Below are positions 1-64,000 of a stretch of 64,000 bases of DNA, piece by piece (position 1 is the first letter of the stretch; the number at the start of each line of letters is the position of its first letter). Origin of the DNA: an uncultured Chloroflexia bacterium (GTDB lineage Bacteria > Chloroflexota > Chloroflexia > Chloroflexales > Roseiflexaceae); contig OY969916.1 in assembly GCA_963704535.1 (NCBI GenBank), positions 3,830,841 to 3,894,840 on the forward strand, given 5' to 3'. Made by a program: the position numbers and the translations under genes. The notes under the pieces were generated by a model. That model was not told where the DNA came from and made no database searches. It worked only from the letters and a program-made list of their open reading frames with translations.

Positions 1-969
1 CTGATCCGCTGTATTGAGCTCGATTGGAAAGCGCTCCGGGTGCGCCAGTGCCCAGGCCAGCTTGGGATCCACCTGGAGCGGCAGGTCGCCGGCTGGGTTA
101 TACGGTAGCTCGGCGGTGGTGAAACCGTAGTGCCGCAGCAGCCAGTCGGCCTCCTTGAGCCGCTGCTCACGTATGAACGGCGTCGGCTGCTGCTGCTCCA
201 GCGGCGTGCCGGGCGCCGGCCGGAACGCGCCGAAATAGACCCGGCGCAGCTCCAGTTCGCTGTACAACCAGGTTGCCGTTAGCAGCAGCTCGCGGTCGCT
301 CTCGCCCGCCGCCCCGACGACGAACTGTGTCGCCAGGCCGCTCCCCAGCAGTGCCGATCCTCCCGGCCCTCCAGCCCGCTGCAAGTCGCGTGCCCAGATC
401 AGCCGGGTCATCAGGTCGCTGGACCAATCGCGCTCCGGCGAGATCCGCGCCAGGCGCTCGGCCGAGGGCGCCTCCAGATTCAGGCTCAACCGATCGGCCA
501 GCCGCGCAGCCCGCTCGACCTCGCCGTGCGACGTGCCGGGCAGCAGCTTCACGTGGATGTAGCCCGTGTAGCTGTGGCGCTGCCGCAGAAACTCGACGCC
601 GTCGAGCATCCGGCCCACCGCGCCCTGGACATCGCCGTCGACCCCGGTCGAGAGAAACAGCCCCTGGGCTGCTCCACGCTCGTAGCGCGGCAGGAAGAGC
701 GTCGCCAGCTCCTCCGGCGTCAGCGTGGCGCGCGGCGTGTCGCTGCCCGATCGCAGCGGGCAGTAGGTGCAGTTCCAGGCACACGCGCTACTCATCAGCG
801 TGCGAAACACCGGCCTTGACTTGCCGTCCGGGCCGCCTTCGGTGGCGATCCCAGCGTCGCTCCAGACCGCCTTCTTGGGCGTGTAGCGGCGCCCGCCCTG
901 GCTAAACGTATCGCAGGCGTCGAAGCGGGCCGCCGGCGACAGAATATCGAGTTTGTGCTCCAGGTCCAT
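1..969 (-). CDS. Radical SAM protein (putative DNA modification/repair radical SAM family), partial; C-terminus lies beyond the window start
   Basis: Translating the minus strand from 969 gives MDLEHKLDILSPAARFDACDTFSQ...SACAWNCTYCPLRS..., which contains a CxxxCxxC radical-SAM cluster motif. The frame is open to position 1. An alternative start exists at 1016. The listed ORFs 167..784(-) and 273..905(+) are off-frame and Arg/Ala-rich. Confidence 0.6.
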   Translation of the reverse strand, partial: MDLEHKLDILSPAARFDACDTFSQGGRRYTPKKAVWSDAGIATEGGPDGKSRPVFRTLMSSACAWNCTYCPLRSGSDTPRATLTPEELATLFLPRYERGAAQGLFLSTGVDGDVQGAVGRMLDGVEFLRQRHSYTGYIHVKLLPGTSHGEVERAARLADRLSLNLEAPSAERLARISPERDWSSDLMTRLIWARDLQRAGGPGGSALLGSGLATQFVVGAAGESDRELLLTATWLYSELELRRVYFGAFRPAPGTPLEQQQPTPFIREQRLKEADWLLRHYGFTTAELPYNPAGDLPLQVDPKLAWALAHPERFPIELNTADQ

Positions 970-1228
970 AGCGATGATACGGCAGGTGTTACCTGCTCCA
1001 CTCGTCGATAGCCGCATGGGCTGAATGCTGGTCGTTGTGGTGAATGTTTGGTGATTATACCACTGCGTGTGGAGTCTGGCACAGGTGTGCGTGGGGACAA
1101 GTGCTCATTGCATCTCTCCCCCAATGAATGACGCAACCACGCGACCGGTATATCGTATATACTCATGGGCCAAACACTGACGCCTTGCCAGTGTCGAACT
1201 CGGCACCTCCCAGAAAGGAAGTAGTACC

Positions 1229-2461
1229 ATGTCAGGGCTACTGTTAATCCCGGCCATCATCTTCGGCGTCTTGCTGCTCGTCGTCTTCATGTCCGGGTTC
1301 CTCCGCTATATCCCCAACAACAAGGTTGGCATTGTGGAGAAGCTTGTAAGCGGTCGCGGGTCGGTGAAATCCGGATTTATTGCCCTAAAAGGTGAGGCCG
1401 GTTTCCAGCCTGATGTTCTTCGTGGTGGCTGGCACGTGTTCATCCCTTTCCAATACCGCATTCACAGCGTCCCGCTTGTGACCATTCCCCAGGGCAAGAT
1501 CGGCTACATCTTCGCGCGTGACGGTCTACCGCTCCAGCCCGCACAGTCATTGGCTTCCAATGTTACGGCCAATAATTTTCAGGATGTGGGAACCTTTTTG
1601 CAAAACGGTGGGCAACAGGGACCACAACGCCAGATTTTGCGTGAAGGTACGTATGCCTTAAATCTGGCGGAATTCGTCGTGATTACCGAAGATAGCGTCT
1701 TTTATCTACCGTTGAGCCGCGAGGAAGAAGCTACGTTCAAGCGCATGGCCGAAGTCATCAAAGAGCGCGGCGGTTTTCAGCCGGTGATTATCAAGGGCGC
1801 CGATGACCTTGTCGGTATTGTCACTGTCCACGATGGCCCATCGCTCCCCCAGGGGGAGATCATCGCACCGACGGTCGGCAACGAATCCGCCGACCAGGAG
1901 ACCTATCACAACACCTTTCAAGACCCCGAGCGCTTCCTGAAGGCCGGCGGTATGCGTGGGCGACAGCTTCAGGTACTGGTCGAGGGTACATACTATATCA
2001 ATCGGCTGTTTGCCACCGTCGAGATGATACCGAAAACGGTGGTCGAGGTCGGTAATGTGGGCGTGGTCGTGTCGTACACAGGTGACGTCGGCGCGGACCT
2101 GTCGGGCGAGGAGTACAAGCACGGCGAGATGGTGAAGCAGGGCAGCCGCGGCGTGTGGAATACGCCCCTGCTGCCGGGCAAGTACGCGTTTAACACCTAT
2201 GCCGGCAAAGTGCTCATGGTGCCCACGACCAATATCATCCTCAAGTGGAATAAGAGCGAAAGCGGCGCGCACCGATTAGATGAGAACCTGTCGGAAATCT
2301 CGCTGATCACCAAGGACGCCTTCGAGCCATCACTGCCGTTGTCGGTCGTCGTGCATATCGACTACCGGCAAGCGCCGCTGGTCATCCAGCGCTTCGGCGA
2401 TGTCAAGCGGCTGGTCGAGCAGACCCTTGACCCGATGGTTTCGGCATATTTTAAGAACTAG
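1229..2461 (+). pseudogene. Flotillin/SPFH (band-7) family protein, N-terminal 410-aa fragment truncated at the element junction
   Basis: It has an N-terminal TM helix and an SPFH-like body. It is collinear with, and ~95 % identical to, residues 1-410 of the full-length 681-aa paralog at 30978..33023. It ends ...SAYFKN* exactly where the serine recombinase gene abuts. The continuation KNVGQ... is found at 34064. Confidence 0.7.
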
Positions 2462-4094
2462 AGGAATTAGATCGCAGCAAGGGAATACTCACTACGTCGT
2501 CACGTAGGATACATTGTAGCCGAAGCCATATCTCCCCGGATTTCCTTACAACCTCCACCCGAACATCAAGCCCATCCACCACCGTCCGCTTGGCGTCAAA
2601 CCGCTCCTCAATCGCTGCTAAGTGCTCCCCGAGCTGGTATGAGAAGGCAATCAGGCTGTTGATTGTGTCATCGGTTAAGGGCGTCTCTTTTTCTTGTTCT
2701 AATTTCCTAATTTCCTCAGTTGTAAGCTGAAGTTTGCGATTCTGTTCGGAAATCAGCTCCTCAACTATCCCTTCGGGCATGCCTTTCGCGTACAGTGTTC
2801 CAATCCTTTTCAGCTCTGCTTCAATCTCTCCCTTGTGTTCGTAGAGCGTTCGGAGGCGTTCCAAAACGCCGCTCCCGGCGTCCCGCTGTCCCTGCTGGAT
2901 TTCTTGCAGCTTGCGCTCAAGGATTGCAGGATTGGCTATCTCCTCTTTTACCCAAGACCAAACCCTATTATCAAGCTCTGTGACATGGACTGGCGGCATG
3001 TCACAGCTATGCGCCCGATTGTGGGCTGCGGTTCGCCCAGGACAGCGGTAGAAATGCCAAGCATATTCAGTAATCGTGCCGTCTTTCAGCTTATGCGCCT
3101 TGCCCGTACTGATTGAGCGCATCTTGTACCCACATTCACACGTCACCCGTCTGCCTACAAGATAGTCAAAGCGCGCTCCCCGGTTTGACAGGGGACGCCC
3201 TTGATCCATGCGGCGTTGGGCAGCGTTGAATAATTCCTCATCAACAATGCGAGGCACCGGGACACCGACCCACGTATCCCGATCCCGATTGGCAAGTGGC
3301 TGACCGTTGACTGCCTTATAGCGGAACTGGTAAAAAATACCGTTATATGCGCTATGCCGAATAATTTTGTGAATCGTTGCCCTGCTCCACTGAGCGTACC
3401 CGCGTATTTTCATGTGGACTCGGCCGGGGATGAGGTCTTGCGGCGTTGGAATACCACGTTCTGTTAACCGCTCGGCAATTCGTAGAGTTGAGAGCGGCCC
3501 TGATTCCCCATCGCCGACAACATACCAGGTAAAAACTTGGCGGATAATCTTTGCCTGTTCCTCATTGACCACAAGGCTTGCGTTTCTTCCCTGTCCGACT
3601 TTGTTATATCCGTATGGTGGGCGGCCAAGCCCTATCCACTTACCGGCAGCAACTTTATTCTTCCTGCCCTGATCAGTACGCTCGACAATATCATCTGCTT
3701 CTATCTCAGCCATGATGTACTGGAGGTCTTCAGGGAGGCGCTGGCGGGCTGTCTTCCCGCTGATTTGCCGGGTTGACGCATAGTGAATGTCCTTGCCTGC
3801 CCTTCTGATGCGCTCACGAAGCACCACTGAGTTCACATAGTTACGATGTAGCCGGTCAAACTTCCACGTCACGAGCACATCTGCCTCATCACGCTCAAGC
3901 ATCTGACAGGCTTCTTCTAACCCATCACGTTCCAGCTTGCGGCCGGTCATATCATCTTTAAACTCGGCAACAATGGCTAGCCCTGTCTCAGCATCATATT
4001 GCCGCATCTGTTCAAGCTGGTAGTCAAGGGAGTAGAGTTCAGCCTGGCGGGGAGTGGACACGCGGGCGAGGTTGATAGCACGCTTGGAGGACAT
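2451..4094 (-). CDS. Large serine recombinase (resolvase/invertase N-domain, recombinase domain, zinc ribbon/coiled-coil)
   Basis: The N-terminus is MSSKRAINLARVSTPRQ..., a catalytic-Ser resolvase motif. A recombinase domain follows (GRPPYGY...), then a Cys-containing segment (CECGYKM...C) and a coiled-coil C-terminus. Its last 3-4 codons and stop cross the presumed attL into host sequence. Confidence 0.85.
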   Translation of the reverse strand: MSSKRAINLARVSTPRQAELYSLDYQLEQMRQYDAETGLAIVAEFKDDMTGRKLERDGLEEACQMLERDEADVLVTWKFDRLHRNYVNSVVLRERIRRAGKDIHYASTRQISGKTARQRLPEDLQYIMAEIEADDIVERTDQGRKNKVAAGKWIGLGRPPYGYNKVGQGRNASLVVNEEQAKIIRQVFTWYVVGDGESGPLSTLRIAERLTERGIPTPQDLIPGRVHMKIRGYAQWSRATIHKIIRHSAYNGIFYQFRYKAVNGQPLANRDRDTWVGVPVPRIVDEELFNAAQRRMDQGRPLSNRGARFDYLVGRRVTCECGYKMRSISTGKAHKLKDGTITEYAWHFYRCPGRTAAHNRAHSCDMPPVHVTELDNRVWSWVKEEIANPAILERKLQEIQQGQRDAGSGVLERLRTLYEHKGEIEAELKRIGTLYAKGMPEGIVEELISEQNRKLQLTTEEIRKLEQEKETPLTDDTINSLIAFSYQLGEHLAAIEERFDAKRTVVDGLDVRVEVVRKSGEIWLRLQCILRDDVVSIPLLRSNSSSS

Positions 4095-4618
4095 GGGAGG
4101 CTCCTTTCAGTGGCTCAAGGCAAGAGCCCTTGCGGATTGTACCTTCTAGAAAGACAGCACGGTTTTCCTTGCGCTCAACCACCGATACGCTCATCCGTTC
4201 GCCCTTAGTCTACCACTAAAATACTAGTTGTCAACACATTCTAAAGTTGTGATTCAGGCTACGAATGTTGACCTGCTCCGATATGCGGTTGTATAAGTCA
4301 GCATGGCTTGTCTATTTCTGCCTGAATGCGAGCCGTTTACCTTACAGACCCGCAGCACTGCCGGTTTGTTGTTAGCAGTACTGGGGTAGTGACATTTCAT
4401 CGTACCCTGTGTTAGAGTGCAAATCGGAAGCAGAATTAGCCTGAACACAAGTGCGTCTTCAGGGTTGTTTCCGCTTCCATCGTGGCTTGCATGCAGTGAC
4501 GATCGCTCATTCCTCCTCATCAACGAGGCGGCGTTTTGGATTCCGATCCATCGGAATGCAATGCGCCGCTTACGGGAGCGGCGAGTAGCTGCCGCGTCAA
4601 ACGCGGAGGAGGAAATCG

Positions 4619-5206
4619 GTGGATATTCGCATACCAGAGGAGCTGCGGACGAGCATTCCGCAACTAGACACGGCATCCGAGCAGGAAGACCCAATGGTCT
4701 GGGCCAGGTTCTCTAGTGAGGCCCTTGGCACAACGTGGTACATCATTGCCGCGACGTTTCTGGAAACCGACGCCATTTTCTATGGCTACATTGTCGGCTG
4801 GGACGAGGAGTTGACCTACTTCAATCGCTCTGACTTGGAGTTGCTCGCAGCCCAGGAAGATGCAGCGATTGAGTACGATGCAACCTTCACACCCTGCCGT
4901 CTCTCTGAGGTGGTAGCGCGTGAGCGAGGCGATGGCCCCAAGTTCCCACTCGGGCGACTTGTTGCCACGCCTGGTGCTCTGGCAGCGTTTGAGGCGAATA
5001 AGCAAAGTCCGACCATCTTTGTACGCCGGCACCTGAAAGGCGACTGGGGCGAAGTGGACGTACACGATGTGCAGGAGAACGAGTTCTCCCTCATTAACGG
5101 CCTACGGCTCTTGTCGGCCTACACCCTGAAGGATGGCACCCGTATCTGGATTATTACCGAGGCGGATAGGTCGGCAACGACTATTTTACTGCCAAGTGAA
5201 TACTAG
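4619..5206 (+). CDS. DUF2958-like plasmid/ICE-associated protein
   Basis: The segment TTWYIIAATFLETDAIFYGYIVGWDEELTYFNRSDLELL matches the WYxxE...FGxVxGxExELGYFSLxEL signature as recalled from memory. The C-terminal half (GDWGEV...WIITEADRS.TTILLPSEY) resembles a plasmid-borne domain. Confidence 0.4.
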   Translation: MDIRIPEELRTSIPQLDTASEQEDPMVWARFSSEALGTTWYIIAATFLETDAIFYGYIVGWDEELTYFNRSDLELLAAQEDAAIEYDATFTPCRLSEVVARERGDGPKFPLGRLVATPGALAAFEANKQSPTIFVRRHLKGDWGEVDVHDVQENEFSLINGLRLLSAYTLKDGTRIWIITEADRSATTILLPSEY

Positions 5207-5549
5207 GCACGAAACACGATGCAAGCTTGGGGCTGGTACAGGACACACCTGGCCAGCCCTTTTTCGTGGTCACTTGCTCTTGTTCTTACTGGTGATAACG
5301 CCCGTTATCAGAATAGGCTTTTCCTGTACACCCCCATCTCCCACAACTATCCACAGCCCAGATGTGCTATACTTGTGGCTTCAGTTCTGCCACTTAGGAG
5401 TGCGGGTTTGCCAATGAACGACGAACTTCGGTAGATAGTCATTGAGCCGCTGCGTCGCAGGAATGAGCAGCCTGCTGGGCTACACACCCAAGCCCTCGCG
5501 TAGCGGATCATTGTGTGTAGGCATGTAGTAGCAGTCAAGGTACCATGTT

Positions 5550-5858
5550 TTGATCGCCCTCGATAGCTCGTATGTAATCCAATCGATACTTCATTCGGAG
5601 ATGACAATGAGCACTATAAAATTCAGACCATCGGATTTTATGCGTGCAAGGCGCCCCACATTATTTTCAGATACAACGGTAAAAGAAAGGTTTATACTCT
5701 CTGAAAGTATGTTGGAGTACCACCTTGACACCCTAACCAGTCGGAAGCAGGAAAACGACTTTGAGAACTATTGCCGGCGTTTGGCTGAAAAAGAGATATG
5801 CCCTAATTTGCTGCCTCAGTCTGGGCCGGTTGGCGGCGGGGACAGCAAAGTAGATAGT
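5550..5858 (+). pseudogene. Mrr_cat-like (PD-(D/E)xK) nuclease-fold protein, 5' portion; the gene is interrupted by an IS insertion and resumes at 8214..8507
   Basis: The frame continues exactly across the 3-bp TSD (AGT=Ser) from ...GGGDSKVDS to SENYPVADAIAQ.... The reconstructed ~200-aa product has an E...GGGDSKVD...SAKKK layout and a C-terminus (YDLIYFITNQF...IALHGIEV) that resemble the Mrr catalytic domain. The region is AT-rich. Confidence 0.4.
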
Positions 5859-6133
5859 AGACATTATCAAGGTTGGCGGTATACTGTCCGGGATGTTCTT
5901 TCACGGAGTGAAATAATGCCAAAGTTCGACACCATTTTGCAGAATGAGCGGCGCTTACGCGCCTTTACCGGCCTGGATACAGCCACCTTCACAGCCTTCT
6001 TACCCGATTTTACCAAGGCAATGCAACACTATCTCAAGGGCACGACCCTTGATGGCTACGTCCGAGAAGGCGACCGCGCGATTACCTACGCCAACAGCCC
6101 GCTACCCACAGCCTCTGATCGGCTGCTATTCAT

Positions 6134-7461
6134 CTGTAGTTTTGCAAAGTTGAACCACACGCGCTCCTGTAGTAGGATAGCCCCATGCGGATCCGTGCCA
6201 GATGAATCACCACCAGGAGCGGGTATGCCAGCGATTGTTGAGTTCCCAAGCGTCGTGCAAGACCTCCTGGTCCAATACGCAGACCTGTTTGCCAACCAGC
6301 CCGAGCGCCAGCACTTCGCTGAGTATCTGACCGGCCTGTTCATTGCTGAACGCAAAACCGTCAGCGGTATCAACCGCGAGTTTGCAGTCACGACAGACCA
6401 GTCCTGCCTGAACCGCTGGATCACTGAGGTTGAGTGGGAGGAAAAGGCGCTCAACCAGCGGCGCCTCGAGCTGCTGCAACGCGACTCTGCCACCCACTAC
6501 ACCAAGAATGGCGTCATCGCGATTGATAACACCCTCATCGATCACGACGGCAAGCTGATTGAAGATGTCGGCTGGTTCTGGGATCATGCTGAGAAGCGGC
6601 ACCTGATTGCCCACGACTACTTGATCGCCAACTACGTCTGCGCTTCCGGCAAGCACTATCCGCTGGAGTTCCGCCGCTTTCGCAAGAAGGACACCTGTGC
6701 CGCCACAGGCAGTCTCTTCAAGAACCACACCGTCCTGTGTCAAGAACTGGTCGATTGGGTCGTGGAACAGAACATACCGGGCGATTTCACCTTCGATAGT
6801 TACTTCACCCATGCCGACATTCTCAACCACATCGACGGTTATGGCCGCAATTACGTCGGTGATCTGAAGTTCAATCGTACTATCAACGTCGATGGACGCG
6901 ACTGGAAAGCCAGTGAATGGGTGAAGGCCGAACTGGGACCGCTGTGTCGGCGCAAAACGACCGTCGACGGCAAAGAGCAATGGTACTTCACCAAAAGTAT
7001 TCGCATTCCGGGCGTCACGCACACGGTGCGGATTGTGGTGCTGTGGAAAGGGCAACGGGATGCCGAACCACGCAAGATCTTGATTACCAATCGCACCTAT
7101 TGGGAAGTGCATCGCATCCTCAAGACGTATCGCAAACGCTGGACAGGAACGGAGACCTTCCATCGGGACGGGAAGCAGCATCTCGGCATGGGCGATTGTC
7201 AGCTCAGGAAGGGCGAGAGCCAGACACGGCATATGTATCTCGTATTCCTGGCGTACAGCGCCTTGATGACCCAGTTGCGGCACGACCGTGCGCAGGAATG
7301 GGCTCAGGCACGCCTAATGACCATCGGCGAGTCCTGTCGCGCCATGTCTCGCGAGACCTTGGGCAAAACGATCGCCTGGGTGGTTGAGCAGGTTCAGCAA
7401 GGGCAGAGTCTGTCCGATATCAAGGCCCATTTGGCCCTACCCTAACTTTGCAAAACTACAG
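6134..7461 (+). mobile_element. IS701-family (IS4 superfamily) insertion sequence, copy 1, nested inside the IS5-family element
   Basis: It has perfect 18-bp IRs, CTGTAGTTTTGCAAAGTT and AACTTTGCAAAACTACAG. It is flanked by a duplicated TTCAT that is present only once in the intact IS5-family copy (…gctattcatcctcacc…). Confidence 0.75.
6225..7445 (+). CDS. IS701-family DDE transposase (copy 1)
   Basis: It is identical in length to the transposase at 18184..19404, with 2 aa differences. An N-terminal motif QHFAEYLTGLFIAERKTVSG is present. The 631-aa ORF at 5550..7445 in the track is an in-frame chimera of the nuclease fragment, IS5 orfA and this transposase. Confidence 0.8.
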   Translation: MPAIVEFPSVVQDLLVQYADLFANQPERQHFAEYLTGLFIAERKTVSGINREFAVTTDQSCLNRWITEVEWEEKALNQRRLELLQRDSATHYTKNGVIAIDNTLIDHDGKLIEDVGWFWDHAEKRHLIAHDYLIANYVCASGKHYPLEFRRFRKKDTCAATGSLFKNHTVLCQELVDWVVEQNIPGDFTFDSYFTHADILNHIDGYGRNYVGDLKFNRTINVDGRDWKASEWVKAELGPLCRRKTTVDGKEQWYFTKSIRIPGVTHTVRIVVLWKGQRDAEPRKILITNRTYWEVHRILKTYRKRWTGTETFHRDGKQHLGMGDCQLRKGESQTRHMYLVFLAYSALMTQLRHDRAQEWAQARLMTIGESCRAMSRETLGKTIAWVVEQVQQGQSLSDIKAHLALP

Positions 7462-8213
7462 TTCATCCTCACCTATCTCAAGCAGAATGCTATCCAAGAG
7501 GTGCATGGGCAGCTCTTCGGCATGAGTCAGTCAAATGTCAGTAAATGGGTGCGGCTATTACTGGATATTCTTGAACGATGCCTTGGCCGCCCAACGGCTG
7601 TTGCCAGCACGCAGCGCAGCAGAACTGGCAGCGCGGTTACGAGACGAAACGCTCGAACTCGATCCAGAGGCTCCCCTTTTTTCTGTCACGACGCTACAGA
7701 GCGACCGATAGCACGACCAAAAGATGCGGAGGAGCAGGAAATCTACTACAGCGGCAAGCAGAAAGACCATACCATCAAGAATGTGCTCATTGTGGATGCG
7801 GCTGGGCGTATTTGGTTTTTGAGCGCCACATATGCCGGCAAAGTTCACGATAAACGGATTGCGGATGAAGCCCAATATCGGCTGCCGGAAGGCAGCGTGT
7901 TGGGGCAAGATAGTGGATTTCAGGGTTTCACACTGCCGGATGTGTTCATCCTCCAACCAAAAAAGAAGCCACGCAACGGCACGCTGACCGAGGACGAGAA
8001 AGCAGAGAATCGCTGGATCTCGCACATCAGAGTGCTGGTCGAGCATAGTATCGGTGGTGTGAAAGTCTATCGGATAGTTCACGATGTAATTCGTCACTGG
8101 TGTCCTTCCATCCGCGATCAGGTAATGCAGATTTGCTGTGGCCTCTACAATCTGCGGCTACGTCATCAGATGGCGGATACAAGCCTATCTGAATCTTGAT
8201 AATGTCTAGTGAG

Positions 8214-8507
8214 AATTATCCGGTTGCGGATGCAATAGCTCAGAGGTGGTATGAGGGGATTCCGCACGAAGCTGGAACGGAAAAATGGGCCTTTGCCTTT
8301 AGTGCAAAGAAAAAATGGCATGACAAGGTGGTGTCTGATGTAGACAAGATCGCCAAACTTCCACGCAAATATGACCTCATTTACTTCATCACGAATCAAT
8401 TTGTTTCTGATAAAAAACGAGCAGAGACTGAACAAAAGTTGATAGCTTTGCACGGAATTGAGGTGCGAAATTCTAGACAGAACCTGGTTAGTGAGACGCA
8501 CATGTGA
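8214..8507 (+). pseudogene. 3' portion of the IS-interrupted Mrr_cat-like nuclease gene
   Basis: The frame is continuous with 5550..5858 once the IS and its TSD are removed. See the feature at 5550. Confidence 0.4.
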
Positions 8508-11196
8508 TCATGGACACGAAGAATTAGCAATAGACACGCTGCATATCCATGTACCTGTTAGACCTGAAGTTCGTTTGGGGCCACTTGACGCATCGAGAGA
8601 AGCAGAGCTTAATGCACTAGAAGAAAAGTTCAAACAACCGGAGAAATGTTATAGAACGACGTATCAATTAATAGAGGATTATATTCAGGCTGCCAAGCTT
8701 TCACGAGGTATGGCCCATCCGAGACATCGTGTTTTCGGGTATTTGTCATACGCGAAACAGCTAGCCTACCAGACAAATAATGTTCAACAGATAATTCGTG
8801 TTATCTATAATGAGGCTTGGACGGCGTTCTGGTGGTTCGATGATGTTGATGAACTTAATAGAAGATATGATGAAATCGAACCCTTATGTCTGAAATCGAT
8901 TTATATTTCGGATTTGGAACACTTACATAACTTATGGCAATTAATGTATACCTTTGTAAGAAGGGATTTATTGAAAATCGATAAGAAAAAGCCGAGTAAA
9001 CGAACACATAATTTATTGCAATTAATCGAAGCATTCGCAACAAATGAGTCTAAGCCAAATACGGCACTTCATGCGCGTACGATAATGCATCTCACAAAAT
9101 TACTGCTTGGAGCTACTGAAAAATCAGATATCGTCCGAGAAGAATTAACTAGGCTCAAGATGTGTTTTAAGGAAATAGACGGTTTGGCTTCATATCCTGT
9201 TTTGTCATTTATTGAAGTTTTGGCTGAAATAGGTAATTCATTTTCTGATTATGTCGAGTATGACGATATAATGGAAGATTTATGTATAATTGCGGCAAAG
9301 AGAGAAGGAGAAGTACAAGAGGGAACACTACTGTTTCAGCGTGGTATACAAAAGCTTGAGAAACGCAAGTACCTGGAAGCTTTGAAATTACTCGGCCGTG
9401 CCCGAGAAAAGTTTGTGAAAGATGAAGCACAGGCAGAAATGGTGCAAACTGCTATTGCTTGTGGAGTGGTATATGAAGCAATGGGATTATTGTGGGCAGC
9501 ACGAATGGAGGTACTAGTAGCGGCATCTATTGCTCTTAGCAAGCTTGATTCGCAAGGTATAATACCACATATTGCATTAACCTGTACTCAGCGGATGATA
9601 TGGCTAGAGCTTCAGTTTGGGCGAATCCCTTGCGTTCTCGAATGGTATCGGCTTAGTGTGGCTCTGGCAAGGGCACTAGAATTAGATGATGAAGAGGATG
9701 TGGCATTTGAGAACCAACGTGCATTGCAAGATGCAGTGTTGGGGATTTTGATGTTAAGGCTGAAACCGGAGGAATTGATACATTTTGAGATACTCCCCGC
9801 TATTTTAGATGAATTACAACTATTCTCGGCAAGTGCTGCCCTCCTCTATGGTCTTGGACATGAAGAAGTGCTGCGTGAAGAGGGGTTGTTCACATCCCAA
9901 GATAGTAAGAGTGATGTTCTAAATTTCTTTGTTCGCCTGAGAGATCAACCTGCAAGTTCTGACCTGCCTGATAAACCAATCTTTCACGCACAACGACAAA
10001 CATTGTATGTAACTATTTTGATGGGCTGTAGGGTAGAGATTTCTGTTCAGAACTCTTTCGACTGTCTCAGTCTTGCTGAGAATATACTCGCTGTACTAGA
10101 GGCTTTCCTTGCCACTATCGATTATTCCGACTTCGCCTTTTATCGACCGAGTTTGCGAATTACCATAGAACAATCTGAATATGTGTCGTTCCCTGGATAC
10201 GCGTGGATTAATGAGGCAATAACCGGAAAAGCAGTCGAAATACGAATTAATAACTCAACCAGCTATTATCGAGATCTAATGGTGCGCTCTCAAGCTGAGT
10301 TTAGAGATTGGCTGGTGGAGATACTATCTCTTGTTCTCGGCGCTGCTACAATTCCCCGAGACAGTAATGTAGAAAATCCGCTCGAAAAGCTTGCGAAAGA
10401 GGGTGCCTTTTCACGAGCATTATCGTTTTCTCCCACATCAATTTGGCTTAATAATGTTTTGGGTGACAAACCAAAATATGCCATCTCTGCTTGGACTAAA
10501 CCGGAAGACCAGAAAGTATATCACTTGAAGCGCAGGGAGGCTTGGGATATCTCTGTTCCGGTTTTGTCAAATCAGATCCAAGATGATACGAAAGATTTAT
10601 CAAGCAAATTTACATACGACCGAAACGTAATCAAACATAAGGATCATCTTGTTTTATCCCATGTCAACATCGATTTGTGGAATAAAGCTAAATGGGGAGG
10701 GACCGGGTTCATATATGTACCCGATGGTAGCGACGAGCCTATGCTTGGTGTAATTTTTGGTGATTACGAGATTGGAAAACAGATATTTCGAGAATGGCAG
10801 CAGAGCATTGGCGAAGTGGATGAATTTGAGGAGCTACGTGTTTCGATTATTCAAGATATAGAACCAAATTCGCCAAAATATAAAGTTGTGATTGGTACAG
10901 AGGTTGACAACGTATTGAAGCGGCGTGGGCAAGAACACACAGCGACAACCAAAATGTTTGTTATGATGTCTCGAATTAACACTATGGAGCCAGATCCCAA
11001 TTCCAAGTACTTGGAGAATTTCAAGAGGCTATATGGTATTCACGGTTGCTATCGTATTATACCATGTGGCAATTTTAATGGGAGAGCTTTTGATTTTGCC
11101 CCCGAGCTTTCAATTCTCAAAAAAAAGATCCACTTTCGGGACTTGAAAGACATAACCCAAAATGATCTCGACATAGTAGCGTTGCGCGATGTTTAG
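8458..11196 (+). CDS. Large hypothetical protein (912 aa; alternative start at 8710 gives 828 aa), α-helical/TPR-like, with no recognisable catalytic motif
   Basis: It is a long uninterrupted ORF in a markedly AT-rich segment. It overlaps or abuts the nuclease gene, so the two form a likely two-gene operon. No Walker A motif was found. Confidence 0.5.
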   Translation: MRCEILDRTWLVRRTCDHGHEELAIDTLHIHVPVRPEVRLGPLDASREAELNALEEKFKQPEKCYRTTYQLIEDYIQAAKLSRGMAHPRHRVFGYLSYAKQLAYQTNNVQQIIRVIYNEAWTAFWWFDDVDELNRRYDEIEPLCLKSIYISDLEHLHNLWQLMYTFVRRDLLKIDKKKPSKRTHNLLQLIEAFATNESKPNTALHARTIMHLTKLLLGATEKSDIVREELTRLKMCFKEIDGLASYPVLSFIEVLAEIGNSFSDYVEYDDIMEDLCIIAAKREGEVQEGTLLFQRGIQKLEKRKYLEALKLLGRAREKFVKDEAQAEMVQTAIACGVVYEAMGLLWAARMEVLVAASIALSKLDSQGIIPHIALTCTQRMIWLELQFGRIPCVLEWYRLSVALARALELDDEEDVAFENQRALQDAVLGILMLRLKPEELIHFEILPAILDELQLFSASAALLYGLGHEEVLREEGLFTSQDSKSDVLNFFVRLRDQPASSDLPDKPIFHAQRQTLYVTILMGCRVEISVQNSFDCLSLAENILAVLEAFLATIDYSDFAFYRPSLRITIEQSEYVSFPGYAWINEAITGKAVEIRINNSTSYYRDLMVRSQAEFRDWLVEILSLVLGAATIPRDSNVENPLEKLAKEGAFSRALSFSPTSIWLNNVLGDKPKYAISAWTKPEDQKVYHLKRREAWDISVPVLSNQIQDDTKDLSSKFTYDRNVIKHKDHLVLSHVNIDLWNKAKWGGTGFIYVPDGSDEPMLGVIFGDYEIGKQIFREWQQSIGEVDEFEELRVSIIQDIEPNSPKYKVVIGTEVDNVLKRRGQEHTATTKMFVMMSRINTMEPDPNSKYLENFKRLYGIHGCYRIIPCGNFNGRAFDFAPELSILKKKIHFRDLKDITQNDLDIVALRDV

Positions 11197-11672
11197 TCTA
11201 ACCTTTTCATAAAGACATGAAAGGATCGTCGTGATCCGACATAGTAGACTTTATCAAGATGTAAGTAATTGATCCTCTAGCATTTTGATGACAAAGACGA
11301 CTTGCCATTAGCGGAATTTACCACCGTACAGGCTAGTTTTCCATTACAATATCGTTGCGACGAGCCTTCTATTCCCATAATCCCTATTTCCGGTCCAGTT
11401 CCACGATGTTACGTTCTATGGCCCAATTTCGCACGAATGCTCCATAGCGCAAGCGCCACCACCACGAATGAAAATACTGTGCTATCCTCACTTCAGACCA
11501 TGTGCGTGTCAGACGTCGACAACGATCTGGTGCCGGGGAGTCCGGGCACGAATGTGATCTAGCGCCTGTAGGTATCACCGTCTGTTGCCCCATCTTTTTG
11601 GGAGCACGCAAGGGAAACTCTTACTTGTTGACCCAGGCGCTCCGTGCATGGTCACGTTGCAAGGAGGTCAGG

Positions 11673-12917
11673 ATGCACATCTTGTATCAGCGCTGTTGTG
11701 GTTTGGACGTGCATAAACAGCGGGTCAGCGCCTGCTTGTTACTGCCGGGCAATGATCGTCGTCAGCAGAAGGTTGCACGCTCCTTTGGGACCACCACCAG
11801 CCAACTCCAAGCCCTCAAGGAGTGGTTAGTCGCAGCAGACTGCACTCACGTCGCCATGGAAAGCACCGGGCCATACTGGAAACCAGTCTACAACATCTTG
11901 GAAGACAGCTTTACTCTGATCCTGGCGAATGCCCAACACATTAAGGCCCTACCAGGACGCAAGACCGATGTTGGTGATGCCGAATGGATTGCAGATCTGC
12001 TCCAGCATGGTCTGATACGCAGTAGTTTCATTCCATCGCGACCCCTGCGTGAACTGCGCGAACTGACCCGCTATCGCAAAACCTTGATCCAAGAACGCTC
12101 CGCAGAAATCAACCGGGTGCAGAAAGTGCTGGAGGGAGCCAATATCAAACTCGGCTCAGTCGCAACCAATGTTTTGGGGGTGTCTGGACGGGCGATGCTG
12201 GATGCGCTGGTCAACGGCACCACAGATAGTAACGTTTTAGCCGACTTGGCTCAGGGCAGGTTGCGCAAGAAGATACCCGAACTCCAAGCCGCCTTGAACG
12301 GGCTGATCGCAGATCATCAACGCTTCGTGCTGGGCCAACAGTTAGCGCATATTGATAGTTTGAACGCGATGATCGTCACGTGCAGCGCTGAGATAGAGCA
12401 GCGCTTTGCCGACCATCAGGAGCTGATCAGACGGCTCTGCACGATACCGGGGGTCGGGCAACGAACAGCCGAAACGCTGCTGGCAGAGATTGGTACGGAT
12501 ATGAGTCGCTTTCCGAGTGCCAAACATCTGGCCTCCTGGGCTGGTTTGTGTCCAGGCAATCACGAGAGCGCGGGGAAGCGTAAATCAGGCAAAACGCGCA
12601 AAGGCAGCCGCTGGTTGCGGGAAGCGTTAGTAGAGGCGGCACGAGCTGCGGCACGAACCCGCACCACCTACTTGGCAGCCCAATATCATCGTTTAGCTGC
12701 ACGACGAGGCGGTAACAAGGCCGCCGTGGCGGTCGCACATACGATTCTGGTCATCAGCTATCATCTCATCCGTGATGGAGGCGAGTACGAAGATTTGGGG
12801 GCGACGTACTACGACGAAATGGATCGCGAGCGAGTTCAGCGGCGTTTAGTGCGCCGTCTTGAAGCGATGGGCTGTCGGGTCACGCTCGAACCAGACCAGC
12901 CGGCAGCAACAGCATAA
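11673..12917 (+). CDS. IS110-family transposase (DEDD type)
   Basis: It begins [23 protein letters not shown]..., which is the IS110 N-terminal DEDD domain. The C-terminus has the ...[16 protein letters not shown]...[15 protein letters not shown] helix-hairpin-helix region. An AGGAGG RBS lies at 11662. IS ends are not defined because IS110 lacks IRs. Confidence 0.85.
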
Positions 12918-13079
12918 CGCTTCACAGTTGACAATTGATAACCCCAACGATGGCTCCTTCTGGTCTGCCGATGCTGGACGGAGGTGGGTCTGGAGAGGGT
13001 GTGTGCATTGGAAGAGGTTATTGCACCCCAAACGCCCTGCACAACCCGTATTTTCAAGGGAATCGTTGCCAGATCCCGA

Positions 13080-13744
13080 TTATGGTTGAGCTTCGCTGGG
13101 AGGAAGTAGGAGTTGTTTCACGATAGCTAGGTGATCATCTACTGTTGCGACTTCGAGGCAATCTAAGAGACAGGTAGTACTATCAAGATATGCTTCCAGC
13201 GTATGCAGCCATGCCGAAGTAAGAGAAATCGCATGAGCCACATTGTAGTCAGAACTTAAAAATTTGCCTGCCATATTAGATTGATTGTTTGTTTCGTAGG
13301 TAGCCATACGGAAACTAACTTCAATACTCGCGCGAGCACTGGCGATGGCATTGGCCAGGACGTTGGCGCGGGCACTGGCACGGTCGCTCTTTACGGTGCG
13401 GGCCAGGTCAGTGGCGCGGGCACTGGCGCGGGCAAGGGCGACAGCGATGTCGCTGACACGGATATATTCGCTGGCACGGGCGAGATCGCTAGCGAGATCG
13501 CTGGTGACGTCGTTAGTGAATGCGCTGCTAAGGGCGGGACCATCGTCGCGGATGAGGGTATCGTAGCCGGTAGATATCAACTGCCATAGTGCCTGGGTCA
13601 TTGCCATTGCACGCATGCTGTAGTACGAAGTCGAGCTTATGGATTGTTGATATTGGGCTGCCCATTGCACGAAGGCAGTTAGCTCTTCACTGGTCTGTAT
13701 CATTTCTTGCAATTGTACACACCATATGTTAAACAAGCGTGTAA
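13080..13744 (-). pseudogene. Repeat-containing coding fragment, possibly the displaced 3' part of the NACHT gene split by the IS5-family insertion
   Basis: It is a minus-strand ORF immediately downstream of the IS5-family element. It contains a tandem ~15-nt DNA repeat (ggcgcgggcactggc...) that encodes an ARASA-like repeat. The N-terminal 70 aa of the listed ORF read through IS sequence. Confidence 0.3.
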
Positions 13745-14752
13745 CATTGTGGTAGTCCAACATACTAGTGGTAAGCAGAATCACTTCACGCCATCGCTTA
13801 TCTGCTGCATGGGATAGGCTCTTTCTGCCAATCCGCTTTCCGGTATCAAGCCGCTGCGGCGGCATGCGAGAGGAGGCGAAGATAGCGTTCGATAAACGCC
13901 AGCTTGACCAGTCCCAAGTAGTTGAGTGCCAGCTTCTCGTAGCGCGTCGCGATCGCACGACACTCTTTCAGCCAGCCCACGCACTGCTCGATCGTAGAGC
14001 GACGGCGATACAGCACGCAATCATAGGTCACTGGGCGACCAGGTTTTGGTTTTCCACTGCGCCGTTTGGGTGGAATGATTGGTTTGATACCACGCGAGCG
14101 CAACCAGTGGCGGATGCGCTGAGCGTCGTAGGCGCGGTCGGCCGCCAAGCGACGTGGTCGTCGTCGGATGCGTCCGCTAGCGCGTGGGATGGCCACCTGC
14201 TCCATCACGGTTTCGACCTGTGTTGATTCGTGAGTTTGCCCAGGCGTGAGACAGACATCGAGCGGCACGCCGTTGCCGTCACTCAGCAGATGGATTTTGG
14301 TGCTAAAGCCACCCACCGATCGTCCGAGTGCGTGGTTGCCGGGTTCGGAGTTGCCGTCAGGTCCGCTTTTTTCGGCTCCAGCAGCGGCGCGGTGGGCACG
14401 CACGATCGTGCTATCGAGCGACCATTGCTCCCAGTCGATAATGCCTTGTGCATCCAGTTTGGTTTGGAGCGTCTTGAGGATGCGATCCCAGATGCCGTTG
14501 CGGCGCCAGGTGGTGTAGCGGTCATAGATTGTTTTCCAGTTGCCATAGCGTTCAGGAATATCGGGCCAGGGCGCGCCGGTGTGCAAACGCCAGAGGATGC
14601 CGTTGATAATCGGACGGTGCTCTTTGTAAGGATGACCAGTCTTGCCATCATTGGTCGGTAAATCTGGCTCAATCAGCGCATACTGTTCGTCAGTCAGTTC
14701 GTAGCGTGCCATCATTGCTCCGGTCTCATTATGGTAAACCTATAGTCTACCA
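13745..14752 (-). mobile_element. IS5-family insertion sequence (approximate ends)
   Basis: It is ~1 kb and carries one DDE transposase. It has imperfect terminal IRs, TTGTGGTAG... at 13746 and ...CTATAGTCTACCACAAC at ~14752. Confidence 0.55.
13846..14715 (-). CDS. IS5-family DDE transposase
   Basis: The sequence MMARYELTDEQYALIEPDLP...GAPWPDIPERYGNWKTIYDRY...RAYD...TIEQCVGWLKECRAIATRYEKL carries the typical IS5/IS4 DDE_Tnp_1 hallmarks. Confidence 0.8.
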   Translation of the reverse strand: MMARYELTDEQYALIEPDLPTNDGKTGHPYKEHRPIINGILWRLHTGAPWPDIPERYGNWKTIYDRYTTWRRNGIWDRILKTLQTKLDAQGIIDWEQWSLDSTIVRAHRAAAGAEKSGPDGNSEPGNHALGRSVGGFSTKIHLLSDGNGVPLDVCLTPGQTHESTQVETVMEQVAIPRASGRIRRRPRRLAADRAYDAQRIRHWLRSRGIKPIIPPKRRSGKPKPGRPVTYDCVLYRRRSTIEQCVGWLKECRAIATRYEKLALNYLGLVKLAFIERYLRLLSHAAAAA

Positions 14753-14769
14753 CAACCGCTACCGGATTG

Positions 14770-16155
14770 TCAGAAAGAGCCTACAACACCGTACAATATA
14801 GATGCCTCTGAGTGATCAGCAATATAGCGGGCGGCAAAGTATTCGTGAAAGGTCAGATGCGAGAAGCTGTAGATGCCATGTGCTCGCTCAATTATCAGCC
14901 CGTGCTGCGCTTCAATTGCGCGTAACACTGCCTCCCCATCGATGTCTTCTGTAGCATCTATCGGTGGCAATCGCCGAAGAAAGCGGACAATACACTCCAC
15001 CAGCTTGCGCTTGTGCATAAACAGTTCGCCACGCTCGAACGTTTCGGCGGCGAGTTCCATGAGCAGTTGGCGTTTGTAGCCAAGTGACAGTTTGCGGTAA
15101 ACTGTATCGCGTTGAATACGACGTGAGCTATCCCACTTCTTTAGCAGCGCATCGATCGCCTCTTCGTAGAGTTCGGCCCGACGCCGTGGAAATGCCATTG
15201 TTTCTTCAAACGTAAGGCAAAGCATGGTAAGTAGCAGCGGTCGGCGGCTGAGATCACGTAAGCGATCGTTTTCCGGCTGGTTGAATGCTTTCCAAAATGC
15301 CGCGTATGTATCCTCGTCGTCTTGAAACCAGCGTGCAACGAAGGTTTGCACCTGTTCATGTGTGAAGTCCGCCAATTCGCAGTAACTAAATCCCTCAAAC
15401 GTGTAATCGGTGGCCGCTGCTCGGCACGTAATCACGACACGAGTTTTGCCGTATTGCATGGCAAAGTCACGTACAGAATTGATGATCAGATCTCGTGCGC
15501 CACCTTCGAGATTGACCTCGTCCAGCCCGTCGAAGAGCACAATCGCCTTCCCTTCTTCGAGGATACGTTCGACGAACGGCTGTGCATCGGGGAAACCGCA
15601 GATCGCGAACTGACGCACCATGAAAGGAAGCAGGTCGGTCTTGGCGTCTGACCAGACCTTGAGGGAGACAAAGATGGGGATAGTATCCAGCTTCCCTCTA
15701 ATCGCCTGGTCGACTAGGTATTTGAGAAATGTTGTTTTGCCCGAGCCAGGTTGCCCCAGAATAAACAATCTGCTCTGTGCTCGCACCAAGTCGATGCCAG
15801 GATGCCGTTTTTGGTTTTGCTCAGGTAGAACCTCAGTCTGCGTTTGCTTTTGAAGCTCCTCGATCCCATGACGCCGCCACGCGATCGGCTTATCGAGGAG
15901 ATAGAGGTCCGTGAAGATATTATTGAGCGGGACTGGCTTGCTCATGCCGAAGATTTGCATAGCCCCGTACTGCTGGTGCAGCTCTCGGCGGTAGGTACGT
16001 GAGGCGAGAACCCAGTCAACACGTTCCCAGCCTGCCTCTTTGATCTCCTCGGCGTGTTTCCTCAGGCACTTGACGAGCCAGCCGACGACGTCTTTGCCAT
16101 AGTTTTCCCAAGCCCAGACACCTACGGGTATTAGAAAGGACTCGATACCAGTCAT
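14770..16155 (-). CDS. NACHT-domain STAND NTPase, ending right after the NTPase module at the IS5-family insertion
   Basis: It has a Walker A (GQPGSGKTTFLKYL), a Walker B (IVLFDGLDEV) and a sensor motif (RPLLLTMLC). No C-terminal repeat array follows before the stop, and the IS abuts 18 bp downstream. Confidence 0.7.
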   Translation of the reverse strand: MTGIESFLIPVGVWAWENYGKDVVGWLVKCLRKHAEEIKEAGWERVDWVLASRTYRRELHQQYGAMQIFGMSKPVPLNNIFTDLYLLDKPIAWRRHGIEELQKQTQTEVLPEQNQKRHPGIDLVRAQSRLFILGQPGSGKTTFLKYLVDQAIRGKLDTIPIFVSLKVWSDAKTDLLPFMVRQFAICGFPDAQPFVERILEEGKAIVLFDGLDEVNLEGGARDLIINSVRDFAMQYGKTRVVITCRAAATDYTFEGFSYCELADFTHEQVQTFVARWFQDDEDTYAAFWKAFNQPENDRLRDLSRRPLLLTMLCLTFEETMAFPRRRAELYEEAIDALLKKWDSSRRIQRDTVYRKLSLGYKRQLLMELAAETFERGELFMHKRKLVECIVRFLRRLPPIDATEDIDGEAVLRAIEAQHGLIIERAHGIYSFSHLTFHEYFAARYIADHSEASILYGVVGSF

Positions 16156-16619
16156 CGGCGTGCTCCTCGTAACAGTGCGGATGGGTCTAATGATAGCACT
16201 CCGCGCAAGAGGGACCAGCCACGCAGGGGAGCGAAGCCCCTAACCAGAGCTGACTGTTACCCATATCTTCCAGACGTGAGCAGAATGGGCTGGATCAACA
16301 GGAAATGGCCCTGAAGTGGGGTCGTGCAAGCAGCAGTTACCTGACAAACAGCCCACTTACGCGCCAAATCCATCACCTAGAAAACATATGGGTAATAGTC
16401 AGCTAACCAGAGAGGGGAAGATAGAACGACCGATTCTGTGTCGTGGGTTCCCATAATACCTGTTCCTGGTACCACTCCGTGTGAGATTGCCCATAGACAC
16501 GCGGCAGACTGGTTCCATATAATAGGAAAATACCGGTGTTATTGGAACCAGTTTTTGCCGACATTTCTGTTTGTATCCCCTGCCCGGCGGTGCTAGGATA
16601 CGGAGAGACCAAACGATCT

Positions 16620-17501
16620 ATGACAGAGACAACCCTTTCCCTTGAACAAGCCCTCGCTGATTTTCTCAAAGCCCTGGCGGGCAAGAATAGAAGTGTCGCA
16701 ACTATCAGCGCCTACCGAACCGACAGCCACCAGTTTATCACTTGGCTGCATGAGAACAACATGGTCGTGCTCTCCCCTGTCCAGGTCGAGCGGGCCGACA
16801 TCACCGACTATATGGCCTCCCTTGCCGAACGCAAGCTCTCCGGCGTCTCCAGAGCACGGAAAGTCGCCGCCCTCAGAGAGTATTTCCGCTATCTTGCAGA
16901 GCATGAGCGTATCAGCAAGTCACCGATGACCGGCGTTGAGACGCCCAGACGGGAGAAGCACAGCCGAACGGCCTTGACCCGCGACGAATACAGCCTACTT
17001 CTCTCCCTCGCCGGTGCCAGCATCCGCGACTATGCCATTGTGCAAGTCTTCCTTCAGACCGGCCTGCGCGTCTCTGAGTTAGTCGCACTCCGCATTGACG
17101 ATGTTGACCTCACGAGCCGTGTGCTCCACGTTCGCGCCGGCAAAGGAATGGCTGCGCGCAGTATTGAACTGGAGCGCAAAGCGACCCAGGCAATCAAGAA
17201 TTACCTGGCCACCCGGTCAACCATCGCGGATGACCAGCTCTTTCTGAACCGCGACAATGAGCCAATCTCCGGGCGAGGTGTCAGAAAGCTCGTGACAAAA
17301 TACCTTCGTCTGGCCGGCATCAAGAAGAAGGCGAGCTGCCACTCGCTCAGACACACCTTTGCCACGGCCAAAGCCCAGCAAGGCATCAGCGCCTACCGGC
17401 TCAAAGAGTGGCTCGGCCACCAGTCTCTTGAGACGACCCAAATCTATATTCACCTGTCCAAACAGAACGCAGCCAGAGAAATGGAGCAAACGAGCTTATG
17501 A
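16620..17501 (+). CDS. Tyrosine recombinase, XerC/XerD-like
   Basis: It has a phage-integrase SAM-like N-domain. The catalytic residues sit in ...RVSEL...HSLRHTFAT...GHQSLETTQIYIHLS (R, H-x-x-R, Y). It is divergently oriented from the NACHT gene. Confidence 0.8.
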   Translation: MTETTLSLEQALADFLKALAGKNRSVATISAYRTDSHQFITWLHENNMVVLSPVQVERADITDYMASLAERKLSGVSRARKVAALREYFRYLAEHERISKSPMTGVETPRREKHSRTALTRDEYSLLLSLAGASIRDYAIVQVFLQTGLRVSELVALRIDDVDLTSRVLHVRAGKGMAARSIELERKATQAIKNYLATRSTIADDQLFLNRDNEPISGRGVRKLVTKYLRLAGIKKKASCHSLRHTFATAKAQQGISAYRLKEWLGHQSLETTQIYIHLSKQNAAREMEQTSL

Positions 17502-18096
17502 CGGCATACCGGACATCAATGACAACCTGTTCCTCGATCTCCGCAGCAGCACAAGCCGCGAAGGCCCGGCGGCAAGCGGTGTTACGAAGGGTCCAAGCAC
17601 AGCGAGCGATAGCACATAAACGGACAGTTGCAGACTGGATGAGAGACGGGCTGGTGATAACGGGCAGCGAGTTGAGAGATAAGTATGTAGTTGGCAGACG
17701 TGCTGCTGGACAGCGCATATGAGATACCTCCCTCCCAATCACTTCACTCCATCCACGCACCACACTTGATCCCTGGTGTATACTAGAGATGCAGGAGTCA
17801 CACTCCCACATACTCCTCGTTCGCTTTCACTGAACTTCGTTACAGCCACACGGTCTACCCCTGCGGCAGAGTGGGAGAGTTAGGCAGTGCAATGTGGCAC
17901 ATGCACCGCCTGAAGAGGAGTCGTGCACGGGCGAGGCCACCAAGAGTTGTCAAGGAAACGCTTGACACTCAGATCGCGTTTTACGGCTTTCTGATGGGTT
18001 TTACACTGCAAACTAATACTAGAAGGAATCTGTGTCAATGGCTAGAGCAAGCAGTAACAGCAAACAATTAGCCCCGAACGATGCCCATCTAACTGT

Positions 18097-19418
18097 AGTT
18101 TTGCAAAGTTGAACCACACGCGCTCCTGTAGTAGGATAGCCCCATGCGGATCCGTGCCAGATGAATCACCACCAGGAGCGGGTATGCCAGCGATTGTTGA
18201 GTTCCCAAGCGTCGTGCAAGACCTCCTGGTCCAATACGCAGACCTGTTTGCCAACCAGCCCGAGCGCCAGCACTTCGCTGAGTATCTGACCGGCCTGTTC
18301 ATTGCTGAACGCAAAACCGTCAGCGGTATCAACCGCGAGTTTGCAGTCACGACAGACCAGTCCTGCCTGAACCGCTGGATCACTGAGGTTGAGTGGGAGG
18401 AAAAGGCGCTCAACCAGCGGCGCCTCGAGCTGCTGCAACGCGACTCTGCCACCCACTACACCAAGAATGGCGTCATCGCGATTGATAACACCCTCATCGA
18501 TCACGACGGCAAGCTGATTGAAGATGTCGGCTGGTTCTGGGATCATGCTGAGAAGCGGCACCTGATTGCCCACGACTACTTGATCGCCAACTACGTCTGC
18601 GCTTCCGGCAAGCACTATCCGCTGGAGTTCCGCCGCTTTCGCAAGAAGGACACCTGTGCCGCCACAGGCAGTCTCTTCAAGAACCACACCGTCCTGTGTC
18701 AAGAACTGGTCGATTGGGTCGTGGAACAGAACATACCGGGCGATTTCACCTTCGATAGTTACTTCACCCATGCCGACATTCTCAACCACATCGACGGTTA
18801 TGGCCGCAATTACGTCGGTGATCTGAAGTTCAATCGTACTATCAACGTCGATGGACGCGACTGGAAAGCCAGTGAATGGGTGAAGGCCGAACTGGGACCG
18901 CTGTGTCGGCGCAAAACGACCGTCGACGGCAAAGAGCAATGGTACTTCACCAAAAGTATTCGCATTCCGGGCGTCACGCACACGGTGCGGATTGTGGTGC
19001 TGTGGAAAGGGCAACGGGATGCCGAACCACGCAAGATCTTGATTACCAATCGCACCTATTGGGAAGTGCATCGCATCCTCAAGACGTATCGCAAACGCTG
19101 GACAGGAACGGAGACCTTCCATCGGGACGGGAAGCAGCATCTCGGCATGGGCGATTGTCAGCTCAGGAAGGGCGAGAGCCAGACACGGCATATGTATCTC
19201 GTATTCCTGGCGTACAGCGCCTTGATGACCCAGTTGCGGCACGACCGTGCGCAGGAATGGGCTCAGGCACGCCTAATGACCATCGGCAAGTCCTGTTGCG
19301 CCATGTCTCGCGAGACCTTGGGCAAAACGATCGCCTGGGTGGTTGAGCAGGTTCAGCAAGGGCAGAGTCTGTCCGATATCAAGGCCCATTTGGCCCTACC
19401 CTAACTTTGCAAAACTAC
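18097..19418 (+). mobile_element. IS701-family insertion sequence, copy 2
   Basis: It has the same 18-bp perfect IRs as copy 1 and is 1322 bp long. No obvious TSD is present (flanks ...atctaa / tagaca...). Confidence 0.8.
18184..19404 (+). CDS. IS701-family DDE transposase (copy 2)
   Basis: It is near-identical to 6225..7445. Confidence 0.8.
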   Translation: MPAIVEFPSVVQDLLVQYADLFANQPERQHFAEYLTGLFIAERKTVSGINREFAVTTDQSCLNRWITEVEWEEKALNQRRLELLQRDSATHYTKNGVIAIDNTLIDHDGKLIEDVGWFWDHAEKRHLIAHDYLIANYVCASGKHYPLEFRRFRKKDTCAATGSLFKNHTVLCQELVDWVVEQNIPGDFTFDSYFTHADILNHIDGYGRNYVGDLKFNRTINVDGRDWKASEWVKAELGPLCRRKTTVDGKEQWYFTKSIRIPGVTHTVRIVVLWKGQRDAEPRKILITNRTYWEVHRILKTYRKRWTGTETFHRDGKQHLGMGDCQLRKGESQTRHMYLVFLAYSALMTQLRHDRAQEWAQARLMTIGKSCCAMSRETLGKTIAWVVEQVQQGQSLSDIKAHLALP

Positions 19419-19477
19419 AGTAGACAGTAGGTGGTTGGGAACGATCGAATAATCTCTTACTATACAAGGAGGGACAC

Positions 19478-19891
19478 ATGCGTCACAAATCCATTTTCCT
19501 CGCCTTGGCTCTTGCCATGCTCATCGGCTCGGTTTTGATGCTTGGTACACCTACGCAGAGGGCATATGCCTCTGCACAGAAGACATATATCTCAAGCTGT
19601 CGTAATCTTGGGGTATATACCGATTGGTACAACAATAAACCATCAATCTACATCTGGAACGGAGCAGTACGCCCTGTCCCATCGAAAATGAGTATCAGCT
19701 TCTATGGCCCATTCGGATGGGAGCCTGTCCCATCTCCAAGCGATTGGGGTGTGCGTACTGATGCTCCCCAGGTCGAAAATAGGAATGGATGGTATATCTA
19801 CTTCATCGCAACAAGATGGATCTACTTGACAACACCCCATTCACTGTTTTGGAACGATGATTGGCGATGGAGAGTGACGTATTGTAGCTAA
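19478..19891 (+). CDS. Small secreted Trp/Tyr-rich protein (signal peptide)
   Basis: It starts MRHKSIFLALALAMLIGSVLMLGTPTQRAYASAQ, a signal peptide. It lies in an AT-rich segment between IS701-family copies, and an AGGAGG-like RBS (caaggaggg) is present. Confidence 0.4.
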   Translation: MRHKSIFLALALAMLIGSVLMLGTPTQRAYASAQKTYISSCRNLGVYTDWYNNKPSIYIWNGAVRPVPSKMSISFYGPFGWEPVPSPSDWGVRTDAPQVENRNGWYIYFIATRWIYLTTPHSLFWNDDWRWRVTYCS

Positions 19892-20135
19892 TATCGGCCT
19901 CAAATAGAATTATCGAAAGGGGGTGTGTGAAACACCTCCTTTTTGCACCCAGATCGGTGTTTATACTTCTTGTTAAGCGTCAATAACTTCCTGTATCGAG
20001 TTGTCAAATTATGTAACTTTAATTATAGCAAACCTACCAGAGTCGTAAAAGGGAGTATGGGGTAGCTCCCACAGAAACCATCCCTCACTTTACAACTCAG
20101 ATAGGAATGCTATATAATGACATTTATTCACAAAT

Positions 20136-20525
20136 ATGTCAATTAATTTGCTGAAGTCCACAAGAAAAGCCTTCTTTCTGTTTATTATAATCTGGTATTC
20201 GTTATTAGTTCCTTCATATTATGCTTACGGAATAATGCCCATTGTACACATGGGTCAGCGGTCATGGCCTCTCTATTTCTTCTTGATGGATGCATTCGCC
20301 TTAATTTCAGCCGTTTTTGTAATATTAATAATCACAATAGATTATTATAAAAGGAGACGTCTTTCTTCTGAGTGGATTATTCTAATTTTACTATTGATTC
20401 ATCCTCTTGTTACAACTTACATGACTTACGTGGATTTGACCACAAAACTATGTAATACATATGCTTGCAAATCAGCTATCCCTAGCCCAGACTTAAGATC
20501 AATATATTTCAGTTGGGAAAAATAA
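20136..20525 (+). CDS. Small integral membrane protein (3-4 TM)
   Basis: It is an AT-rich ORF with hydrophobic helices (FFLFIIIWYSLLV, FALISAVFVILIITI, IILILLLIHPLV). Confidence 0.3.
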   Translation: MSINLLKSTRKAFFLFIIIWYSLLVPSYYAYGIMPIVHMGQRSWPLYFFLMDAFALISAVFVILIITIDYYKRRRLSSEWIILILLLIHPLVTTYMTYVDLTTKLCNTYACKSAIPSPDLRSIYFSWEK

Positions 20526-21382
20526 TAGAGTTTATCGAGATTTAGGTTAACAGTTGACATGGCGATAAGTGCATTCGCAGATTGTGATGGCGCAACAGAT
20601 TACGACATCGTGGATATTGTTGGACGCGGAGGCGGATTTGTCACATCACAATTACGCAGCGTTTGACGCTACTAATGATGTTGTAGATTACAGTTGTGTT
20701 CGATTGCTACCCGCCCCTCTGGCGTGTCGCACCTGGGCTTCCTATGTGGAAGTTATGCTCTTGGATAACGTTTTAAACCATGTAACAGTTTCTTTACCGT
20801 ATCGCTTCAAACCCACTACAAGCATGCTCTTGCCATCACACGGGAGCATCACTAGAGACATACAGCGCGTGCATCAAGTGGCGGCAAAACATATTGTCGC
20901 GGAGCATACCCAGGCGATAAAAGCAAAGACAGCAGCATCGCCGATCAACGATGTCTATGGTCACGAACATGAGGAATTCTGTCGCCACACCGCTGCTACC
21001 CTGGCGAGTCTGAACGGGAAGGGCATCCACGCCGATGCCTCAGTAGATAAAGTCAGGGTGAAAGGCCCCGCTATCCCTAAGTATAGGTGCATCTCATCCC
21101 TAAATACCCTACATAACGATAGTTCTCAACGAGCTAAAACAACGATAGCATGATGTCGCTACCAGAGCGATCTGTCAAGCCTTCTGTGGGGAAATCTTTG
21201 AGCTACTGGTTCGATATGTAACAAGAAAGGAGGCATCCACATTACCCATACGAAGGGAGCACAGCTCGTCACTGGCAGCAAGTTCAAGAGTATAACAGCG
21301 AAGGAGTAAGGTACGAGGCAAGTCTCGCTCAGATATCGCGGAGCGATGCTTATCCACTCTCTACACAATAAGGAGGTACCCC

Positions 21383-21856
21383 ATGAAACTCGGCACAGTC
21401 AAGGCGTATGGGCTTATTGTCACACTGCTCTGCTCTATGGTGATGGGGGTAGGCATAGTGCCTGTCAAAGCTCAAGAGATACACACAGCAACCCGCTCTA
21501 CGTTGGCCAGCGCGAACTCGTCTAATCTACACGTCGGTGTCACAAGTATTACGACTAACACCCTACAGAATACGTACCAATACCTGGTTTATGGAGATAG
21601 GCTTTTCATGACCTACGGAGGACCGTGGTGGGACTATTGTCACCACGTTGTGCATTTCAGCTATCCGCGATCGTTAGACGGCCGTATTGTCGGTTTCGCG
21701 GTATTCGGGCCTGGCAATCCATCCTCCTGGGGTTCGCCGGGTAACGGTCAGCTAAATGCAGGCTACCGCTACGTACCAGGGCCTGGGTTGGAGTGCGTCC
21801 CAGACTTCACGAACCGCCCTGGGGACTTTAAATTATGGTTATCAATTAGGTCATAG
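21383..21856 (+). CDS. Small secreted protein (signal peptide, Gly/Pro/Trp-rich)
   Basis: It starts MKLGTVKAYGLIVTLLCSMVMGVGIVPVKAQE. An RBS aaggagg lies 8 nt upstream. Confidence 0.4.
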   Translation: MKLGTVKAYGLIVTLLCSMVMGVGIVPVKAQEIHTATRSTLASANSSNLHVGVTSITTNTLQNTYQYLVYGDRLFMTYGGPWWDYCHHVVHFSYPRSLDGRIVGFAVFGPGNPSSWGSPGNGQLNAGYRYVPGPGLECVPDFTNRPGDFKLWLSIRS

Positions 21857-22502
21857 CGTCCCCAGAAGCAACCTGGGTGTGTGACAGGAAACAAGCGGTA
21901 AGTACCAGCGTATCCTATCCTCAGACTGATTACAATGCACCCGTTTGTTTCCTGTCACCACATTCTTGGACATCTTTCCTGATGTAGTTATGAGAAACAA
22001 GAAAGAAATGATAGTACGAATTAGATAGAAAAGCAATACCGGACAAAGTAAATTGGGACTAAATGCAGTCAATCGACGATGATATGCAGTATAGTGGAGC
22101 ATATGATCACACGATGTCGTATAGGTCGAATTGAACTGAAAACGCTTTGCACATTTACGCGGCATTGTGTCCATTTAGGGTGTGTTTGGTTTCATTTGCG
22201 ACCGAGAAAATCCCATCCGGTATTGATAGAAAAGAGAATTTAGGAGATGTATCACTTTGCTTTTAGTGAATAAATATCGAGAACTACCAAAGAACCCCCG
22301 AGAGAAACACATCTTTTCTTTATACATTGTTTATCCGAGTTAACAAATTTTCCTGATGTGATAATTACTTCTTTATTAAGAAAAGGCTGTAAATCTTGTT
22401 TGCTAGTGCCTACGCTAATACGGTAAAAGTGCGATTTTTTATTAAACGGATCAAACACACCATCACCTTTATATTCGACGCAGTAGCCATCTTTGGTAAG
22501 AT

Positions 22503-24030
22503 TACTCGACTGTTGTGTTTTGCCCTTTCGAGCTGACTATGCTACCTTAAATGCCCAGGACTGGATGGCATGAAAGGATGGACGCCTGATGCAACTGCCG
22601 CTTGTTGCGCCCGCACCACTCGTGACAACTCATGCGAGCGCCTTCCGCGACCTGTTTGCCAATCGCTGCCAGTTTCAGCATTTTCAGCACTACCTGACTG
22701 GACTGATGGTCCTGTCGAACAAAAGCCTGACCAATATTGCCCGCTGTGTCCTGGAAAGCGCCGATAAAACAAACCTCTCGCGGTTTCTGGCCCAGGCACC
22801 CTGGAGCGAAGCGCACCTCAACCAGCGCCGTATCCGTTACATGCTGGAGCAGACCAAGCACCAACGTCGACCAAAAGCCGAGTCGGCACTGGTGCTGGAT
22901 GACACCTTGTGTGAGCACGTCGGCAGCTTGTTTGCCTATATCGATCGGCATTACAACCATAGCGATCAGACCTACCCACTGGCGCATAATCCGGTCACCA
23001 GTTTCTACGTCAGTGGTCCGGTTCGCTTTCCGCTCGATCTGCGCCTGTATCGGCGCTATGAGGAGCTGACGCAGTGGGAGGCCTTTGTAACCAAACATTT
23101 CCCCACCCAGATCATCCCCACTCAGAAGAAGCCTCGCGCGCAATTGCACAAGCAGCTCGATCCGGTCCTGCTGACCGACCCGGCGTTTGCGGCCTTGCAC
23201 GCACAGTTTCAAACCAAAATCGCACTGGGCATCGACTTGGTGACGACCGCCATCCGGCGCAAAGTGCCCTTTGACGTGGTACTGTTCGATGGCTGGTATC
23301 TGGCCGAAGAGCTGGTCACGGTCTTGGAACGTCGTCGCAAAGCCTGGGTCAGCATCCTCAAGAAAAACCGCAACCTGGAAACCAGCAGTTTTGTGCTCAA
23401 CGATACTGATGGGCATCCAATCCAGTTGGGTGGGCCACACATCTCGGTGGAGCAGCTGATCAGCCACATTCCGGCCAGCGCGTACCGAGCCGTGAGGGTT
23501 GCTGGCACGACCTACTGGTGCTTCAGTCTGGTCGTGCGCATCCCCACGCTGGGGCGGGTGCGGCTGGTGATCAGCTTTGCCAACGCCGAGTTGACTGGTA
23601 CCTACGCACTGTTGGTGACGAATCGGCGTGAGTGGAGCGCCTTGAAAATCATCGTGACCTATTTGCAACGCTGGCCAACCGAGACCTTTTATCAGGACGG
23701 CAAGGGACATCTGGGCCTGGACGCCTATCGCATGCGCAGCGCCGAAGCCATTGGGAAACATTGGTGTCTGGTGTTCGTGGCGTATTCGTTCTTGCATCTG
23801 GCATGTCTCGGAGCGTCACCGACAAAAGGGAGCGTCCCCGTCAAAACCATCGGGGAAGCGTGTCGTCAGCAAGCCCAGGCGCTGATTGAGAAGCTACTGC
23901 TCTACGTCCATGAACGCCTCCTGCTCGGGCAGAGCGCCGAAGAGGTGTTCGCCCACGTGTTTGCTAAACAGCAACTGCTCCTGCCCACCTGACCAATACA
24001 ACCTATGACCAAAACACAACAGTCGAGTAA
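22503..24030 (+). mobile_element. Second, distinct IS701-family insertion sequence
   Basis: It has perfect 20-bp IRs, TACTCGACTGTTGTGTTTTG and CAAAACACAACAGTCGAGTA, and a 4-bp TSD AGAT. Confidence 0.8.
22589..23992 (+). CDS. IS701-family DDE transposase
   Basis: It carries the N-terminal signature QHFQHYLTGLMVLSNKSLTNIARCV. The C-terminus (…YLQRWPTETFYQDGKGHLGLDAYRMR) parallels …YRKRWTGTETFHRDGKQHLGMGDCQLR in the other IS701 transposase. Confidence 0.85.
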   Translation: MQLPLVAPAPLVTTHASAFRDLFANRCQFQHFQHYLTGLMVLSNKSLTNIARCVLESADKTNLSRFLAQAPWSEAHLNQRRIRYMLEQTKHQRRPKAESALVLDDTLCEHVGSLFAYIDRHYNHSDQTYPLAHNPVTSFYVSGPVRFPLDLRLYRRYEELTQWEAFVTKHFPTQIIPTQKKPRAQLHKQLDPVLLTDPAFAALHAQFQTKIALGIDLVTTAIRRKVPFDVVLFDGWYLAEELVTVLERRRKAWVSILKKNRNLETSSFVLNDTDGHPIQLGGPHISVEQLISHIPASAYRAVRVAGTTYWCFSLVVRIPTLGRVRLVISFANAELTGTYALLVTNRREWSALKIIVTYLQRWPTETFYQDGKGHLGLDAYRMRSAEAIGKHWCLVFVAYSFLHLACLGASPTKGSVPVKTIGEACRQQAQALIEKLLLYVHERLLLGQSAEEVFAHVFAKQQLLLPT

Positions 24031-25389
24031 GATTACCCAAAACATTCGTTTCTTGCCATCCTGATCCTCTAGGGCATTCTTTGGTAATTTTGTAATCCCC
24101 CTGAGATCTCTTTAATGGAAAAAATTGAGGAGTATCAAGATAAATATCTCTTACGAAAAAGAGTATTCCTATCACAATGATCATTAAAATTGACGCCATT
24201 GTTTTTAACACGTTCCGTGACTATTATAGAGGAAAGTGTTTATAAAGGCAAAGGTGAGATGCGGTTGTGGTGAGACACAGGTATGGAATAAAAACGATGG
24301 CATGATTCACTTGATTAATACCTTGCTATCCAAGCTTTAGTTGCTAAAGGCGGGCCGCCGGAATCAATTACAGAAACAGATATGCGTAACTTTTTGTATG
24401 TTCCTAGTCTTCCTGATGTGGATCTAATTATCCGTTCAGGTGGCGAACGACGAATAAGCAACTTTCTGATATGATTTATGTCACTGAAAAGTACTGGCCT
24501 GAACTGGGTCAGCGTGATATTGAAGCAGGTATACAATATTTTAATCAGGCCATACAAGCTGTACAAGAAGACAGTGAAACATGATTCCGACAGTTATACC
24601 TTTTCATCGCCTGCACCAACTGGAATCATCCATACCGAGGATAACCCAACGGTCATCATCATTGCCGACACGTACGATCCGGTAGGACATCGAGCCCCAC
24701 TTGATGGTGGACGATAGATGAAAGGAAACCAGCATATGAGCGAACTTACCCGCTATCGTTCCCAGGAGTTGACGCGGCAGCAGCGCGACCAAATTCAGCA
24801 CATTGCCGAGGTGACACAGGCAGTGCAATGGGAGATCGGCCGCATCCATACCGAGGGTGCGAAGATGGCCGTCAAAACGCTGACGCAGACAACCGAGCGC
24901 ATTCAAGCTGCCGCCAGAAATGGTATGAGCGACGCGCAGGTTGAAAGCCTGATAGAACAGCAGAAACAGTATCTGCTGACCATGCAGCGCATTGCCAGCC
25001 AAGGCGCCGGTGGGCTCACAGGGGTGGTGGCTAATCTGCCTGCACTGCCAGAACCACGCTAGTCTTGATCGCGAACAATCGGCCCGCAGTTTGGCAGAAA
25101 GGAGAGTCCAATGGACCCGTTCAGCCTCCTTGTCTTAGGGGGAGCCGCAGTGGTAGGACTGCTGATAGTGGCGAGCAAGCGGGACAAGCCCTCGCAAAGC
25201 GACAGTTCCCACGATGAGATTCGCCGTATCGGCAATTCGACGATTGACCGGATGCAGCGCACCTCCAGCGATTTTCGTGACCACATTGACCGCGAAACGC
25301 GAAATCACCGCTAACGGACTACTGCTCTCATGGCCGGGCGGCGCCCCTGGTCACGCGGCTGTGTTATCACCACATCACGGAGGACTACC

Positions 25390-25851
25390 ATGACCCGCAA
25401 ACCCCAGGAAGATCTGTTCTCGTCCACTGCCCTTGCCCTGCCAGCCTACACCCCGTCGAGCAGTCTGGTCCCACTTGAACGCAGCCGCGAGCTGGTGAAG
25501 GCCGAGCGCAAAGTCAGCGAGGAGGCGCACAAGCAGCGCCTGGTGATCGCTGAACAGCAGGGCAAAACCAGTGTTGCCATCGCGGCCCAGGCCCAGATCC
25601 GGGTGGCAGCGGCCCAGGCGTTTGTTTCCTGTGCCGAGAGCATTTGGGAGATACAAAAGAGCCCTGGCCGGGACCCAGGGCTGCAAGTCTACGTTGACCA
25701 GTTTGCCGACCACACCCTCCGCGCTGCCGGGACCCACATCCTCGCCGCAACCAACATCGGCGCAAGCCGCATCAACGCGGAAGTTGACCGCCCGCTCTAC
25801 GTGTCAACCGAGGAGGAGCGGCGCGGACTCCTGGCCCGCCTGCGGGGGTAA
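25390..25851 (+). CDS. Hypothetical protein (plasmid-module gene)
   Basis: It is a GC-typical ORF in an operon-like array with overlapping or abutting stops and starts (25851/25854; 26288/26328). Confidence 0.3.
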   Translation: MTRKPQEDLFSSTALALPAYTPSSSLVPLERSRELVKAERKVSEEAHKQRLVIAEQQGKTSVAIAAQAQIRVAAAQAFVSCAESIWEIQKSPGRDPGLQVYVDQFADHTLRAAGTHILAATNIGASRINAEVDRPLYVSTEEERRGLLARLRG

Positions 25852-25853
25852 GT

Positions 25854-26288
25854 ATGGATACCATTGACAAGCTTCACGAGGCTCTCTGGGGCGATTTCTC
25901 CCCGCAGGGCCAACCCCAGTACTGCGCGTATGCGCTCAGGTTCAAGCAGTGGACCGAGACGTTATGTATCTCAGTCGGCGGAGCGGTGCAACAGCACCAG
26001 GACAGCGCGGGCGGTGCGGTGGCCGTCAATCAGGCCAAGCTGCTGCTCCTTGACAAATACTTCGAGTGGCGATCCGCAGCACCCAAAGCCCATCGTAATC
26101 GCGTTGGTGACACATCCCACACCTGTCTGTTCCACGTGTTTGACGAGACCTATCGAACCCTGCGGGCAATCGAACTGTCCTTGACTCCGCCGTTGCTATT
26201 TCTGCCTGCGTCGTCGCCGGCACCAGTGCAACCCGTGTATAAGCTCAGTGGTATTCCGCTCGGGGAGATTGACGAGGATGAGGCATGA
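25854..26288 (+). CDS. Hypothetical protein (plasmid-module gene)
   Basis: Its start codon is adjacent to the upstream stop, and coding-like composition is consistent. Confidence 0.3.
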   Translation: MDTIDKLHEALWGDFSPQGQPQYCAYALRFKQWTETLCISVGGAVQQHQDSAGGAVAVNQAKLLLLDKYFEWRSAAPKAHRNRVGDTSHTCLFHVFDETYRTLRAIELSLTPPLLFLPASSPAPVQPVYKLSGIPLGEIDEDEA

Positions 26289-26327
26289 AGTCTCATCCCG
26301 TACCACCAGGCAGCCAGACATGTATGG

Positions 26328-27839
26328 TTGCCAGACAGCAGCCGGAGCATGGGTATTCACCTGATGGCTGGCCGGGGATCAGGCAAGTCGCGGCTGATGG
26401 GCCGCATCATTGGCTGGTATGATCTCATCCGCAGTGTTCCACTGGTCATCCTTGATCCGGCCGGGCCGACGATTGACAACCTGCTCGATAAAATCCTCCG
26501 GCTGCCACAGCGCCAGCAAGAAACGCTGCTCTCGCGAGTTGTGTACGTGGATATGAGCGGGAAGGGGACCAGGGTTATCCCGTTCCCGCTTTACTACCGC
26601 TTGGGCGAGGAGAGTCTGTATGAAGTCTCCCAGCGCTTTCTGGATACGGTGCAAAGTGCCGACCCCAATTTGCTGAGTGCTGCCGTGCAGGGCTGGAATG
26701 CCTTGTGGCGGATTGGCACCTACACGGGTATGGTGCTTACTGGGCTTGGCTACCAAATCACCGAGGCGGAAGACTTACTGGCCAACCCGAACGCCTGGAC
26801 TGACCGGCTGCACCAGGCGCTTCAGAGGAATCCAGACGACCTGCTGTCAGCGGTTGCCTTTTTTACCAAGGAATACCCGCATCTGGATAAACGCGAGCGG
26901 GAAATGCTCACCCGGTCGTTTCTCACCAAAATCACGCCGTTTTCGCTGGACCGGCGGCTGACCGCTATGTTCGGCGCGAGTACGCCGGGGATTAATTGGC
27001 GAACCATGATCCGAAACCGGCAAGCAGTCTTATTGGATTTCCGGCGCGTCACCGATCCCCAAGAGCGCCGTTTCAAAATGCTGTGGGTGTTCCAGTCGTT
27101 TTTTGCCTTTATCAAATATCGTGGCGCAGGCCGGCATGTTCCCATCTCATTCATTGTGGACGAACTGGCTAATCTGTCCCACACGCAGGTGCAAGGGGAA
27201 AGCCCATTTGCCAAGGCGCTTGATGAACTCGTCAATGTCTATGCCAGAAACGGCATGATCTGGCTGACGTTGGCCCATCAGGAGCTGTTTCAGCTTGAGG
27301 AACGCATTCAGCCGACGCTGATGAGCCTGGGCACGCAAATCCTGGGCGTGACCTCAGACCGCAATGCAGCACTGGCGATGGCCAGGCAACTCTTTCCGGT
27401 TGATCCGCACCGGGTCAAACGCTATGATGCAGTCTACGCTAGTTTTCAGGGTATCGCCTCGGTCATTGATCAGCGGCCCGTAAATTTCACTCCAGAGGAG
27501 CAGCACTATCTTGCCAGCAACGTCTTTACCGGCAAACGGTTATTTGAGTTTGTCGTCCGACCGGCAGCAGCAGAAGGGGATATTGCCCAAACGCTTTATC
27601 ACATCACCATCAAGAACGTTGATACCGGCCAATGGGTGCAGGAGTGGGCAGTCGCTACGCTTCGCGACCGACTGCGTGACCAGACCGGCATACCAGTCAG
27701 TGACATTCTTGCCGAGATTGCCCAGCGCCGCGATGCTATAATCACTGCATCCCCTGCCTATGCCGACGATATTCCGCCAAACCGATCAGAAGAAGCCGAC
27801 GACGAAGAGGAGCGCCTCAGTGATGAGCGAGTTTGGTAG
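26328..27839 (+). CDS. P-loop ATPase, type IV coupling protein-like (TraD/VirD4/TraG-like) or HerA-like
   Basis: It has a Walker A (AGRGSGKSRLMG), a VILDPAG segment and a Walker B (ISFIVDELAN). It overlaps the downstream Replic_Relax gene by 17 nt. Confidence 0.45.
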   Translation: MPDSSRSMGIHLMAGRGSGKSRLMGRIIGWYDLIRSVPLVILDPAGPTIDNLLDKILRLPQRQQETLLSRVVYVDMSGKGTRVIPFPLYYRLGEESLYEVSQRFLDTVQSADPNLLSAAVQGWNALWRIGTYTGMVLTGLGYQITEAEDLLANPNAWTDRLHQALQRNPDDLLSAVAFFTKEYPHLDKREREMLTRSFLTKITPFSLDRRLTAMFGASTPGINWRTMIRNRQAVLLDFRRVTDPQERRFKMLWVFQSFFAFIKYRGAGRHVPISFIVDELANLSHTQVQGESPFAKALDELVNVYARNGMIWLTLAHQELFQLEERIQPTLMSLGTQILGVTSDRNAALAMARQLFPVDPHRVKRYDAVYASFQGIASVIDQRPVNFTPEEQHYLASNVFTGKRLFEFVVRPAAAEGDIAQTLYHITIKNVDTGQWVQEWAVATLRDRLRDQTGIPVSDILAEIAQRRDAIITASPAYADDIPPNRSEEADDEEERLSDERVW

Positions 27840-28776
27840 CAAGGCGACGAAGCGCTTGCCGCAGCTCCAGCGTGCGAGCAAAGAGAGTTTGCCGAGCTTT
27901 CGGCTCACTGAGCGGGATAATGCCATCATGGAAAAGGTCTACACCTATCGCGCGCTGACCACCGAGCACATTGAAGCACTCTGCTTTTCGCCAACCACAC
28001 GGTCCAAGTGTAAGTTGCGGCTCAAGCTGCTCTATCATCACGGCTTTCTGCTGCGCACTGAGCAGCCGCAAAGTCTGATAGAAGGAAGAAAACCGTTTGT
28101 TTATTGGCTGGACAAAAAAGGTGCTGAACTGATCGCCATCAATGAGGGGATTGAATTCTCAGAGGTAGCGTGGCGACCAAATATCCATAAAGTCGGGCCG
28201 CAGTTTCTCTACCATTTGCTGGATACCAACACTGTGCGGATAGCCATCACGGTGGCAGCAGAGCAGCACGGTATGACCATCGTGGACTGGCGGGACGAGG
28301 AGACGCTGCGCAAAGACCACGCCAACGACTTCGTGACCATCAAGGGACCGCAGGGCGGCGAGCAGAAAACGACGGTCATTCCTGACGACTATTTCGTGCT
28401 TGAGGTGCCTATCCCAGCAGAAGGAAGATCAATTTACCCCAGGCTATTTGTCGAGATTGACAGGCGTACTGTGACCGGCGAAGCCTCCGTCTCCAACCAG
28501 AGCCAACGCGATTGGGCACACAAAGTCCAGGCATACGTCGCCTACTACCACTCTGACGCGCATAAAAAGCGGTATGGCAGTACGGCTGGTCGCGTCATTA
28601 CGATCACCACCGGCGAGAAACGCGCTATGAACTTGAAGGCAATCACGGAGCGGGCAGGGGGGAAGGCTCGCTTCTGGTTCACGACCTTTGAACAGATAAC
28701 ACCAGAGGCAATCCTCACTGCGCCGATTTGGGCGGTTGCCGGCCGCGAGAGCCGGTATACGCTCACCGCCGAATAG
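27823..28776 (+). CDS. Replication-relaxation (Replic_Relax) family protein
   Basis: It contains the winged-helix signature LTERDNAIMEKVYTYRALTTEHIEALCFSP...CKLRLKLLYHHGFLLR. Confidence 0.55.
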   Translation: MSEFGSKATKRLPQLQRASKESLPSFRLTERDNAIMEKVYTYRALTTEHIEALCFSPTTRSKCKLRLKLLYHHGFLLRTEQPQSLIEGRKPFVYWLDKKGAELIAINEGIEFSEVAWRPNIHKVGPQFLYHLLDTNTVRIAITVAAEQHGMTIVDWRDEETLRKDHANDFVTIKGPQGGEQKTTVIPDDYFVLEVPIPAEGRSIYPRLFVEIDRRTVTGEASVSNQSQRDWAHKVQAYVAYYHSDAHKKRYGSTAGRVITITTGEKRAMNLKAITERAGGKARFWFTTFEQITPEAILTAPIWAVAGRESRYTLTAE

Positions 28777-29844
28777 CAAAGAAATCGCCTGACCTGCCCC
28801 TGGCGTGATAGCGTGTACAGAGTGAGAAAGTGCTATCATTGCGTCGTGCTTGCTCAAAACCCAAGTGCCAAGCCGTGCTTAGCAAGAGCACCGCTAAACC
28901 CCGTTCCAAGTGCCGTAGAAGAACAAGGCTGGGTGCATGGTCAGGCGATTGTATCGTGAACGATACCTGTCAGTTGTACACGGTTGCCAATGAGAGCGGG
29001 GCAATAATCCGGGAAGAGTTTTGTAAGAAGCTGAAAAACGAACACGTGCGTCGTCGTTCACCTATCCCTCGAAGCAGGCTGGCGTCTGAAGCTACCATTG
29101 CTGTTTCAACCAGTGGCCATAGGCGCGCGGTCTTGACGTGGCGCGCAATCTGTAGGGTATCCCGCACGGGAGGACGCGGAGCGGGACGGGCATACGGCAG
29201 CCAGTGCATGGAAGTAGCATCCCCCCCGTGCGGGTGCGTGGAAGTGTAGCGCGCCGTCAAGACCAAGACGAGCGCGCGCCGTGTGGCTGCGCAGCCGCAA
29301 TGTGGATTGTTCGAGGTCCGGGTATGGGGCACCGGCAGGCAGGGCAGCGGGTGCCAGTTTGCGTCACGTTCTAGAATAGCCGGAGCTGCTCGGCTGGCTG
29401 CTCCTTTGGCTTTTCCTTTTTGGCCTTGCGCGGCTTCTTCTCGGGCTCCCCTTTGCCTCCCTGTGAGCTGCCAGTGGGCTGCTGCATGATGTAGTCCAGT
29501 ATGCGGCTGATTTGTGACCATTGTTCGGTACTCATGGCTTTCCTCCTGGTGAGCCATTACACAGCGTAGTACAGTCCCCAGCCGAAAGCGGGCAGGGAGA
29601 GCGTTTTTGTTTCCGCCGCGCCGTAAACTTTGCAGGAGGCGAAGTGAGCGTACCGAAGGGGATAGGGAGCGGAAACCATGTCTTCTGACCAGCTCTTTCG
29701 GGGTGGAGCGGGTGAGGAGTGGTGGTTGGAAAGACGGTCAGAAGACGGTTGGAGCGACCTATACGCGAACGAGCCGACTGCTAGCATAGACATTATCAAG
29801 GTTGGCGGTATACTGTCCGGGATGTTCTTTCACGGAGTGAAATA

Positions 29845-30306
29845 ATGCCAAAGTTCGACACCATTTTGCAGAATGAGCGGCGCTTACGCGCCTTTACCGG
29901 CCTGGATACAGCCACCTTCACAGCCTTCTTACCCGATTTTACCAAGGCAATGCAACACTATCTCAAGGGCACGACCCTTGATGGCTACGTCCGAGAAGGC
30001 GACCGCGCGATTACCTACGCCAACAGCCCGCTACCCACAGCCTCTGATCGGCTGCTATTCATCCTCACCTATCTCAAGCAGAATGCTATCCAAGAGGTGC
30101 ATGGGCAGCTCTTCGGCATGAGTCAGTCAAATGTCAGTAAATGGGTGCGGCTATTACTGGATATCTTGAACGATGCCTTGGCCGCCCAACGGCTGTTGCC
30201 AGCACGCAGCGCAGCAGAACTGGCAGCGCGGTTACGAGACGAAACGCTCGAACTCGATCCAGAGGCTCCCCTTTTTTCTGTCACGACGCTACAGAGCGAC
30301 CGATAG
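29845..30306 (+). CDS. IS5-family transposase OrfA (HTH)
   Basis: It is 153 aa. The downstream orfB lies in the -1 frame. Confidence 0.7.
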   Translation: MPKFDTILQNERRLRAFTGLDTATFTAFLPDFTKAMQHYLKGTTLDGYVREGDRAITYANSPLPTASDRLLFILTYLKQNAIQEVHGQLFGMSQSNVSKWVRLLLDILNDALAAQRLLPARSAAELAARLRDETLELDPEAPLFSVTTLQSDR

Positions 30307-30794
30307 CACGACCAAAAGATGCGGAGGAGCAGGAAATCTACTACAGCGGCAAGCAGAAAGACCATACCATCAAGAATGTGCTCATTGTGGATGCGGCTGG
30401 GCGTATTTGGTTTTTGAGCGCCACATATGCCGGCAAAGTTCACGATAAACGGATTGCGGATGAAGCCCAATATCGGCTGCCGGAAGGCAGCGTGTTGGGG
30501 CAAGATAGTGGATTTCAGGGTTTCACACTGCCGGATGTGTTCATCCTCCAACCAAAAAAGAAGCCACGCAACGGCACGCTGACCGAGGACGAGAAAGCAG
30601 AGAATCGCTGGATCTCGCACATCAGAGTGCTGGTCGAGCATAGTATCGGTGGTGTGAAAGTCTATCGGATAGTTCACGATGTAATTCGTCACTGGTGTCC
30701 TTCCATCCGCGATCAGGTAATGCAGATTTGCTGTGGCCTCTACAATCTGCGGCTACGTCATCAGATGGCGGATACAAGCCTATCTGAATCTTGA
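30141..30794 (+). CDS. IS5-family transposase OrfB (DDE_Tnp_4/Harbinger-like DDE domain), probably expressed as OrfAB by a programmed -1 frameshift at CCCTTTTTTC (~30259-30268)
   Basis: The genuine DDE region begins at ~CHDATERPIARPKDAEEQEIYYSGKQKDHTIKN. The upstream part of this frame is Arg-rich junk. The slippery T-run sits at the point where the two frames exchange sense. Confidence 0.65.
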   Translation: MGAAITGYLERCLGRPTAVASTQRSRTGSAVTRRNARTRSRGSPFFCHDATERPIARPKDAEEQEIYYSGKQKDHTIKNVLIVDAAGRIWFLSATYAGKVHDKRIADEAQYRLPEGSVLGQDSGFQGFTLPDVFILQPKKKPRNGTLTEDEKAENRWISHIRVLVEHSIGGVKVYRIVHDVIRHWCPSIRDQVMQICCGLYNLRLRHQMADTSLSES

Positions 30795-30977
30795 TAATGT
30801 CTCATGAACAGGCGGCGAAACAAAACCCCCGCCGCGATGAACGCAACGAGGGCGATGCTTTTTACAGCGTGTTTGCGCTGGAAATCGGCGCCTGAGAGCA
30901 AAACAAATGCTGCTACAGCCACAAGACTATAGCAGCATTCATTCAGGTGTTGGAAAGGTGTTGCCGCCCCTACTCTG

Positions 30978-33023
30978 CTAGTTTGCCCCGTTCACCGGTT
31001 TGAGCGGTGTGGTCGGCGTTGTGGCCGGAGCGACAGGCGCGTCCTTGGGCGGCTCGGCCAGTAGGCGCTGCACAATCTGGTCACGCATCGCAGCGACCTC
31101 CGGCCGTGAAGCGTTGGCATTGCCACCGCTGTTGACCTGCACGCCCATCTTCTCGGAGAGCAGCATGGCCAGCAGCCCCTCCATCAAGCTGCTGCCGCTT
31201 GAAGCGCCGTTGCCGTTTCCACCACCCGAGATCGAGATGCGCGGCACCACATCCACCTTCGCCGCCTCGATCGCCTCGGCGAAGCGGTTCATCACCTGCT
31301 GGGTGACCTGGAACTGCGGTCCACCATAGGCGCGGACTTTCTCTTCGATCGCGATTGCCTCGGCAATACCCACACGCGCTGCCTTCTCGGCCTCCGCCTC
31401 GGCGAGTGTCCGAATGGTAGCGGCTTGCTGCACTGCACGCTGATAGTCGGCCTTGCCCTGGTTGCCCTGGACGGTAATGCTGATTTCCGACTCGGTGAGC
31501 GCCTGCTGCTGGCGGGCGCGCGACTCGGCCTCGCGTAGCTCGCGCTCCTTGACCGCCGCCTTCTCCTGACGATTGTAGGTTTCAATCTGCTCTTCAGCGA
31601 TTTGCCGCGACCGCAACTGCGTCAGGATTTGTTCGATCTTCTGGTCCCCGGCTGATGAGGCCGGTGTACCAATTAAGACCTCTTCAAGCTCCAGATTGTA
31701 GCGGGCAAATTTCTCGCGCATCTGCTCACCCGCCAAACTCTGGATGACACTGCGCTCCTGAATGAGCTGAATAAGTGTCCTCACCTGCCCGACGTTTTTA
31801 AAATATGCACTTACCATTGGGTCAAGGGTCTGCTCGACTAGCCGCTTGACATCGCCGAAGCGCTGAATAACGAGCGGTGCCTGCCGATAGTCGATATGCA
31901 CGACGACTGAGAGCGGCAGCGATGGCTCGAAGGCGTCCTTGGTGATGAGCGAGATTTCCGATAGGTTCTCATCCAATCGGTGCGCGCCGCTTTCACCCTT
32001 ATTCCACTTGAGGATGATATTGGTCGTCGGCACCGTGAGCACTTTGCCGGCATAGGTGTTGAAGGCGTATTTGCCTGGCAGCAGGGGGGTACTCCACACA
32101 CCACGGCTGCCTTGCTGTACCATTTCGCCGTGCTTATACTCCTCGCCAGAGATATCCACACCGACATCTCCGGTGTACGAGACAACCACGCCCACGTTGC
32201 CGACCTCGACCACCGTTTTCGGTATCATCTCGACGGTGGCAAACAGGCGGTTGATATAGTAGGTACCCTCGACCAACACCTGAAGTTGCCGGCCACGCTG
32301 CCCGCCCGCCGCGAGGAAGCGCTCAGGGTCTTGAAAAGTGTTGTGATAGGTCTCCTGGTCGGCCGATTCGTTGCCGACTGTCGGTGCGATGATCTCCCCC
32401 TGCGGCAGCGAGGGGCCGTCGTGGACGGTGACGATACCGACCAGATCATCGGCGCCCTTGATAATCACCGGCTGGAAGCCGCCACGCTCTTTGATGACCT
32501 CGGCCATGCGCTTGAATGTAGCTTCCTCCTCGCGGCTCAGCGGTAGATAGAAGACGCTATCTTCGGTAATCACCACGAATTCCGCCAGATTTAAGGCATA
32601 CGTACCTTCACGCAAAATCTGGCGTTGCGGCCCTTGTTGCCCGCCGTTTTGCAGAAACGTTCGCACGTCCTGAAAGTTGTTCGCCGTAACATTGGATGCC
32701 AATGACTGTGCGGGCTGGAGCGGTAGCCCATCACGCGCGAAGATGTAGCCAATCTTGCCCTGGGGAATGGTCACGAGTGGGACGCTGTGAATGCGATATT
32801 GGAAGGGGATGAACACGTGCCAGCCGCCACGAAGGACATCAGGCTGGAAACCGGCCTCACCTTTTAGGGCAATAAATCCGGATTTCACCGACCCGTGACC
32901 GCTCACGAGCTTCTCCACAATGCCAACCTTGTTGTTGGGGATGTAGCGGAGGAACCCGGACATGAAGACGACGAGCAGCACGACACCGATGACGATCGCG
33001 GGGATCAACAGTAGCCCTGACAT
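30978..33023 (-). CDS. Flotillin/SPFH-family protein (YqiK/FloT-like), full length 681 aa, carried inside the element
   Basis: It has an N-terminal TM helix, an SPFH domain, an EA-rich coiled-coil (AEAEAEKAARV) and a Gly-rich C-terminus. It is ~95 % identical and collinear to the two split halves that flank the element. Confidence 0.8.
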   Translation of the reverse strand: MSGLLLIPAIVIGVVLLVVFMSGFLRYIPNNKVGIVEKLVSGHGSVKSGFIALKGEAGFQPDVLRGGWHVFIPFQYRIHSVPLVTIPQGKIGYIFARDGLPLQPAQSLASNVTANNFQDVRTFLQNGGQQGPQRQILREGTYALNLAEFVVITEDSVFYLPLSREEEATFKRMAEVIKERGGFQPVIIKGADDLVGIVTVHDGPSLPQGEIIAPTVGNESADQETYHNTFQDPERFLAAGGQRGRQLQVLVEGTYYINRLFATVEMIPKTVVEVGNVGVVVSYTGDVGVDISGEEYKHGEMVQQGSRGVWSTPLLPGKYAFNTYAGKVLTVPTTNIILKWNKGESGAHRLDENLSEISLITKDAFEPSLPLSVVVHIDYRQAPLVIQRFGDVKRLVEQTLDPMVSAYFKNVGQVRTLIQLIQERSVIQSLAGEQMREKFARYNLELEEVLIGTPASSAGDQKIEQILTQLRSRQIAEEQIETYNRQEKAAVKERELREAESRARQQQALTESEISITVQGNQGKADYQRAVQQAATIRTLAEAEAEKAARVGIAEAIAIEEKVRAYGGPQFQVTQQVMNRFAEAIEAAKVDVVPRISISGGGNGNGASSGSSLMEGLLAMLLSEKMGVQVNSGGNANASRPEVAAMRDQIVQRLLAEPPKDAPVAPATTPTTPLKPVNGAN

Positions 33024-33479
33024 GGCCTACTTCCTTTCTGGGAGTGCCGAGTTCGACACTGGCAAGGCGTCAGTGTTTGGCACATGAGTATATACGGAAT
33101 GCCGGCAGTGCGGTTGCATCATTCATTGCAGGAGTGTAGCGGTTTGAACAACACCCACACTATAAACGTTCGGCAGGCTATAATTTAGATGGGTACGTCA
33201 ACGTTCTACGCAGCTTTACTTTGCGTCATTCCTACACTAAGCAGCACAAAGGCTTCCAATGTAAAATCGATGCTTCGTGATCTGTTTTCTAATGTCCAAA
33301 AGTAAAGAAACGCACGAAAGTCACTACCACACGTAGTAGAATAGATCATAAAAAAGCTACGGCTCACGAAGAACCGTAGCTTATCATTGGCCCCATCTCG
33401 CATGCCGAAGATTGGGACTACGCCGTTACCCCTGTCTCTCACAAGCTGAGTTGTTGAGCGCAGACAGGGGCGCCGCTGT

Positions 33480-33839
33480 CTAGCCCATCGGGCTCACCAA
33501 TTGAAAGTAGTTGCCATCCGGATCGGCCAAGGTCGCTATCCATCCGCCGCCCATTTCATAGGGTGCCTTGATTACCACGCCGCCAAGCGCTTTGATCCGC
33601 TCGAACTCCTCCTTGACCTGGCTGGTCTCAAAATTAAGCATCACCCGTCCGGGGTCCTTGGCGTTCCCTCCCATTTCGGAATGCTCTAAGACCGACAGAT
33701 ACGCACTGCCGACTTGCCAGCCATAGAAGCCATTCTCACTATCAACCATGTCGGCCGGCTTTCCGATGACCTTCTCATAGAAGTTCGCCAACTCCTTCGG
33801 TTGTTTGGTTCCGAGCATGACCGAATTCAAATTCAACAT
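33480..33839 (-). CDS. VOC/glyoxalase-bleomycin-resistance family protein
   Basis: It is 119 aa, reading MLNLNSVMLGT...GWQVG...ATLADPDGNYFQLV, a typical VOC βαβββ layout. Confidence 0.6.
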   Translation of the reverse strand: MLNLNSVMLGTKQPKELANFYEKVIGKPADMVDSENGFYGWQVGSAYLSVLEHSEMGGNAKDPGRVMLNFETSQVKEEFERIKALGGVVIKAPYEMGGGWIATLADPDGNYFQLVSPMG

Positions 33840-34063
33840 GCTGAACCTCTCCTTTCTGCAAGATTATCCATGCCACCACTCGCGATAGAAGAACGTCTGT
33901 TCTCCTATGATACCATGTACGTCAAGGTACAATCCAGAAGACGGCTCTACTCTTTCCGAGATGGTATTTGGTTGGCGTTAAATCTGTGCTGCTAGGAGCA
34001 GCAATGTGTTGTACTGACCCTATGCAGCGCGAAGGAGTATCGTTGCTGTGAAAGAAAACACAA

Positions 34064-34912
34064 GTGTTTGTTGACTGTTTTCTCTATTCCAAGAATGTGG
34101 GCCAAACCCGCACGCTCATCCAGCTCATTCAGGAGCGCAGCGTCATCCAGAGCCTGTCGAGCGAGCAGATGCGCGAAAAGTTTGCCCGCTACAACCTGGA
34201 ACTGGAGGAGGTCTTGATTGGCACGCCGGGCTCGTCGCACGGCGACAGCAAGATCGAACAAATCTTGACGCAACTTCGCTCGCGGCAAATCGCCGAAGAG
34301 CAGATTGAAACCTACAATCGCCAGGAGAAGGCGGCGGTCAAGGAGCGCGAGCTGCGCGAGGCCGAGTCGCGCGCCCGCCAGCAGCAGGCGCTCACCGAGT
34401 CGGAAATCAGCATTACCGTCCAAGGCAACCAGGGTAAGGCCGATTACCAGCGCGCGCTTCAGCAGGCAGCCACCATTCGAGCACTCGCCGAGGCGGAAGC
34501 CGAGAAGGCAGCGCGTGTGGGTATTGCCGAGGCAATCGCGATCGAAGAGAAAGTCCGCGCCTATGGTGGACCGCAGTTCCAGGTCACCCAGCAGGTGATG
34601 AATCGCTTCGCCGAGGCGATCGAGGCGGCAAAGGTGGACGTGGTGCCGCGCATCTCGATTTCCGGTGGCGGAAGCGGCAACGGCGCTTCAAGCGGCAGCA
34701 GCCTGATGGAGGGGCTGCTGGCCATGCTGCTCTCCGAGAAGATGGGCGTGCAGGTCAACAGCGGTGGCAATGCCAACGCTTCACGGCCGGAGGTCGCCGC
34801 GATGCGTGACCAAATTGTGCAGCGCCTGATGGCCGAGCCGCCGAAAGACGCGCCTGCCACTCCGGCTACAACTCCGACCACACCGCTCAAGCCGGTGAAC
34901 GGGGCAAACTAG
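34064..34912 (+). pseudogene. Flotillin C-terminal 282-aa fragment; the 3' half of the gene interrupted by the element
   Basis: It continues ...KNVGQTRTLIQLIQERSVIQ... from the 1229..2461 fragment. It is 95 % identical to residues ~410-681 of the internal paralog. Confidence 0.7.
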
Positions 34913-35032
34913 TACGCTAGCGACATTCAAGGTCCTTTCCAACACCTGAATGAATACTGCTACAGCTTTTGAAGCTGTAGCAGTATTTGTTTCGGCGCTA
35001 TACGATCCGTGGCGGCAACTCGATAGCGCGTC

Positions 35033-36740
35033 ATGTGGTATGATATACTTCCTTTAACGAACGACGGATCGGGAAGGCCTCCTATGCTCCAGCGTCTGTT
35101 CAAATGGGGCAAAACGTCTACCAGGCAGACGGCGCAGCTTGGGCGCGAGTTCAAAGTGGGCGATGTCGTCGAGCAGCGCTTTGAAGTCGAGCAGGTGCGC
35201 CGCGGCTACATGGGCATCGTCTATATTTCCTACGATCGCCAGCGCCGCCAGCGCGTAGTCCTGAAGACGTTTCAAAATAAATTCCTGTGGGATGATCAGG
35301 CGATCGCCCGCTTCAACGCCGAGGCCGAGCTCTGGATTCGGCTTGGCAGCCATGCCAATATCGTCCGCGCCTACGACCTGCGCACCTTCCTCGGCAAGCC
35401 CCACGTCGTCGCCGAGTATGTCCACGGCGGCCCGGTTCGCGCGCTGGTCGGCCACCTGAAGCTCCAGGAGGCGATCGATTACGCCATCCAGGTGTGCTGG
35501 GGGATGACCCACGCCGTCGAGCACGCCGCGATCATGCACCGCGATCTTAAGCCGGACAATATCATGGTCACGCTGGACGGCCAGGTCAAGGTCACAGATT
35601 TTGGGTTGGCCAGGGTCTTGCCGATCTGGCAATGGGCCGAGCACCTCCGCTCCGCCCACAGCCAGGCCTCCCGCATGCGCGCCCAGACCGCGCCCGATGT
35701 TCTTGGCGGCACGCTGCCGTATATGGCGCCCGAGTTGCTCCAGGAGTCGCCCTACATCGGCACCTGGACGGACATCTACGCATTCGGCGTGATGCTCTAC
35801 GAGTTTTTCACCGGCAAGCTGCCGTTTGAACTCGATGCGCGATGAGTCGCTCGTTCGGATGCACCTCAATGTCGCCCCACCCGACCCGCGCAAGTTCAAG
35901 CCGCAGTTGGACGAGGAGATCGGGCGCATCGTGCTGCGCTGCCTGGAGAAGCGGCCGTTCGAGCGCTTTCAGAACTTCCGTGAGGTCGAGGCCGAGCTAC
36001 AGGCGCTGCGTGAGCGGCTCTTCCAGCGGCACTATACCGTTGTCTGGCCTGCCGGCGACAGCGCGGAGCGCGAGCACCTGACCGAACGCGGGCTGGCGCA
36101 TATGGAGTTGGGCGAGTATAGCGAGGCGTTGAGTTCCTTCCGCCAGGCGCTGATGCTCGATAAGAACCGGCCCGACGGCTGGCTCAACCTGGCCCGCGCG
36201 CGCCTCAAGCTTTGGCAGTACAACGAGGCGCTCCACGCGGCCGAGGAGGGCCTCCAGCGGGCGGTCAGCCGCAACGAGTTCGGCCAGCTTTACGGCGTCT
36301 GCGGCGAGACCTACGCGGCGATGTTGATGCCTGAACAGGCGATGGAGGCGTACGACAAGGGACTCTCCTATACTCCCAGCGCGCCCAGTCTGTGGCGCCA
36401 GCGTGGGGTGTTGTGGCAGCGGATGGGAATGCTGCGCGAGGCGCGCCAATGCCTTGAGCGAGCCCTCTCCTTCGACAAGCTCGACTCCCTGTCCTGGCGG
36501 CTGCTCGGCGACGTCCTCTACGAGGAGGAGCGAGCCAAGCGGGCCTACAAGGCCTATACCGAGTCACTCAAGCTCGATCCGCGCTCGGCGGTCGGGTGGG
36601 CGCGCTATGGCACTTGCCAGCTCAAGCTTGCCCGATCGAAGTCGGCGCTGCGCTCCTTCGAGATGGCCCTCAAGCTGGACCCCGATCTGGAAGAGGCCCA
36701 CGCCGGCCTACGCACGACGCGCCAGATCCTCGGCAAGTGA
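35033..36740 (+). CDS. Ser/Thr protein kinase with C-terminal TPR repeats; a single apparent frameshift at ~35826-35845 splits it into two ORFs
   Basis: The kinase signatures are HRDLKPDNIMV, DFGLAR and TLPYMAPE. The first frame stops at ...KLPFELDAR*. The second frame continues with the kinase C-lobe and TPRs. Confidence 0.75.
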
Positions 36741-36933
36741 TCCCGACCGGCATCCGCATCGTCATTGCCCGCTCCTCCTCGCTCTGCTATAATACCGCCC
36801 ACGATACCGGCACTTGATGAATGACGGAGGGGCATGCGGGCACCGGCCCGCAACACAACCTCACCGACATTCTTGTAATGAGCCACGAGCGTACCCGCTC
36901 TGGTCCTTGGTTCGTCGAAGGAGGCCAGGTTAT

Positions 36934-38175
36934 ATGCAACGGCGTGTCGTCGTGACGGGGATGGGCGCGGTGAGCCCGCTTGGGCTGGATGTCCCCACGC
37001 TCTGGCAGGGGATATGCACAGCCGCCAGCGGTGTCGGCCCCGTGACCCTGTGCGAGACCGAGGGGCTGGAGTCGCGGATCGCCGGCGAGGTCAAGGGGTT
37101 TGAGCCGCAGAATTACATGGATCGCAAAGAGATCCGCCGGAACGACCGATTCATCCATTTCGCGATCGCCGCGGCGGCCGAGGCGCTGCGCTCGGCCGAG
37201 CTGGCGATCACACCCGAAAACGCCGAGGAAATCGGCGCGATCATCGGCAGCGGCATCGGCGGGATCGGGACGTTCTCCGAGGGCCACGCGACCCTGCGCG
37301 ACCGTGGTCCCGGTCGTGTCAGCCCGTTTCTGGTGCCCGCGATGATCACCAATATGGCCGCCGGGCAGGTGTCGATCCTGTATGGGCTCAAAGGCCCTAA
37401 CTTCTGCCCGACCTCGGCCTGCGCCACCGGCGCTCACGCGATCGGCGAGGCCGCCGAAATAATCCGGCGCGGCTGGGCCAAGGCCATAGTCGCCGGTGGC
37501 AGCGAGGCGCCGATTACGCGGCTCGGCATCGCCGCGTTCGTCAGCGCCCGCGCGATCTCGACCCGCAACGACGACCCAGCCACGGCCTCGCGCCCGTTCG
37601 ATGCCACCCGCGACGGCTTCGTGCTCTCCGAGGGCTGCGCCTTGCTGGTTCTGGAGGATCTTGAGCACGCCCTGGCCCGCGGCGCCCGTATCCTGGGCGA
37701 GGTCGTCGGCTACGGCCTCTCGGCCGACGCCTATCACATCACGCAGCCGCCCCCCGGCGGGGAGGGCGCGCTGCGAGCGATGCGGATGGCCCTAAAGACC
37801 GCTGGCCTCTCGCCCGACGACATCGGCTACATCAACGCCCACGGCACCAGCACGTCGGTCGGCGATATCGCCGAGACCAGGGCGATTAAGAGCTTGCTCG
37901 GCGAGCGCGCGGCGAGCGTGCCGGTTAGCTCCAGTAAGTCGCAGTTTGGGCACCTGATCGGCGCCGCCGGCTCGATCGAAGCGATCGTCACGATCCTGGC
38001 GATCCAGAATGATCTGCTGCCGCCGACAATCAATTATGTGACCCCTGATCCGCAATGCGACCTGGACTATGTCCCGAACGCCGCGCGTCCCAGCCGGATC
38101 GACATTGCCCTGAGCAATTCTTTTGGTTTCGGTGGGCACAATGTCTCGCTGATCTTCCGTCGCTACTCAGCGTAA
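36934..38175 (+). CDS. fabF: 3-oxoacyl-[ACP] synthase II (β-ketoacyl-ACP synthase II)
   Basis: The N-terminus reads MQRRVVVTGMGAVSPLG. An active-site Cys lies in PTSACATGAH, and a His in HGTSTSVGD..GHLIGAAG. The RBS is GGAGG at 36921. The track ORF from 36814 is over-extended. Confidence 0.9.
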   Translation: MQRRVVVTGMGAVSPLGLDVPTLWQGICTAASGVGPVTLCETEGLESRIAGEVKGFEPQNYMDRKEIRRNDRFIHFAIAAAAEALRSAELAITPENAEEIGAIIGSGIGGIGTFSEGHATLRDRGPGRVSPFLVPAMITNMAAGQVSILYGLKGPNFCPTSACATGAHAIGEAAEIIRRGWAKAIVAGGSEAPITRLGIAAFVSARAISTRNDDPATASRPFDATRDGFVLSEGCALLVLEDLEHALARGARILGEVVGYGLSADAYHITQPPPGGEGALRAMRMALKTAGLSPDDIGYINAHGTSTSVGDIAETRAIKSLLGERAASVPVSSSKSQFGHLIGAAGSIEAIVTILAIQNDLLPPTINYVTPDPQCDLDYVPNAARPSRIDIALSNSFGFGGHNVSLIFRRYSA

Positions 38176-38183
38176 CCAGGCAG

Positions 38184-38229
38184 GAAAAAGGGGGTTTGAG
38201 GGGGCAGCCCCCTCAGTCTCCCCCACCCA
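38184..38229. repeat. Core palindrome of a REP/MITE-like repeat family (GGAAAAAGGGGGTTTGAGGGGGCAGCCCCCTCAGTCTCCCCC)
   Basis: The same ~45-bp GC-rich palindromic core recurs at 39014, 43105, 44187 and 61862. Confidence 0.6.
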
Positions 38230-38235
38230 CACGAG

Positions 38236-38958
38236 ATGCCGTCACTAAACACATTGATCCAGCGCCTGGACGTGACGTTCGCCGATCAGCGGCTCTTGCG
38301 GAGTGCGCTGGTGCATCGCTCGTTTGTACACGAACATCCCGATCAGGCGCTCGATCTCGTCGATAGTGAGCGGCTGGAGTTCCTCGGCGACGCGATCTTG
38401 AACTTCCTCACAGCCACGCTCCTGTTTGAGCGCTTCCCCGATCGTGGCGAAGGTGAGCTGACCGGCCTACGCTCGGCACTGGTGAAGACCAGCACACTGG
38501 CCGGCTTCGCCCGTGACCTTAACATCGGCGCCTATATTCAGCTCAGCAAAGGTGAGGAGCAGAGTGGCGCTCGTGAGCGCGCGGCCCTGCTGGCCGATAC
38601 GTTTGAAGCCTTACTCGCAGCGGTCTATCTAGATCGCGGTCTGGACGCCGCCCGCGCCTTCGTCTCGCCCTTTCTTGAGCACCAGATTGAGCGGATCACC
38701 ACCCACGGCCTGGCGCTTGACTACAAAAGCCGCCTCCAGGAGTGGATTCAGGCCGAGCGGAATATCACCCCGCGCTACCGGATCATTTCGGTTGTCGGCC
38801 CGGATCATCGGCGCGAGTTTACCGTCGAGGTACACGCCGGCGATGCGCTGCTGGGAAGCGGCCAAGGCGGGAGCAAGCAAGCCGCGACTCAGGCAGCCGC
38901 CCAGGCGGCGCTTGAGCAGCTCAACACAACCAGTACTCAGAGTGTTGGAGATGAGTGA
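38236..38958 (+). CDS. rnc: Ribonuclease III
   Basis: It has the RNase III signature ERLEFLGDA and a C-terminal dsRBD. It follows fabF, which is a conserved linkage. Confidence 0.9.
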   Translation: MPSLNTLIQRLDVTFADQRLLRSALVHRSFVHEHPDQALDLVDSERLEFLGDAILNFLTATLLFERFPDRGEGELTGLRSALVKTSTLAGFARDLNIGAYIQLSKGEEQSGARERAALLADTFEALLAAVYLDRGLDAARAFVSPFLEHQIERITTHGLALDYKSRLQEWIQAERNITPRYRIISVVGPDHRREFTVEVHAGDALLGSGQGGSKQAATQAAAQAALEQLNTTSTQSVGDE

Positions 38959-38974
38959 TTGAAGGTGGATGCTT

Positions 38975-39091
38975 AGACAAGGTTTCGGAAGATGCTGTTC
39001 GACTTTACAATGTGGGTGGGGGAGACTGAGGGGGCAGCCCCCTCAAACCCCCTTTTTCCAGAACTGTAAAGCACCAAGGAACCATGTCTTA
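38975..39091. repeat. MITE-like element (~117 bp) with terminal inverted repeats AGACAAGGTT / AACC(A/T)TGTCT and the palindromic core
   Basis: It has the TIRs, the central palindrome and a ttacaa/ttgtaaag sub-repeat. Its right end overlaps the start codon of the downstream reductase gene. Confidence 0.55.
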
Positions 39092-39933
39092 TGCGCGTAC
39101 TGATCACAGGAGGCTCCGGGTATCTCGGGTCCGAGATCGTCGGCCAGGCGCTAGCTGCGGGCTGGGAAGTCGTTGCCACGTACTTTTCGCGGCGCCCCAC
39201 GAGCCCTGGCGCGCAGTATCTGCCGTTGGATATTCGCGATGCGCCGGATGTCGAGCAGGCTTTCGCCGACATCCGTCCCGATATCGTCATTCATACGGCC
39301 TACCGCCAGGCTGGCCCCGACCTCTGGTCGGCGACCGTCGATGGGTCAAGCATCATCGCGCTAGCGGCGCGGCAGCTTGGCGCCAGCCTGATCCATCTCT
39401 CCAGCGATGTCATTTTCGATGGCGAGGGCCAGCGGTGGTATACCGAGCAGGATGATCCCCGCCCGATCACCCCGTACGGCGAGGCCAAGGTCGCCGCCGA
39501 GCACCGTGTTGCCGCCGCGCACCCAGGCGCGCTGATCGTCCGAACCTCGCTGATCTACGGCGGTGCCGAGCCTAGTAAGCACGAGCAATTGGTGCTCGAC
39601 GCCGCCGATGGCCACGTCGATCCGATCTTTTTCAGCGATGAGCTGCGCTGCCCGATCGCGGTCGGGGATCTGGCCGCAGCTCTGCTGGAGTTGGCGCCGC
39701 TGGATGTGTCCGGGCCATTGCACGTCGCCGGAGCCGAGGCCGCCAGCCGCTATGCGTTCGCGCAATTGGTGGCGGCCGCCCATGGTCGTTCGGCTGACCG
39801 GCTGCGTTCTGGGTTCAGCGCTGCAAGTGGCGTGCGCCGGCCACGCAATTGCGCCCTCGACAGCCGCAAGGCCCAGGCGATGCTGCGAACGCGCCTGCGC
39901 GGGGTGAGCGAAGTACTGAAACCTGACACATAG
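39091..39933 (+). CDS. NAD(P)-dependent sugar-nucleotide reductase/epimerase, RmlD-like (dTDP-4-dehydrorhamnose reductase family)
   Basis: It starts MRVLITGGSGYLGSEIV, a Rossmann GxxGxxG motif. The sequence ...IVIHTAY...Y..K matches the short-chain dehydrogenase/reductase family. Confidence 0.65.
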   Translation: MRVLITGGSGYLGSEIVGQALAAGWEVVATYFSRRPTSPGAQYLPLDIRDAPDVEQAFADIRPDIVIHTAYRQAGPDLWSATVDGSSIIALAARQLGASLIHLSSDVIFDGEGQRWYTEQDDPRPITPYGEAKVAAEHRVAAAHPGALIVRTSLIYGGAEPSKHEQLVLDAADGHVDPIFFSDELRCPIAVGDLAAALLELAPLDVSGPLHVAGAEAASRYAFAQLVAAAHGRSADRLRSGFSAASGVRRPRNCALDSRKAQAMLRTRLRGVSEVLKPDT

Positions 39934-39935
39934 AG

Positions 39936-40607
39936 ATGGAGGAGTTTCCCATGGAGAACACATCAGAATCGCTATCGCACTTGATCGCCGATTTGCATAG
40001 CTCAGATGAATTTGCCCGCGCCCAGGCAGCTTTCGCCCTGGGCATGCTTGGCGAGCCTGCGGTGGCGCCGCTGGTCAAATTGCTCGACAATGGCGACCGT
40101 GACGTGCGGATGCGCGCGGCCTGGGCGCTTGGCGTGATCGGGCAGCCGGCGCTTGGGGCGCTGCTCGATCTCGCCGAAGGCCCGGACCTTGATCTGCGGG
40201 TTGAGGCCATCCGTGTGCTCGGCGTTATTGGCGAAGGGCGCGCGCTGAATCAACTGTTTCACGCACTCGCCGACCCTGACCCTCGCATTGCCCAACGCTC
40301 GGCGACGGCGCTTGGGAAGATCGGTGATCCCCGCGCGTTTCATCCGCTGCTCACCGCCCTGCGCCATCCCTCCCCCGACGTGCGCTACGCGGTATGTATC
40401 GCGCTTGGCCATCTCCACGTCCCCGATGCAACCTCATCGCTGGAAGATCTGGCCCGCGAGGATACCAGCAAAACCTCCTGGGGAGCGTCGGTGGCCGAGG
40501 CCGCGCAACGGGCGATTCAGGAGCTGGCCGCCTCACGGCCCAATCAGGCCGATGTCGAGTTCGCCCGCGTCAGCGCGCTACTTCAACGCCGCGACCCCGA
40601 CGAATAG
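39936..40607 (+). CDS. HEAT-repeat (PBS-lyase-like) protein
   Basis: It has repeated ~30-aa units of the form ...R..AA.ALG.IG.P.A...L...L.D.D..VR. Confidence 0.6.
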   Translation: MEEFPMENTSESLSHLIADLHSSDEFARAQAAFALGMLGEPAVAPLVKLLDNGDRDVRMRAAWALGVIGQPALGALLDLAEGPDLDLRVEAIRVLGVIGEGRALNQLFHALADPDPRIAQRSATALGKIGDPRAFHPLLTALRHPSPDVRYAVCIALGHLHVPDATSSLEDLAREDTSKTSWGASVAEAAQRAIQELAASRPNQADVEFARVSALLQRRDPDE

Positions 40608-40770
40608 CGGCGCTGCGGCCTGCCAAGCCAGCGCGGCACGGCCTGAGAGCTAGAGAGCAGCAGTGGGGCCATATCGAGGCTCTTGACATCTGCTGTGCTC
40701 AGGCTCCCAGAGCCAGGATATTAAGATTGTTAAGATTTTGCCATTCTACGTATTCTGGTGGCCTCCGCCG

Positions 40771-40799
40771 TTGACGCTCTCCATGCTTTCTGCTATAAT
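40771..40799 (+). promoter_or_regulatory. σ70-like promoter (TTGACG-17 bp-TATAAT) ~375 nt upstream of the ABC substrate-binding protein gene
   Basis: It has consensus -35 and -10 hexamers with a 17-bp spacer. A long leader follows. Confidence 0.3.
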
Positions 40800-41173
40800 C
40801 GCGCCACATAATATACCTCACCTGATTATATTTACCGACGCTGCGCTGATGATACGATAGTTTTACCTGGCGTTTGCATAGCTGATCTATGCGAAAAGCG
40901 CCTCTGGTGGCAGAGTTCGCCATTCATCGGCACATGTGCAATGCTGTTTGCGCGGCATCATGTTCCGCGAATATTGGCTGTCTGCCCCAGAACGAGTTGT
41001 GCTTTTGGCGTCGATGAATCTACTATCGCCACACATTTAGAGGGTAACGTACGTCCCGTAGAGCGCGATGGTGCGTAGAAGGGGGGTGGTTGACCGGCAA
41101 GTTGTGTTCACCTGACGGTAGCTTCGAGTTGAAGCCAATACAGATTCCTCCGATTGCGAAAGGAAACGGTTCT

Positions 41174-43033
41174 ATGCGATTCACGCGCATCTCATCGCGG
41201 CGCGGCATTGGTCTGGCGCTGCTCCTTGCCCTGGTAGTTCCGATTCTCGTCGCCTGTGGTGGTGGCACCGGAGCTCAGCCGACGGCTGCTCCAGCCCAGC
41301 CGACAGCCGCCCCGGCCACTGAGCCGACAGCCGCCCCGGCCGCCGAGCCGACAGCCGCCCCGGCCGCCGAGCCAACAGCCGCTCCAGCCGCCGAGCCGAC
41401 AGCCGCCCCGGCAACCGGTGATGCGGGCGGCGTACTCAAGATCCTGTACTGGCAGGCGCCCACGATCCTGATGCCGCACCAGGGCCAGGGCACTAAGGAC
41501 TTCGATGTCGCCTCCCCGATCCTCGAGCCGCTGGCCCGCTACAACGAGAAGGGTGAGCCGATCCCGTACCTGGCCGAGGAGATCCCAACGCCTGAGAATG
41601 GCGGCGTCTCTGCCGACTCCACGACGGTGACGTGGAAGCTGAAACCGGGCCTCAAGTGGTCCGACGGCAGCGACTTCAGCGCCGACGACGTGGTCTTTAC
41701 CTGGGAGTTCTGCGCCGACTCGGCCACCGCCTGCACCACCCAGTCGTCCTTCCTGCCGATCAAGTCGGTTGAGGCCGTCGATGCCACCACCATCAAGATC
41801 ACATACAAGGAGCCGAACCCCGACTATCTGGTCTCGTTTGTCGGCCCTCAGGGTATGATCATCCAGCGTAAGCAGTTCGAAAGCTGCATCGGGGCGGCGG
41901 CGGCGACCTGCCCAGCCAACAACAGCCCGATCGGCACCGGACCCTACAAGCTGCAAGACTTCAAGCCCGGCGATACGGTGATCTACGCCAAGAACGAGAA
42001 CTACCGCGACGCTGCTAATGTCGCCTTCGATACGGTCGAGATCAAGGGCGGCGGCGATGCAGTCTCGGCGGCCCGCGCCGTCTGCGAGACCGGCGAGGTC
42101 GATTACGCCTGGAACCTCCAAGTTGAGAAGGCTGTGATCGAGCAGATCTTCACCGGCGGCAAGTGCGACTTCCTCACCGCCGGCTCGACCGGCATCGAAC
42201 GTATCGTGATCAATTTCGCCAACCCCGACGAGGCGTTGGGCGACAAGCGGGCCGAGCCGGATCAGCCCCACCCGATCCTGAGCGACCCCAAGGTTCGCCA
42301 GGCCCTCTCGCTGGCGATTGACCGCCAGACCATGGCCGATCAGGTCTGGGGCGTCGGCGGCAAGCCGACCTGTAACTCCGTTACCCAGCCGGCGGATATC
42401 AACTCGCCCAATACCGAGTGCCCCTACGACCCGGAGAAGGCCAAGCAGTTGCTCGAAGAGGCCGGTTGGGTCGATTCCGACGGCGATGGCATCCGCGAGA
42501 AGGACGGCAAGCCGTTCCAATTGCTGTACTCGACCTCGATCAACGCGCTGCGCCAGAAGGAGCAGGCGCTGGTGAAGGCCAACTGGGCAGCGGTCGGCAT
42601 CCAGGCCGAGCTGAAGGCGGTCGATGCGGGGGTGTTCTTTGCCAGTGACGAGGGCAACCCCGATACCTTCGGCCACTTCTTCGCCGATGTCCAGATGTAC
42701 ACCAACAGCCCGACTTCGCCGGACCCGACCACCTACTTCAACGACTTCACCTGTTCGCAGGTCGCGTCGAAGGAGAACGGCTGGAAACTCGGCAATAACG
42801 GCCGCTACTGCAGCAAGGAGTTCGACGCAGTCGTCGAGCAAATCAAGAAGGAGCTCGACCCTGTCAAGCGCAAAGCGCTCATGATCCAGGCCAACGACAT
42901 CCTGGTCAATGACGGGGCCATCCTACCGCTGATCGACCGCTCGACGCCCGAAGGCAAGTCCAAGGCGCTGACCGGGCCGACCGGCACCACGTTCGACTCG
43001 GTGCTCTGGAATATCGGCACCTGGAAGAAGTAG
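41174..43033 (+). CDS. ABC transporter substrate-binding lipoprotein, family 5 (peptide/nickel/oligosaccharide type)
   Basis: It has a lipoprotein signal (LLLALVVPILVACGGG), a Pro/Ala/Thr-rich repeat linker and an SBP_bac_5-like body. The track start at 41090 is probably over-extended. Confidence 0.85.
   Translation: MRFTRISSRRGIGLALLLALVVPILVACGGGTGAQPTAAPAQPTAAPATEPTAAPAAEPTAAPAAEPTAAPAAEPTAAPATGDAGGVLKILYWQAPTILMPHQGQGTKDFDVASPILEPLARYNEKGEPIPYLAEEIPTPENGGVSADSTTVTWKLKPGLKWSDGSDFSADDVVFTWEFCADSATACTTQSSFLPIKSVEAVDATTIKITYKEPNPDYLVSFVGPQGMIIQRKQFESCIGAAAATCPANNSPIGTGPYKLQDFKPGDTVIYAKNENYRDAANVAFDTVEIKGGGDAVSAARAVCETGEVDYAWNLQVEKAVIEQIFTGGKCDFLTAGSTGIERIVINFANPDEALGDKRAEPDQPHPILSDPKVRQALSLAIDRQTMADQVWGVGGKPTCNSVTQPADINSPNTECPYDPEKAKQLLEEAGWVDSDGDGIREKDGKPFQLLYSTSINALRQKEQALVKANWAAVGIQAELKAVDAGVFFASDEGNPDTFGHFFADVQMYTNSPTSPDPTTYFNDFTCSQVASKENGWKLGNNGRYCSKEFDAVVEQIKKELDPVKRKALMIQANDILVNDGAILPLIDRSTPEGKSKALTGPTGTTFDSVLWNIGTWKK
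41278..41412 (+). repeat. 21-bp tandem repeat (≈6 units) encoding (A)EPTAAP linker repeats
   Basis: The unit gccgagccgacagccgccccggcc is repeated. The antisense ORFs in the track are artefacts of it. Confidence 0.7.
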
Positions 43034-43039
43034 CAGACT

Positions 43040-43160
43040 GAGGGATTGGAGATTGGGGTGAGAGATGATCTCTCAATCTCCAATCTCCAATCACTAAGCA
43101 TTCCGTGGTGGAAGGGGGGTTTCTTGAGGGGAGCCCCTCAAAATCCCCCTTTTCAGACAT
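43040..43160. repeat. Degenerate copy of the REP/MITE-like repeat with an extra GATTGGAGATTGG/CAATCTCCAATC inverted repeat
   Basis: It has the core GGGGGGTTTCTTGAGGGGAGCCCCTCAAAATCCCCCTTTT and lies between the SBP and permease genes. Confidence 0.45.
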
Positions 43161-43182
43161 CTTCTAAAGGTTAGGACCGGCT

Positions 43183-44133
43183 ATGACACAATATCTGATC
43201 CGGCGGGTCTTGATCGCCATCCCGACGTTGCTGATCATCAGCTTCGTGATCTACGCCATCCTGGCGCTAGCCCCCGGCGACCCACTGGCCCAGTTCGCCG
43301 CCAACCCCGCCGTTCCACCTGCCGTTCGCGAGAATATCAAGCGCTCACTCGGCCTCGACCAGCCCTGGTACATCCGCTATGGCAAGTGGCTTACGTCGCT
43401 GGCCCAGGGTCAGTGGGGCTACTCCTTCGCCAGCAAGATCCCAGTCATCGACTTGATCAAGCAGCGTATGCCCCAAACCTTGATCGTCCTCGGTGTCGCC
43501 TACCTGATCGCCCTCCTGCTCGCTATCCCGATCGGCATCATCTCAGCGGTCAAGCAGTACTCGCTGTTCGATCAGGTCGCCACAACCTTCGCCTTTATCG
43601 GATTCTCGGTGCCCAACTTCTTCACCGGGGTGCTGCTGTTGCTGATCTTCAGCTACACGCTGAGATGGCTCCCCTCGATCTACGATACTCAGTTGAGCCG
43701 GCTGACGCTGGGCCAGCAGATTCAGCAGATGATCTTGCCAGTGACGGTACTGGCGCTTTCGCAGGCTGGCGGGATCACCCGCTTTATGCGCTCGGCGATG
43801 CTCGACAATTTGCCGCTCGATTACGTTCGCACTGCGCGGGCCAAGGGGCTGGCTGAGCGGATAGTAGTCATTCGCCATGTGCTGGCCAATAGCCTGATCC
43901 CGGTGATCACGCTGATTGCGCTGGGCATACCGGGGATCTTCGCCGGGGCGATCATCACCGAGCAGATCTTTCGGATCAACGGGCTGGGTGAGCTGCTCAT
44001 CCGCTCGATCCAGAACTCCGATACGCCAGTGGTGATGGCGCTGACGTTCATTTTCGCCTGTCTGGTGGTGCTGTTCAATCTGATTGCTGATATCCTCTAC
44101 GGCGTCCTCGACCCACGTATCCGCTATAGCTGA
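43183..44133 (+). CDS. ABC transporter permease, DppB/OppB-like
   Basis: It has six TM segments and an N-terminus typical of binding-protein-dependent permeases (RRVLIAIPTLLIISFVIYAI). Confidence 0.85.
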   Translation: MTQYLIRRVLIAIPTLLIISFVIYAILALAPGDPLAQFAANPAVPPAVRENIKRSLGLDQPWYIRYGKWLTSLAQGQWGYSFASKIPVIDLIKQRMPQTLIVLGVAYLIALLLAIPIGIISAVKQYSLFDQVATTFAFIGFSVPNFFTGVLLLLIFSYTLRWLPSIYDTQLSRLTLGQQIQQMILPVTVLALSQAGGITRFMRSAMLDNLPLDYVRTARAKGLAERIVVIRHVLANSLIPVITLIALGIPGIFAGAIITEQIFRINGLGELLIRSIQNSDTPVVMALTFIFACLVVLFNLIADILYGVLDPRIRYS

Positions 44134-44156
44134 TTGGGGATTGGAGATTGGCTACT

Positions 44157-44274
44157 AAGACAAGGTTCTTTGGAGCTTTACAGTTCTGAGAAAAAAGGGG
44201 TTTGCGGGGCAGCCCCCCTCAGTCTCCCCCACTCACATTGTAAAGTAGAATGGCGCCACCCGACACCTTGTCTA
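44157..44274. repeat. MITE-like element (full copy with TIRs AAGACAAGGTT / ACCTTGTCT)
   Basis: It lies between the two permease genes. The core is GAAAAAAGGGGTTTGCGGGGCAGCCCCCCTCAGTCTCCCCC. Confidence 0.55.
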
Positions 44275-44319
44275 ATCACCAATCGCTCATCACAAATCGC
44301 CCGGTAGAGAGAGTATAGT

Positions 44320-45278
44320 ATGGCTAAAGCAAATCCAGCAGTTGAGGCAGGTGCGTCATCGAATGCGCCGGCGATATTACGGGCAGGTGTCTTAGGGCCG
44401 CCGCGCACGCTATGGGGGGATGCCTGGCGCCGCTTCCGGCGGCATAAACTGGCCATGCTCGGCGCCACTATCCTAATCTTCTTCATCCTCTCCTCCCTGC
44501 TTGGCCCGCTGATCTATCGCGTCGATCGTGAAGCACTTGATTTCAGCGCCACCACCTCCGGCTCCTCCCTCAAGCATCCCATGGGCACCGATGACCTGGG
44601 CCGCGATATCCTGGCGCGCGTGCTCTTCGGCGGCCGTATCTCCCTCTCCGTCGGCATGGTCGCCATGCTCATCGCCATTACCGTCGGCACCACGATCGGC
44701 GCGGTGGCCGGCTTCTTCGGCGGCTGGATCGACAACCTGCTCATGCGCTTCACCGATATGTTCCTGGCGCTGCCGCAGCTTCCGCTGCTGCTGCTCACGA
44801 TCTATCTGTTCCGCGAGCCAGTCAAGAGGCTGCTCGGTCCCGAGACCGGCATCTTCGTGATCGTGGTGGGCATGCTCAGGGGTGTTGCAGTGGATGACGA
44901 TCGCGCGGATTGTGCGAGGCTCGTTCCTATCGCTGAAGCAGCGCGAGTTCGTCGAGGCGGCTACCTGCCTGGGCGTGCGGCGCGGCGCGATCATGTTCCG
45001 CCACATCCTGCCCAATGTGCTCAGCCCGATCCTGGTCGCGGCGACACTGGAGGTCGGCAACGCGATCATCGGCGAGTTCGACTCTGTCGTTCCTAGGGGT
45101 TGGCTTCCCGCCCGATACCCCGACCTGGGGGCGGCTGATCTTCGACGCCGGCAACTATATGAAGCAGGCGCCGCATATGGTGCTATGGCCCGGCGCGATG
45201 ATTTTCTTGACCGTGCTCAGCATCAACTACATGGGCGACGGCCTGCGCGATGCCCTTGATCCACGGTCGCGCCTCTAA
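44320..45278 (+). pseudogene. ABC transporter permease, DppC/OppC-like, interrupted by two apparent frameshifts (~44880 and ~45078)
   Basis: The three consecutive ORFs 44320.., 44882.. and 45015.. together form one DppC-like sequence (...IVVGML|WMTIARIVRGSFLSLKQ...AIIGE|STLSFLGVGFPPDTPTWG...). Confidence 0.7.
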
Positions 45279-45385
45279 CCACGCGCCGGCCGCACAGCCT
45301 TCACCACAAGCAGTGAAGCACAAAAGGAGCGCGGGGACTTCCCCGCGCTCCTTGCTTTCCACTCCACCGATTGAGAACCATCGCC

Positions 45386-46225
45386 CTAGATATACTCAAG
45401 CTGGCTGACCCGCCTGCGCCACTCTGCTTTGATCTCGACCGGCGTTCCCTGGCTGGCTAGAAAATCAAACAACATCCGATTGAAGATATTGGGCTGATCA
45501 AGAAATGGGAAATGATTCGACTTAGACAGCTTAATAACCTGTTGCAAGTATCCATGATCCTCATGGAGAAAGGTCGCCTGCTCCGCGCTGACGATCGCGT
45601 CCTTTTCTCCATACACCGCCAGCAGCGGCAGCTCCAGCCGCGCCAGCTCAGGGCGCAGATCCGTCTCCAGAATCGAGTCGAGCACCCGCCCCACAACCGT
45701 CTCAGTCAAGCTCTCGGTATCTTCGACGATCTCGTTGAGGACTTCCCGATACTCCACTTCCAGCTGGCGTACCAGGCGTGCCCAGACATTCGTGGGCGTG
45801 CTGCGGCCAAACAGCCGTGAAAGCGCCCCTGGACGCGAGATACTCTGGATGTGGGCGCCCTGAATCGGGGTGTTGACTGCCATGACTTTCAGGAACCGCT
45901 GCGGCTGCTCGCTGGCGGCCCGGATGGCGACCATCCCGCCAAGCCCGTGGCCCGCCAGGTTGACTTTGTTCAGCCCCAGATTGTCCATGAAGCCATACAA
46001 CATATCCACATATTCCGAGAGCGAGAATGCACTATCGTGACGGTCCGACTCGCCAAAGCCCCAGAAGTCGATCGCGTAAGCACGGTAGCGCTCGGAAATA
46101 TGGTCCATCGTCGGCAGCCAGTAGCGCCAGGAGCCGAGCCAACTATGCAGGAAGATGATCGGCTGGCCTCGTCGCCCTACCACTTCGTAATGGATCAATC
46201 GGTTGTTCAGATGAATTGCGCTCAC
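45386..46225 (-). CDS. α/β-hydrolase-fold protein; the nucleophile-elbow motif reads GHGLGG (Gly in place of the canonical Ser)
   Basis: The sequence IIFLHSWLGSWRYW...VNLAGHGLGGMVA has the fold signature. Confidence 0.65.
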   Translation of the reverse strand: MSAIHLNNRLIHYEVVGRRGQPIIFLHSWLGSWRYWLPTMDHISERYRAYAIDFWGFGESDRHDSAFSLSEYVDMLYGFMDNLGLNKVNLAGHGLGGMVAIRAASEQPQRFLKVMAVNTPIQGAHIQSISRPGALSRLFGRSTPTNVWARLVRQLEVEYREVLNEIVEDTESLTETVVGRVLDSILETDLRPELARLELPLLAVYGEKDAIVSAEQATFLHEDHGYLQQVIKLSKSNHFPFLDQPNIFNRMLFDFLASQGTPVEIKAEWRRRVSQLEYI

Positions 46226-46251
46226 AGCACCAACCTGCCCAAATCGCTCCG

Positions 46252-46620
46252 CTACGCCTTCAGCAGCTCCGCCACCCGCCGCACTAACACATCAGGCGCA
46301 TAGGGTTTGATAATATAGTCACTGGCCCCGGCGGCCCATCCTTCCTCAACCTCGGCGCGCTGACCCCTGGCCGAGAGCAAGATGACCGGCGTCGTCTCCA
46401 TACCTGGCGTTTCTCGAATGCCGCGACACACCGCGATGCCGTCCATCTGCGGCATCTTAATGTCGAGCACCACGAGATCCGGCTGCATTTGGCGAGCCAT
46501 GCTCAGTCCATCTGCGCCGTTGCGTGCTTCACTTACCTCATGACCACCCAGCGCGCGTAGGGCGTAGGACGTCATAAACAGGACATCGGGTTCGTCATCT
46601 ATGACCAGGATACGTGCCAC
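46252..46620 (-). CDS. Single-domain response regulator (CheY-like receiver)
   Basis: The phospho-acceptor Asp sits in ILVIDDE...DLVVLDIKMPQMDG, followed by K in YIIKP. Confidence 0.8.
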   Translation of the reverse strand: MARILVIDDEPDVLFMTSYALRALGGHEVSEARNGADGLSMARQMQPDLVVLDIKMPQMDGIAVCRGIRETPGMETTPVILLSARGQRAEVEEGWAAGASDYIIKPYAPDVLVRRVAELLKA

Positions 46621-46654
46621 AAGGGCCCCCGCTATTGTATGCCCACACCGCAGG

Positions 46655-49600
46655 CTACATCGACTGCGGCTGCTCCGGCTGCTCCAGCTGCTCCGGCTGC
46701 GTCACCGGGAGAATAAAACTAAACGTGCTGCCGACGCCCGATTCGCTCTGCACCCACATCTCGCCCCCATGCAGCTCGACAAACGACTTCGCGATCGAAA
46801 GCCCAAGGCCGGTGCCGCCCACTTCGTCGCGGAGCGGGTTGTCGGCGCGGTAGAAGCGGCGGAACAGGTGTTGCTGCTGCTCTGGCGAGATCCCGACCCC
46901 ATTGTCATCGACCTCGGCCTGGAGCAGACCGGCCGGGTTCACAAACGCCCGCAGTGTTACGCGGCCTTGCGGGTACGTGTACTTCACCGCATTCGAGACG
47001 ACGTTCAAGACGACCTGGGTGATCCGCCGTAGATCGGCGGTGATCTGAGGCAGCTCCTCTTTGATGTCGATCTGGACGTTGAGTGATTTTCGGTCGACCT
47101 CGGCACGCAGTGTTTGGAGCACGTCCTGGAAGACATTCTCGATGCTAACCTGCTCGAAACTGAGTTTGATCTTGTCGGCGTCGATACGTCCGATCTCCAG
47201 AATGTCGTTAATCAGATCCATCAGCCGGTTGGCATTATTCTTGACAACTCCCAGGAACGAGAGCTGCCCCTCGCCGATCGGGCCGGCCGCGCCCAGCAAC
47301 AACAGGTCCACATACCCCTTGATCGATGTGAGCGGCGTGCGTAGTTCGTGCGAGACGCTGGAGATAAAGTCGCGCTTGGCCCGATCTGCTTCGATCTCCC
47401 GTGTCACATCGCGAAGCACCGCCACACTCCCGTAGCGAACCCCATCCGGTCGGATCACCGCCGCGAAGTTCATCGCGATCGACTGCGTCGGGTTCGGGAT
47501 CTCCAGCATACCGACATGGCTCTTGCCCCGCTCGTCAAGCGCGCGCAGCCCATCATACAGCCCGGTGTGGATCAGTTCTGCTCGTCGAGTTGATGATCCC
47601 GGCTCGTGATACTCCTTCAGATGGCCCAGCGGCTGTTTCAACGCGAAGGATGCCGGGATACCCAGCACTTGCTCGGCGGCCGGGTTGAACAGCACGACGT
47701 GCTGCTGTTCGTCCAGCACGATCACACCTTCGGTCACGCTCTGGAGGATCGCCTGGCTCTTGCTGGTTTCCTCGCGCTGCTGCTCGTAGGCCTCGGCCAG
47801 CTGTGACGCCAGGTCGTTGATATACGAGTACAGTTCGGCGTTATGAATCACGATCGCGATCTCATTGGCGATCGTACTGAGGAGCTGCAACTGGGCCTCG
47901 CCGAAATAGTCGAGTTTCGGGCTCGACAGGATCAGCACGCCGAGCGGCTCATCTTTGGTGATCAGCGGGACGGCGATCACTGAGCGCACTTCGTCGGCGC
48001 GCCCCTCCTCGCGCAGCCAGCGCCCGTCGTCGCGGACATCGCCGATGTAGATGCCCTTCTCCTGGCTCAACACCCACCCGGCCAAACCTGATCCCTGTGA
48101 GAAGCTGATCGGGATGTTGGTCGACTCGACGGTGCCGTCGGCGGTGAGTACGGCGCGACAGATCAGTGTCCCGGTGCGCGGGTCGCGCAACATAATCGAG
48201 CCGCGCTTGACGCCGACGGAAAGGGAAGCCAGGCCAAGCGCCTTGGTCAGCGTCTCCTCCAGGTCCAGGTTCTCGGTCAGCTCCACGGTGATCTCGTGGA
48301 CCGCCTGGAGGCGTTCTTTCTCGGCCGAGAGCTGGATGTTGGCATCGGCCAGGGCGGCGGTTCGCTCGGCGACCCGGCGCTCCAACTCGGCCGCGTATTG
48401 CTGCTGCTGCTCGACCAGCCGCGCGTTGCGCAGCGCCTGCGCCGCCTGGCTCGCCAGCGCGAAGGCCAGTTGTGCATCCTCCTCATCATACGCGCCGATT
48501 GTGCTGCTGTCCACCGTCAACAGGCCGATCACCTCGTCGTCCAGCAGCAGTGGCGCGCCAATCCAGCCGTGGCAGTGATCGGTCCCTGCCAGCGGAATCC
48601 AGTACGGAGTGTCCTGGGCGTCGTCGAGCACCAGCGGCCGGCGTGTCTGGATGATATGCGCCATGTTGGCATCATCTTCCAGCTTGACGCTGAATTGTTC
48701 GATCTGGGCACGTACCGCTTCCTCGAAGCCGCGTGTCGCGGCGATACGTACGACATTGTCCTCACGCAGCATCAGTGAGGCGGTATCGTAGGGCACCACG
48801 CGCGCTAGCTGATCAAGAATCAGCGCCGTGATCTCGTCCGGTTTGAGGACGCTCGTCAGGGTTTGGGCCACTTCGCGCAGCGTATCGGCGACCCGCCGCC
48901 GCGTCTGCTCGCTCTGGAACAGGCGCGCGCTCTCCAGCGCCTGCCCACATTGGTTGGTCAAGATCGAGAGCAGCGAGATCTCGCGCTCCTGCCAGGTGTG
49001 GGGTCCCCGCGAGCCGAGCCAGATCGCCCCGATTGGCTGATCGTGTGATCCGATCACGGCGCCGAGCGCGCTCTTCAGGTGCATCTGTGTCCCCAGCGCT
49101 GACTCTTCGACCTCGGCCGCAATATTGTTGAAGACCAGCGGACGATCACTGGACAGCAAGCGCCGCGTCATCCCATTCGTGGCGATCTGGATGGTCCGGT
49201 CGGTCGTCTCGAGGTCCTCATTGTCGAGGATGATCTGCTGGGAGATGTTCAATTCTGTATCAAACAGGAACACCGCCGAGACATCGGCGCGCATGAGCTC
49301 CAGCGCGCTCGACGCCACAATTCCGAGAATTTCGCCCGTGTCGAGCGTCCCAGTCAGGGCCACGCTGATCTCGTGCAGTGCTGTGAGCTCCAGCACGCTC
49401 TGGCGCGTTTCGCCCAGTAAGCGCGCGTTCTCCAGCGCGATCGCGCCCCACGAGGCGATCGTCCCTAGCAGCCGGATGTCTTCCTGTGAGTAGGCCGTAT
49501 CGCGCTCGTAGTCCTCGATCCCAATCGCGCCGATGACTCGGTCAGCGGCGATCATGGGCACGCCTAGCCACGAGAGAGAACGGTCGCCGATCGGGGATAG

Positions 49601-52600
49601 ATCACGTGCCTGAATCTCAGCCTCGCGTTGAGGCCCCTGGAGCAACAGCGGCTCGCGCGATCGGATGACATAGGCCGTGGGGCTGTTCGTGAGGAGCACT
49701 GGATCGACGGTGATTCGCTGACCGCGCAGATATTGCAGCGGGAACGAGATCTCCCCGCGTCGCTCATCATACAACGCAACGTAGAAATTGTTCGTGTCAA
49801 GCAAGCGGCTGGTCTGGCGGTAGAGCAGCTCGATCAGATCGTCATAGCGTGTCGCAGCGCTAAGCTCCTGGCCGATCTCATTGAAGGTCGCCAACTCCTC
49901 GATCCGCCGGCCACGCTCCTGGAACAAGCGAGCGTTGTTGATCGCGATCGCAGCCTGGCTCGCGACCGTCGAGACAAACCGCAGATCATCCTGCGAGAAA
50001 GCGTGCTGCTCATAGCTCTGAAGATTGATCACGCCCAACACGTCGTTGCCGGAAATGATCGGCACGACCAGGAACGACTGCTCGAACTGATTCTCAGGCC
50101 CGATACGCCCGCTGCGTACGTCGAGCCCCATCTGGTCGGCCTGCTCAATCGTGTCGAGCAGCAGCGTCTGTCGATTGCGGATGACCCAGCCGTTAGTTCC
50201 AAACTGCAGTGGTGTCGGTGTGAACGAAAGCCGTTGCCCCTGGTCATAGAAGACCGGGAACCAGATCACATCGGTGCGTGCGTCGTAGAGGCCGATCATG
50301 GAGGTGCTGACGTCGATCACGCGACCGAGTTCACTGTGGAGCCGCTCCAGCACATCTTGAAGGTCCAGGGTTGACGTGACCGCGCTGCCGATATCCTTGA
50401 TAGCGATGACCTCGCGAAGCCGGCGCTCGCGCTCGTCGAACAGCCATGCGTTTGCGATCGCCGTCGCCGCCTGGCTCGCTACGGTGGCCAAGAAGCGCAG
50501 ATCGTCTTCGTCATAGGCGTTCGGCTCATAGCTCTGCACATTGAGGATGCCAAGCACCTGGTCGCCGCGGATGATCGGCACGCCCAGCCACGAAGAGATC
50601 TGTCGCTCACCCAGCACCGGCAGCCCCGTCGAGATCGCGTCCACCTCCTGCTGGGAGCGCAGCAGCAGTGGTCGTCGCTCCATAATCACGCGGTTAACCA
50701 GGCCTGCCCCATCGTCGATCACGATCTCTTCGTCATCCCGGATCGGCACTCCATCGACCCAGCAGACCGGGAAACTCAGACGCCGTGTCTCTCGATCATA
50801 TAGCGCGATAAACGAGTTTGCCGTATTGAGCACCTCGCTGATCCCCTGGTGCAGTGCGGTGAGCAGTTCGTCTTGCTCCAGGGTCGCGCTGATCTCCTGG
50901 CTGATATGATTGAGGGTCGTCAGCTCGGAGATCCGTCGCTCGCGTTCTTCGAACAGACGCGCGTTCTCTAGCGCCATCGCCGCCTGGTCGGCCATACCAG
51001 CGAGCAGCGTTACTTCGTCGGCGCTGAAGTCACGCTGGTAGATGGTCATGACACTCAAGACGCCGATCGTCCGCTCGCGGTAGACCACCGGGACGCCCAT
51101 GAATGAAGTGTACTGATGGACGCGATTGAACTCTGGATAAAGCGAGCCGCCCTCGTGCGCCACATCGGCCACGATCAGCGGCCGGCCAGTCGCGGCCACC
51201 TGCCCCGTCAACCCCTGGCCGACAGGTGGGCGCAACTCACGAGCAACCTCCTCCGGGATGCCGAGCATCGCCGCCGGCACCAGAACATCATCGCTCGTGA
51301 TCGTCCACAGCGCGACGGTATTGACGATCAGCTGGCGGCCGACCACCTCCATCAGCATATCGAGCACCTCGCGCGGCTTGAGCGACGAACTCAGGACGCG
51401 CGCGGCCTCCAACAGCGTCTCGAGCTCGCCAACCTTGCGCTGTAGCGCGGTGGCGCTGCGCTGGATCTCCTCGAACAGCCGGGCTTTCTCGATCGCCGTG
51501 GCCGCCTGATTAGCAATGGTCTGGCAGAGCTCGATCTCCTGCGGGCTGAAATTGCGCTGGCGCCCGACGCTGTCCAGTTGGATCGTTCCGACGATGCTCC
51601 CGCCGACGATCAGGGGAATCATCGCGACCGAGCGCACGTCCAGCGTACGCAGCACCTCTTGTGACTGTATGAATCGAGAGTCGGCCAGGACGTCGAAGGA
51701 GATCAGCGGCCCCTGGTGCTTGTCGAGCCAGGCAGTAAGTGGATTGTCTTGCAGGGGGATTTGCAAGCTCGCCGTCAGATCAGTCGAGATATACTCCGCC
51801 GCTAGGGTTGCGAAGCCGGTCGCACGATCGTACAAGAACATCCCGGCCTGGTCGGCGCCCGTAGCGCGTGCCATAGCCTCAGTCGCGGCCTGTAGGATCT
51901 CAGTGATCTCCAGGGTTGCGACCGCCACCGACGAAACGCGGTTGAGCAAGCCAAGCTGGTCGACCTGCTCCTGCGCTCGCGCGAAGAGCCGCGCATTCTG
52001 CACCCCCAGCGACACCTGCGCACCAACGCTGACGAGGAAGCCCTCATCGCGTGCGTTGAACACATAGGCCCGATGGCTGGTCACGGCAAGTGAGCCGATC
52101 GGCGTGCCGTCATAGGCGAGAATGGGAATGCCCAGGTACGAGCGTGTGATGCTATCTTCCTGGGAGCTAATGAACATCACCTGTAGGTTGTCGTAGGCGC
52201 TGATCTCCTGCTTGATATCGCCGAGCCGTAGCGGGCGGCTATTGCGGATGATCCAGCCTGCCAACGTCCCCTCGCTGAAATCTTCCGCGAGCGGTCGCTC
52301 GGTATCGAGCAGCGCCTCAGTGCCGTCGATCACCAGCACGCGTGTGGTCTGGCGCTCACGGTTGAGCAGTGTCATACTGACGCCGCCGGCTCCGAGCACC
52401 TCACGCAAGACATGGTCGATTCCCTCGACCATCGGGCGCAACTCAAGCGTCGAGTTGGTCACGCGGCCGATGCGCCCCAGGGCGTCGAGTTCGGCGATCT
52501 GTCGCTCGCGTTCAGCGAAGAGACGGGCGTTCTGAGCCCCCAGCGCAACCTGGCTGGCGACCGTCGTCATAAACGCAAGTTCACGCTCGCTATAGCGGTT

Positions 52601-55600
52601 CGGCGTATAGCTCTGCACCGCCAGTACCCCGACGACCTCGCCCTCGCCAACGAGCAGTGGTACGCCCAGCCACGAGGCCGACCTCCGCTCGACATTGCCG
52701 AAAGGTGCCGGTTGGAGGCCGTACGTCTCACCCTCGACTCGCAGGTCGCCAAACAAGAGCGGCTGGCGATGCGTGATAATCCATTCCACCAGGCTGCCCG
52801 AGGGCGGCGGCTCGCTATGCTGGCGGTAGGTGCGCTGCCCCTCATCCACCAGTAGCGCGCCGGTAAATTCATTCCGGTCGCTATGGTAGACAAAGCCGCA
52901 GAACGCGTCGATGGTCAGGAAGTCGGCCAGGCAGTCATAGATCTGGCCCAGGAGCCGCTCGATGTCGAGGGTCGAGCTAATAATAGTCCCGATCCGGTTA
53001 ATGACATCCAGCTCATTGATCCGCCGCTCACGCTCGTGGAACAGCCGTACGTTCTCCATCGCCACCGCGAGCTGATTGGCCAGCGTTGAGAGGAAGCGGG
53101 CGTCACGGTCGGTGAACGCATACGGCGCGAAGTTCTGGACCGAGAGCACGCCGATGACCTGGTTCTGGCTGCGCAGCGGGATGCCGATCCACGAGCGGAT
53201 CTGCTCGCCGAGCGTGACCGCCTGGACCGGGAGCCGATCCTCTTCCGCCAGGTAGTCGTGGATGTGGATGACCTCGCCTGAGTTGATCACCCAGCTCGTC
53301 AGGCCACTCTTCGGCAGTGTGGTCTTATGGCGTTTCGCCAGGATCTCGCCTTCACGCTTGAACAGCTCGAAGTTCAGCAACTCGCGCTGCGAATCATAGG
53401 ACGCCACATAGAAGAAGGACGGCGTCCCCATATAAGCCACGATCTCGTTATAAACGCGCTCCAGCAGGTCGTCCAGGTCAAGCGTCGATACCGTCGCAGC
53501 GCCGACCTGGAACAGCGCCGTCATCTGGTCGGCCTGGCTGCGGGCCTCGCTCAACAGCCGCGCGTTCTCAACTGCAATCGCGGCCTGGCTGGCAAAGATC
53601 TCGAGCGGCTCGGCCGAGCGGCGCGTTGGGCGCTGGTGGTCGTACGGGTCATCGACCGCCATCATACCGATCAGCTTGGCGCGGGTATTATAGAGCGGGA
53701 CGAACAAGGCATCGTCGAGCCCCCACTCGGGGCTCTGCGGCGATTTGGTCGTGCCGAGGTCCATACTGTCGCCCTGGTCGATCCCCACCACAATCTCGCG
53801 CATGATATCGCCGGGCACAAAGAAGCAGCGACCGAGCCGGAAGCGCTTATCCATAAAGCGGTGAGCCAACTCGACCGGGAATGGTGACTTCCGCCGGCGC
53901 TCGATCTCGGCCAGCGGCAGGCCCGCGCCGGTGATCGCGTACATCAGCAAAGCGTCGTCCAGATCGACGAGGTGGAAGATCACCGAGCGAAAGCGTGCCG
54001 TCTCGACCACACTGAACGCAATCTGCTCCAGCACATCCTCGAGCGAGCGGTCGGCGCGCAACGCCTGGCCGATGTCGAGCACCTCGTTCAGCATGCTGGC
54101 CCGCTGCTGAAGCAGGGCGCGCTGGCGGTACTGTTCGTTGTAGCGCTGGGTGTTGCCGATCGCCAGCGCGGCCTGGTCGGCTAGCGCGCGCACAAACTCA
54201 AGCGCATCGTGGTTGAATGAGCGTGGGATCTGGCTGTGCAGATTGACGACGCCGACAACCTCGGCCTCATAGAAGATCGGCACCGCCAGCACCGACGAGA
54301 TCATCGGCCCGATACTGCTCAGGCGATCGTCGCTCGCGACTTCGTCGACGAGAGCCGGCTCACCGCTTGCCATCGCCAATTCAGCCGTCGTTTTCCCGCT
54401 GCTGACGACCTGGTGGAGCAACTGCTCATAATCCGCCTCGTTGTAGCCGATCGCGGCGATCACCCGGATCGGCGCCTCCTTGCCGTCTTCATTTAAGAGC
54501 TGGCCGTTGGCCGTCGCAAGCAGGCGCGTCCCCTCGTCCTGGGCGAAAGCGCGCAGCGCCTCCTCGAAGGCCAGGCCCTCGCGCAGCGCGATATAGCCGA
54601 TCGTCGCCGGGGTCGCGCGCAGCGCCTCCTCCAGCGCAAAGCCAAGGATATGGCCAAGCGAGAGATTCGCGGTAAGCTGGCGGCTGATCCGCTGGAGCGC
54701 CGTCAACTGTTGAACACGGCTGCGCAGGTGGGCATCGGCCTGCTCGAAGCGCCGGACATTGGAGATCGCCTGGGCCGCCTGACCGGCGATAATCGTGAGA
54801 ATCCGTTCGTCCGCTACCGCGAAATGAGCGGGCCGATCGCTGAGCAATCCCAAGGTGCCGACGAGCTGATCGCCCACCTGGAGCGGCAAGCCAAGATAGC
54901 TCTGGACTGTTGACCCATCGGCGAGTTTCGAGAACAGGGGGCGCACCGGGGGGCGGCGGAAATCCGCCAGGCGTAACGCCCGCCGATGCCGCGCGATCCA
55001 GCCGGTCAGCCCATCGGCGATCTGGTAAGTCGGCATCTGCGCGTCATCGTAGCGAATGCCGCGTGTAAGCGCGCCGCGCAGGAGCTGCGACTCGGCGTCA
55101 TACAGACAGATCTCGGCCCCGACGAAGGGCACGAGTGACTGGACGCCCTCCACAATCGCTTCGAGCATCTCCTCCAGTGTCAGATCAGCTTCAAGTCGCC
55201 GGCTGATCGTCTGAAGCTTCTCCAGCTCACTCGCACGGCGCTGCTCGCTGATATACAGTTGCGCGTTGACGATCGTGGCGGCGACCTGGCTGGCCAGGGT
55301 CTGGGCCAGATTGACCTCTGCGCGGCTGAAACGGTGGCGTCGATCACCATAGCCGATACTCAGCAGTCCAACCGCGCGATCCTTGACCCTGAGCGCCAAC
55401 AGCAGCGCGCTACAGTAGCCAAACCGGCGCAGCACCTCGCTCCCCTCGTCGGTCTGCGGGGCGGCCGGGTCCGGCGCGAGCGCTAGTGTTTCGCCGGAAT
55501 GCAGCAGCTTCGCGAGCACACCATGGGCTTTCATATGATAGCGTGGCCCGCCCGTATCCTCGCGCCCATCGGCCGTATAGGAGGCCACCTCGCGGAGCAC

Positions 55601-56800
55601 TGCCGTGTTGTGTTGCTCACTCAGGTGCAGGATGCAACGATCCGCACTCATCGCCAGCGCGATATTCTCGGCCACACGCGTCAGCATCGGCTCGATCTGC
55701 AGCGTCGAGCTCAACACTTGTCCATTCTCATAAAGCACGAACAGCTCACGAGCCCGCTGCTGCTGCTGGGCAAAGAGCTGTGCGTTGCGGATGACCAACG
55801 CGGCCGGCTTGGCGAACGCCTCGATCAGCAGCTTATCTGACTCACTGAAACGCGCCTCTTCCCGATCATGGGTCAGCGCCAGCACGCCGATCAACTCATC
55901 CTGAACCAGCAGCGGCACGCCAATACCGGCATGCAGCGTTTCCTCGGCGAAATGGGGCAACTGGTAGGGATAGTGCTGGTAGTCCTCGATCAACAGTGTC
56001 GTACGCTGTAGCGCGACCTGGCCGGACAATCCCTGCCCGCGCGTCAGCCGTGTGCCGACATAATCGCGGTTGAGCCCGTGCCCCACAATCAGCTCCAGGT
56101 TCCCATCCTCGACTGCGGTGTAGATAGCGCCGCCGGAGGCCCCGCACAGCTCGATCGCCCGCTCAAGCAGTGACCGGAGCATTTCATGGAGATTAATCTG
56201 GCCGGTCAGATCGAAATTCAGCGCCGACGCGGCCGCGAGCGTGGCGCGTTCGCGCTGGCGCTCGGCGTCACGCTGCTGCATGCTGATCAGTAATTCGATC
56301 TGGAACCGGAGCGCCTGGAGGAAGGGTGGGGTAAGCGACGACTCGGCGGTGGGGGGGACACCAAGCAATAGTGCCCCGATCGGCTGGTCATCGCGGTGCA
56401 GCGGGATCTCGATCGCATCTGCCGGAAGGCCGTTGCCGTTACGCGCCAACATCTGCTGGCGCAGCTCGTCGTCAAGCCCCCAGCCTGCCGATACGCTCGT
56501 ATCAGCGCTGGTATGGAGCAGGAAGAGTCCCCATGGACATGGAAGACGGGCGCAACCAAGATCAGCGATGCGTTGCGCGAGGCCCTGTGCATCGTGAATA
56601 GTTGCGCTGTCTCTCCCATAGATCGCCAGCTCGGTCAGAAACTCCCAGGCCCGAACCAGCGATGACTCTACTGTTGTCGTGTCCATATCCAGGGACTTGC
56701 TCCTTCCAGGGATCGGTTGATGCGAACCGTCGCTGGATGGTGGTACGTTGGTGTGAACGTCGTAGGAGCTGAGAACCACAGCCCATTGCCACGTCCCCAC
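46655..56800 (-). CDS. Giant multi-GAF sensor histidine kinase (3381 aa; ~16 tandem GAF domains, one PAS, HisKA, HATPase_c)
   Basis: The C-terminus has PAS (ILQSVTEGVIVLDEQ...), an H-box (SHELRTPLTSIKGY), an N/G1 box (DDNGVGIS) and a G2 box (GGTGLGLSIAK). The GAF inter-domain linker (...NARLFEERERRIxEL) recurs about 16 times. An alternative start lies at 56686. Confidence 0.85.
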   Translation of the reverse strand: MGTWQWAVVLSSYDVHTNVPPSSDGSHQPIPGRSKSLDMDTTTVESSLVRAWEFLTELAIYGRDSATIHDAQGLAQRIADLGCARLPCPWGLFLLHTSADTSVSAGWGLDDELRQQMLARNGNGLPADAIEIPLHRDDQPIGALLLGVPPTAESSLTPPFLQALRFQIELLISMQQRDAERQRERATLAAASALNFDLTGQINLHEMLRSLLERAIELCGASGGAIYTAVEDGNLELIVGHGLNRDYVGTRLTRGQGLSGQVALQRTTLLIEDYQHYPYQLPHFAEETLHAGIGVPLLVQDELIGVLALTHDREEARFSESDKLLIEAFAKPAALVIRNAQLFAQQQQRARELFVLYENGQVLSSTLQIEPMLTRVAENIALAMSADRCILHLSEQHNTAVLREVASYTADGREDTGGPRYHMKAHGVLAKLLHSGETLALAPDPAAPQTDEGSEVLRRFGYCSALLLALRVKDRAVGLLSIGYGDRRHRFSRAEVNLAQTLASQVAATIVNAQLYISEQRRASELEKLQTISRRLEADLTLEEMLEAIVEGVQSLVPFVGAEICLYDAESQLLRGALTRGIRYDDAQMPTYQIADGLTGWIARHRRALRLADFRRPPVRPLFSKLADGSTVQSYLGLPLQVGDQLVGTLGLLSDRPAHFAVADERILTIIAGQAAQAISNVRRFEQADAHLRSRVQQLTALQRISRQLTANLSLGHILGFALEEALRATPATIGYIALREGLAFEEALRAFAQDEGTRLLATANGQLLNEDGKEAPIRVIAAIGYNEADYEQLLHQVVSSGKTTAELAMASGEPALVDEVASDDRLSSIGPMISSVLAVPIFYEAEVVGVVNLHSQIPRSFNHDALEFVRALADQAALAIGNTQRYNEQYRQRALLQQRASMLNEVLDIGQALRADRSLEDVLEQIAFSVVETARFRSVIFHLVDLDDALLMYAITGAGLPLAEIERRRKSPFPVELAHRFMDKRFRLGRCFFVPGDIMREIVVGIDQGDSMDLGTTKSPQSPEWGLDDALFVPLYNTRAKLIGMMAVDDPYDHQRPTRRSAEPLEIFASQAAIAVENARLLSEARSQADQMTALFQVGAATVSTLDLDDLLERVYNEIVAYMGTPSFFYVASYDSQRELLNFELFKREGEILAKRHKTTLPKSGLTSWVINSGEVIHIHDYLAEEDRLPVQAVTLGEQIRSWIGIPLRSQNQVIGVLSVQNFAPYAFTDRDARFLSTLANQLAVAMENVRLFHERERRINELDVINRIGTIISSTLDIERLLGQIYDCLADFLTIDAFCGFVYHSDRNEFTGALLVDEGQRTYRQHSEPPPSGSLVEWIITHRQPLLFGDLRVEGETYGLQPAPFGNVERRSASWLGVPLLVGEGEVVGVLAVQSYTPNRYSERELAFMTTVASQVALGAQNARLFAERERQIAELDALGRIGRVTNSTLELRPMVEGIDHVLREVLGAGGVSMTLLNRERQTTRVLVIDGTEALLDTERPLAEDFSEGTLAGWIIRNSRPLRLGDIKQEISAYDNLQVMFISSQEDSITRSYLGIPILAYDGTPIGSLAVTSHRAYVFNARDEGFLVSVGAQVSLGVQNARLFARAQEQVDQLGLLNRVSSVAVATLEITEILQAATEAMARATGADQAGMFLYDRATGFATLAAEYISTDLTASLQIPLQDNPLTAWLDKHQGPLISFDVLADSRFIQSQEVLRTLDVRSVAMIPLIVGGSIVGTIQLDSVGRQRNFSPQEIELCQTIANQAATAIEKARLFEEIQRSATALQRKVGELETLLEAARVLSSSLKPREVLDMLMEVVGRQLIVNTVALWTITSDDVLVPAAMLGIPEEVARELRPPVGQGLTGQVAATGRPLIVADVAHEGGSLYPEFNRVHQYTSFMGVPVVYRERTIGVLSVMTIYQRDFSADEVTLLAGMADQAAMALENARLFEERERRISELTTLNHISQEISATLEQDELLTALHQGISEVLNTANSFIALYDRETRRLSFPVCWVDGVPIRDDEEIVIDDGAGLVNRVIMERRPLLLRSQQEVDAISTGLPVLGERQISSWLGVPIIRGDQVLGILNVQSYEPNAYDEDDLRFLATVASQAATAIANAWLFDERERRLREVIAIKDIGSAVTSTLDLQDVLERLHSELGRVIDVSTSMIGLYDARTDVIWFPVFYDQGQRLSFTPTPLQFGTNGWVIRNRQTLLLDTIEQADQMGLDVRSGRIGPENQFEQSFLVVPIISGNDVLGVINLQSYEQHAFSQDDLRFVSTVASQAAIAINNARLFQERGRRIEELATFNEIGQELSAATRYDDLIELLYRQTSRLLDTNNFYVALYDERRGEISFPLQYLRGQRITVDPVLLTNSPTAYVIRSREPLLLQGPQREAEIQARDLSPIGDRSLSWLGVPMIAADRVIGAIGIEDYERDTAYSQEDIRLLGTIASWGAIALENARLLGETRQSVLELTALHEISVALTGTLDTGEILGIVASSALELMRADVSAVFLFDTELNISQQIILDNEDLETTDRTIQIATNGMTRRLLSSDRPLVFNNIAAEVEESALGTQMHLKSALGAVIGSHDQPIGAIWLGSRGPHTWQEREISLLSILTNQCGQALESARLFQSEQTRRRVADTLREVAQTLTSVLKPDEITALILDQLARVVPYDTASLMLREDNVVRIAATRGFEEAVRAQIEQFSVKLEDDANMAHIIQTRRPLVLDDAQDTPYWIPLAGTDHCHGWIGAPLLLDDEVIGLLTVDSSTIGAYDEEDAQLAFALASQAAQALRNARLVEQQQQYAAELERRVAERTAALADANIQLSAEKERLQAVHEITVELTENLDLEETLTKALGLASLSVGVKRGSIMLRDPRTGTLICRAVLTADGTVESTNIPISFSQGSGLAGWVLSQEKGIYIGDVRDDGRWLREEGRADEVRSVIAVPLITKDEPLGVLILSSPKLDYFGEAQLQLLSTIANEIAIVIHNAELYSYINDLASQLAEAYEQQREETSKSQAILQSVTEGVIVLDEQQHVVLFNPAAEQVLGIPASFALKQPLGHLKEYHEPGSSTRRAELIHTGLYDGLRALDERGKSHVGMLEIPNPTQSIAMNFAAVIRPDGVRYGSVAVLRDVTREIEADRAKRDFISSVSHELRTPLTSIKGYVDLLLLGAAGPIGEGQLSFLGVVKNNANRLMDLINDILEIGRIDADKIKLSFEQVSIENVFQDVLQTLRAEVDRKSLNVQIDIKEELPQITADLRRITQVVLNVVSNAVKYTYPQGRVTLRAFVNPAGLLQAEVDDNGVGISPEQQQHLFRRFYRADNPLRDEVGGTGLGLSIAKSFVELHGGEMWVQSESGVGSTFSFILPVTQPEQLEQPEQPQSM

Positions 56801-56856
56801 CGAGGCTGCGCGGCGGGGAACGGAAGGTCAGGAACTGGGTATCCTCTGCTAGCTCG

Positions 56857-57801
56857 TTACGCTCGCCCATAGCTAACATGGCTCTTGCGGCCCAGCTCAC
56901 GTGCCTCGGCCAGGGCCTTTTGGCGGGCATCCTCAGCAGTTTCACTGAGTTCGCGGATGTCATAGAATGGTCCGTCTTCGCTGGACAGCACGCCGATCGA
57001 CAGCGACATCAGCGGAACCCGGCGCTGGATGCCCTGCTCATCCGTTGATCATAATACCGCCTGCCGCCGATCCTTGTAATTGTAGTGCAGGCCGATCTCG
57101 GCATCGAAACGATCACGCAGCCGCTCACAGATCGCGCGCAGATGTTCCGGCGTCGATGTGACCACAAAGTCCGGGCCGACGACCATCTGGCCGATGAAAT
57201 CATCGGAGCCGCCCAGCTCATTGACCACCTCATTCAGCAGCAGAGCCGTGAACTTGAGCACATCTTCGCCGACCACCGCCCCATACGTCTGGGTGAAGGT
57301 CTCAAACCCATTGATATGGGCCTGGGCCATCGCCCAGCCGGTGCTCGAAAGCATCTGGCGATACTGGTCGTTGATCAGTTCAGCCGTCGGCAGATTGGTC
57401 ACCGGGTGGGCCAGGTTCTTCTGGCGGGCGCGGTCAAGCGCCCCCTTGACGATCGTATGAACCTCTTCGATATCGAACGGTTTGACGATGTAATACTCCG
57501 CCTGGACTTCACCAAGGCCCTTGAGCCTGTCTTGTTTCTCACCCCGTGCAGTCAGAAAGATGATCGGAATATGCCGCGTACGTGCGCTATGCCGAAGCGA
57601 CTTGCCGATCTCATACCCCTCCATATCAGGCAGATTGACATCCAGCAGCGCGAGATTCGGCGGAGTCTTACGGCACATTTCGAGCGCGATCTGTCCGCGC
57701 ATCGCCGTCAGCACCTCATATCCCTGAGAGGTGAAATAGATCTTGAGCAGGCTTGAGATGTCGGGGGCGTCTTCAACAACAAGAATCTTTTCCTTGCTCA
57801 C
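56857..57801 (-). CDS. Response-regulator receiver fused to a degenerate GGDEF domain (VGPDF in place of GG[DE]EF), with an in-frame TGA at complement(57046..57048)
   Basis: The REC region is ILVVEDAPD...LALLDVNLPDMEG...YIVKP. The GGDEF-like region is INGFETFTQTYGAVVGEDVL...GQMVVGPDFVVT. After the TGA, the same frame continues ...RVPLMSLSIGVLS...AEDARQKALAEARELGRKSHV, a GGDEF C-terminal consensus, to a TAA at 56857. Confidence 0.55.
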
Positions 57802-57813
57802 AGGGCTATCCTC

Positions 57814-59206
57814 CTAGTGCCGCACCCGCGTGGCCTTTGGCAGCGACATTTGAAGCGGCTCAATATCGGTAACTTTCGGCGCGTCCGGGTCCATTTGCTT
57901 TGGCCACAAGTAGATCTCGCGGACCGGTTCGCCGTTTTCATCGGTCTCAGATTCCTCGGTGTTTGTGACGTGCCGCACATTGCGGCCAATTACCGATTCT
58001 GGGTCGGCATAGATCAGCGTCGTATTCGATCCGATCATCCGCGCCGGGTAGATCACAAATCCGCTCCCGATCTTGACAGTTATGACCGACCGCCGAGCCA
58101 AGCACCGGCAGACCGACCTCCTCCAGCTTGGGACGCTCGGCGCCTTTACGGTGGTGGAAGGTATGCAGTGGGCGGTTGCGCAGGTCGAAGTCGGTGAAGA
58201 TATTGCCGGCGCCGATAAATGTATTACGCCCGACAACGCACATCTGGAGACAGCTCAACTGCGCGATCATCGAGTTTTCCATCAGGGTGGTCATAAACAG
58301 AGCGGCATTCCAGGGTAGGTAACAGCGATCGCTGATCACGCTGAGCATCACCTGGCTGCCCTGCATGATCGTGACATTGTTGCCGATTAGACTATTGGTA
58401 ATCACCACCCCGGCGCCGATGTTGACATTATTACCGATGACCGTCGGCCCATGAATCACCGCTGTCGGGTCGATCGAGCAGTTCTTACCGACCTTGACCA
58501 GCCGTGAGCTGGACAGGAAATGGTTGCGCCAGCGCGGCGCAAAGGGATTGAGCTTATGCCCCAGTGTCGTCAGCGAGATCGCCAGCTTCTCCTTCCAACT
58601 GTCTTCGACGCGCTGCTCATGCACGCGGCCCCAACCGAACACGCCGAACGGTGAGTTCGCCAGGAACACATGCACCCAGCTCTCGATCGAGAGAAACACT
58701 CGTAGGGGAACCTGGAAGATCAGATCGCCCTGGTTGGGCGCCATATAGCTGGGGATATGATAATATCCCATCTCGCGCGGGCAGGTGTCGATCACCAACG
58801 GCTTTGGCTCTTCGGTCACGCCGTTCGGGTAATAGAACAGATCGGCTACATAGACATTGCGTTGCGGTTCGAGGGTGATACCGTCCTGCAAACGCAAGGC
58901 GTGGGCCGTGATCGAACGATCGTCGCGGGCGAAGGCGATCTGGCAAGCGTGGCCGCTAGCCTTCGCCTGCGCGATGAACGTATCGATCAGCAGGTCGTTG
59001 AAAAAGAGGTTGTCCCGATGGACGAGCAGTTCCTCGCGCTCGCTGGGGATCTCAGACAGGGAGTCCACTTCCAGTGCACCACGGCAATGGTGGGTCAACA
59101 AATCGCGCTGGAGCAACCAGAGCGGCTTGTTGAGGATTCGCAGGTCGCGTGCCGGCTCGCCGAAGGGGGGAATGGGTGTGCGCTCTCGGATAACGATGCG
59201 TTTCAT
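57814..59206 (-). CDS. Left-handed β-helix (hexapeptide-repeat) protein of unknown function, with an apparent frameshift near 58080
   Basis: It has the hexapeptide repeats IGNNVNIGAGVVITNSLIGNNVTI. The reading frame of 57947..59206 degenerates after ~58090, while the coding-like sequence continues in the frame of 57814..58236. Confidence 0.45.
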
Positions 59207-59503
59207 AACTAGCGGCTCCCCTTTCTTTCGGCCGGAGGGCGATGACGCTGGGGTGGACCTCCTCCGGGGCCCGTGCCCCTTTACTATACAGGATAGCGCC
59301 GGATTATCTCAAGCCCTACAGATTACATTCGCATTACGCGATAGCGTCAAGCAAGCGCTCGATGCCTTCCAGGCGCGCCTCCGTGCGTTAGTCCACCGGG
59401 TCCTTGTCGATTGCGAATATGCAGCTGTTGTGACCCATGCGCCCGGCACTCGATCTCTTCGAGATGGAACGAGTGACCGCCAGTAACCCAGGTAAGCGCT
59501 TCC

Positions 59504-60037
59504 TCAAGAATCCCTTGTGCCAGGTGGCAGCAGGGACTGATCGCTCTTGCGACCCCAGCATGGTGGACATTTCTCGATGATGTAGATGAACTGACCTTTG
59601 CGCTCCTCAACTCGCGTGGGCTGGTCGCTGAAGCGGTCAAACGTCTGTGCGGTCGCGTTGAGCACGATCTTCATCTTCATCGTCATGGGCATGAGTTTAA
59701 GCGCTAGGTCGGCCATGCCGAGCAGCGGCCCAAACTCCTTGAGGCCCAAGTTGAAGGCGTAGCGGCCGGCGCGCAGCTCCATGCCGCGCGCTCCACGCGG
59801 ACCATACATGGTCTCTGTGGACTGTGAGATGGTGGACAGGTCCACGAAGGGGAACTCACGTTTCAGGTTGCTGGCGGGGTAGTTGTTGACCAGGTGGCGT
59901 GCGCCGGCTAGGTTCAACAACGCGTTCACCCCATTGCGACCCATGACGTCCTCAAGGCTGATCAGGTACAAGCGCCCAATCAGGTTGGGATAGAATCGCG
60001 GTTCAAGTTCGTTCGCGTTGCCGCGCTCGTCTGGCAT
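59504..60037 (-). CDS. V4R-domain protein (4-vinyl-reductase-like small-molecule-binding domain)
   Basis: It has a C-terminal CPPCWG motif and a ~177-aa size. The start is taken at the internal Met (MPDERG...), and the track start at 60133 is less likely. Confidence 0.45.
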   Translation of the reverse strand: MPDERGNANELEPRFYPNLIGRLYLISLEDVMGRNGVNALLNLAGARHLVNNYPASNLKREFPFVDLSTISQSTETMYGPRGARGMELRAGRYAFNLGLKEFGPLLGMADLALKLMPMTMKMKIVLNATAQTFDRFSDQPTRVEERKGQFIYIIEKCPPCWGRKSDQSLLPPGTRDS

Positions 60038-60274
60038 TGCCCGGCTCCTTACGGGTCTATGGCTGGAATGCAGGCTGAAATCTACGGCCCAGAAAGCTTT
60101 GCTCATTTTACACGATGGTGTAGCGGTCGTCAACAGCGGGGGGGGGACTTCAGGGGGGAGTCCGGCTAGTACTTATCGTTCCGGGTGGGTTGGACCCGGT
60201 GTTCGCAAAGCTGATATGATATAGGACTTCCAGGCTATGGTCATCAACTTGGAAAACGATATAATCGAGGCCGA

Positions 60275-61732
60275 TTGAATTGTGTTCCTGGGATCGATCT
60301 CATGTCTCTCAATAGTCCTTCCACGCGCGAGCATACTATCAGGGGTAGCGCACTCCTGGCCGAATTGACGTTGGATCGTTTCATGGTCGGGCTGGCGGCA
60401 CTGCTTGTGTTTGCCACCGCACTCTGCATGGGCGTGCAGAGCGATACATGGTGGCAGGTGCGAACCGGCCAGTGGATCGTGCAGCGCGGTTACATCCCGA
60501 CGACTGATCCATTCAGCTCGACGGTGTACGGCAGGTACTGGCCAAACCACGAATGGCTCGCGCAGGTTATCTTCTATATCTGCTACACGTTTGGCGGATT
60601 GCTGCTGCTACTCGTCACCTGCACCGCCCTCGTCGCCCTGACGTGGTGGGGCGTGTACCGGCTCTGCGATGGTCCTCCGCGCGTGCGGGCGCTGGCGGTG
60701 CTGCTGGGCGTCGCGGCGCAGGCGGTGGTCTGGAGCGCGCGGCCGCATCTCTTCTCGCTTGCCTTCCTGGTCGTCACCCTGCTGCTGCTGCCCGATCGAC
60801 GGCGTCACTGGCTGTACCCGCCGTTGTTTCTGCTGTGGGCCAATATCCACGCCGGCGTAGCGTTCGGCGGCGTTGTGCTGTTTCTGGCGTTTGTGGTCGC
60901 GCTGGTCCACGATCGCCGGCAGAGCCGCCACTGGCTGGCGGTGGGTGTTGTGAGCGGCCTCGCGACGCTGCTGAACCCGCTTGGTCCTAGCCTGTGGACG
61001 TATGTGCTCGGCTCGTTGAGCGATGTGACGCGAACCTACTTACAGGAGTGGCAGCCGCCGAATCTGAGCTGGCCATCGAGCTATCCGTTTTTTGTCCTGG
61101 TGGCCATCAGCGTGGTTTCGGTGCTGCGCGCACGTAGAACCTGGAGCGGCCAGCGTGACTGGACGCTGCTGCTGCTGGCGCTACTGTTTGCGATGATGGG
61201 CTTCCGCTCGATCCGGCACACGGCCTTTTTCGCTGTCGTCGCCGCGCCGCTGATAGCGCGCCAGTTCGCCACGCTCCCGCTCAGTACGCGGCGGGCGACG
61301 TCGCTGGGCGCGCTGCATCTGGTGGCGCTGGCGGGGCTGGCGTGCGGGAGCCTCTTCGTGGTCCGCCAGACGTGGGCGAGCGTGCCGGAGCAGCCCTTGC
61401 CGCCGGGCGTGGTCACGGCGGTGCGGCGCTGTGAGGGAACGCTCTTCAATACCTATGATACCGGCGGGCCGCTGCTCTGGCTGGTCCCCGAGCGGGCCGT
61501 CTTTATCGATAATCGGCAGGACCCGTACCCGACCGAGCTGCTGCTCCAGGCCGCTGTCGCCGAGCAGAGCGGCGAGTACCGGGATTTGTTCGCGAAGTAC
61601 CAGGTCGCCTGTGCGCTGGTGCCGTCGGATCAGCCGATCTACAAGCGCCTCAGGACCGATGGCTGGGAGGAGCTATACTTCGATGCTAAATTTGCTGTGC
61701 TGCAACGAGGTAGCAAAGCGGCGGGGATGTAA
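60275..61732 (+). CDS. Polytopic integral membrane protein (≥10 TM), possibly a GT-C-type glycosyltransferase or membrane polymerase
   Basis: It has many hydrophobic helices and a conserved-looking periplasmic loop (WWQVRTGQWIVQRGYIPTTDPFS). It has no soluble domains. Confidence 0.45.
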   Translation: MNCVPGIDLMSLNSPSTREHTIRGSALLAELTLDRFMVGLAALLVFATALCMGVQSDTWWQVRTGQWIVQRGYIPTTDPFSSTVYGRYWPNHEWLAQVIFYICYTFGGLLLLLVTCTALVALTWWGVYRLCDGPPRVRALAVLLGVAAQAVVWSARPHLFSLAFLVVTLLLLPDRRRHWLYPPLFLLWANIHAGVAFGGVVLFLAFVVALVHDRRQSRHWLAVGVVSGLATLLNPLGPSLWTYVLGSLSDVTRTYLQEWQPPNLSWPSSYPFFVLVAISVVSVLRARRTWSGQRDWTLLLLALLFAMMGFRSIRHTAFFAVVAAPLIARQFATLPLSTRRATSLGALHLVALAGLACGSLFVVRQTWASVPEQPLPPGVVTAVRRCEGTLFNTYDTGGPLLWLVPERAVFIDNRQDPYPTELLLQAAVAEQSGEYRDLFAKYQVACALVPSDQPIYKRLRTDGWEELYFDAKFAVLQRGSKAAGM

Positions 61733-61824
61733 CGACCATGGTCGTACCATTACACCATCGATGAACGTTTTATATACGAGAGCTATTCTGGGATTTAAAT
61801 CTATACATCTTTATTAGGTTGTCA

Positions 61825-61942
61825 GGCAAGGTTTCGGGCGGCGCCATTCTCCTTTATACTGTGAGTGGGAGAGACTGAGGGGGCTGCCCCCTCAAACCCC
61901 CTTTTTCCCAGAATTGCAAAGCTCCCAAGAACCTTGTCTTAC
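61825..61942. repeat. MITE-like element (full copy)
   Basis: It has the TIRs GGCAAGGTTT / AACCTTGTCTTA and the core GGGAGAGACTGAGGGGGCTGCCCCCTCAAACCCCCTTTTTCC. An AGGAGG RBS lies immediately downstream. Confidence 0.55.
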
Positions 61943-61956
61943 GCAGGAGGCTACCC

Positions 61957-64000
61957 CATGACCCGCACTGTTCGCGCCCTGACCCGTTCCATTATGGCGC
62001 TGGTCACTGTGCTGACGCTGGCGGCGACGCTGGCGCAACCGGCACCGATGCTACGCGCTCAGGAAGACACACCGCCGACCCCACCAAGCCCCACGGTTTC
62101 GGTTGCCGATCAATCCGCATCGTCTGAGCCTTACATCAGGGTCAAAAATCCTGATGGGACGATGGGCGATGATCAGCCAGAGCCTTCTATTCCCCCACCT
62201 GAAGCTACACCTGAGAATGTGGCGGCGGAGCCACAGGTGCAGGCAGCCCCCGCGACTGGCCCCAACAATGCCGCAGCCGCGCCGCAGCTTCTAGTGGCGC
62301 CGCAAGCCGGCACGCCGATCACCCCGTTCCTAGTCAATGTCGTATCTAAGTCGACGGCGCAGTCGGGGACCGACCTGACCTACACGATCTTTTTTACGAA
62401 CACCGGCAGCACCACTTATCAGAACGTGTGGCTACAGAATAACCTGGGCGTCGATGAGTACTTTCTCAACTGCCTAGGCAGTGATCTAAGCACGTGCCCG
62501 TTTACTTACAGCGGCGATTTGTACGCTGACCCCAATCAGAAACCGACGTTGCTAAGTGTCAACCCCGGCGGCCAGTACGACAGCAACCGCGAGTTTATCT
62601 GGAGTCTTGGCACCGTCGCTCCGGGAAAGAAGGGCCGGATCAGCTACACGCTACGTATCAGCCACGACAACTACCCACGAGCGGGGCAGCCGGTGCGGCT
62701 GCTGGGCAATACCGTGGCGCTGTACAAGGATGGCGCAATCAACACGGCCAATAAGTTGAACGAGGACCAGTGGGCTGTGCTGATCGTCGGGCCGGTCTTC
62801 TATACCACCAAGACCGCGTCGAAGTCGCAGGTGCTCCAGGGAGATGAGATCCTGTACGAGATTACCGTCGGCAACGCCACCGGCCCGAATGATAAGCCGA
62901 ATGGCAAGATCCGCTCGGATGCCCGCACGGCAACCAAGATCAAGGTGATCGACAGAGTTCCACTCAAGCTTGATCCGGCCACGATCGTCTTTCAAAGCAG
63001 CCCGGCGGGAACATATAACCCAGCCGACGGCTGGATCACCTGGGACCTGGGGAGTGCAACGCTCGCACCTGACACGTCGATTAAGCTGAGTTTTACCGCT
63101 AAGGTCAGGAGCGATAACCAGCTTACCGAGTGTGAAAACGTCATTAACGAGGAGGTTTTCGCGACCAGCGATGAGATTCCACGCGCCTTCGGCAGCAACG
63201 ATGTCCGGTACATCAGGGGCGAGATCCCTGCGGTGTCGTTCATCTACCCGCCAGTGGCCCTGGCCGTGGGGCATAATCCCGGCTCGATCTACGTCCAGGA
63301 GACCGCGACCTGGTCGATTATCGTGAGTAACTACTGGAAGACGGCGATCAACGGCGCGGAGGTGCAGTGGTATGTGCCGGAGAACTTTACCTACGTCAGC
63401 AGCAACCCGCCGGGGGAGTACGATGCCATAAACAAGAAAGTGATCTGGAGAAACCGGAACTTGCCGGTCAAGGCCAGTTTCTCCACTCCAGGGCAGATCC
63501 AGCTCAATGTGACCGGGCGAGCCGGTCGATCGATCGACGGCGCGAAAAATAAAAGCTACACCTTGGTCACCGTGCCCCCTGATGTGCCCAGTGGGTGTCT
63601 GCGCGGCATCGAAGACGGCATCGCCGTCGAGCCGCTGCTGTCGGCGTTCAAGACAGTCGATGCGACGACGTGGAAATTGGCGGGCACGACCGTGGTCTAC
63701 ACCGTCGATCTCTACAATAAGGGATCGCAGGCGATGAACGACGTGGCCCTGGAAGATTGGTTGCCGTCGCCGCGCCTCATTCCATTTACCTTTCAATCGA
63801 TGGTAAACGGCGGCGGCCCACCACCGGCGAGTATTAGTCCCGCAAATCCAGTGTACGGCGATCGGCAGAAGGTACGCTGGGAGGGTTTGACGATCCCGGG
63901 CGGCACGATCTCAAACCCCAGCAAGACGACCCTGCGCTTTATCGTCAAAGTGGATGGCATTCCTGGGGACTGTTCCGACAACATCGTTTATCCCGACAGC
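61957..64000 (+). CDS. Secreted DUF11-repeat (conserved repeat domain) cell-surface protein, partial; continues beyond the window end
   Basis: It starts MTRTVRALTRSIMALVTVLTLAATLAQPAPM, a signal peptide. Repeated ~110-aa units read ...GD.I.Y.I...N.G...A..V.L.D.LP... . The frame is open to position 64000. The antisense ORF 62651..63796 is an artefact. Confidence 0.6.

Follow-up and report, generated by a model that had tools for sequence, protein, structure and literature searches.

A poly-GAF sensor histidine kinase and its conserved two-receiver cassette in Chloroflexota

The 64,000-nucleotide stretch of DNA analysed here (the window; contig OY969916.1 of an uncultured Chloroflexia bacterium) encodes a sensor histidine kinase with 16 tandem GAF domains, surrounded by a conserved set of partner genes (Table 1). 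In the explanation that we consider the best overall, with a probability slightly better than even (about 0.55), the kinase is a soluble protein built on a helical spine, in which only a few GAF domains act as sensors, and which signals to two receiver proteins with an output through protein-protein contact.

Table 1. Positions of the features in the window (residue numbers refer to the 3381-codon frame)
Feature	Position	Strand	Residues	Remarks
Terminator-like hairpin	45324..45353	-		13-bp stem, 10 G-C pairs; consensus scan, pattern match only
Alpha/beta-hydrolase-fold protein (putative pseudoenzyme)	45386..46225	-		Intact; Pfam Abhydrolase_1, 82 bits
Single-domain receiver (CheY-like)	46252..46620	-		Intact; acceptor Asp53; Pfam Response_reg, 99.7 bits
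Poly-GAF sensor histidine kinase ORF	46655..56800	-		3381 codons
Probable kinase CDS	46655..56686	-		3343 aa; start, Met39
HATPase_c	46700..47035	-	3256-3367	Pfam, 98 bits
HisKA/DHp	47177..47380	-	3141-3208	Phospho-acceptor His3151 (SHELRTPL); Pfam, 59.7 bits
PAS region	47426..47773	-	~3010-3125	Pfam PAS and PAS_8 at 3015-3061
16-GAF array	47801..56224	-		Pfam and own HMM
GAF1-GAF4			193-352, 355-525, 527-694, 700-896
GAF5-GAF8			905-1092, 1094-1263, 1265-1437, 1439-1615
GAF9-GAF12			1617-1785, 1794-1959, 1961-2130, 2132-2302
GAF13-GAF16			2304-2471, 2473-2637, 2639-2805, 2832-3000
GAF16	47801..48307	-	2832-3000	Kinase-proximal; candidate sensing domain
GAF10	50924..51421	-	1794-1959	Best-conserved unit; candidate sensing domain
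N-terminal degenerate GAF-like domain (predicted)	56225..56686	-	39-192	Conserved CPWG motif
REC + degenerate GGDEF response regulator	56857..57801	-		Interrupted in the window
Hexapeptide-repeat (left-handed beta-helix) protein	57814..59206	-		Pfam Hexapep, LbH_EIF2B, GMPPB_C
Promoter-like site, upstream of hexapeptide gene	59283..59312	-		10/12 consensus, pattern match only
V4R-domain (BchJ-like) small protein	59388..60037	-		Two +1 insertions
Promoter-like site, upstream of V4R gene	60105-60133			10/12 consensus, pattern match only

The kinase gene and its GAF array

The 3381-aa open reading frame described in the first-pass annotation is present exactly as stated. The start of the kinase orthologues matches Met39 (MDTTT...) of this frame, and an SD-like sequence, GGAAGGAG, lies 13 nt 5' of the Met39 ATG at 56686; therefore, the real kinase is probably 3343 residues long. 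Pfam matched GAF_2 and GAF to 16 stretches each, followed by PAS, HisKA, and HATPase_c, so that the earlier count of about 16 GAF domains holds, rather than far fewer; an HMM made from the kinase repeats themselves gave 16 back-to-back units of 160–197 aa. Residues 39–192, the least conserved part of the kinase among orthologues (0.40), aligned with the GAF-unit profile (hhalign; probability, 82%; E-value, 1.1e-5; template positions, 3–167) and appear to constitute a 17th, degenerate GAF-like domain. All 16 units are closed by a helix of the form N-[ATV]-x-[LR]-[FYLV], as had been noticed for the inter-domain linker, whereas the NARLFEERERRIxEL-type sequence then ascribed to every GAF domain is found in its full form in only about five (GAF6, 7, 10, 11, and 12). 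The kinase, in which no transmembrane segment was found, is soluble and cytoplasmic.

Named members of the kinase family come from Chloroflexus, Roseiflexus, Kouleothrix, and Oscillochloridaceae. GAF units at orthologous positions of the window and Kouleothrix kinases are 45–71% identical (all 16 units matched), versus an average of ~30% between paralogous units, and the tree of GAF units clusters by position, not by species. Kinases of the family contain 9, 10, 13, 15, 16, or 17 units; GAF4, 5, 6, 7, 10, and 16 are retained throughout, despite the gain and loss of whole units.

A mis-assembly with collapsed or expanded repeats might be suspected behind so long a frame, all the more as single-base indels in four neighbouring genes of the window (V4R, hexapeptide, REC-GGDEF, and OppC) show either the assembly or the organism's genes to be imperfect. 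However, the repeat units are 60–73% identical in DNA (maximum, 73%), and no tandem DNA repeat was detected. Full-length orthologues of 3270–3336 aa occur in independent assemblies, at least 13 of which encode co-linear 16-GAF proteins; those of Kouleothrix and Roseiflexaceae (57–67% identity) have the same 16 units, one-to-one by position, and tblastn with five orthologues gave no off-frame match inside the frame. Mis-assembly is thus effectively refuted, and the 10-kb gene is, as judged from these comparisons, real.

Helical junctions and candidate sensing domains

In the AF2 model of GAF10–GAF13 (pLDDT, 84.9), the three junction helices are each continuous over 46 residues. The best structural matches of the model were the tandem GAF domains of CyaB2, PDE5A, PDE2A, and PDE6, and phytochrome GAF-PHY. 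As the model is a monomer of four units with a pTM of 0.52, it does not establish the inter-domain geometry and the rod length. The unit period is 167–178 residues at 12 of the 15 junctions, with junction lengths conserved between the window and Kouleothrix. Each junction is predicted to be a single long helix, serving as the last helix of one GAF domain and the first of the next, so that the 16 GAF domains and the degenerate N-terminal one would be mounted on a continuous helical spine. Because such junction helices are those of the GAF-A/GAF-B tandems of PDEs and CyaB2, the kinase is probably a parallel dimer, which would give it the shape of a rod with a length of several tens of nanometres.

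For ligand, dimer, phosphotransfer, and output, the poly-GAF system is read here by analogy with known systems. CyaB2 (PDB ID: 1YKD), the best sequence match of the kinase GAF domains (E-value, 1.2e-29), and PDE2A, PDE5A, and PDE6 resemble it in the long continuous helix joining the GAF domains and in relaying the signal through helices to the catalytic domain at the C-terminus; the best fold matches also belong to this group (PDE5A: TM, 0.62–0.68 over ~360 columns). In contrast, these proteins have two GAF domains instead of 16–17, with the NKFDE signature and with cAMP or cGMP as ligand, and a cyclase or phosphodiesterase output instead of a HisKA kinase. DevS/DosS, also among the sequence matches (E-value, ~1e-21), are likewise cytoplasmic HisKA-family kinases with sensing N-terminal GAF domains, but contain only two, one of them heme-binding, and have a DNA-binding partner regulator. 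The multi-GAF cyanobacteriochrome sensor NpF2164/PtxD has seven GAF domains (PMC5812497). Cyanobacteriochrome sensors share with the poly-GAF kinase a long array of mutually diverged GAF domains before the output; however, their GAF domains bind bilins through a conserved Cys (at least six of the seven chromophorylated), whereas the present kinase, from Chloroflexota and not cyanobacteria, has mostly poorly conserved pocket regions and six GAF domains without Cys.

The 13 orthologues with sixteen GAF domains served to measure conservation region by region. In 13 of the 16 units, conservation is lowest in the middle region, which forms the ligand pocket in known GAF domains; its identity is 0.27–0.47 in most units, versus 0.55–0.90 in the inter-domain helices, and the core strands are also conserved. 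Middle-region identity is high in GAF10 (0.70) and GAF16 (0.61), and more weakly so in GAF3 (0.55). This pattern favours a small number of sensing domains, with a long helical spine for transmission, over 16 independent inputs; the contrast between units is suggestive but no proof that the other 13 bind no ligand, since surface loops of any domain also tend to be poorly conserved. GAF10 (0.75 overall among orthologues) has many family-invariant residues, and no family member lacks it, not even the Roseiflexus form with nine GAF domains (64–71% identity). The linker before GAF16 exceeds the others by 25 residues. GAF16 contains invariant polar residues including R2866, D2873, C2881, D2925, R2927, W2928, and R2934, and is recognisable as the last GAF domain of Anaerolineae-type kinases (score, 212–258 versus ≤147 for the next unit). 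GAF10, GAF16, and perhaps GAF3 probably bind the signal(s), and the remaining units would mainly transmit or modulate a conformational signal that travels down the spine towards PAS-DHp-CA.

The first-pass annotation had instead pictured a system integrating multiple inputs, possibly cyclic nucleotides or small ligands; in this view, each of the 16 GAF domains would bind its own small ligand. Position-specific conservation of the units is as specialised domains would show, and the solved structures nearest in sequence and fold (CyaB2, PDE5, and DevS) are ligand-binding tandem GAF domains; nevertheless, we consider this unlikely in view of the poorly conserved pocket regions, the gain and loss of whole units (9 to 17) while the cassette stays, and the absence from all 16 units of the Asn-Lys of the PDE/CyaB NKFDE signature, which tells against cyclic nucleotides in particular. 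An array without ligand, acting purely as a structural rod, ruler, or scaffold that fixes a distance, builds up a higher-order assembly (these bacteria being filamentous), or attracts partner proteins, would fit the uniform unit length, the 46-residue junction helices, the linker helices being the most conserved part, and the unit number differing between lineages. Kinase activity would then report the assembly state, or the signal would enter via PAS or the partners, as the V4R and alpha/beta-hydrolase-fold proteins, with small-molecule-binding folds, could do the sensing. Such a scaffold is improbable: conservation of GAF10 and GAF16 is seen throughout and extends to the pocket region and to several invariant polar residues, and a simple spacer would not be expected to keep 16 diverged units in one-to-one orthology by position.

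A sensor of tetrapyrrole, redox, or light, in which the BchJ-like V4R protein delivers heme, bilin, or a (bacterio)chlorophyll intermediate to some of the GAF domains, would suit the largely phototrophic Chloroflexales, from which the family members named above come. The V4R protein matches NCBIfam BchJ weakly over the full length (E-value, 1.5e-4; below the family cut-off), and the tetrapyrrole-binding domains of phytochrome and DevS, both among the sequence/fold matches, are GAF domains. This idea is nonetheless very doubtful: besides the six Cys-less GAF domains, C2881 is the only Cys invariant across the family, no phytochrome/cyanobacteriochrome-type signature was noticed by eye, and in other Chloroflexota lineages, including Anaerolineae, the core cassette occurs without V4R.

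Kinase core, receivers, and partner proteins

The kinase core retains the H box (HisKA identity among orthologues, 0.93), N box (NAVKYT), G1 (DNGVG), and G2 (GTGLGL), and the key receiver residues of the REC-degenerate-GGDEF protein are invariant; kinase and receivers are predicted to be functional. Neither an HPt domain nor a kinase-fused receiver was found with Pfam, and the phosphorelay proposed earlier gives way to one kinase with two receivers. His3151 may be autophosphorylated and the phosphate transferred to the REC-degenerate-GGDEF protein and to the single-domain receiver, the latter as a possible second output or phosphate sink. The single receiver is 58% identical to its positional counterpart in locus L086, the family member that diverges most, and is also present in distant cassettes (L088, L089, and L090).

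The REC-degenerate-GGDEF protein shows a mean column identity of 82% across six loci, with invariant E10, D11, D54, T84, and K107. In the window, a −1 indel at ~57062 and a +1 indel at ~57043, 22 nt apart in the DNA alignment with three orthologues, result in an in-frame TGA at 57049–57051; by tblastn, the Kouleothrix orthologue matches in one frame through the stop (85% identity, 313 aa). Pfam gives only a receiver match for the window frame, and the GGDEF domain was identified from the C-terminal domain of the Chloroflexus orthologue (27.1 bits); the best PDB match is PleD, in two stretches. The regulator has the REC + GGDEF architecture of PleD-type regulators and degenerate-GGDEF adaptors; unlike in PleD, the GGDEF signature (VGPDF, VGQSF, or GGDNF in all orthologues; VGPDF in the window), the metal-binding DxD (H/R-I-N in all orthologues), and the RxxD inhibitory site (S/G-x-x-D, read by eye from the alignment) are all altered, suggesting that the domain has no cyclase activity and does not serve as a canonical c-di-GMP receptor.

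Both genes that had been placed downstream of the kinase, for the receiver and a Ser-less hydrolase-like protein, are confirmed as intact; the latter lies outside the coordinates of the first-pass annotation (46252–60037). The nucleophile of the hydrolase-like protein is Gly (GHGLGG) in all 127 close homologues (7/7 syntenic, 120/120 from databases), with Asp and His of the triad retained, and the protein ends in a conserved basic tail, IKAEWRRRVSQLEYI (family hallmark, [LI]K[ED]EW[RK]RR...), which marks a family found across Chloroflexota. No curated NCBIfam model reached the cut-off for this protein, and its full-length PDB matches include KAI2-like proteins (E-value, ~1e-12). The alpha/beta-hydrolase fold has likewise been recruited into signalling in RsbQ (with RsbP), KAI2/D14, GID1, and the neuroligins, the last also with Gly instead of the nucleophilic Ser. 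In RsbQ, KAI2, and D14, the Ser-His-Asp triad is intact and the ligand is hydrolysed; the window family differs from them in its Ser-to-Gly replacement and basic tail. In line with the earlier view, both the hydrolase-like and the GGDEF partner look non-catalytic from their lost motifs, and may act as adaptors or co-receptors.

The REC-GGDEF, hexapeptide, and V4R genes reported upstream of the kinase do exist, but all three are interrupted in the window. The V4R and GGDEF domains were recognised through intact orthologues (85–92% identical). The V4R insertions lie at ~59536 and ~59439, in the last 50 codons (DNA alignment); the frame as written has no Pfam match, whereas the orthologue has one to V4R (43 bits), and the Kouleothrix orthologue aligns by tblastn over three frames (92% identity). 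A single frameshift, near 58073, interrupts the hexapeptide gene. The N-terminal domain of its product resembles a nucleotidyltransferase; AF2 modelled it with low confidence (pLDDT, 58.6), with weak but uniform Foldseek matches, all to sugar-1-phosphate nucleotidylyltransferases. A Hexapep-REC gene fusion was seen once only, in locus L085; it looks like an indel artefact and thus lends no support to a physical link.

Conservation and output of the cassette

Gene order, which the first-pass annotation had suggested checking for this operon, is conserved in relatives: the cassette is found in Kouleothrix, Roseiflexaceae, Chloroflexus, and other Chloroflexales loci. The terminator-like hairpin, 33 nt 3' of the hydrolase-like stop, probably marks the operon end. 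A four-gene core of REC-degenerate-GGDEF, poly-GAF kinase, single receiver, and tail-bearing hydrolase-like protein, on which we found no literature, recurs in distant Chloroflexota, including Anaerolineae, with kinases only ~25% identical. The nucleotidyltransferase-like/beta-helix protein and the V4R small-molecule-binding protein would be Chloroflexales additions. Since no DNA-binding domain was found in either receiver protein or any other cassette partner, the output may proceed by protein-protein contact. Should the indels be real, this organism would have a partly decayed system; the cassette itself appears, from its sequence conservation, to be the Chloroflexales version of an ancient two-component cassette found throughout the phylum Chloroflexota.

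Composition and authenticity of the poly-GAF kinase

The kinase gene is a single ORF, for which the first-pass annotation had proposed about sixteen GAF domains followed by PAS, HisKA, and HATPase_c, and this composition was confirmed by two counts. Pfam located 16 stretches each of GAF_2 and GAF (GAF_2 total over the 16 stretches, 789 bits), then PAS, HisKA (59.7 bits; cut-off, 26.9), and HATPase_c (98 bits; cut-off, 26.4), and an HMM made from the kinase's own repeats gave 16 back-to-back units of 160–197 residues each (GAF1–GAF16). A further GAF-like domain, shortened and degenerate, occupies residues 39–192 (hhalign probability, 82%; E, 1e-5). Because the N-termini of the orthologues match Met39 of the window ORF, and an SD-like GGAAGGAG lies upstream of the Met39 ATG, the true length of the kinase is probably 3343 aa. 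The H, N, G1, and G2 boxes are complete (SHELRTPL at 3150, NAVKYT, DNGVG, and GTGLGL), so that both the DHp/H-box and the HATPase_c sequence features of the HisKA family are present, and the GAF assignment is borne out by both profile and fold (Pfam stretches, AlphaFold2 model, and Foldseek matches to tandem GAFs). The linker NARLFEERERRIxEL, said to follow each GAF, is only partly borne out: a related helix, N-[ATV]-x-[LR]-[FYLV], closes every unit, whereas the full motif is found in about 5 of the 16.

The kinase protein contains no transmembrane segment. Two receiver genes with intact acceptor residues adjoin its gene, and a phosphorelay had been suggested for the operon. Pfam detected neither HPt nor Response_reg domains within the kinase, and no HPt gene was found among the cassette neighbours in the window and in the compared loci of relatives. 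With neither an HPt domain or gene nor a kinase-fused receiver, the multi-step phosphorelay is not supported; the system is predicted to work like a HisKA two-component system that senses through GAFs, with the tandem GAFs coupled by helices.

Collapse or expansion of repeats during assembly was considered as the origin of the array and was rejected on three grounds: the DNA repeats are 60–73% identical, Tandem Repeats Finder reported no tandem DNA array across the kinase gene, and the orthologues are co-linear. Full-length orthologues (3270–3336 aa; 57–67% identity), found by protein search in many independent assemblies including Kouleothrix sp. and Roseiflexaceae, carry the identical 16-unit set, and comparison with five orthologues disclosed no off-frame similarity inside the ORF. 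GAF-to-GAF identity within the kinase is 20–46% (mean, 30%), and each unit has a positional orthologue in Kouleothrix with 45–71% identity. A phylogeny of the individual GAFs, proposed earlier for distinguishing duplication from fusion, was obtained as a neighbour-joining tree of the units of five family members; the units group by position rather than by species, and the tree contains a superclade {6, 7, 8, 11, 12, 13}, a product of internal duplication.

Relatives possess 17, 15, 13 (Chloroflexus, Oscillochloridaceae), and 9–10 units (Roseiflexus), and entire units have been gained or lost between family members, with GAF4, 5, 6, 7, 10, and 16 retained throughout. Kinases of ~25% identity, from lineages including Anaerolineae, have the collinear anchor units GAF3, 4, 5, 15, and 16 in common with the window protein. 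Since unrelated poly-GAF kinases reach 19 units, sixteen GAFs is a high but not a unique number. In a contig search with the generic kinase motifs VSHELRTPL and TGLGL[SA]IAK, 79 of the 80 loci held unrelated kinases, and one (L004) was the sole family member.

Partner proteins and the wider cassette

The protein composed of a receiver and a degenerate GGDEF domain (REC-dGGDEF) is 68–87% identical among its orthologues across Chloroflexales, a conservation above that of the kinase itself; its acceptor residues are invariant, and PleD is its top PDB match. The C-terminal domain of the Chloroflexus orthologue scores 27.1 bits against the GGDEF cut-off of 23.8. Among the orthologues the GGDEF motif reads VGPDF, VGQSF, or GGDNF, and the metal-binding DxD reads H/R-I-N (in Chloroflexales, VGPDF or VGQSF with HIN); with both the GG(D/E)EF motif and the metal-binding Asp degenerate, an active diguanylate cyclase is rejected. 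The hydrolase-like protein, which has an α/β-hydrolase fold and ends in IKxEWRRRVSQxEY, carries Gly at the nucleophile position of its elbow, G-H-G-[LM]-G-G, in all 7 syntenic and all 120 database homologues, and keeps the Asp and His. As the nucleophile (Ser, Cys, or Asp) is replaced by Gly, it is not classed as a catalytic α/β hydrolase, and both partners are predicted to be non-catalytic, in agreement with the first reading of the operon. The nearest relative is a JGI metagenome contig, on which the hydrolase-like protein is 98% identical. No NCBIfam model scored above cut-off for any accessory protein.

The CheY-like single receiver (single REC) is missing from the Kouleothrix, Chloroflexus, and Roseiflexaceae loci. 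It is probably ancestral, because it is found in the most divergent family member (58% identity), in the 98%-identical sibling contig, and in the distant cassettes described below.

The hexapeptide protein has an N-domain without a match by sequence. Its AlphaFold2 model is weak (pLDDT, 58.6), and the Foldseek matches, all nucleotidyltransferases, are likewise weak (E ≥1e-3; TM ≤0.25), giving a faint resemblance of the N-domain to sugar-1-phosphate nucleotidylyltransferases; in our reading, RERTPIPPFGEPARDL stands at the place of the GlmU/ST0452-type glycine-rich loop G-x-G-T-R-x. Several NCBI records (homologues P0297, P0298, and P0317) call this protein a 'multidrug transporter', which appears to be a propagated mis-annotation, since Pfam shows hexapeptide/β-helix domains only. 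A 783-aa fusion of the hexapeptide and REC-dGGDEF proteins on a 1.8-Mb contig (L085:5509–7860) was considered as a Rosetta-stone link and set aside; it is probably an indel artefact, because its hexapeptide portion seems to end in a C-terminal tail read in another frame. In the window, two +1 insertions break up the V4R domain, so that the unedited ORF has no match to the V4R profile; in the Kouleothrix orthologue, 92% identical, this profile gives 43 bits (cut-off, 31 bits). The gene transcribed divergently from V4R encodes a multi-pass membrane protein of 485 aa for which neither Pfam nor NCBIfam gives a match; Kouleothrix has a counterpart at this position (58% identity), and there, as in L085, glycosyltransferase genes adjoin it.

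A search of the hydrolase-like protein against 1.84 billion representatives delineated a family of ~260 aa (some members longer) with a hallmark basic C-terminus, [LI]K[ED]EW[RK]RRxR, and members in Chloroflexota including Anaerolineae (P0355–P0504). Among 59 full-length members of this tailed family, 38 have Gly or Ala at the nucleophile position and 17 have Ser. Of two distant members studied, one directly follows a poly-GAF kinase of 3145 aa with 14 GAFs and a 126-aa receiver, and the other directly follows a poly-GAF kinase of 2475 aa with 11 GAFs and a receiver of 124–126 aa; ahead of the latter cassette lies a REC-GGDEF protein with the motif GGDNF, clearly an orthologue of REC-dGGDEF of Chloroflexales. 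Because distant hydrolase-like members thus adjoin poly-GAF kinases, receivers, and REC-GGDEF, a four-gene core is kept across Chloroflexia and Anaerolineae, which answers the earlier call for the same gene order in related genomes. The hexapeptide and V4R genes are Chloroflexales additions to the core. The basic tail of the hydrolase-like protein (window 45386–45430) may be a docking peptide.

Literature searches on kinases with multiple or tandem GAFs and on Chloroflexus, Kouleothrix, and Roseiflexus turned up neither poly-GAF kinases nor this cassette, and the database names of its proteins are generic only. The novelty is in the architecture and the system; the histidine kinase class and the domain types are already known.

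Gene integrity and chromosomal surroundings

Features of the cassette and its surroundings (window positions)
Feature	Position	Strand	Remark
Mobile-element-rich island	1–34000
SPFH/Band-7 paralogues, two	1229..2461, 30978..33023		island
Serine recombinase	2451..4094		island
DDE_5 transposase, three copies	5550..7445, 18109..19404, 22589..23992		island
912-aa ORF	8458–11196
IS110 transposase	11502..12917		island
IS4/5 transposase	13846..14715		island
NACHT NTPase	14770..16155		island
Tyrosine integrase	16536..17501		island
Replic_Relax protein	27760..28776		island
Syntenic segment	36814–45278		downstream of cassette
OppC (peptide ABC transporter)	44320–45278
Hydrolase-like protein	45386..46225		Abhydrolase_1, 82 bits (Pfam)
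Single REC	46252..46620		receiver gene
Poly-GAF kinase	46655..56800	-	single ORF, 3381 codons
REC-dGGDEF	56857..57801		orthologues and PleD match
Hexapeptide protein	57814–59206		Hexapep, 50.6 bits (Pfam); β-helix present
V4R protein	59388–60037		via Kouleothrix orthologue
Membrane protein, 485 aa	60275–61732

Relative to orthologues, the V4R, hexapeptide, REC-dGGDEF, and OppC genes carry seven single-base indels in ~4 kb: besides the two insertions in V4R, there are one frameshift in the hexapeptide gene, two in OppC, and, in REC-dGGDEF, a −1 and a +1 indel that are separated by 22 nt and enclose a TGA. None is present in the 10-kb kinase gene or in the genes of the single REC and the hydrolase-like protein. 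The cause could be either assembly error or real pseudogenisation. On the sibling contig (98% identity), OppC is called as a protein of 273 aa that covers both frameshift positions of the window, which suggests either errors or recent events as the source of the indels; no identical database entry turned up for the truncated window proteins. Proximity to GATC was discarded as a clue, since four of the seven indels lie within ~5 nt of a GATC, yet the kinase gene has 150 such sites and no frameshift. This corresponds to 14.8 GATC per kb, against a window mean of 7.8 and ~3.6 per kb calculated from the base composition (60% GC), an excess that could be linked to codon usage or methylation.

Intergenic gaps are short (hexapeptide to REC-dGGDEF, 12 nt; kinase to single REC, 34 nt; single REC to hydrolase-like gene, 26 nt). 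By pattern matching only, a strong terminator-like hairpin follows the last gene, and promoter-like sites precede the V4R and hexapeptide genes. Synteny with Roseiflexaceae-type contigs (L003 and L085) extends over the segment downstream of the cassette, which runs ketoacyl synthase, a 240-aa ORF in the place of RNase III, an RmlD-like epimerase, and the peptide ABC transporter genes SBP, OppB, and OppC; the cassette therefore lies in a conserved chromosomal context beside the mobile-element island. The GC content of the island falls to 42–45% at 8–12 kb and 20–22 kb, and its 912-aa ORF, located where the GC content of the window is lowest (~42%), gave no Pfam hit at E≤1e-5.

Candidate sensing units and a proposed helical spine

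Few bacterial sensor modules are as common as GAF domains, and sixteen of them might be taken as sixteen independent inputs; the first-pass annotation had proposed multi-input integration, possibly of cyclic nucleotides or small ligands. Conservation computed by region over 13 sixteen-GAF orthologues argues for a different arrangement. The inter-domain helices show identities of 0.55–0.90 and the last two strands 0.48–0.89; the middle region, where known GAFs have their ligand pocket, reaches just 0.27–0.47 in most units, the exceptions being GAF10 (0.70), GAF16 (0.61), and GAF3 (0.55). Most of the family-invariant polar residues are located in GAF10 (residues 1794–1959) and GAF16 (residues 2832–3000). 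Cyclic-nucleotide-binding GAFs of the PDE/CyaB type are rejected, since the Asn-Lys of the NKFDE signature occurs in none of the 16 units and the F...D/E portion alone is present; where CyaB2 has Asn-Lys (LVNKK), the units read QS, TH, GY, LS, HS, DD, QN, TS, DS, MT, ED, GS, or SS. GAF4, 6, 8, 10, 12, and 13 are free of Cys and thus lack a chromophore Cys; the other ten contain one or two each, among which C2881 alone is family-invariant. Since the pocket regions are mostly poorly conserved, the Asn-Lys pair is missing, and six units are Cys-free, the comparison speaks for a transmission spine with a few sensing domains rather than for sixteen independent inputs, with the caveat that loops are less conserved in any domain. 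The initial observation thus holds, and its interpretation in part: the kinase, its GAFs, and the predicted dead partners stand, and the cyclic-nucleotide input, the phosphorelay, and the multi-input integration are not supported.

An AlphaFold2 model of GAF10–GAF13, built with 15 orthologues as the alignment (mean pLDDT, 84.9), joins its four units through three junction helices, each continuous and 46 residues long. Its best Foldseek matches are the tandem GAF-A/B of CyaB2, PDE5A (TM, 0.62–0.68), PDE2A, and PDE6, and the GAF-PHY of phytochromes; the same proteins head the PDB sequence search. As hmmalign junction spacing is noisy (±1–2 residues), we relied on the modeled helix lengths and on the spacing of an invariant Gly, which is 167–178 residues at 12 of the 15 junctions; the longer junctions GAF9–10 and GAF15–16 have equal lengths in Kouleothrix. 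By analogy with solved tandem GAFs, we infer that the poly-GAF array would form a parallel dimeric rod.

To our knowledge, the mechanism by which a signal passes through more than two GAF domains is not known. A bolder reading, to which we assign a probability of about one in five, is that the cassette is a distinct phylum-wide signalling machine, in which a dimeric rod of 9–19 helix-linked GAFs, tens of nanometres long, would act over long range as a mechanical transmission line or as a molecular ruler, with pseudoenzymes docked on the rod (for example, via the basic C-terminal peptide) and a non-transcriptional output such as envelope or filament biogenesis. If true, it would be a mode of two-component signalling without a characterised precedent. 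The natural series of 9, 10, 13, 15, 16, and 17 units, together with positional orthology and uniform 46-residue helices, makes transmission along a helical spine directly testable. The constant partners, namely the dead GGDEF regulator, the CheY-like receiver, and the Ser-less, tailed hydrolase-fold protein, define an unstudied signalling cassette, which occurs across Chloroflexota classes, including cultured phototrophs (Roseiflexus castenholzii and Chloroflexus) and the wastewater filament Kouleothrix.
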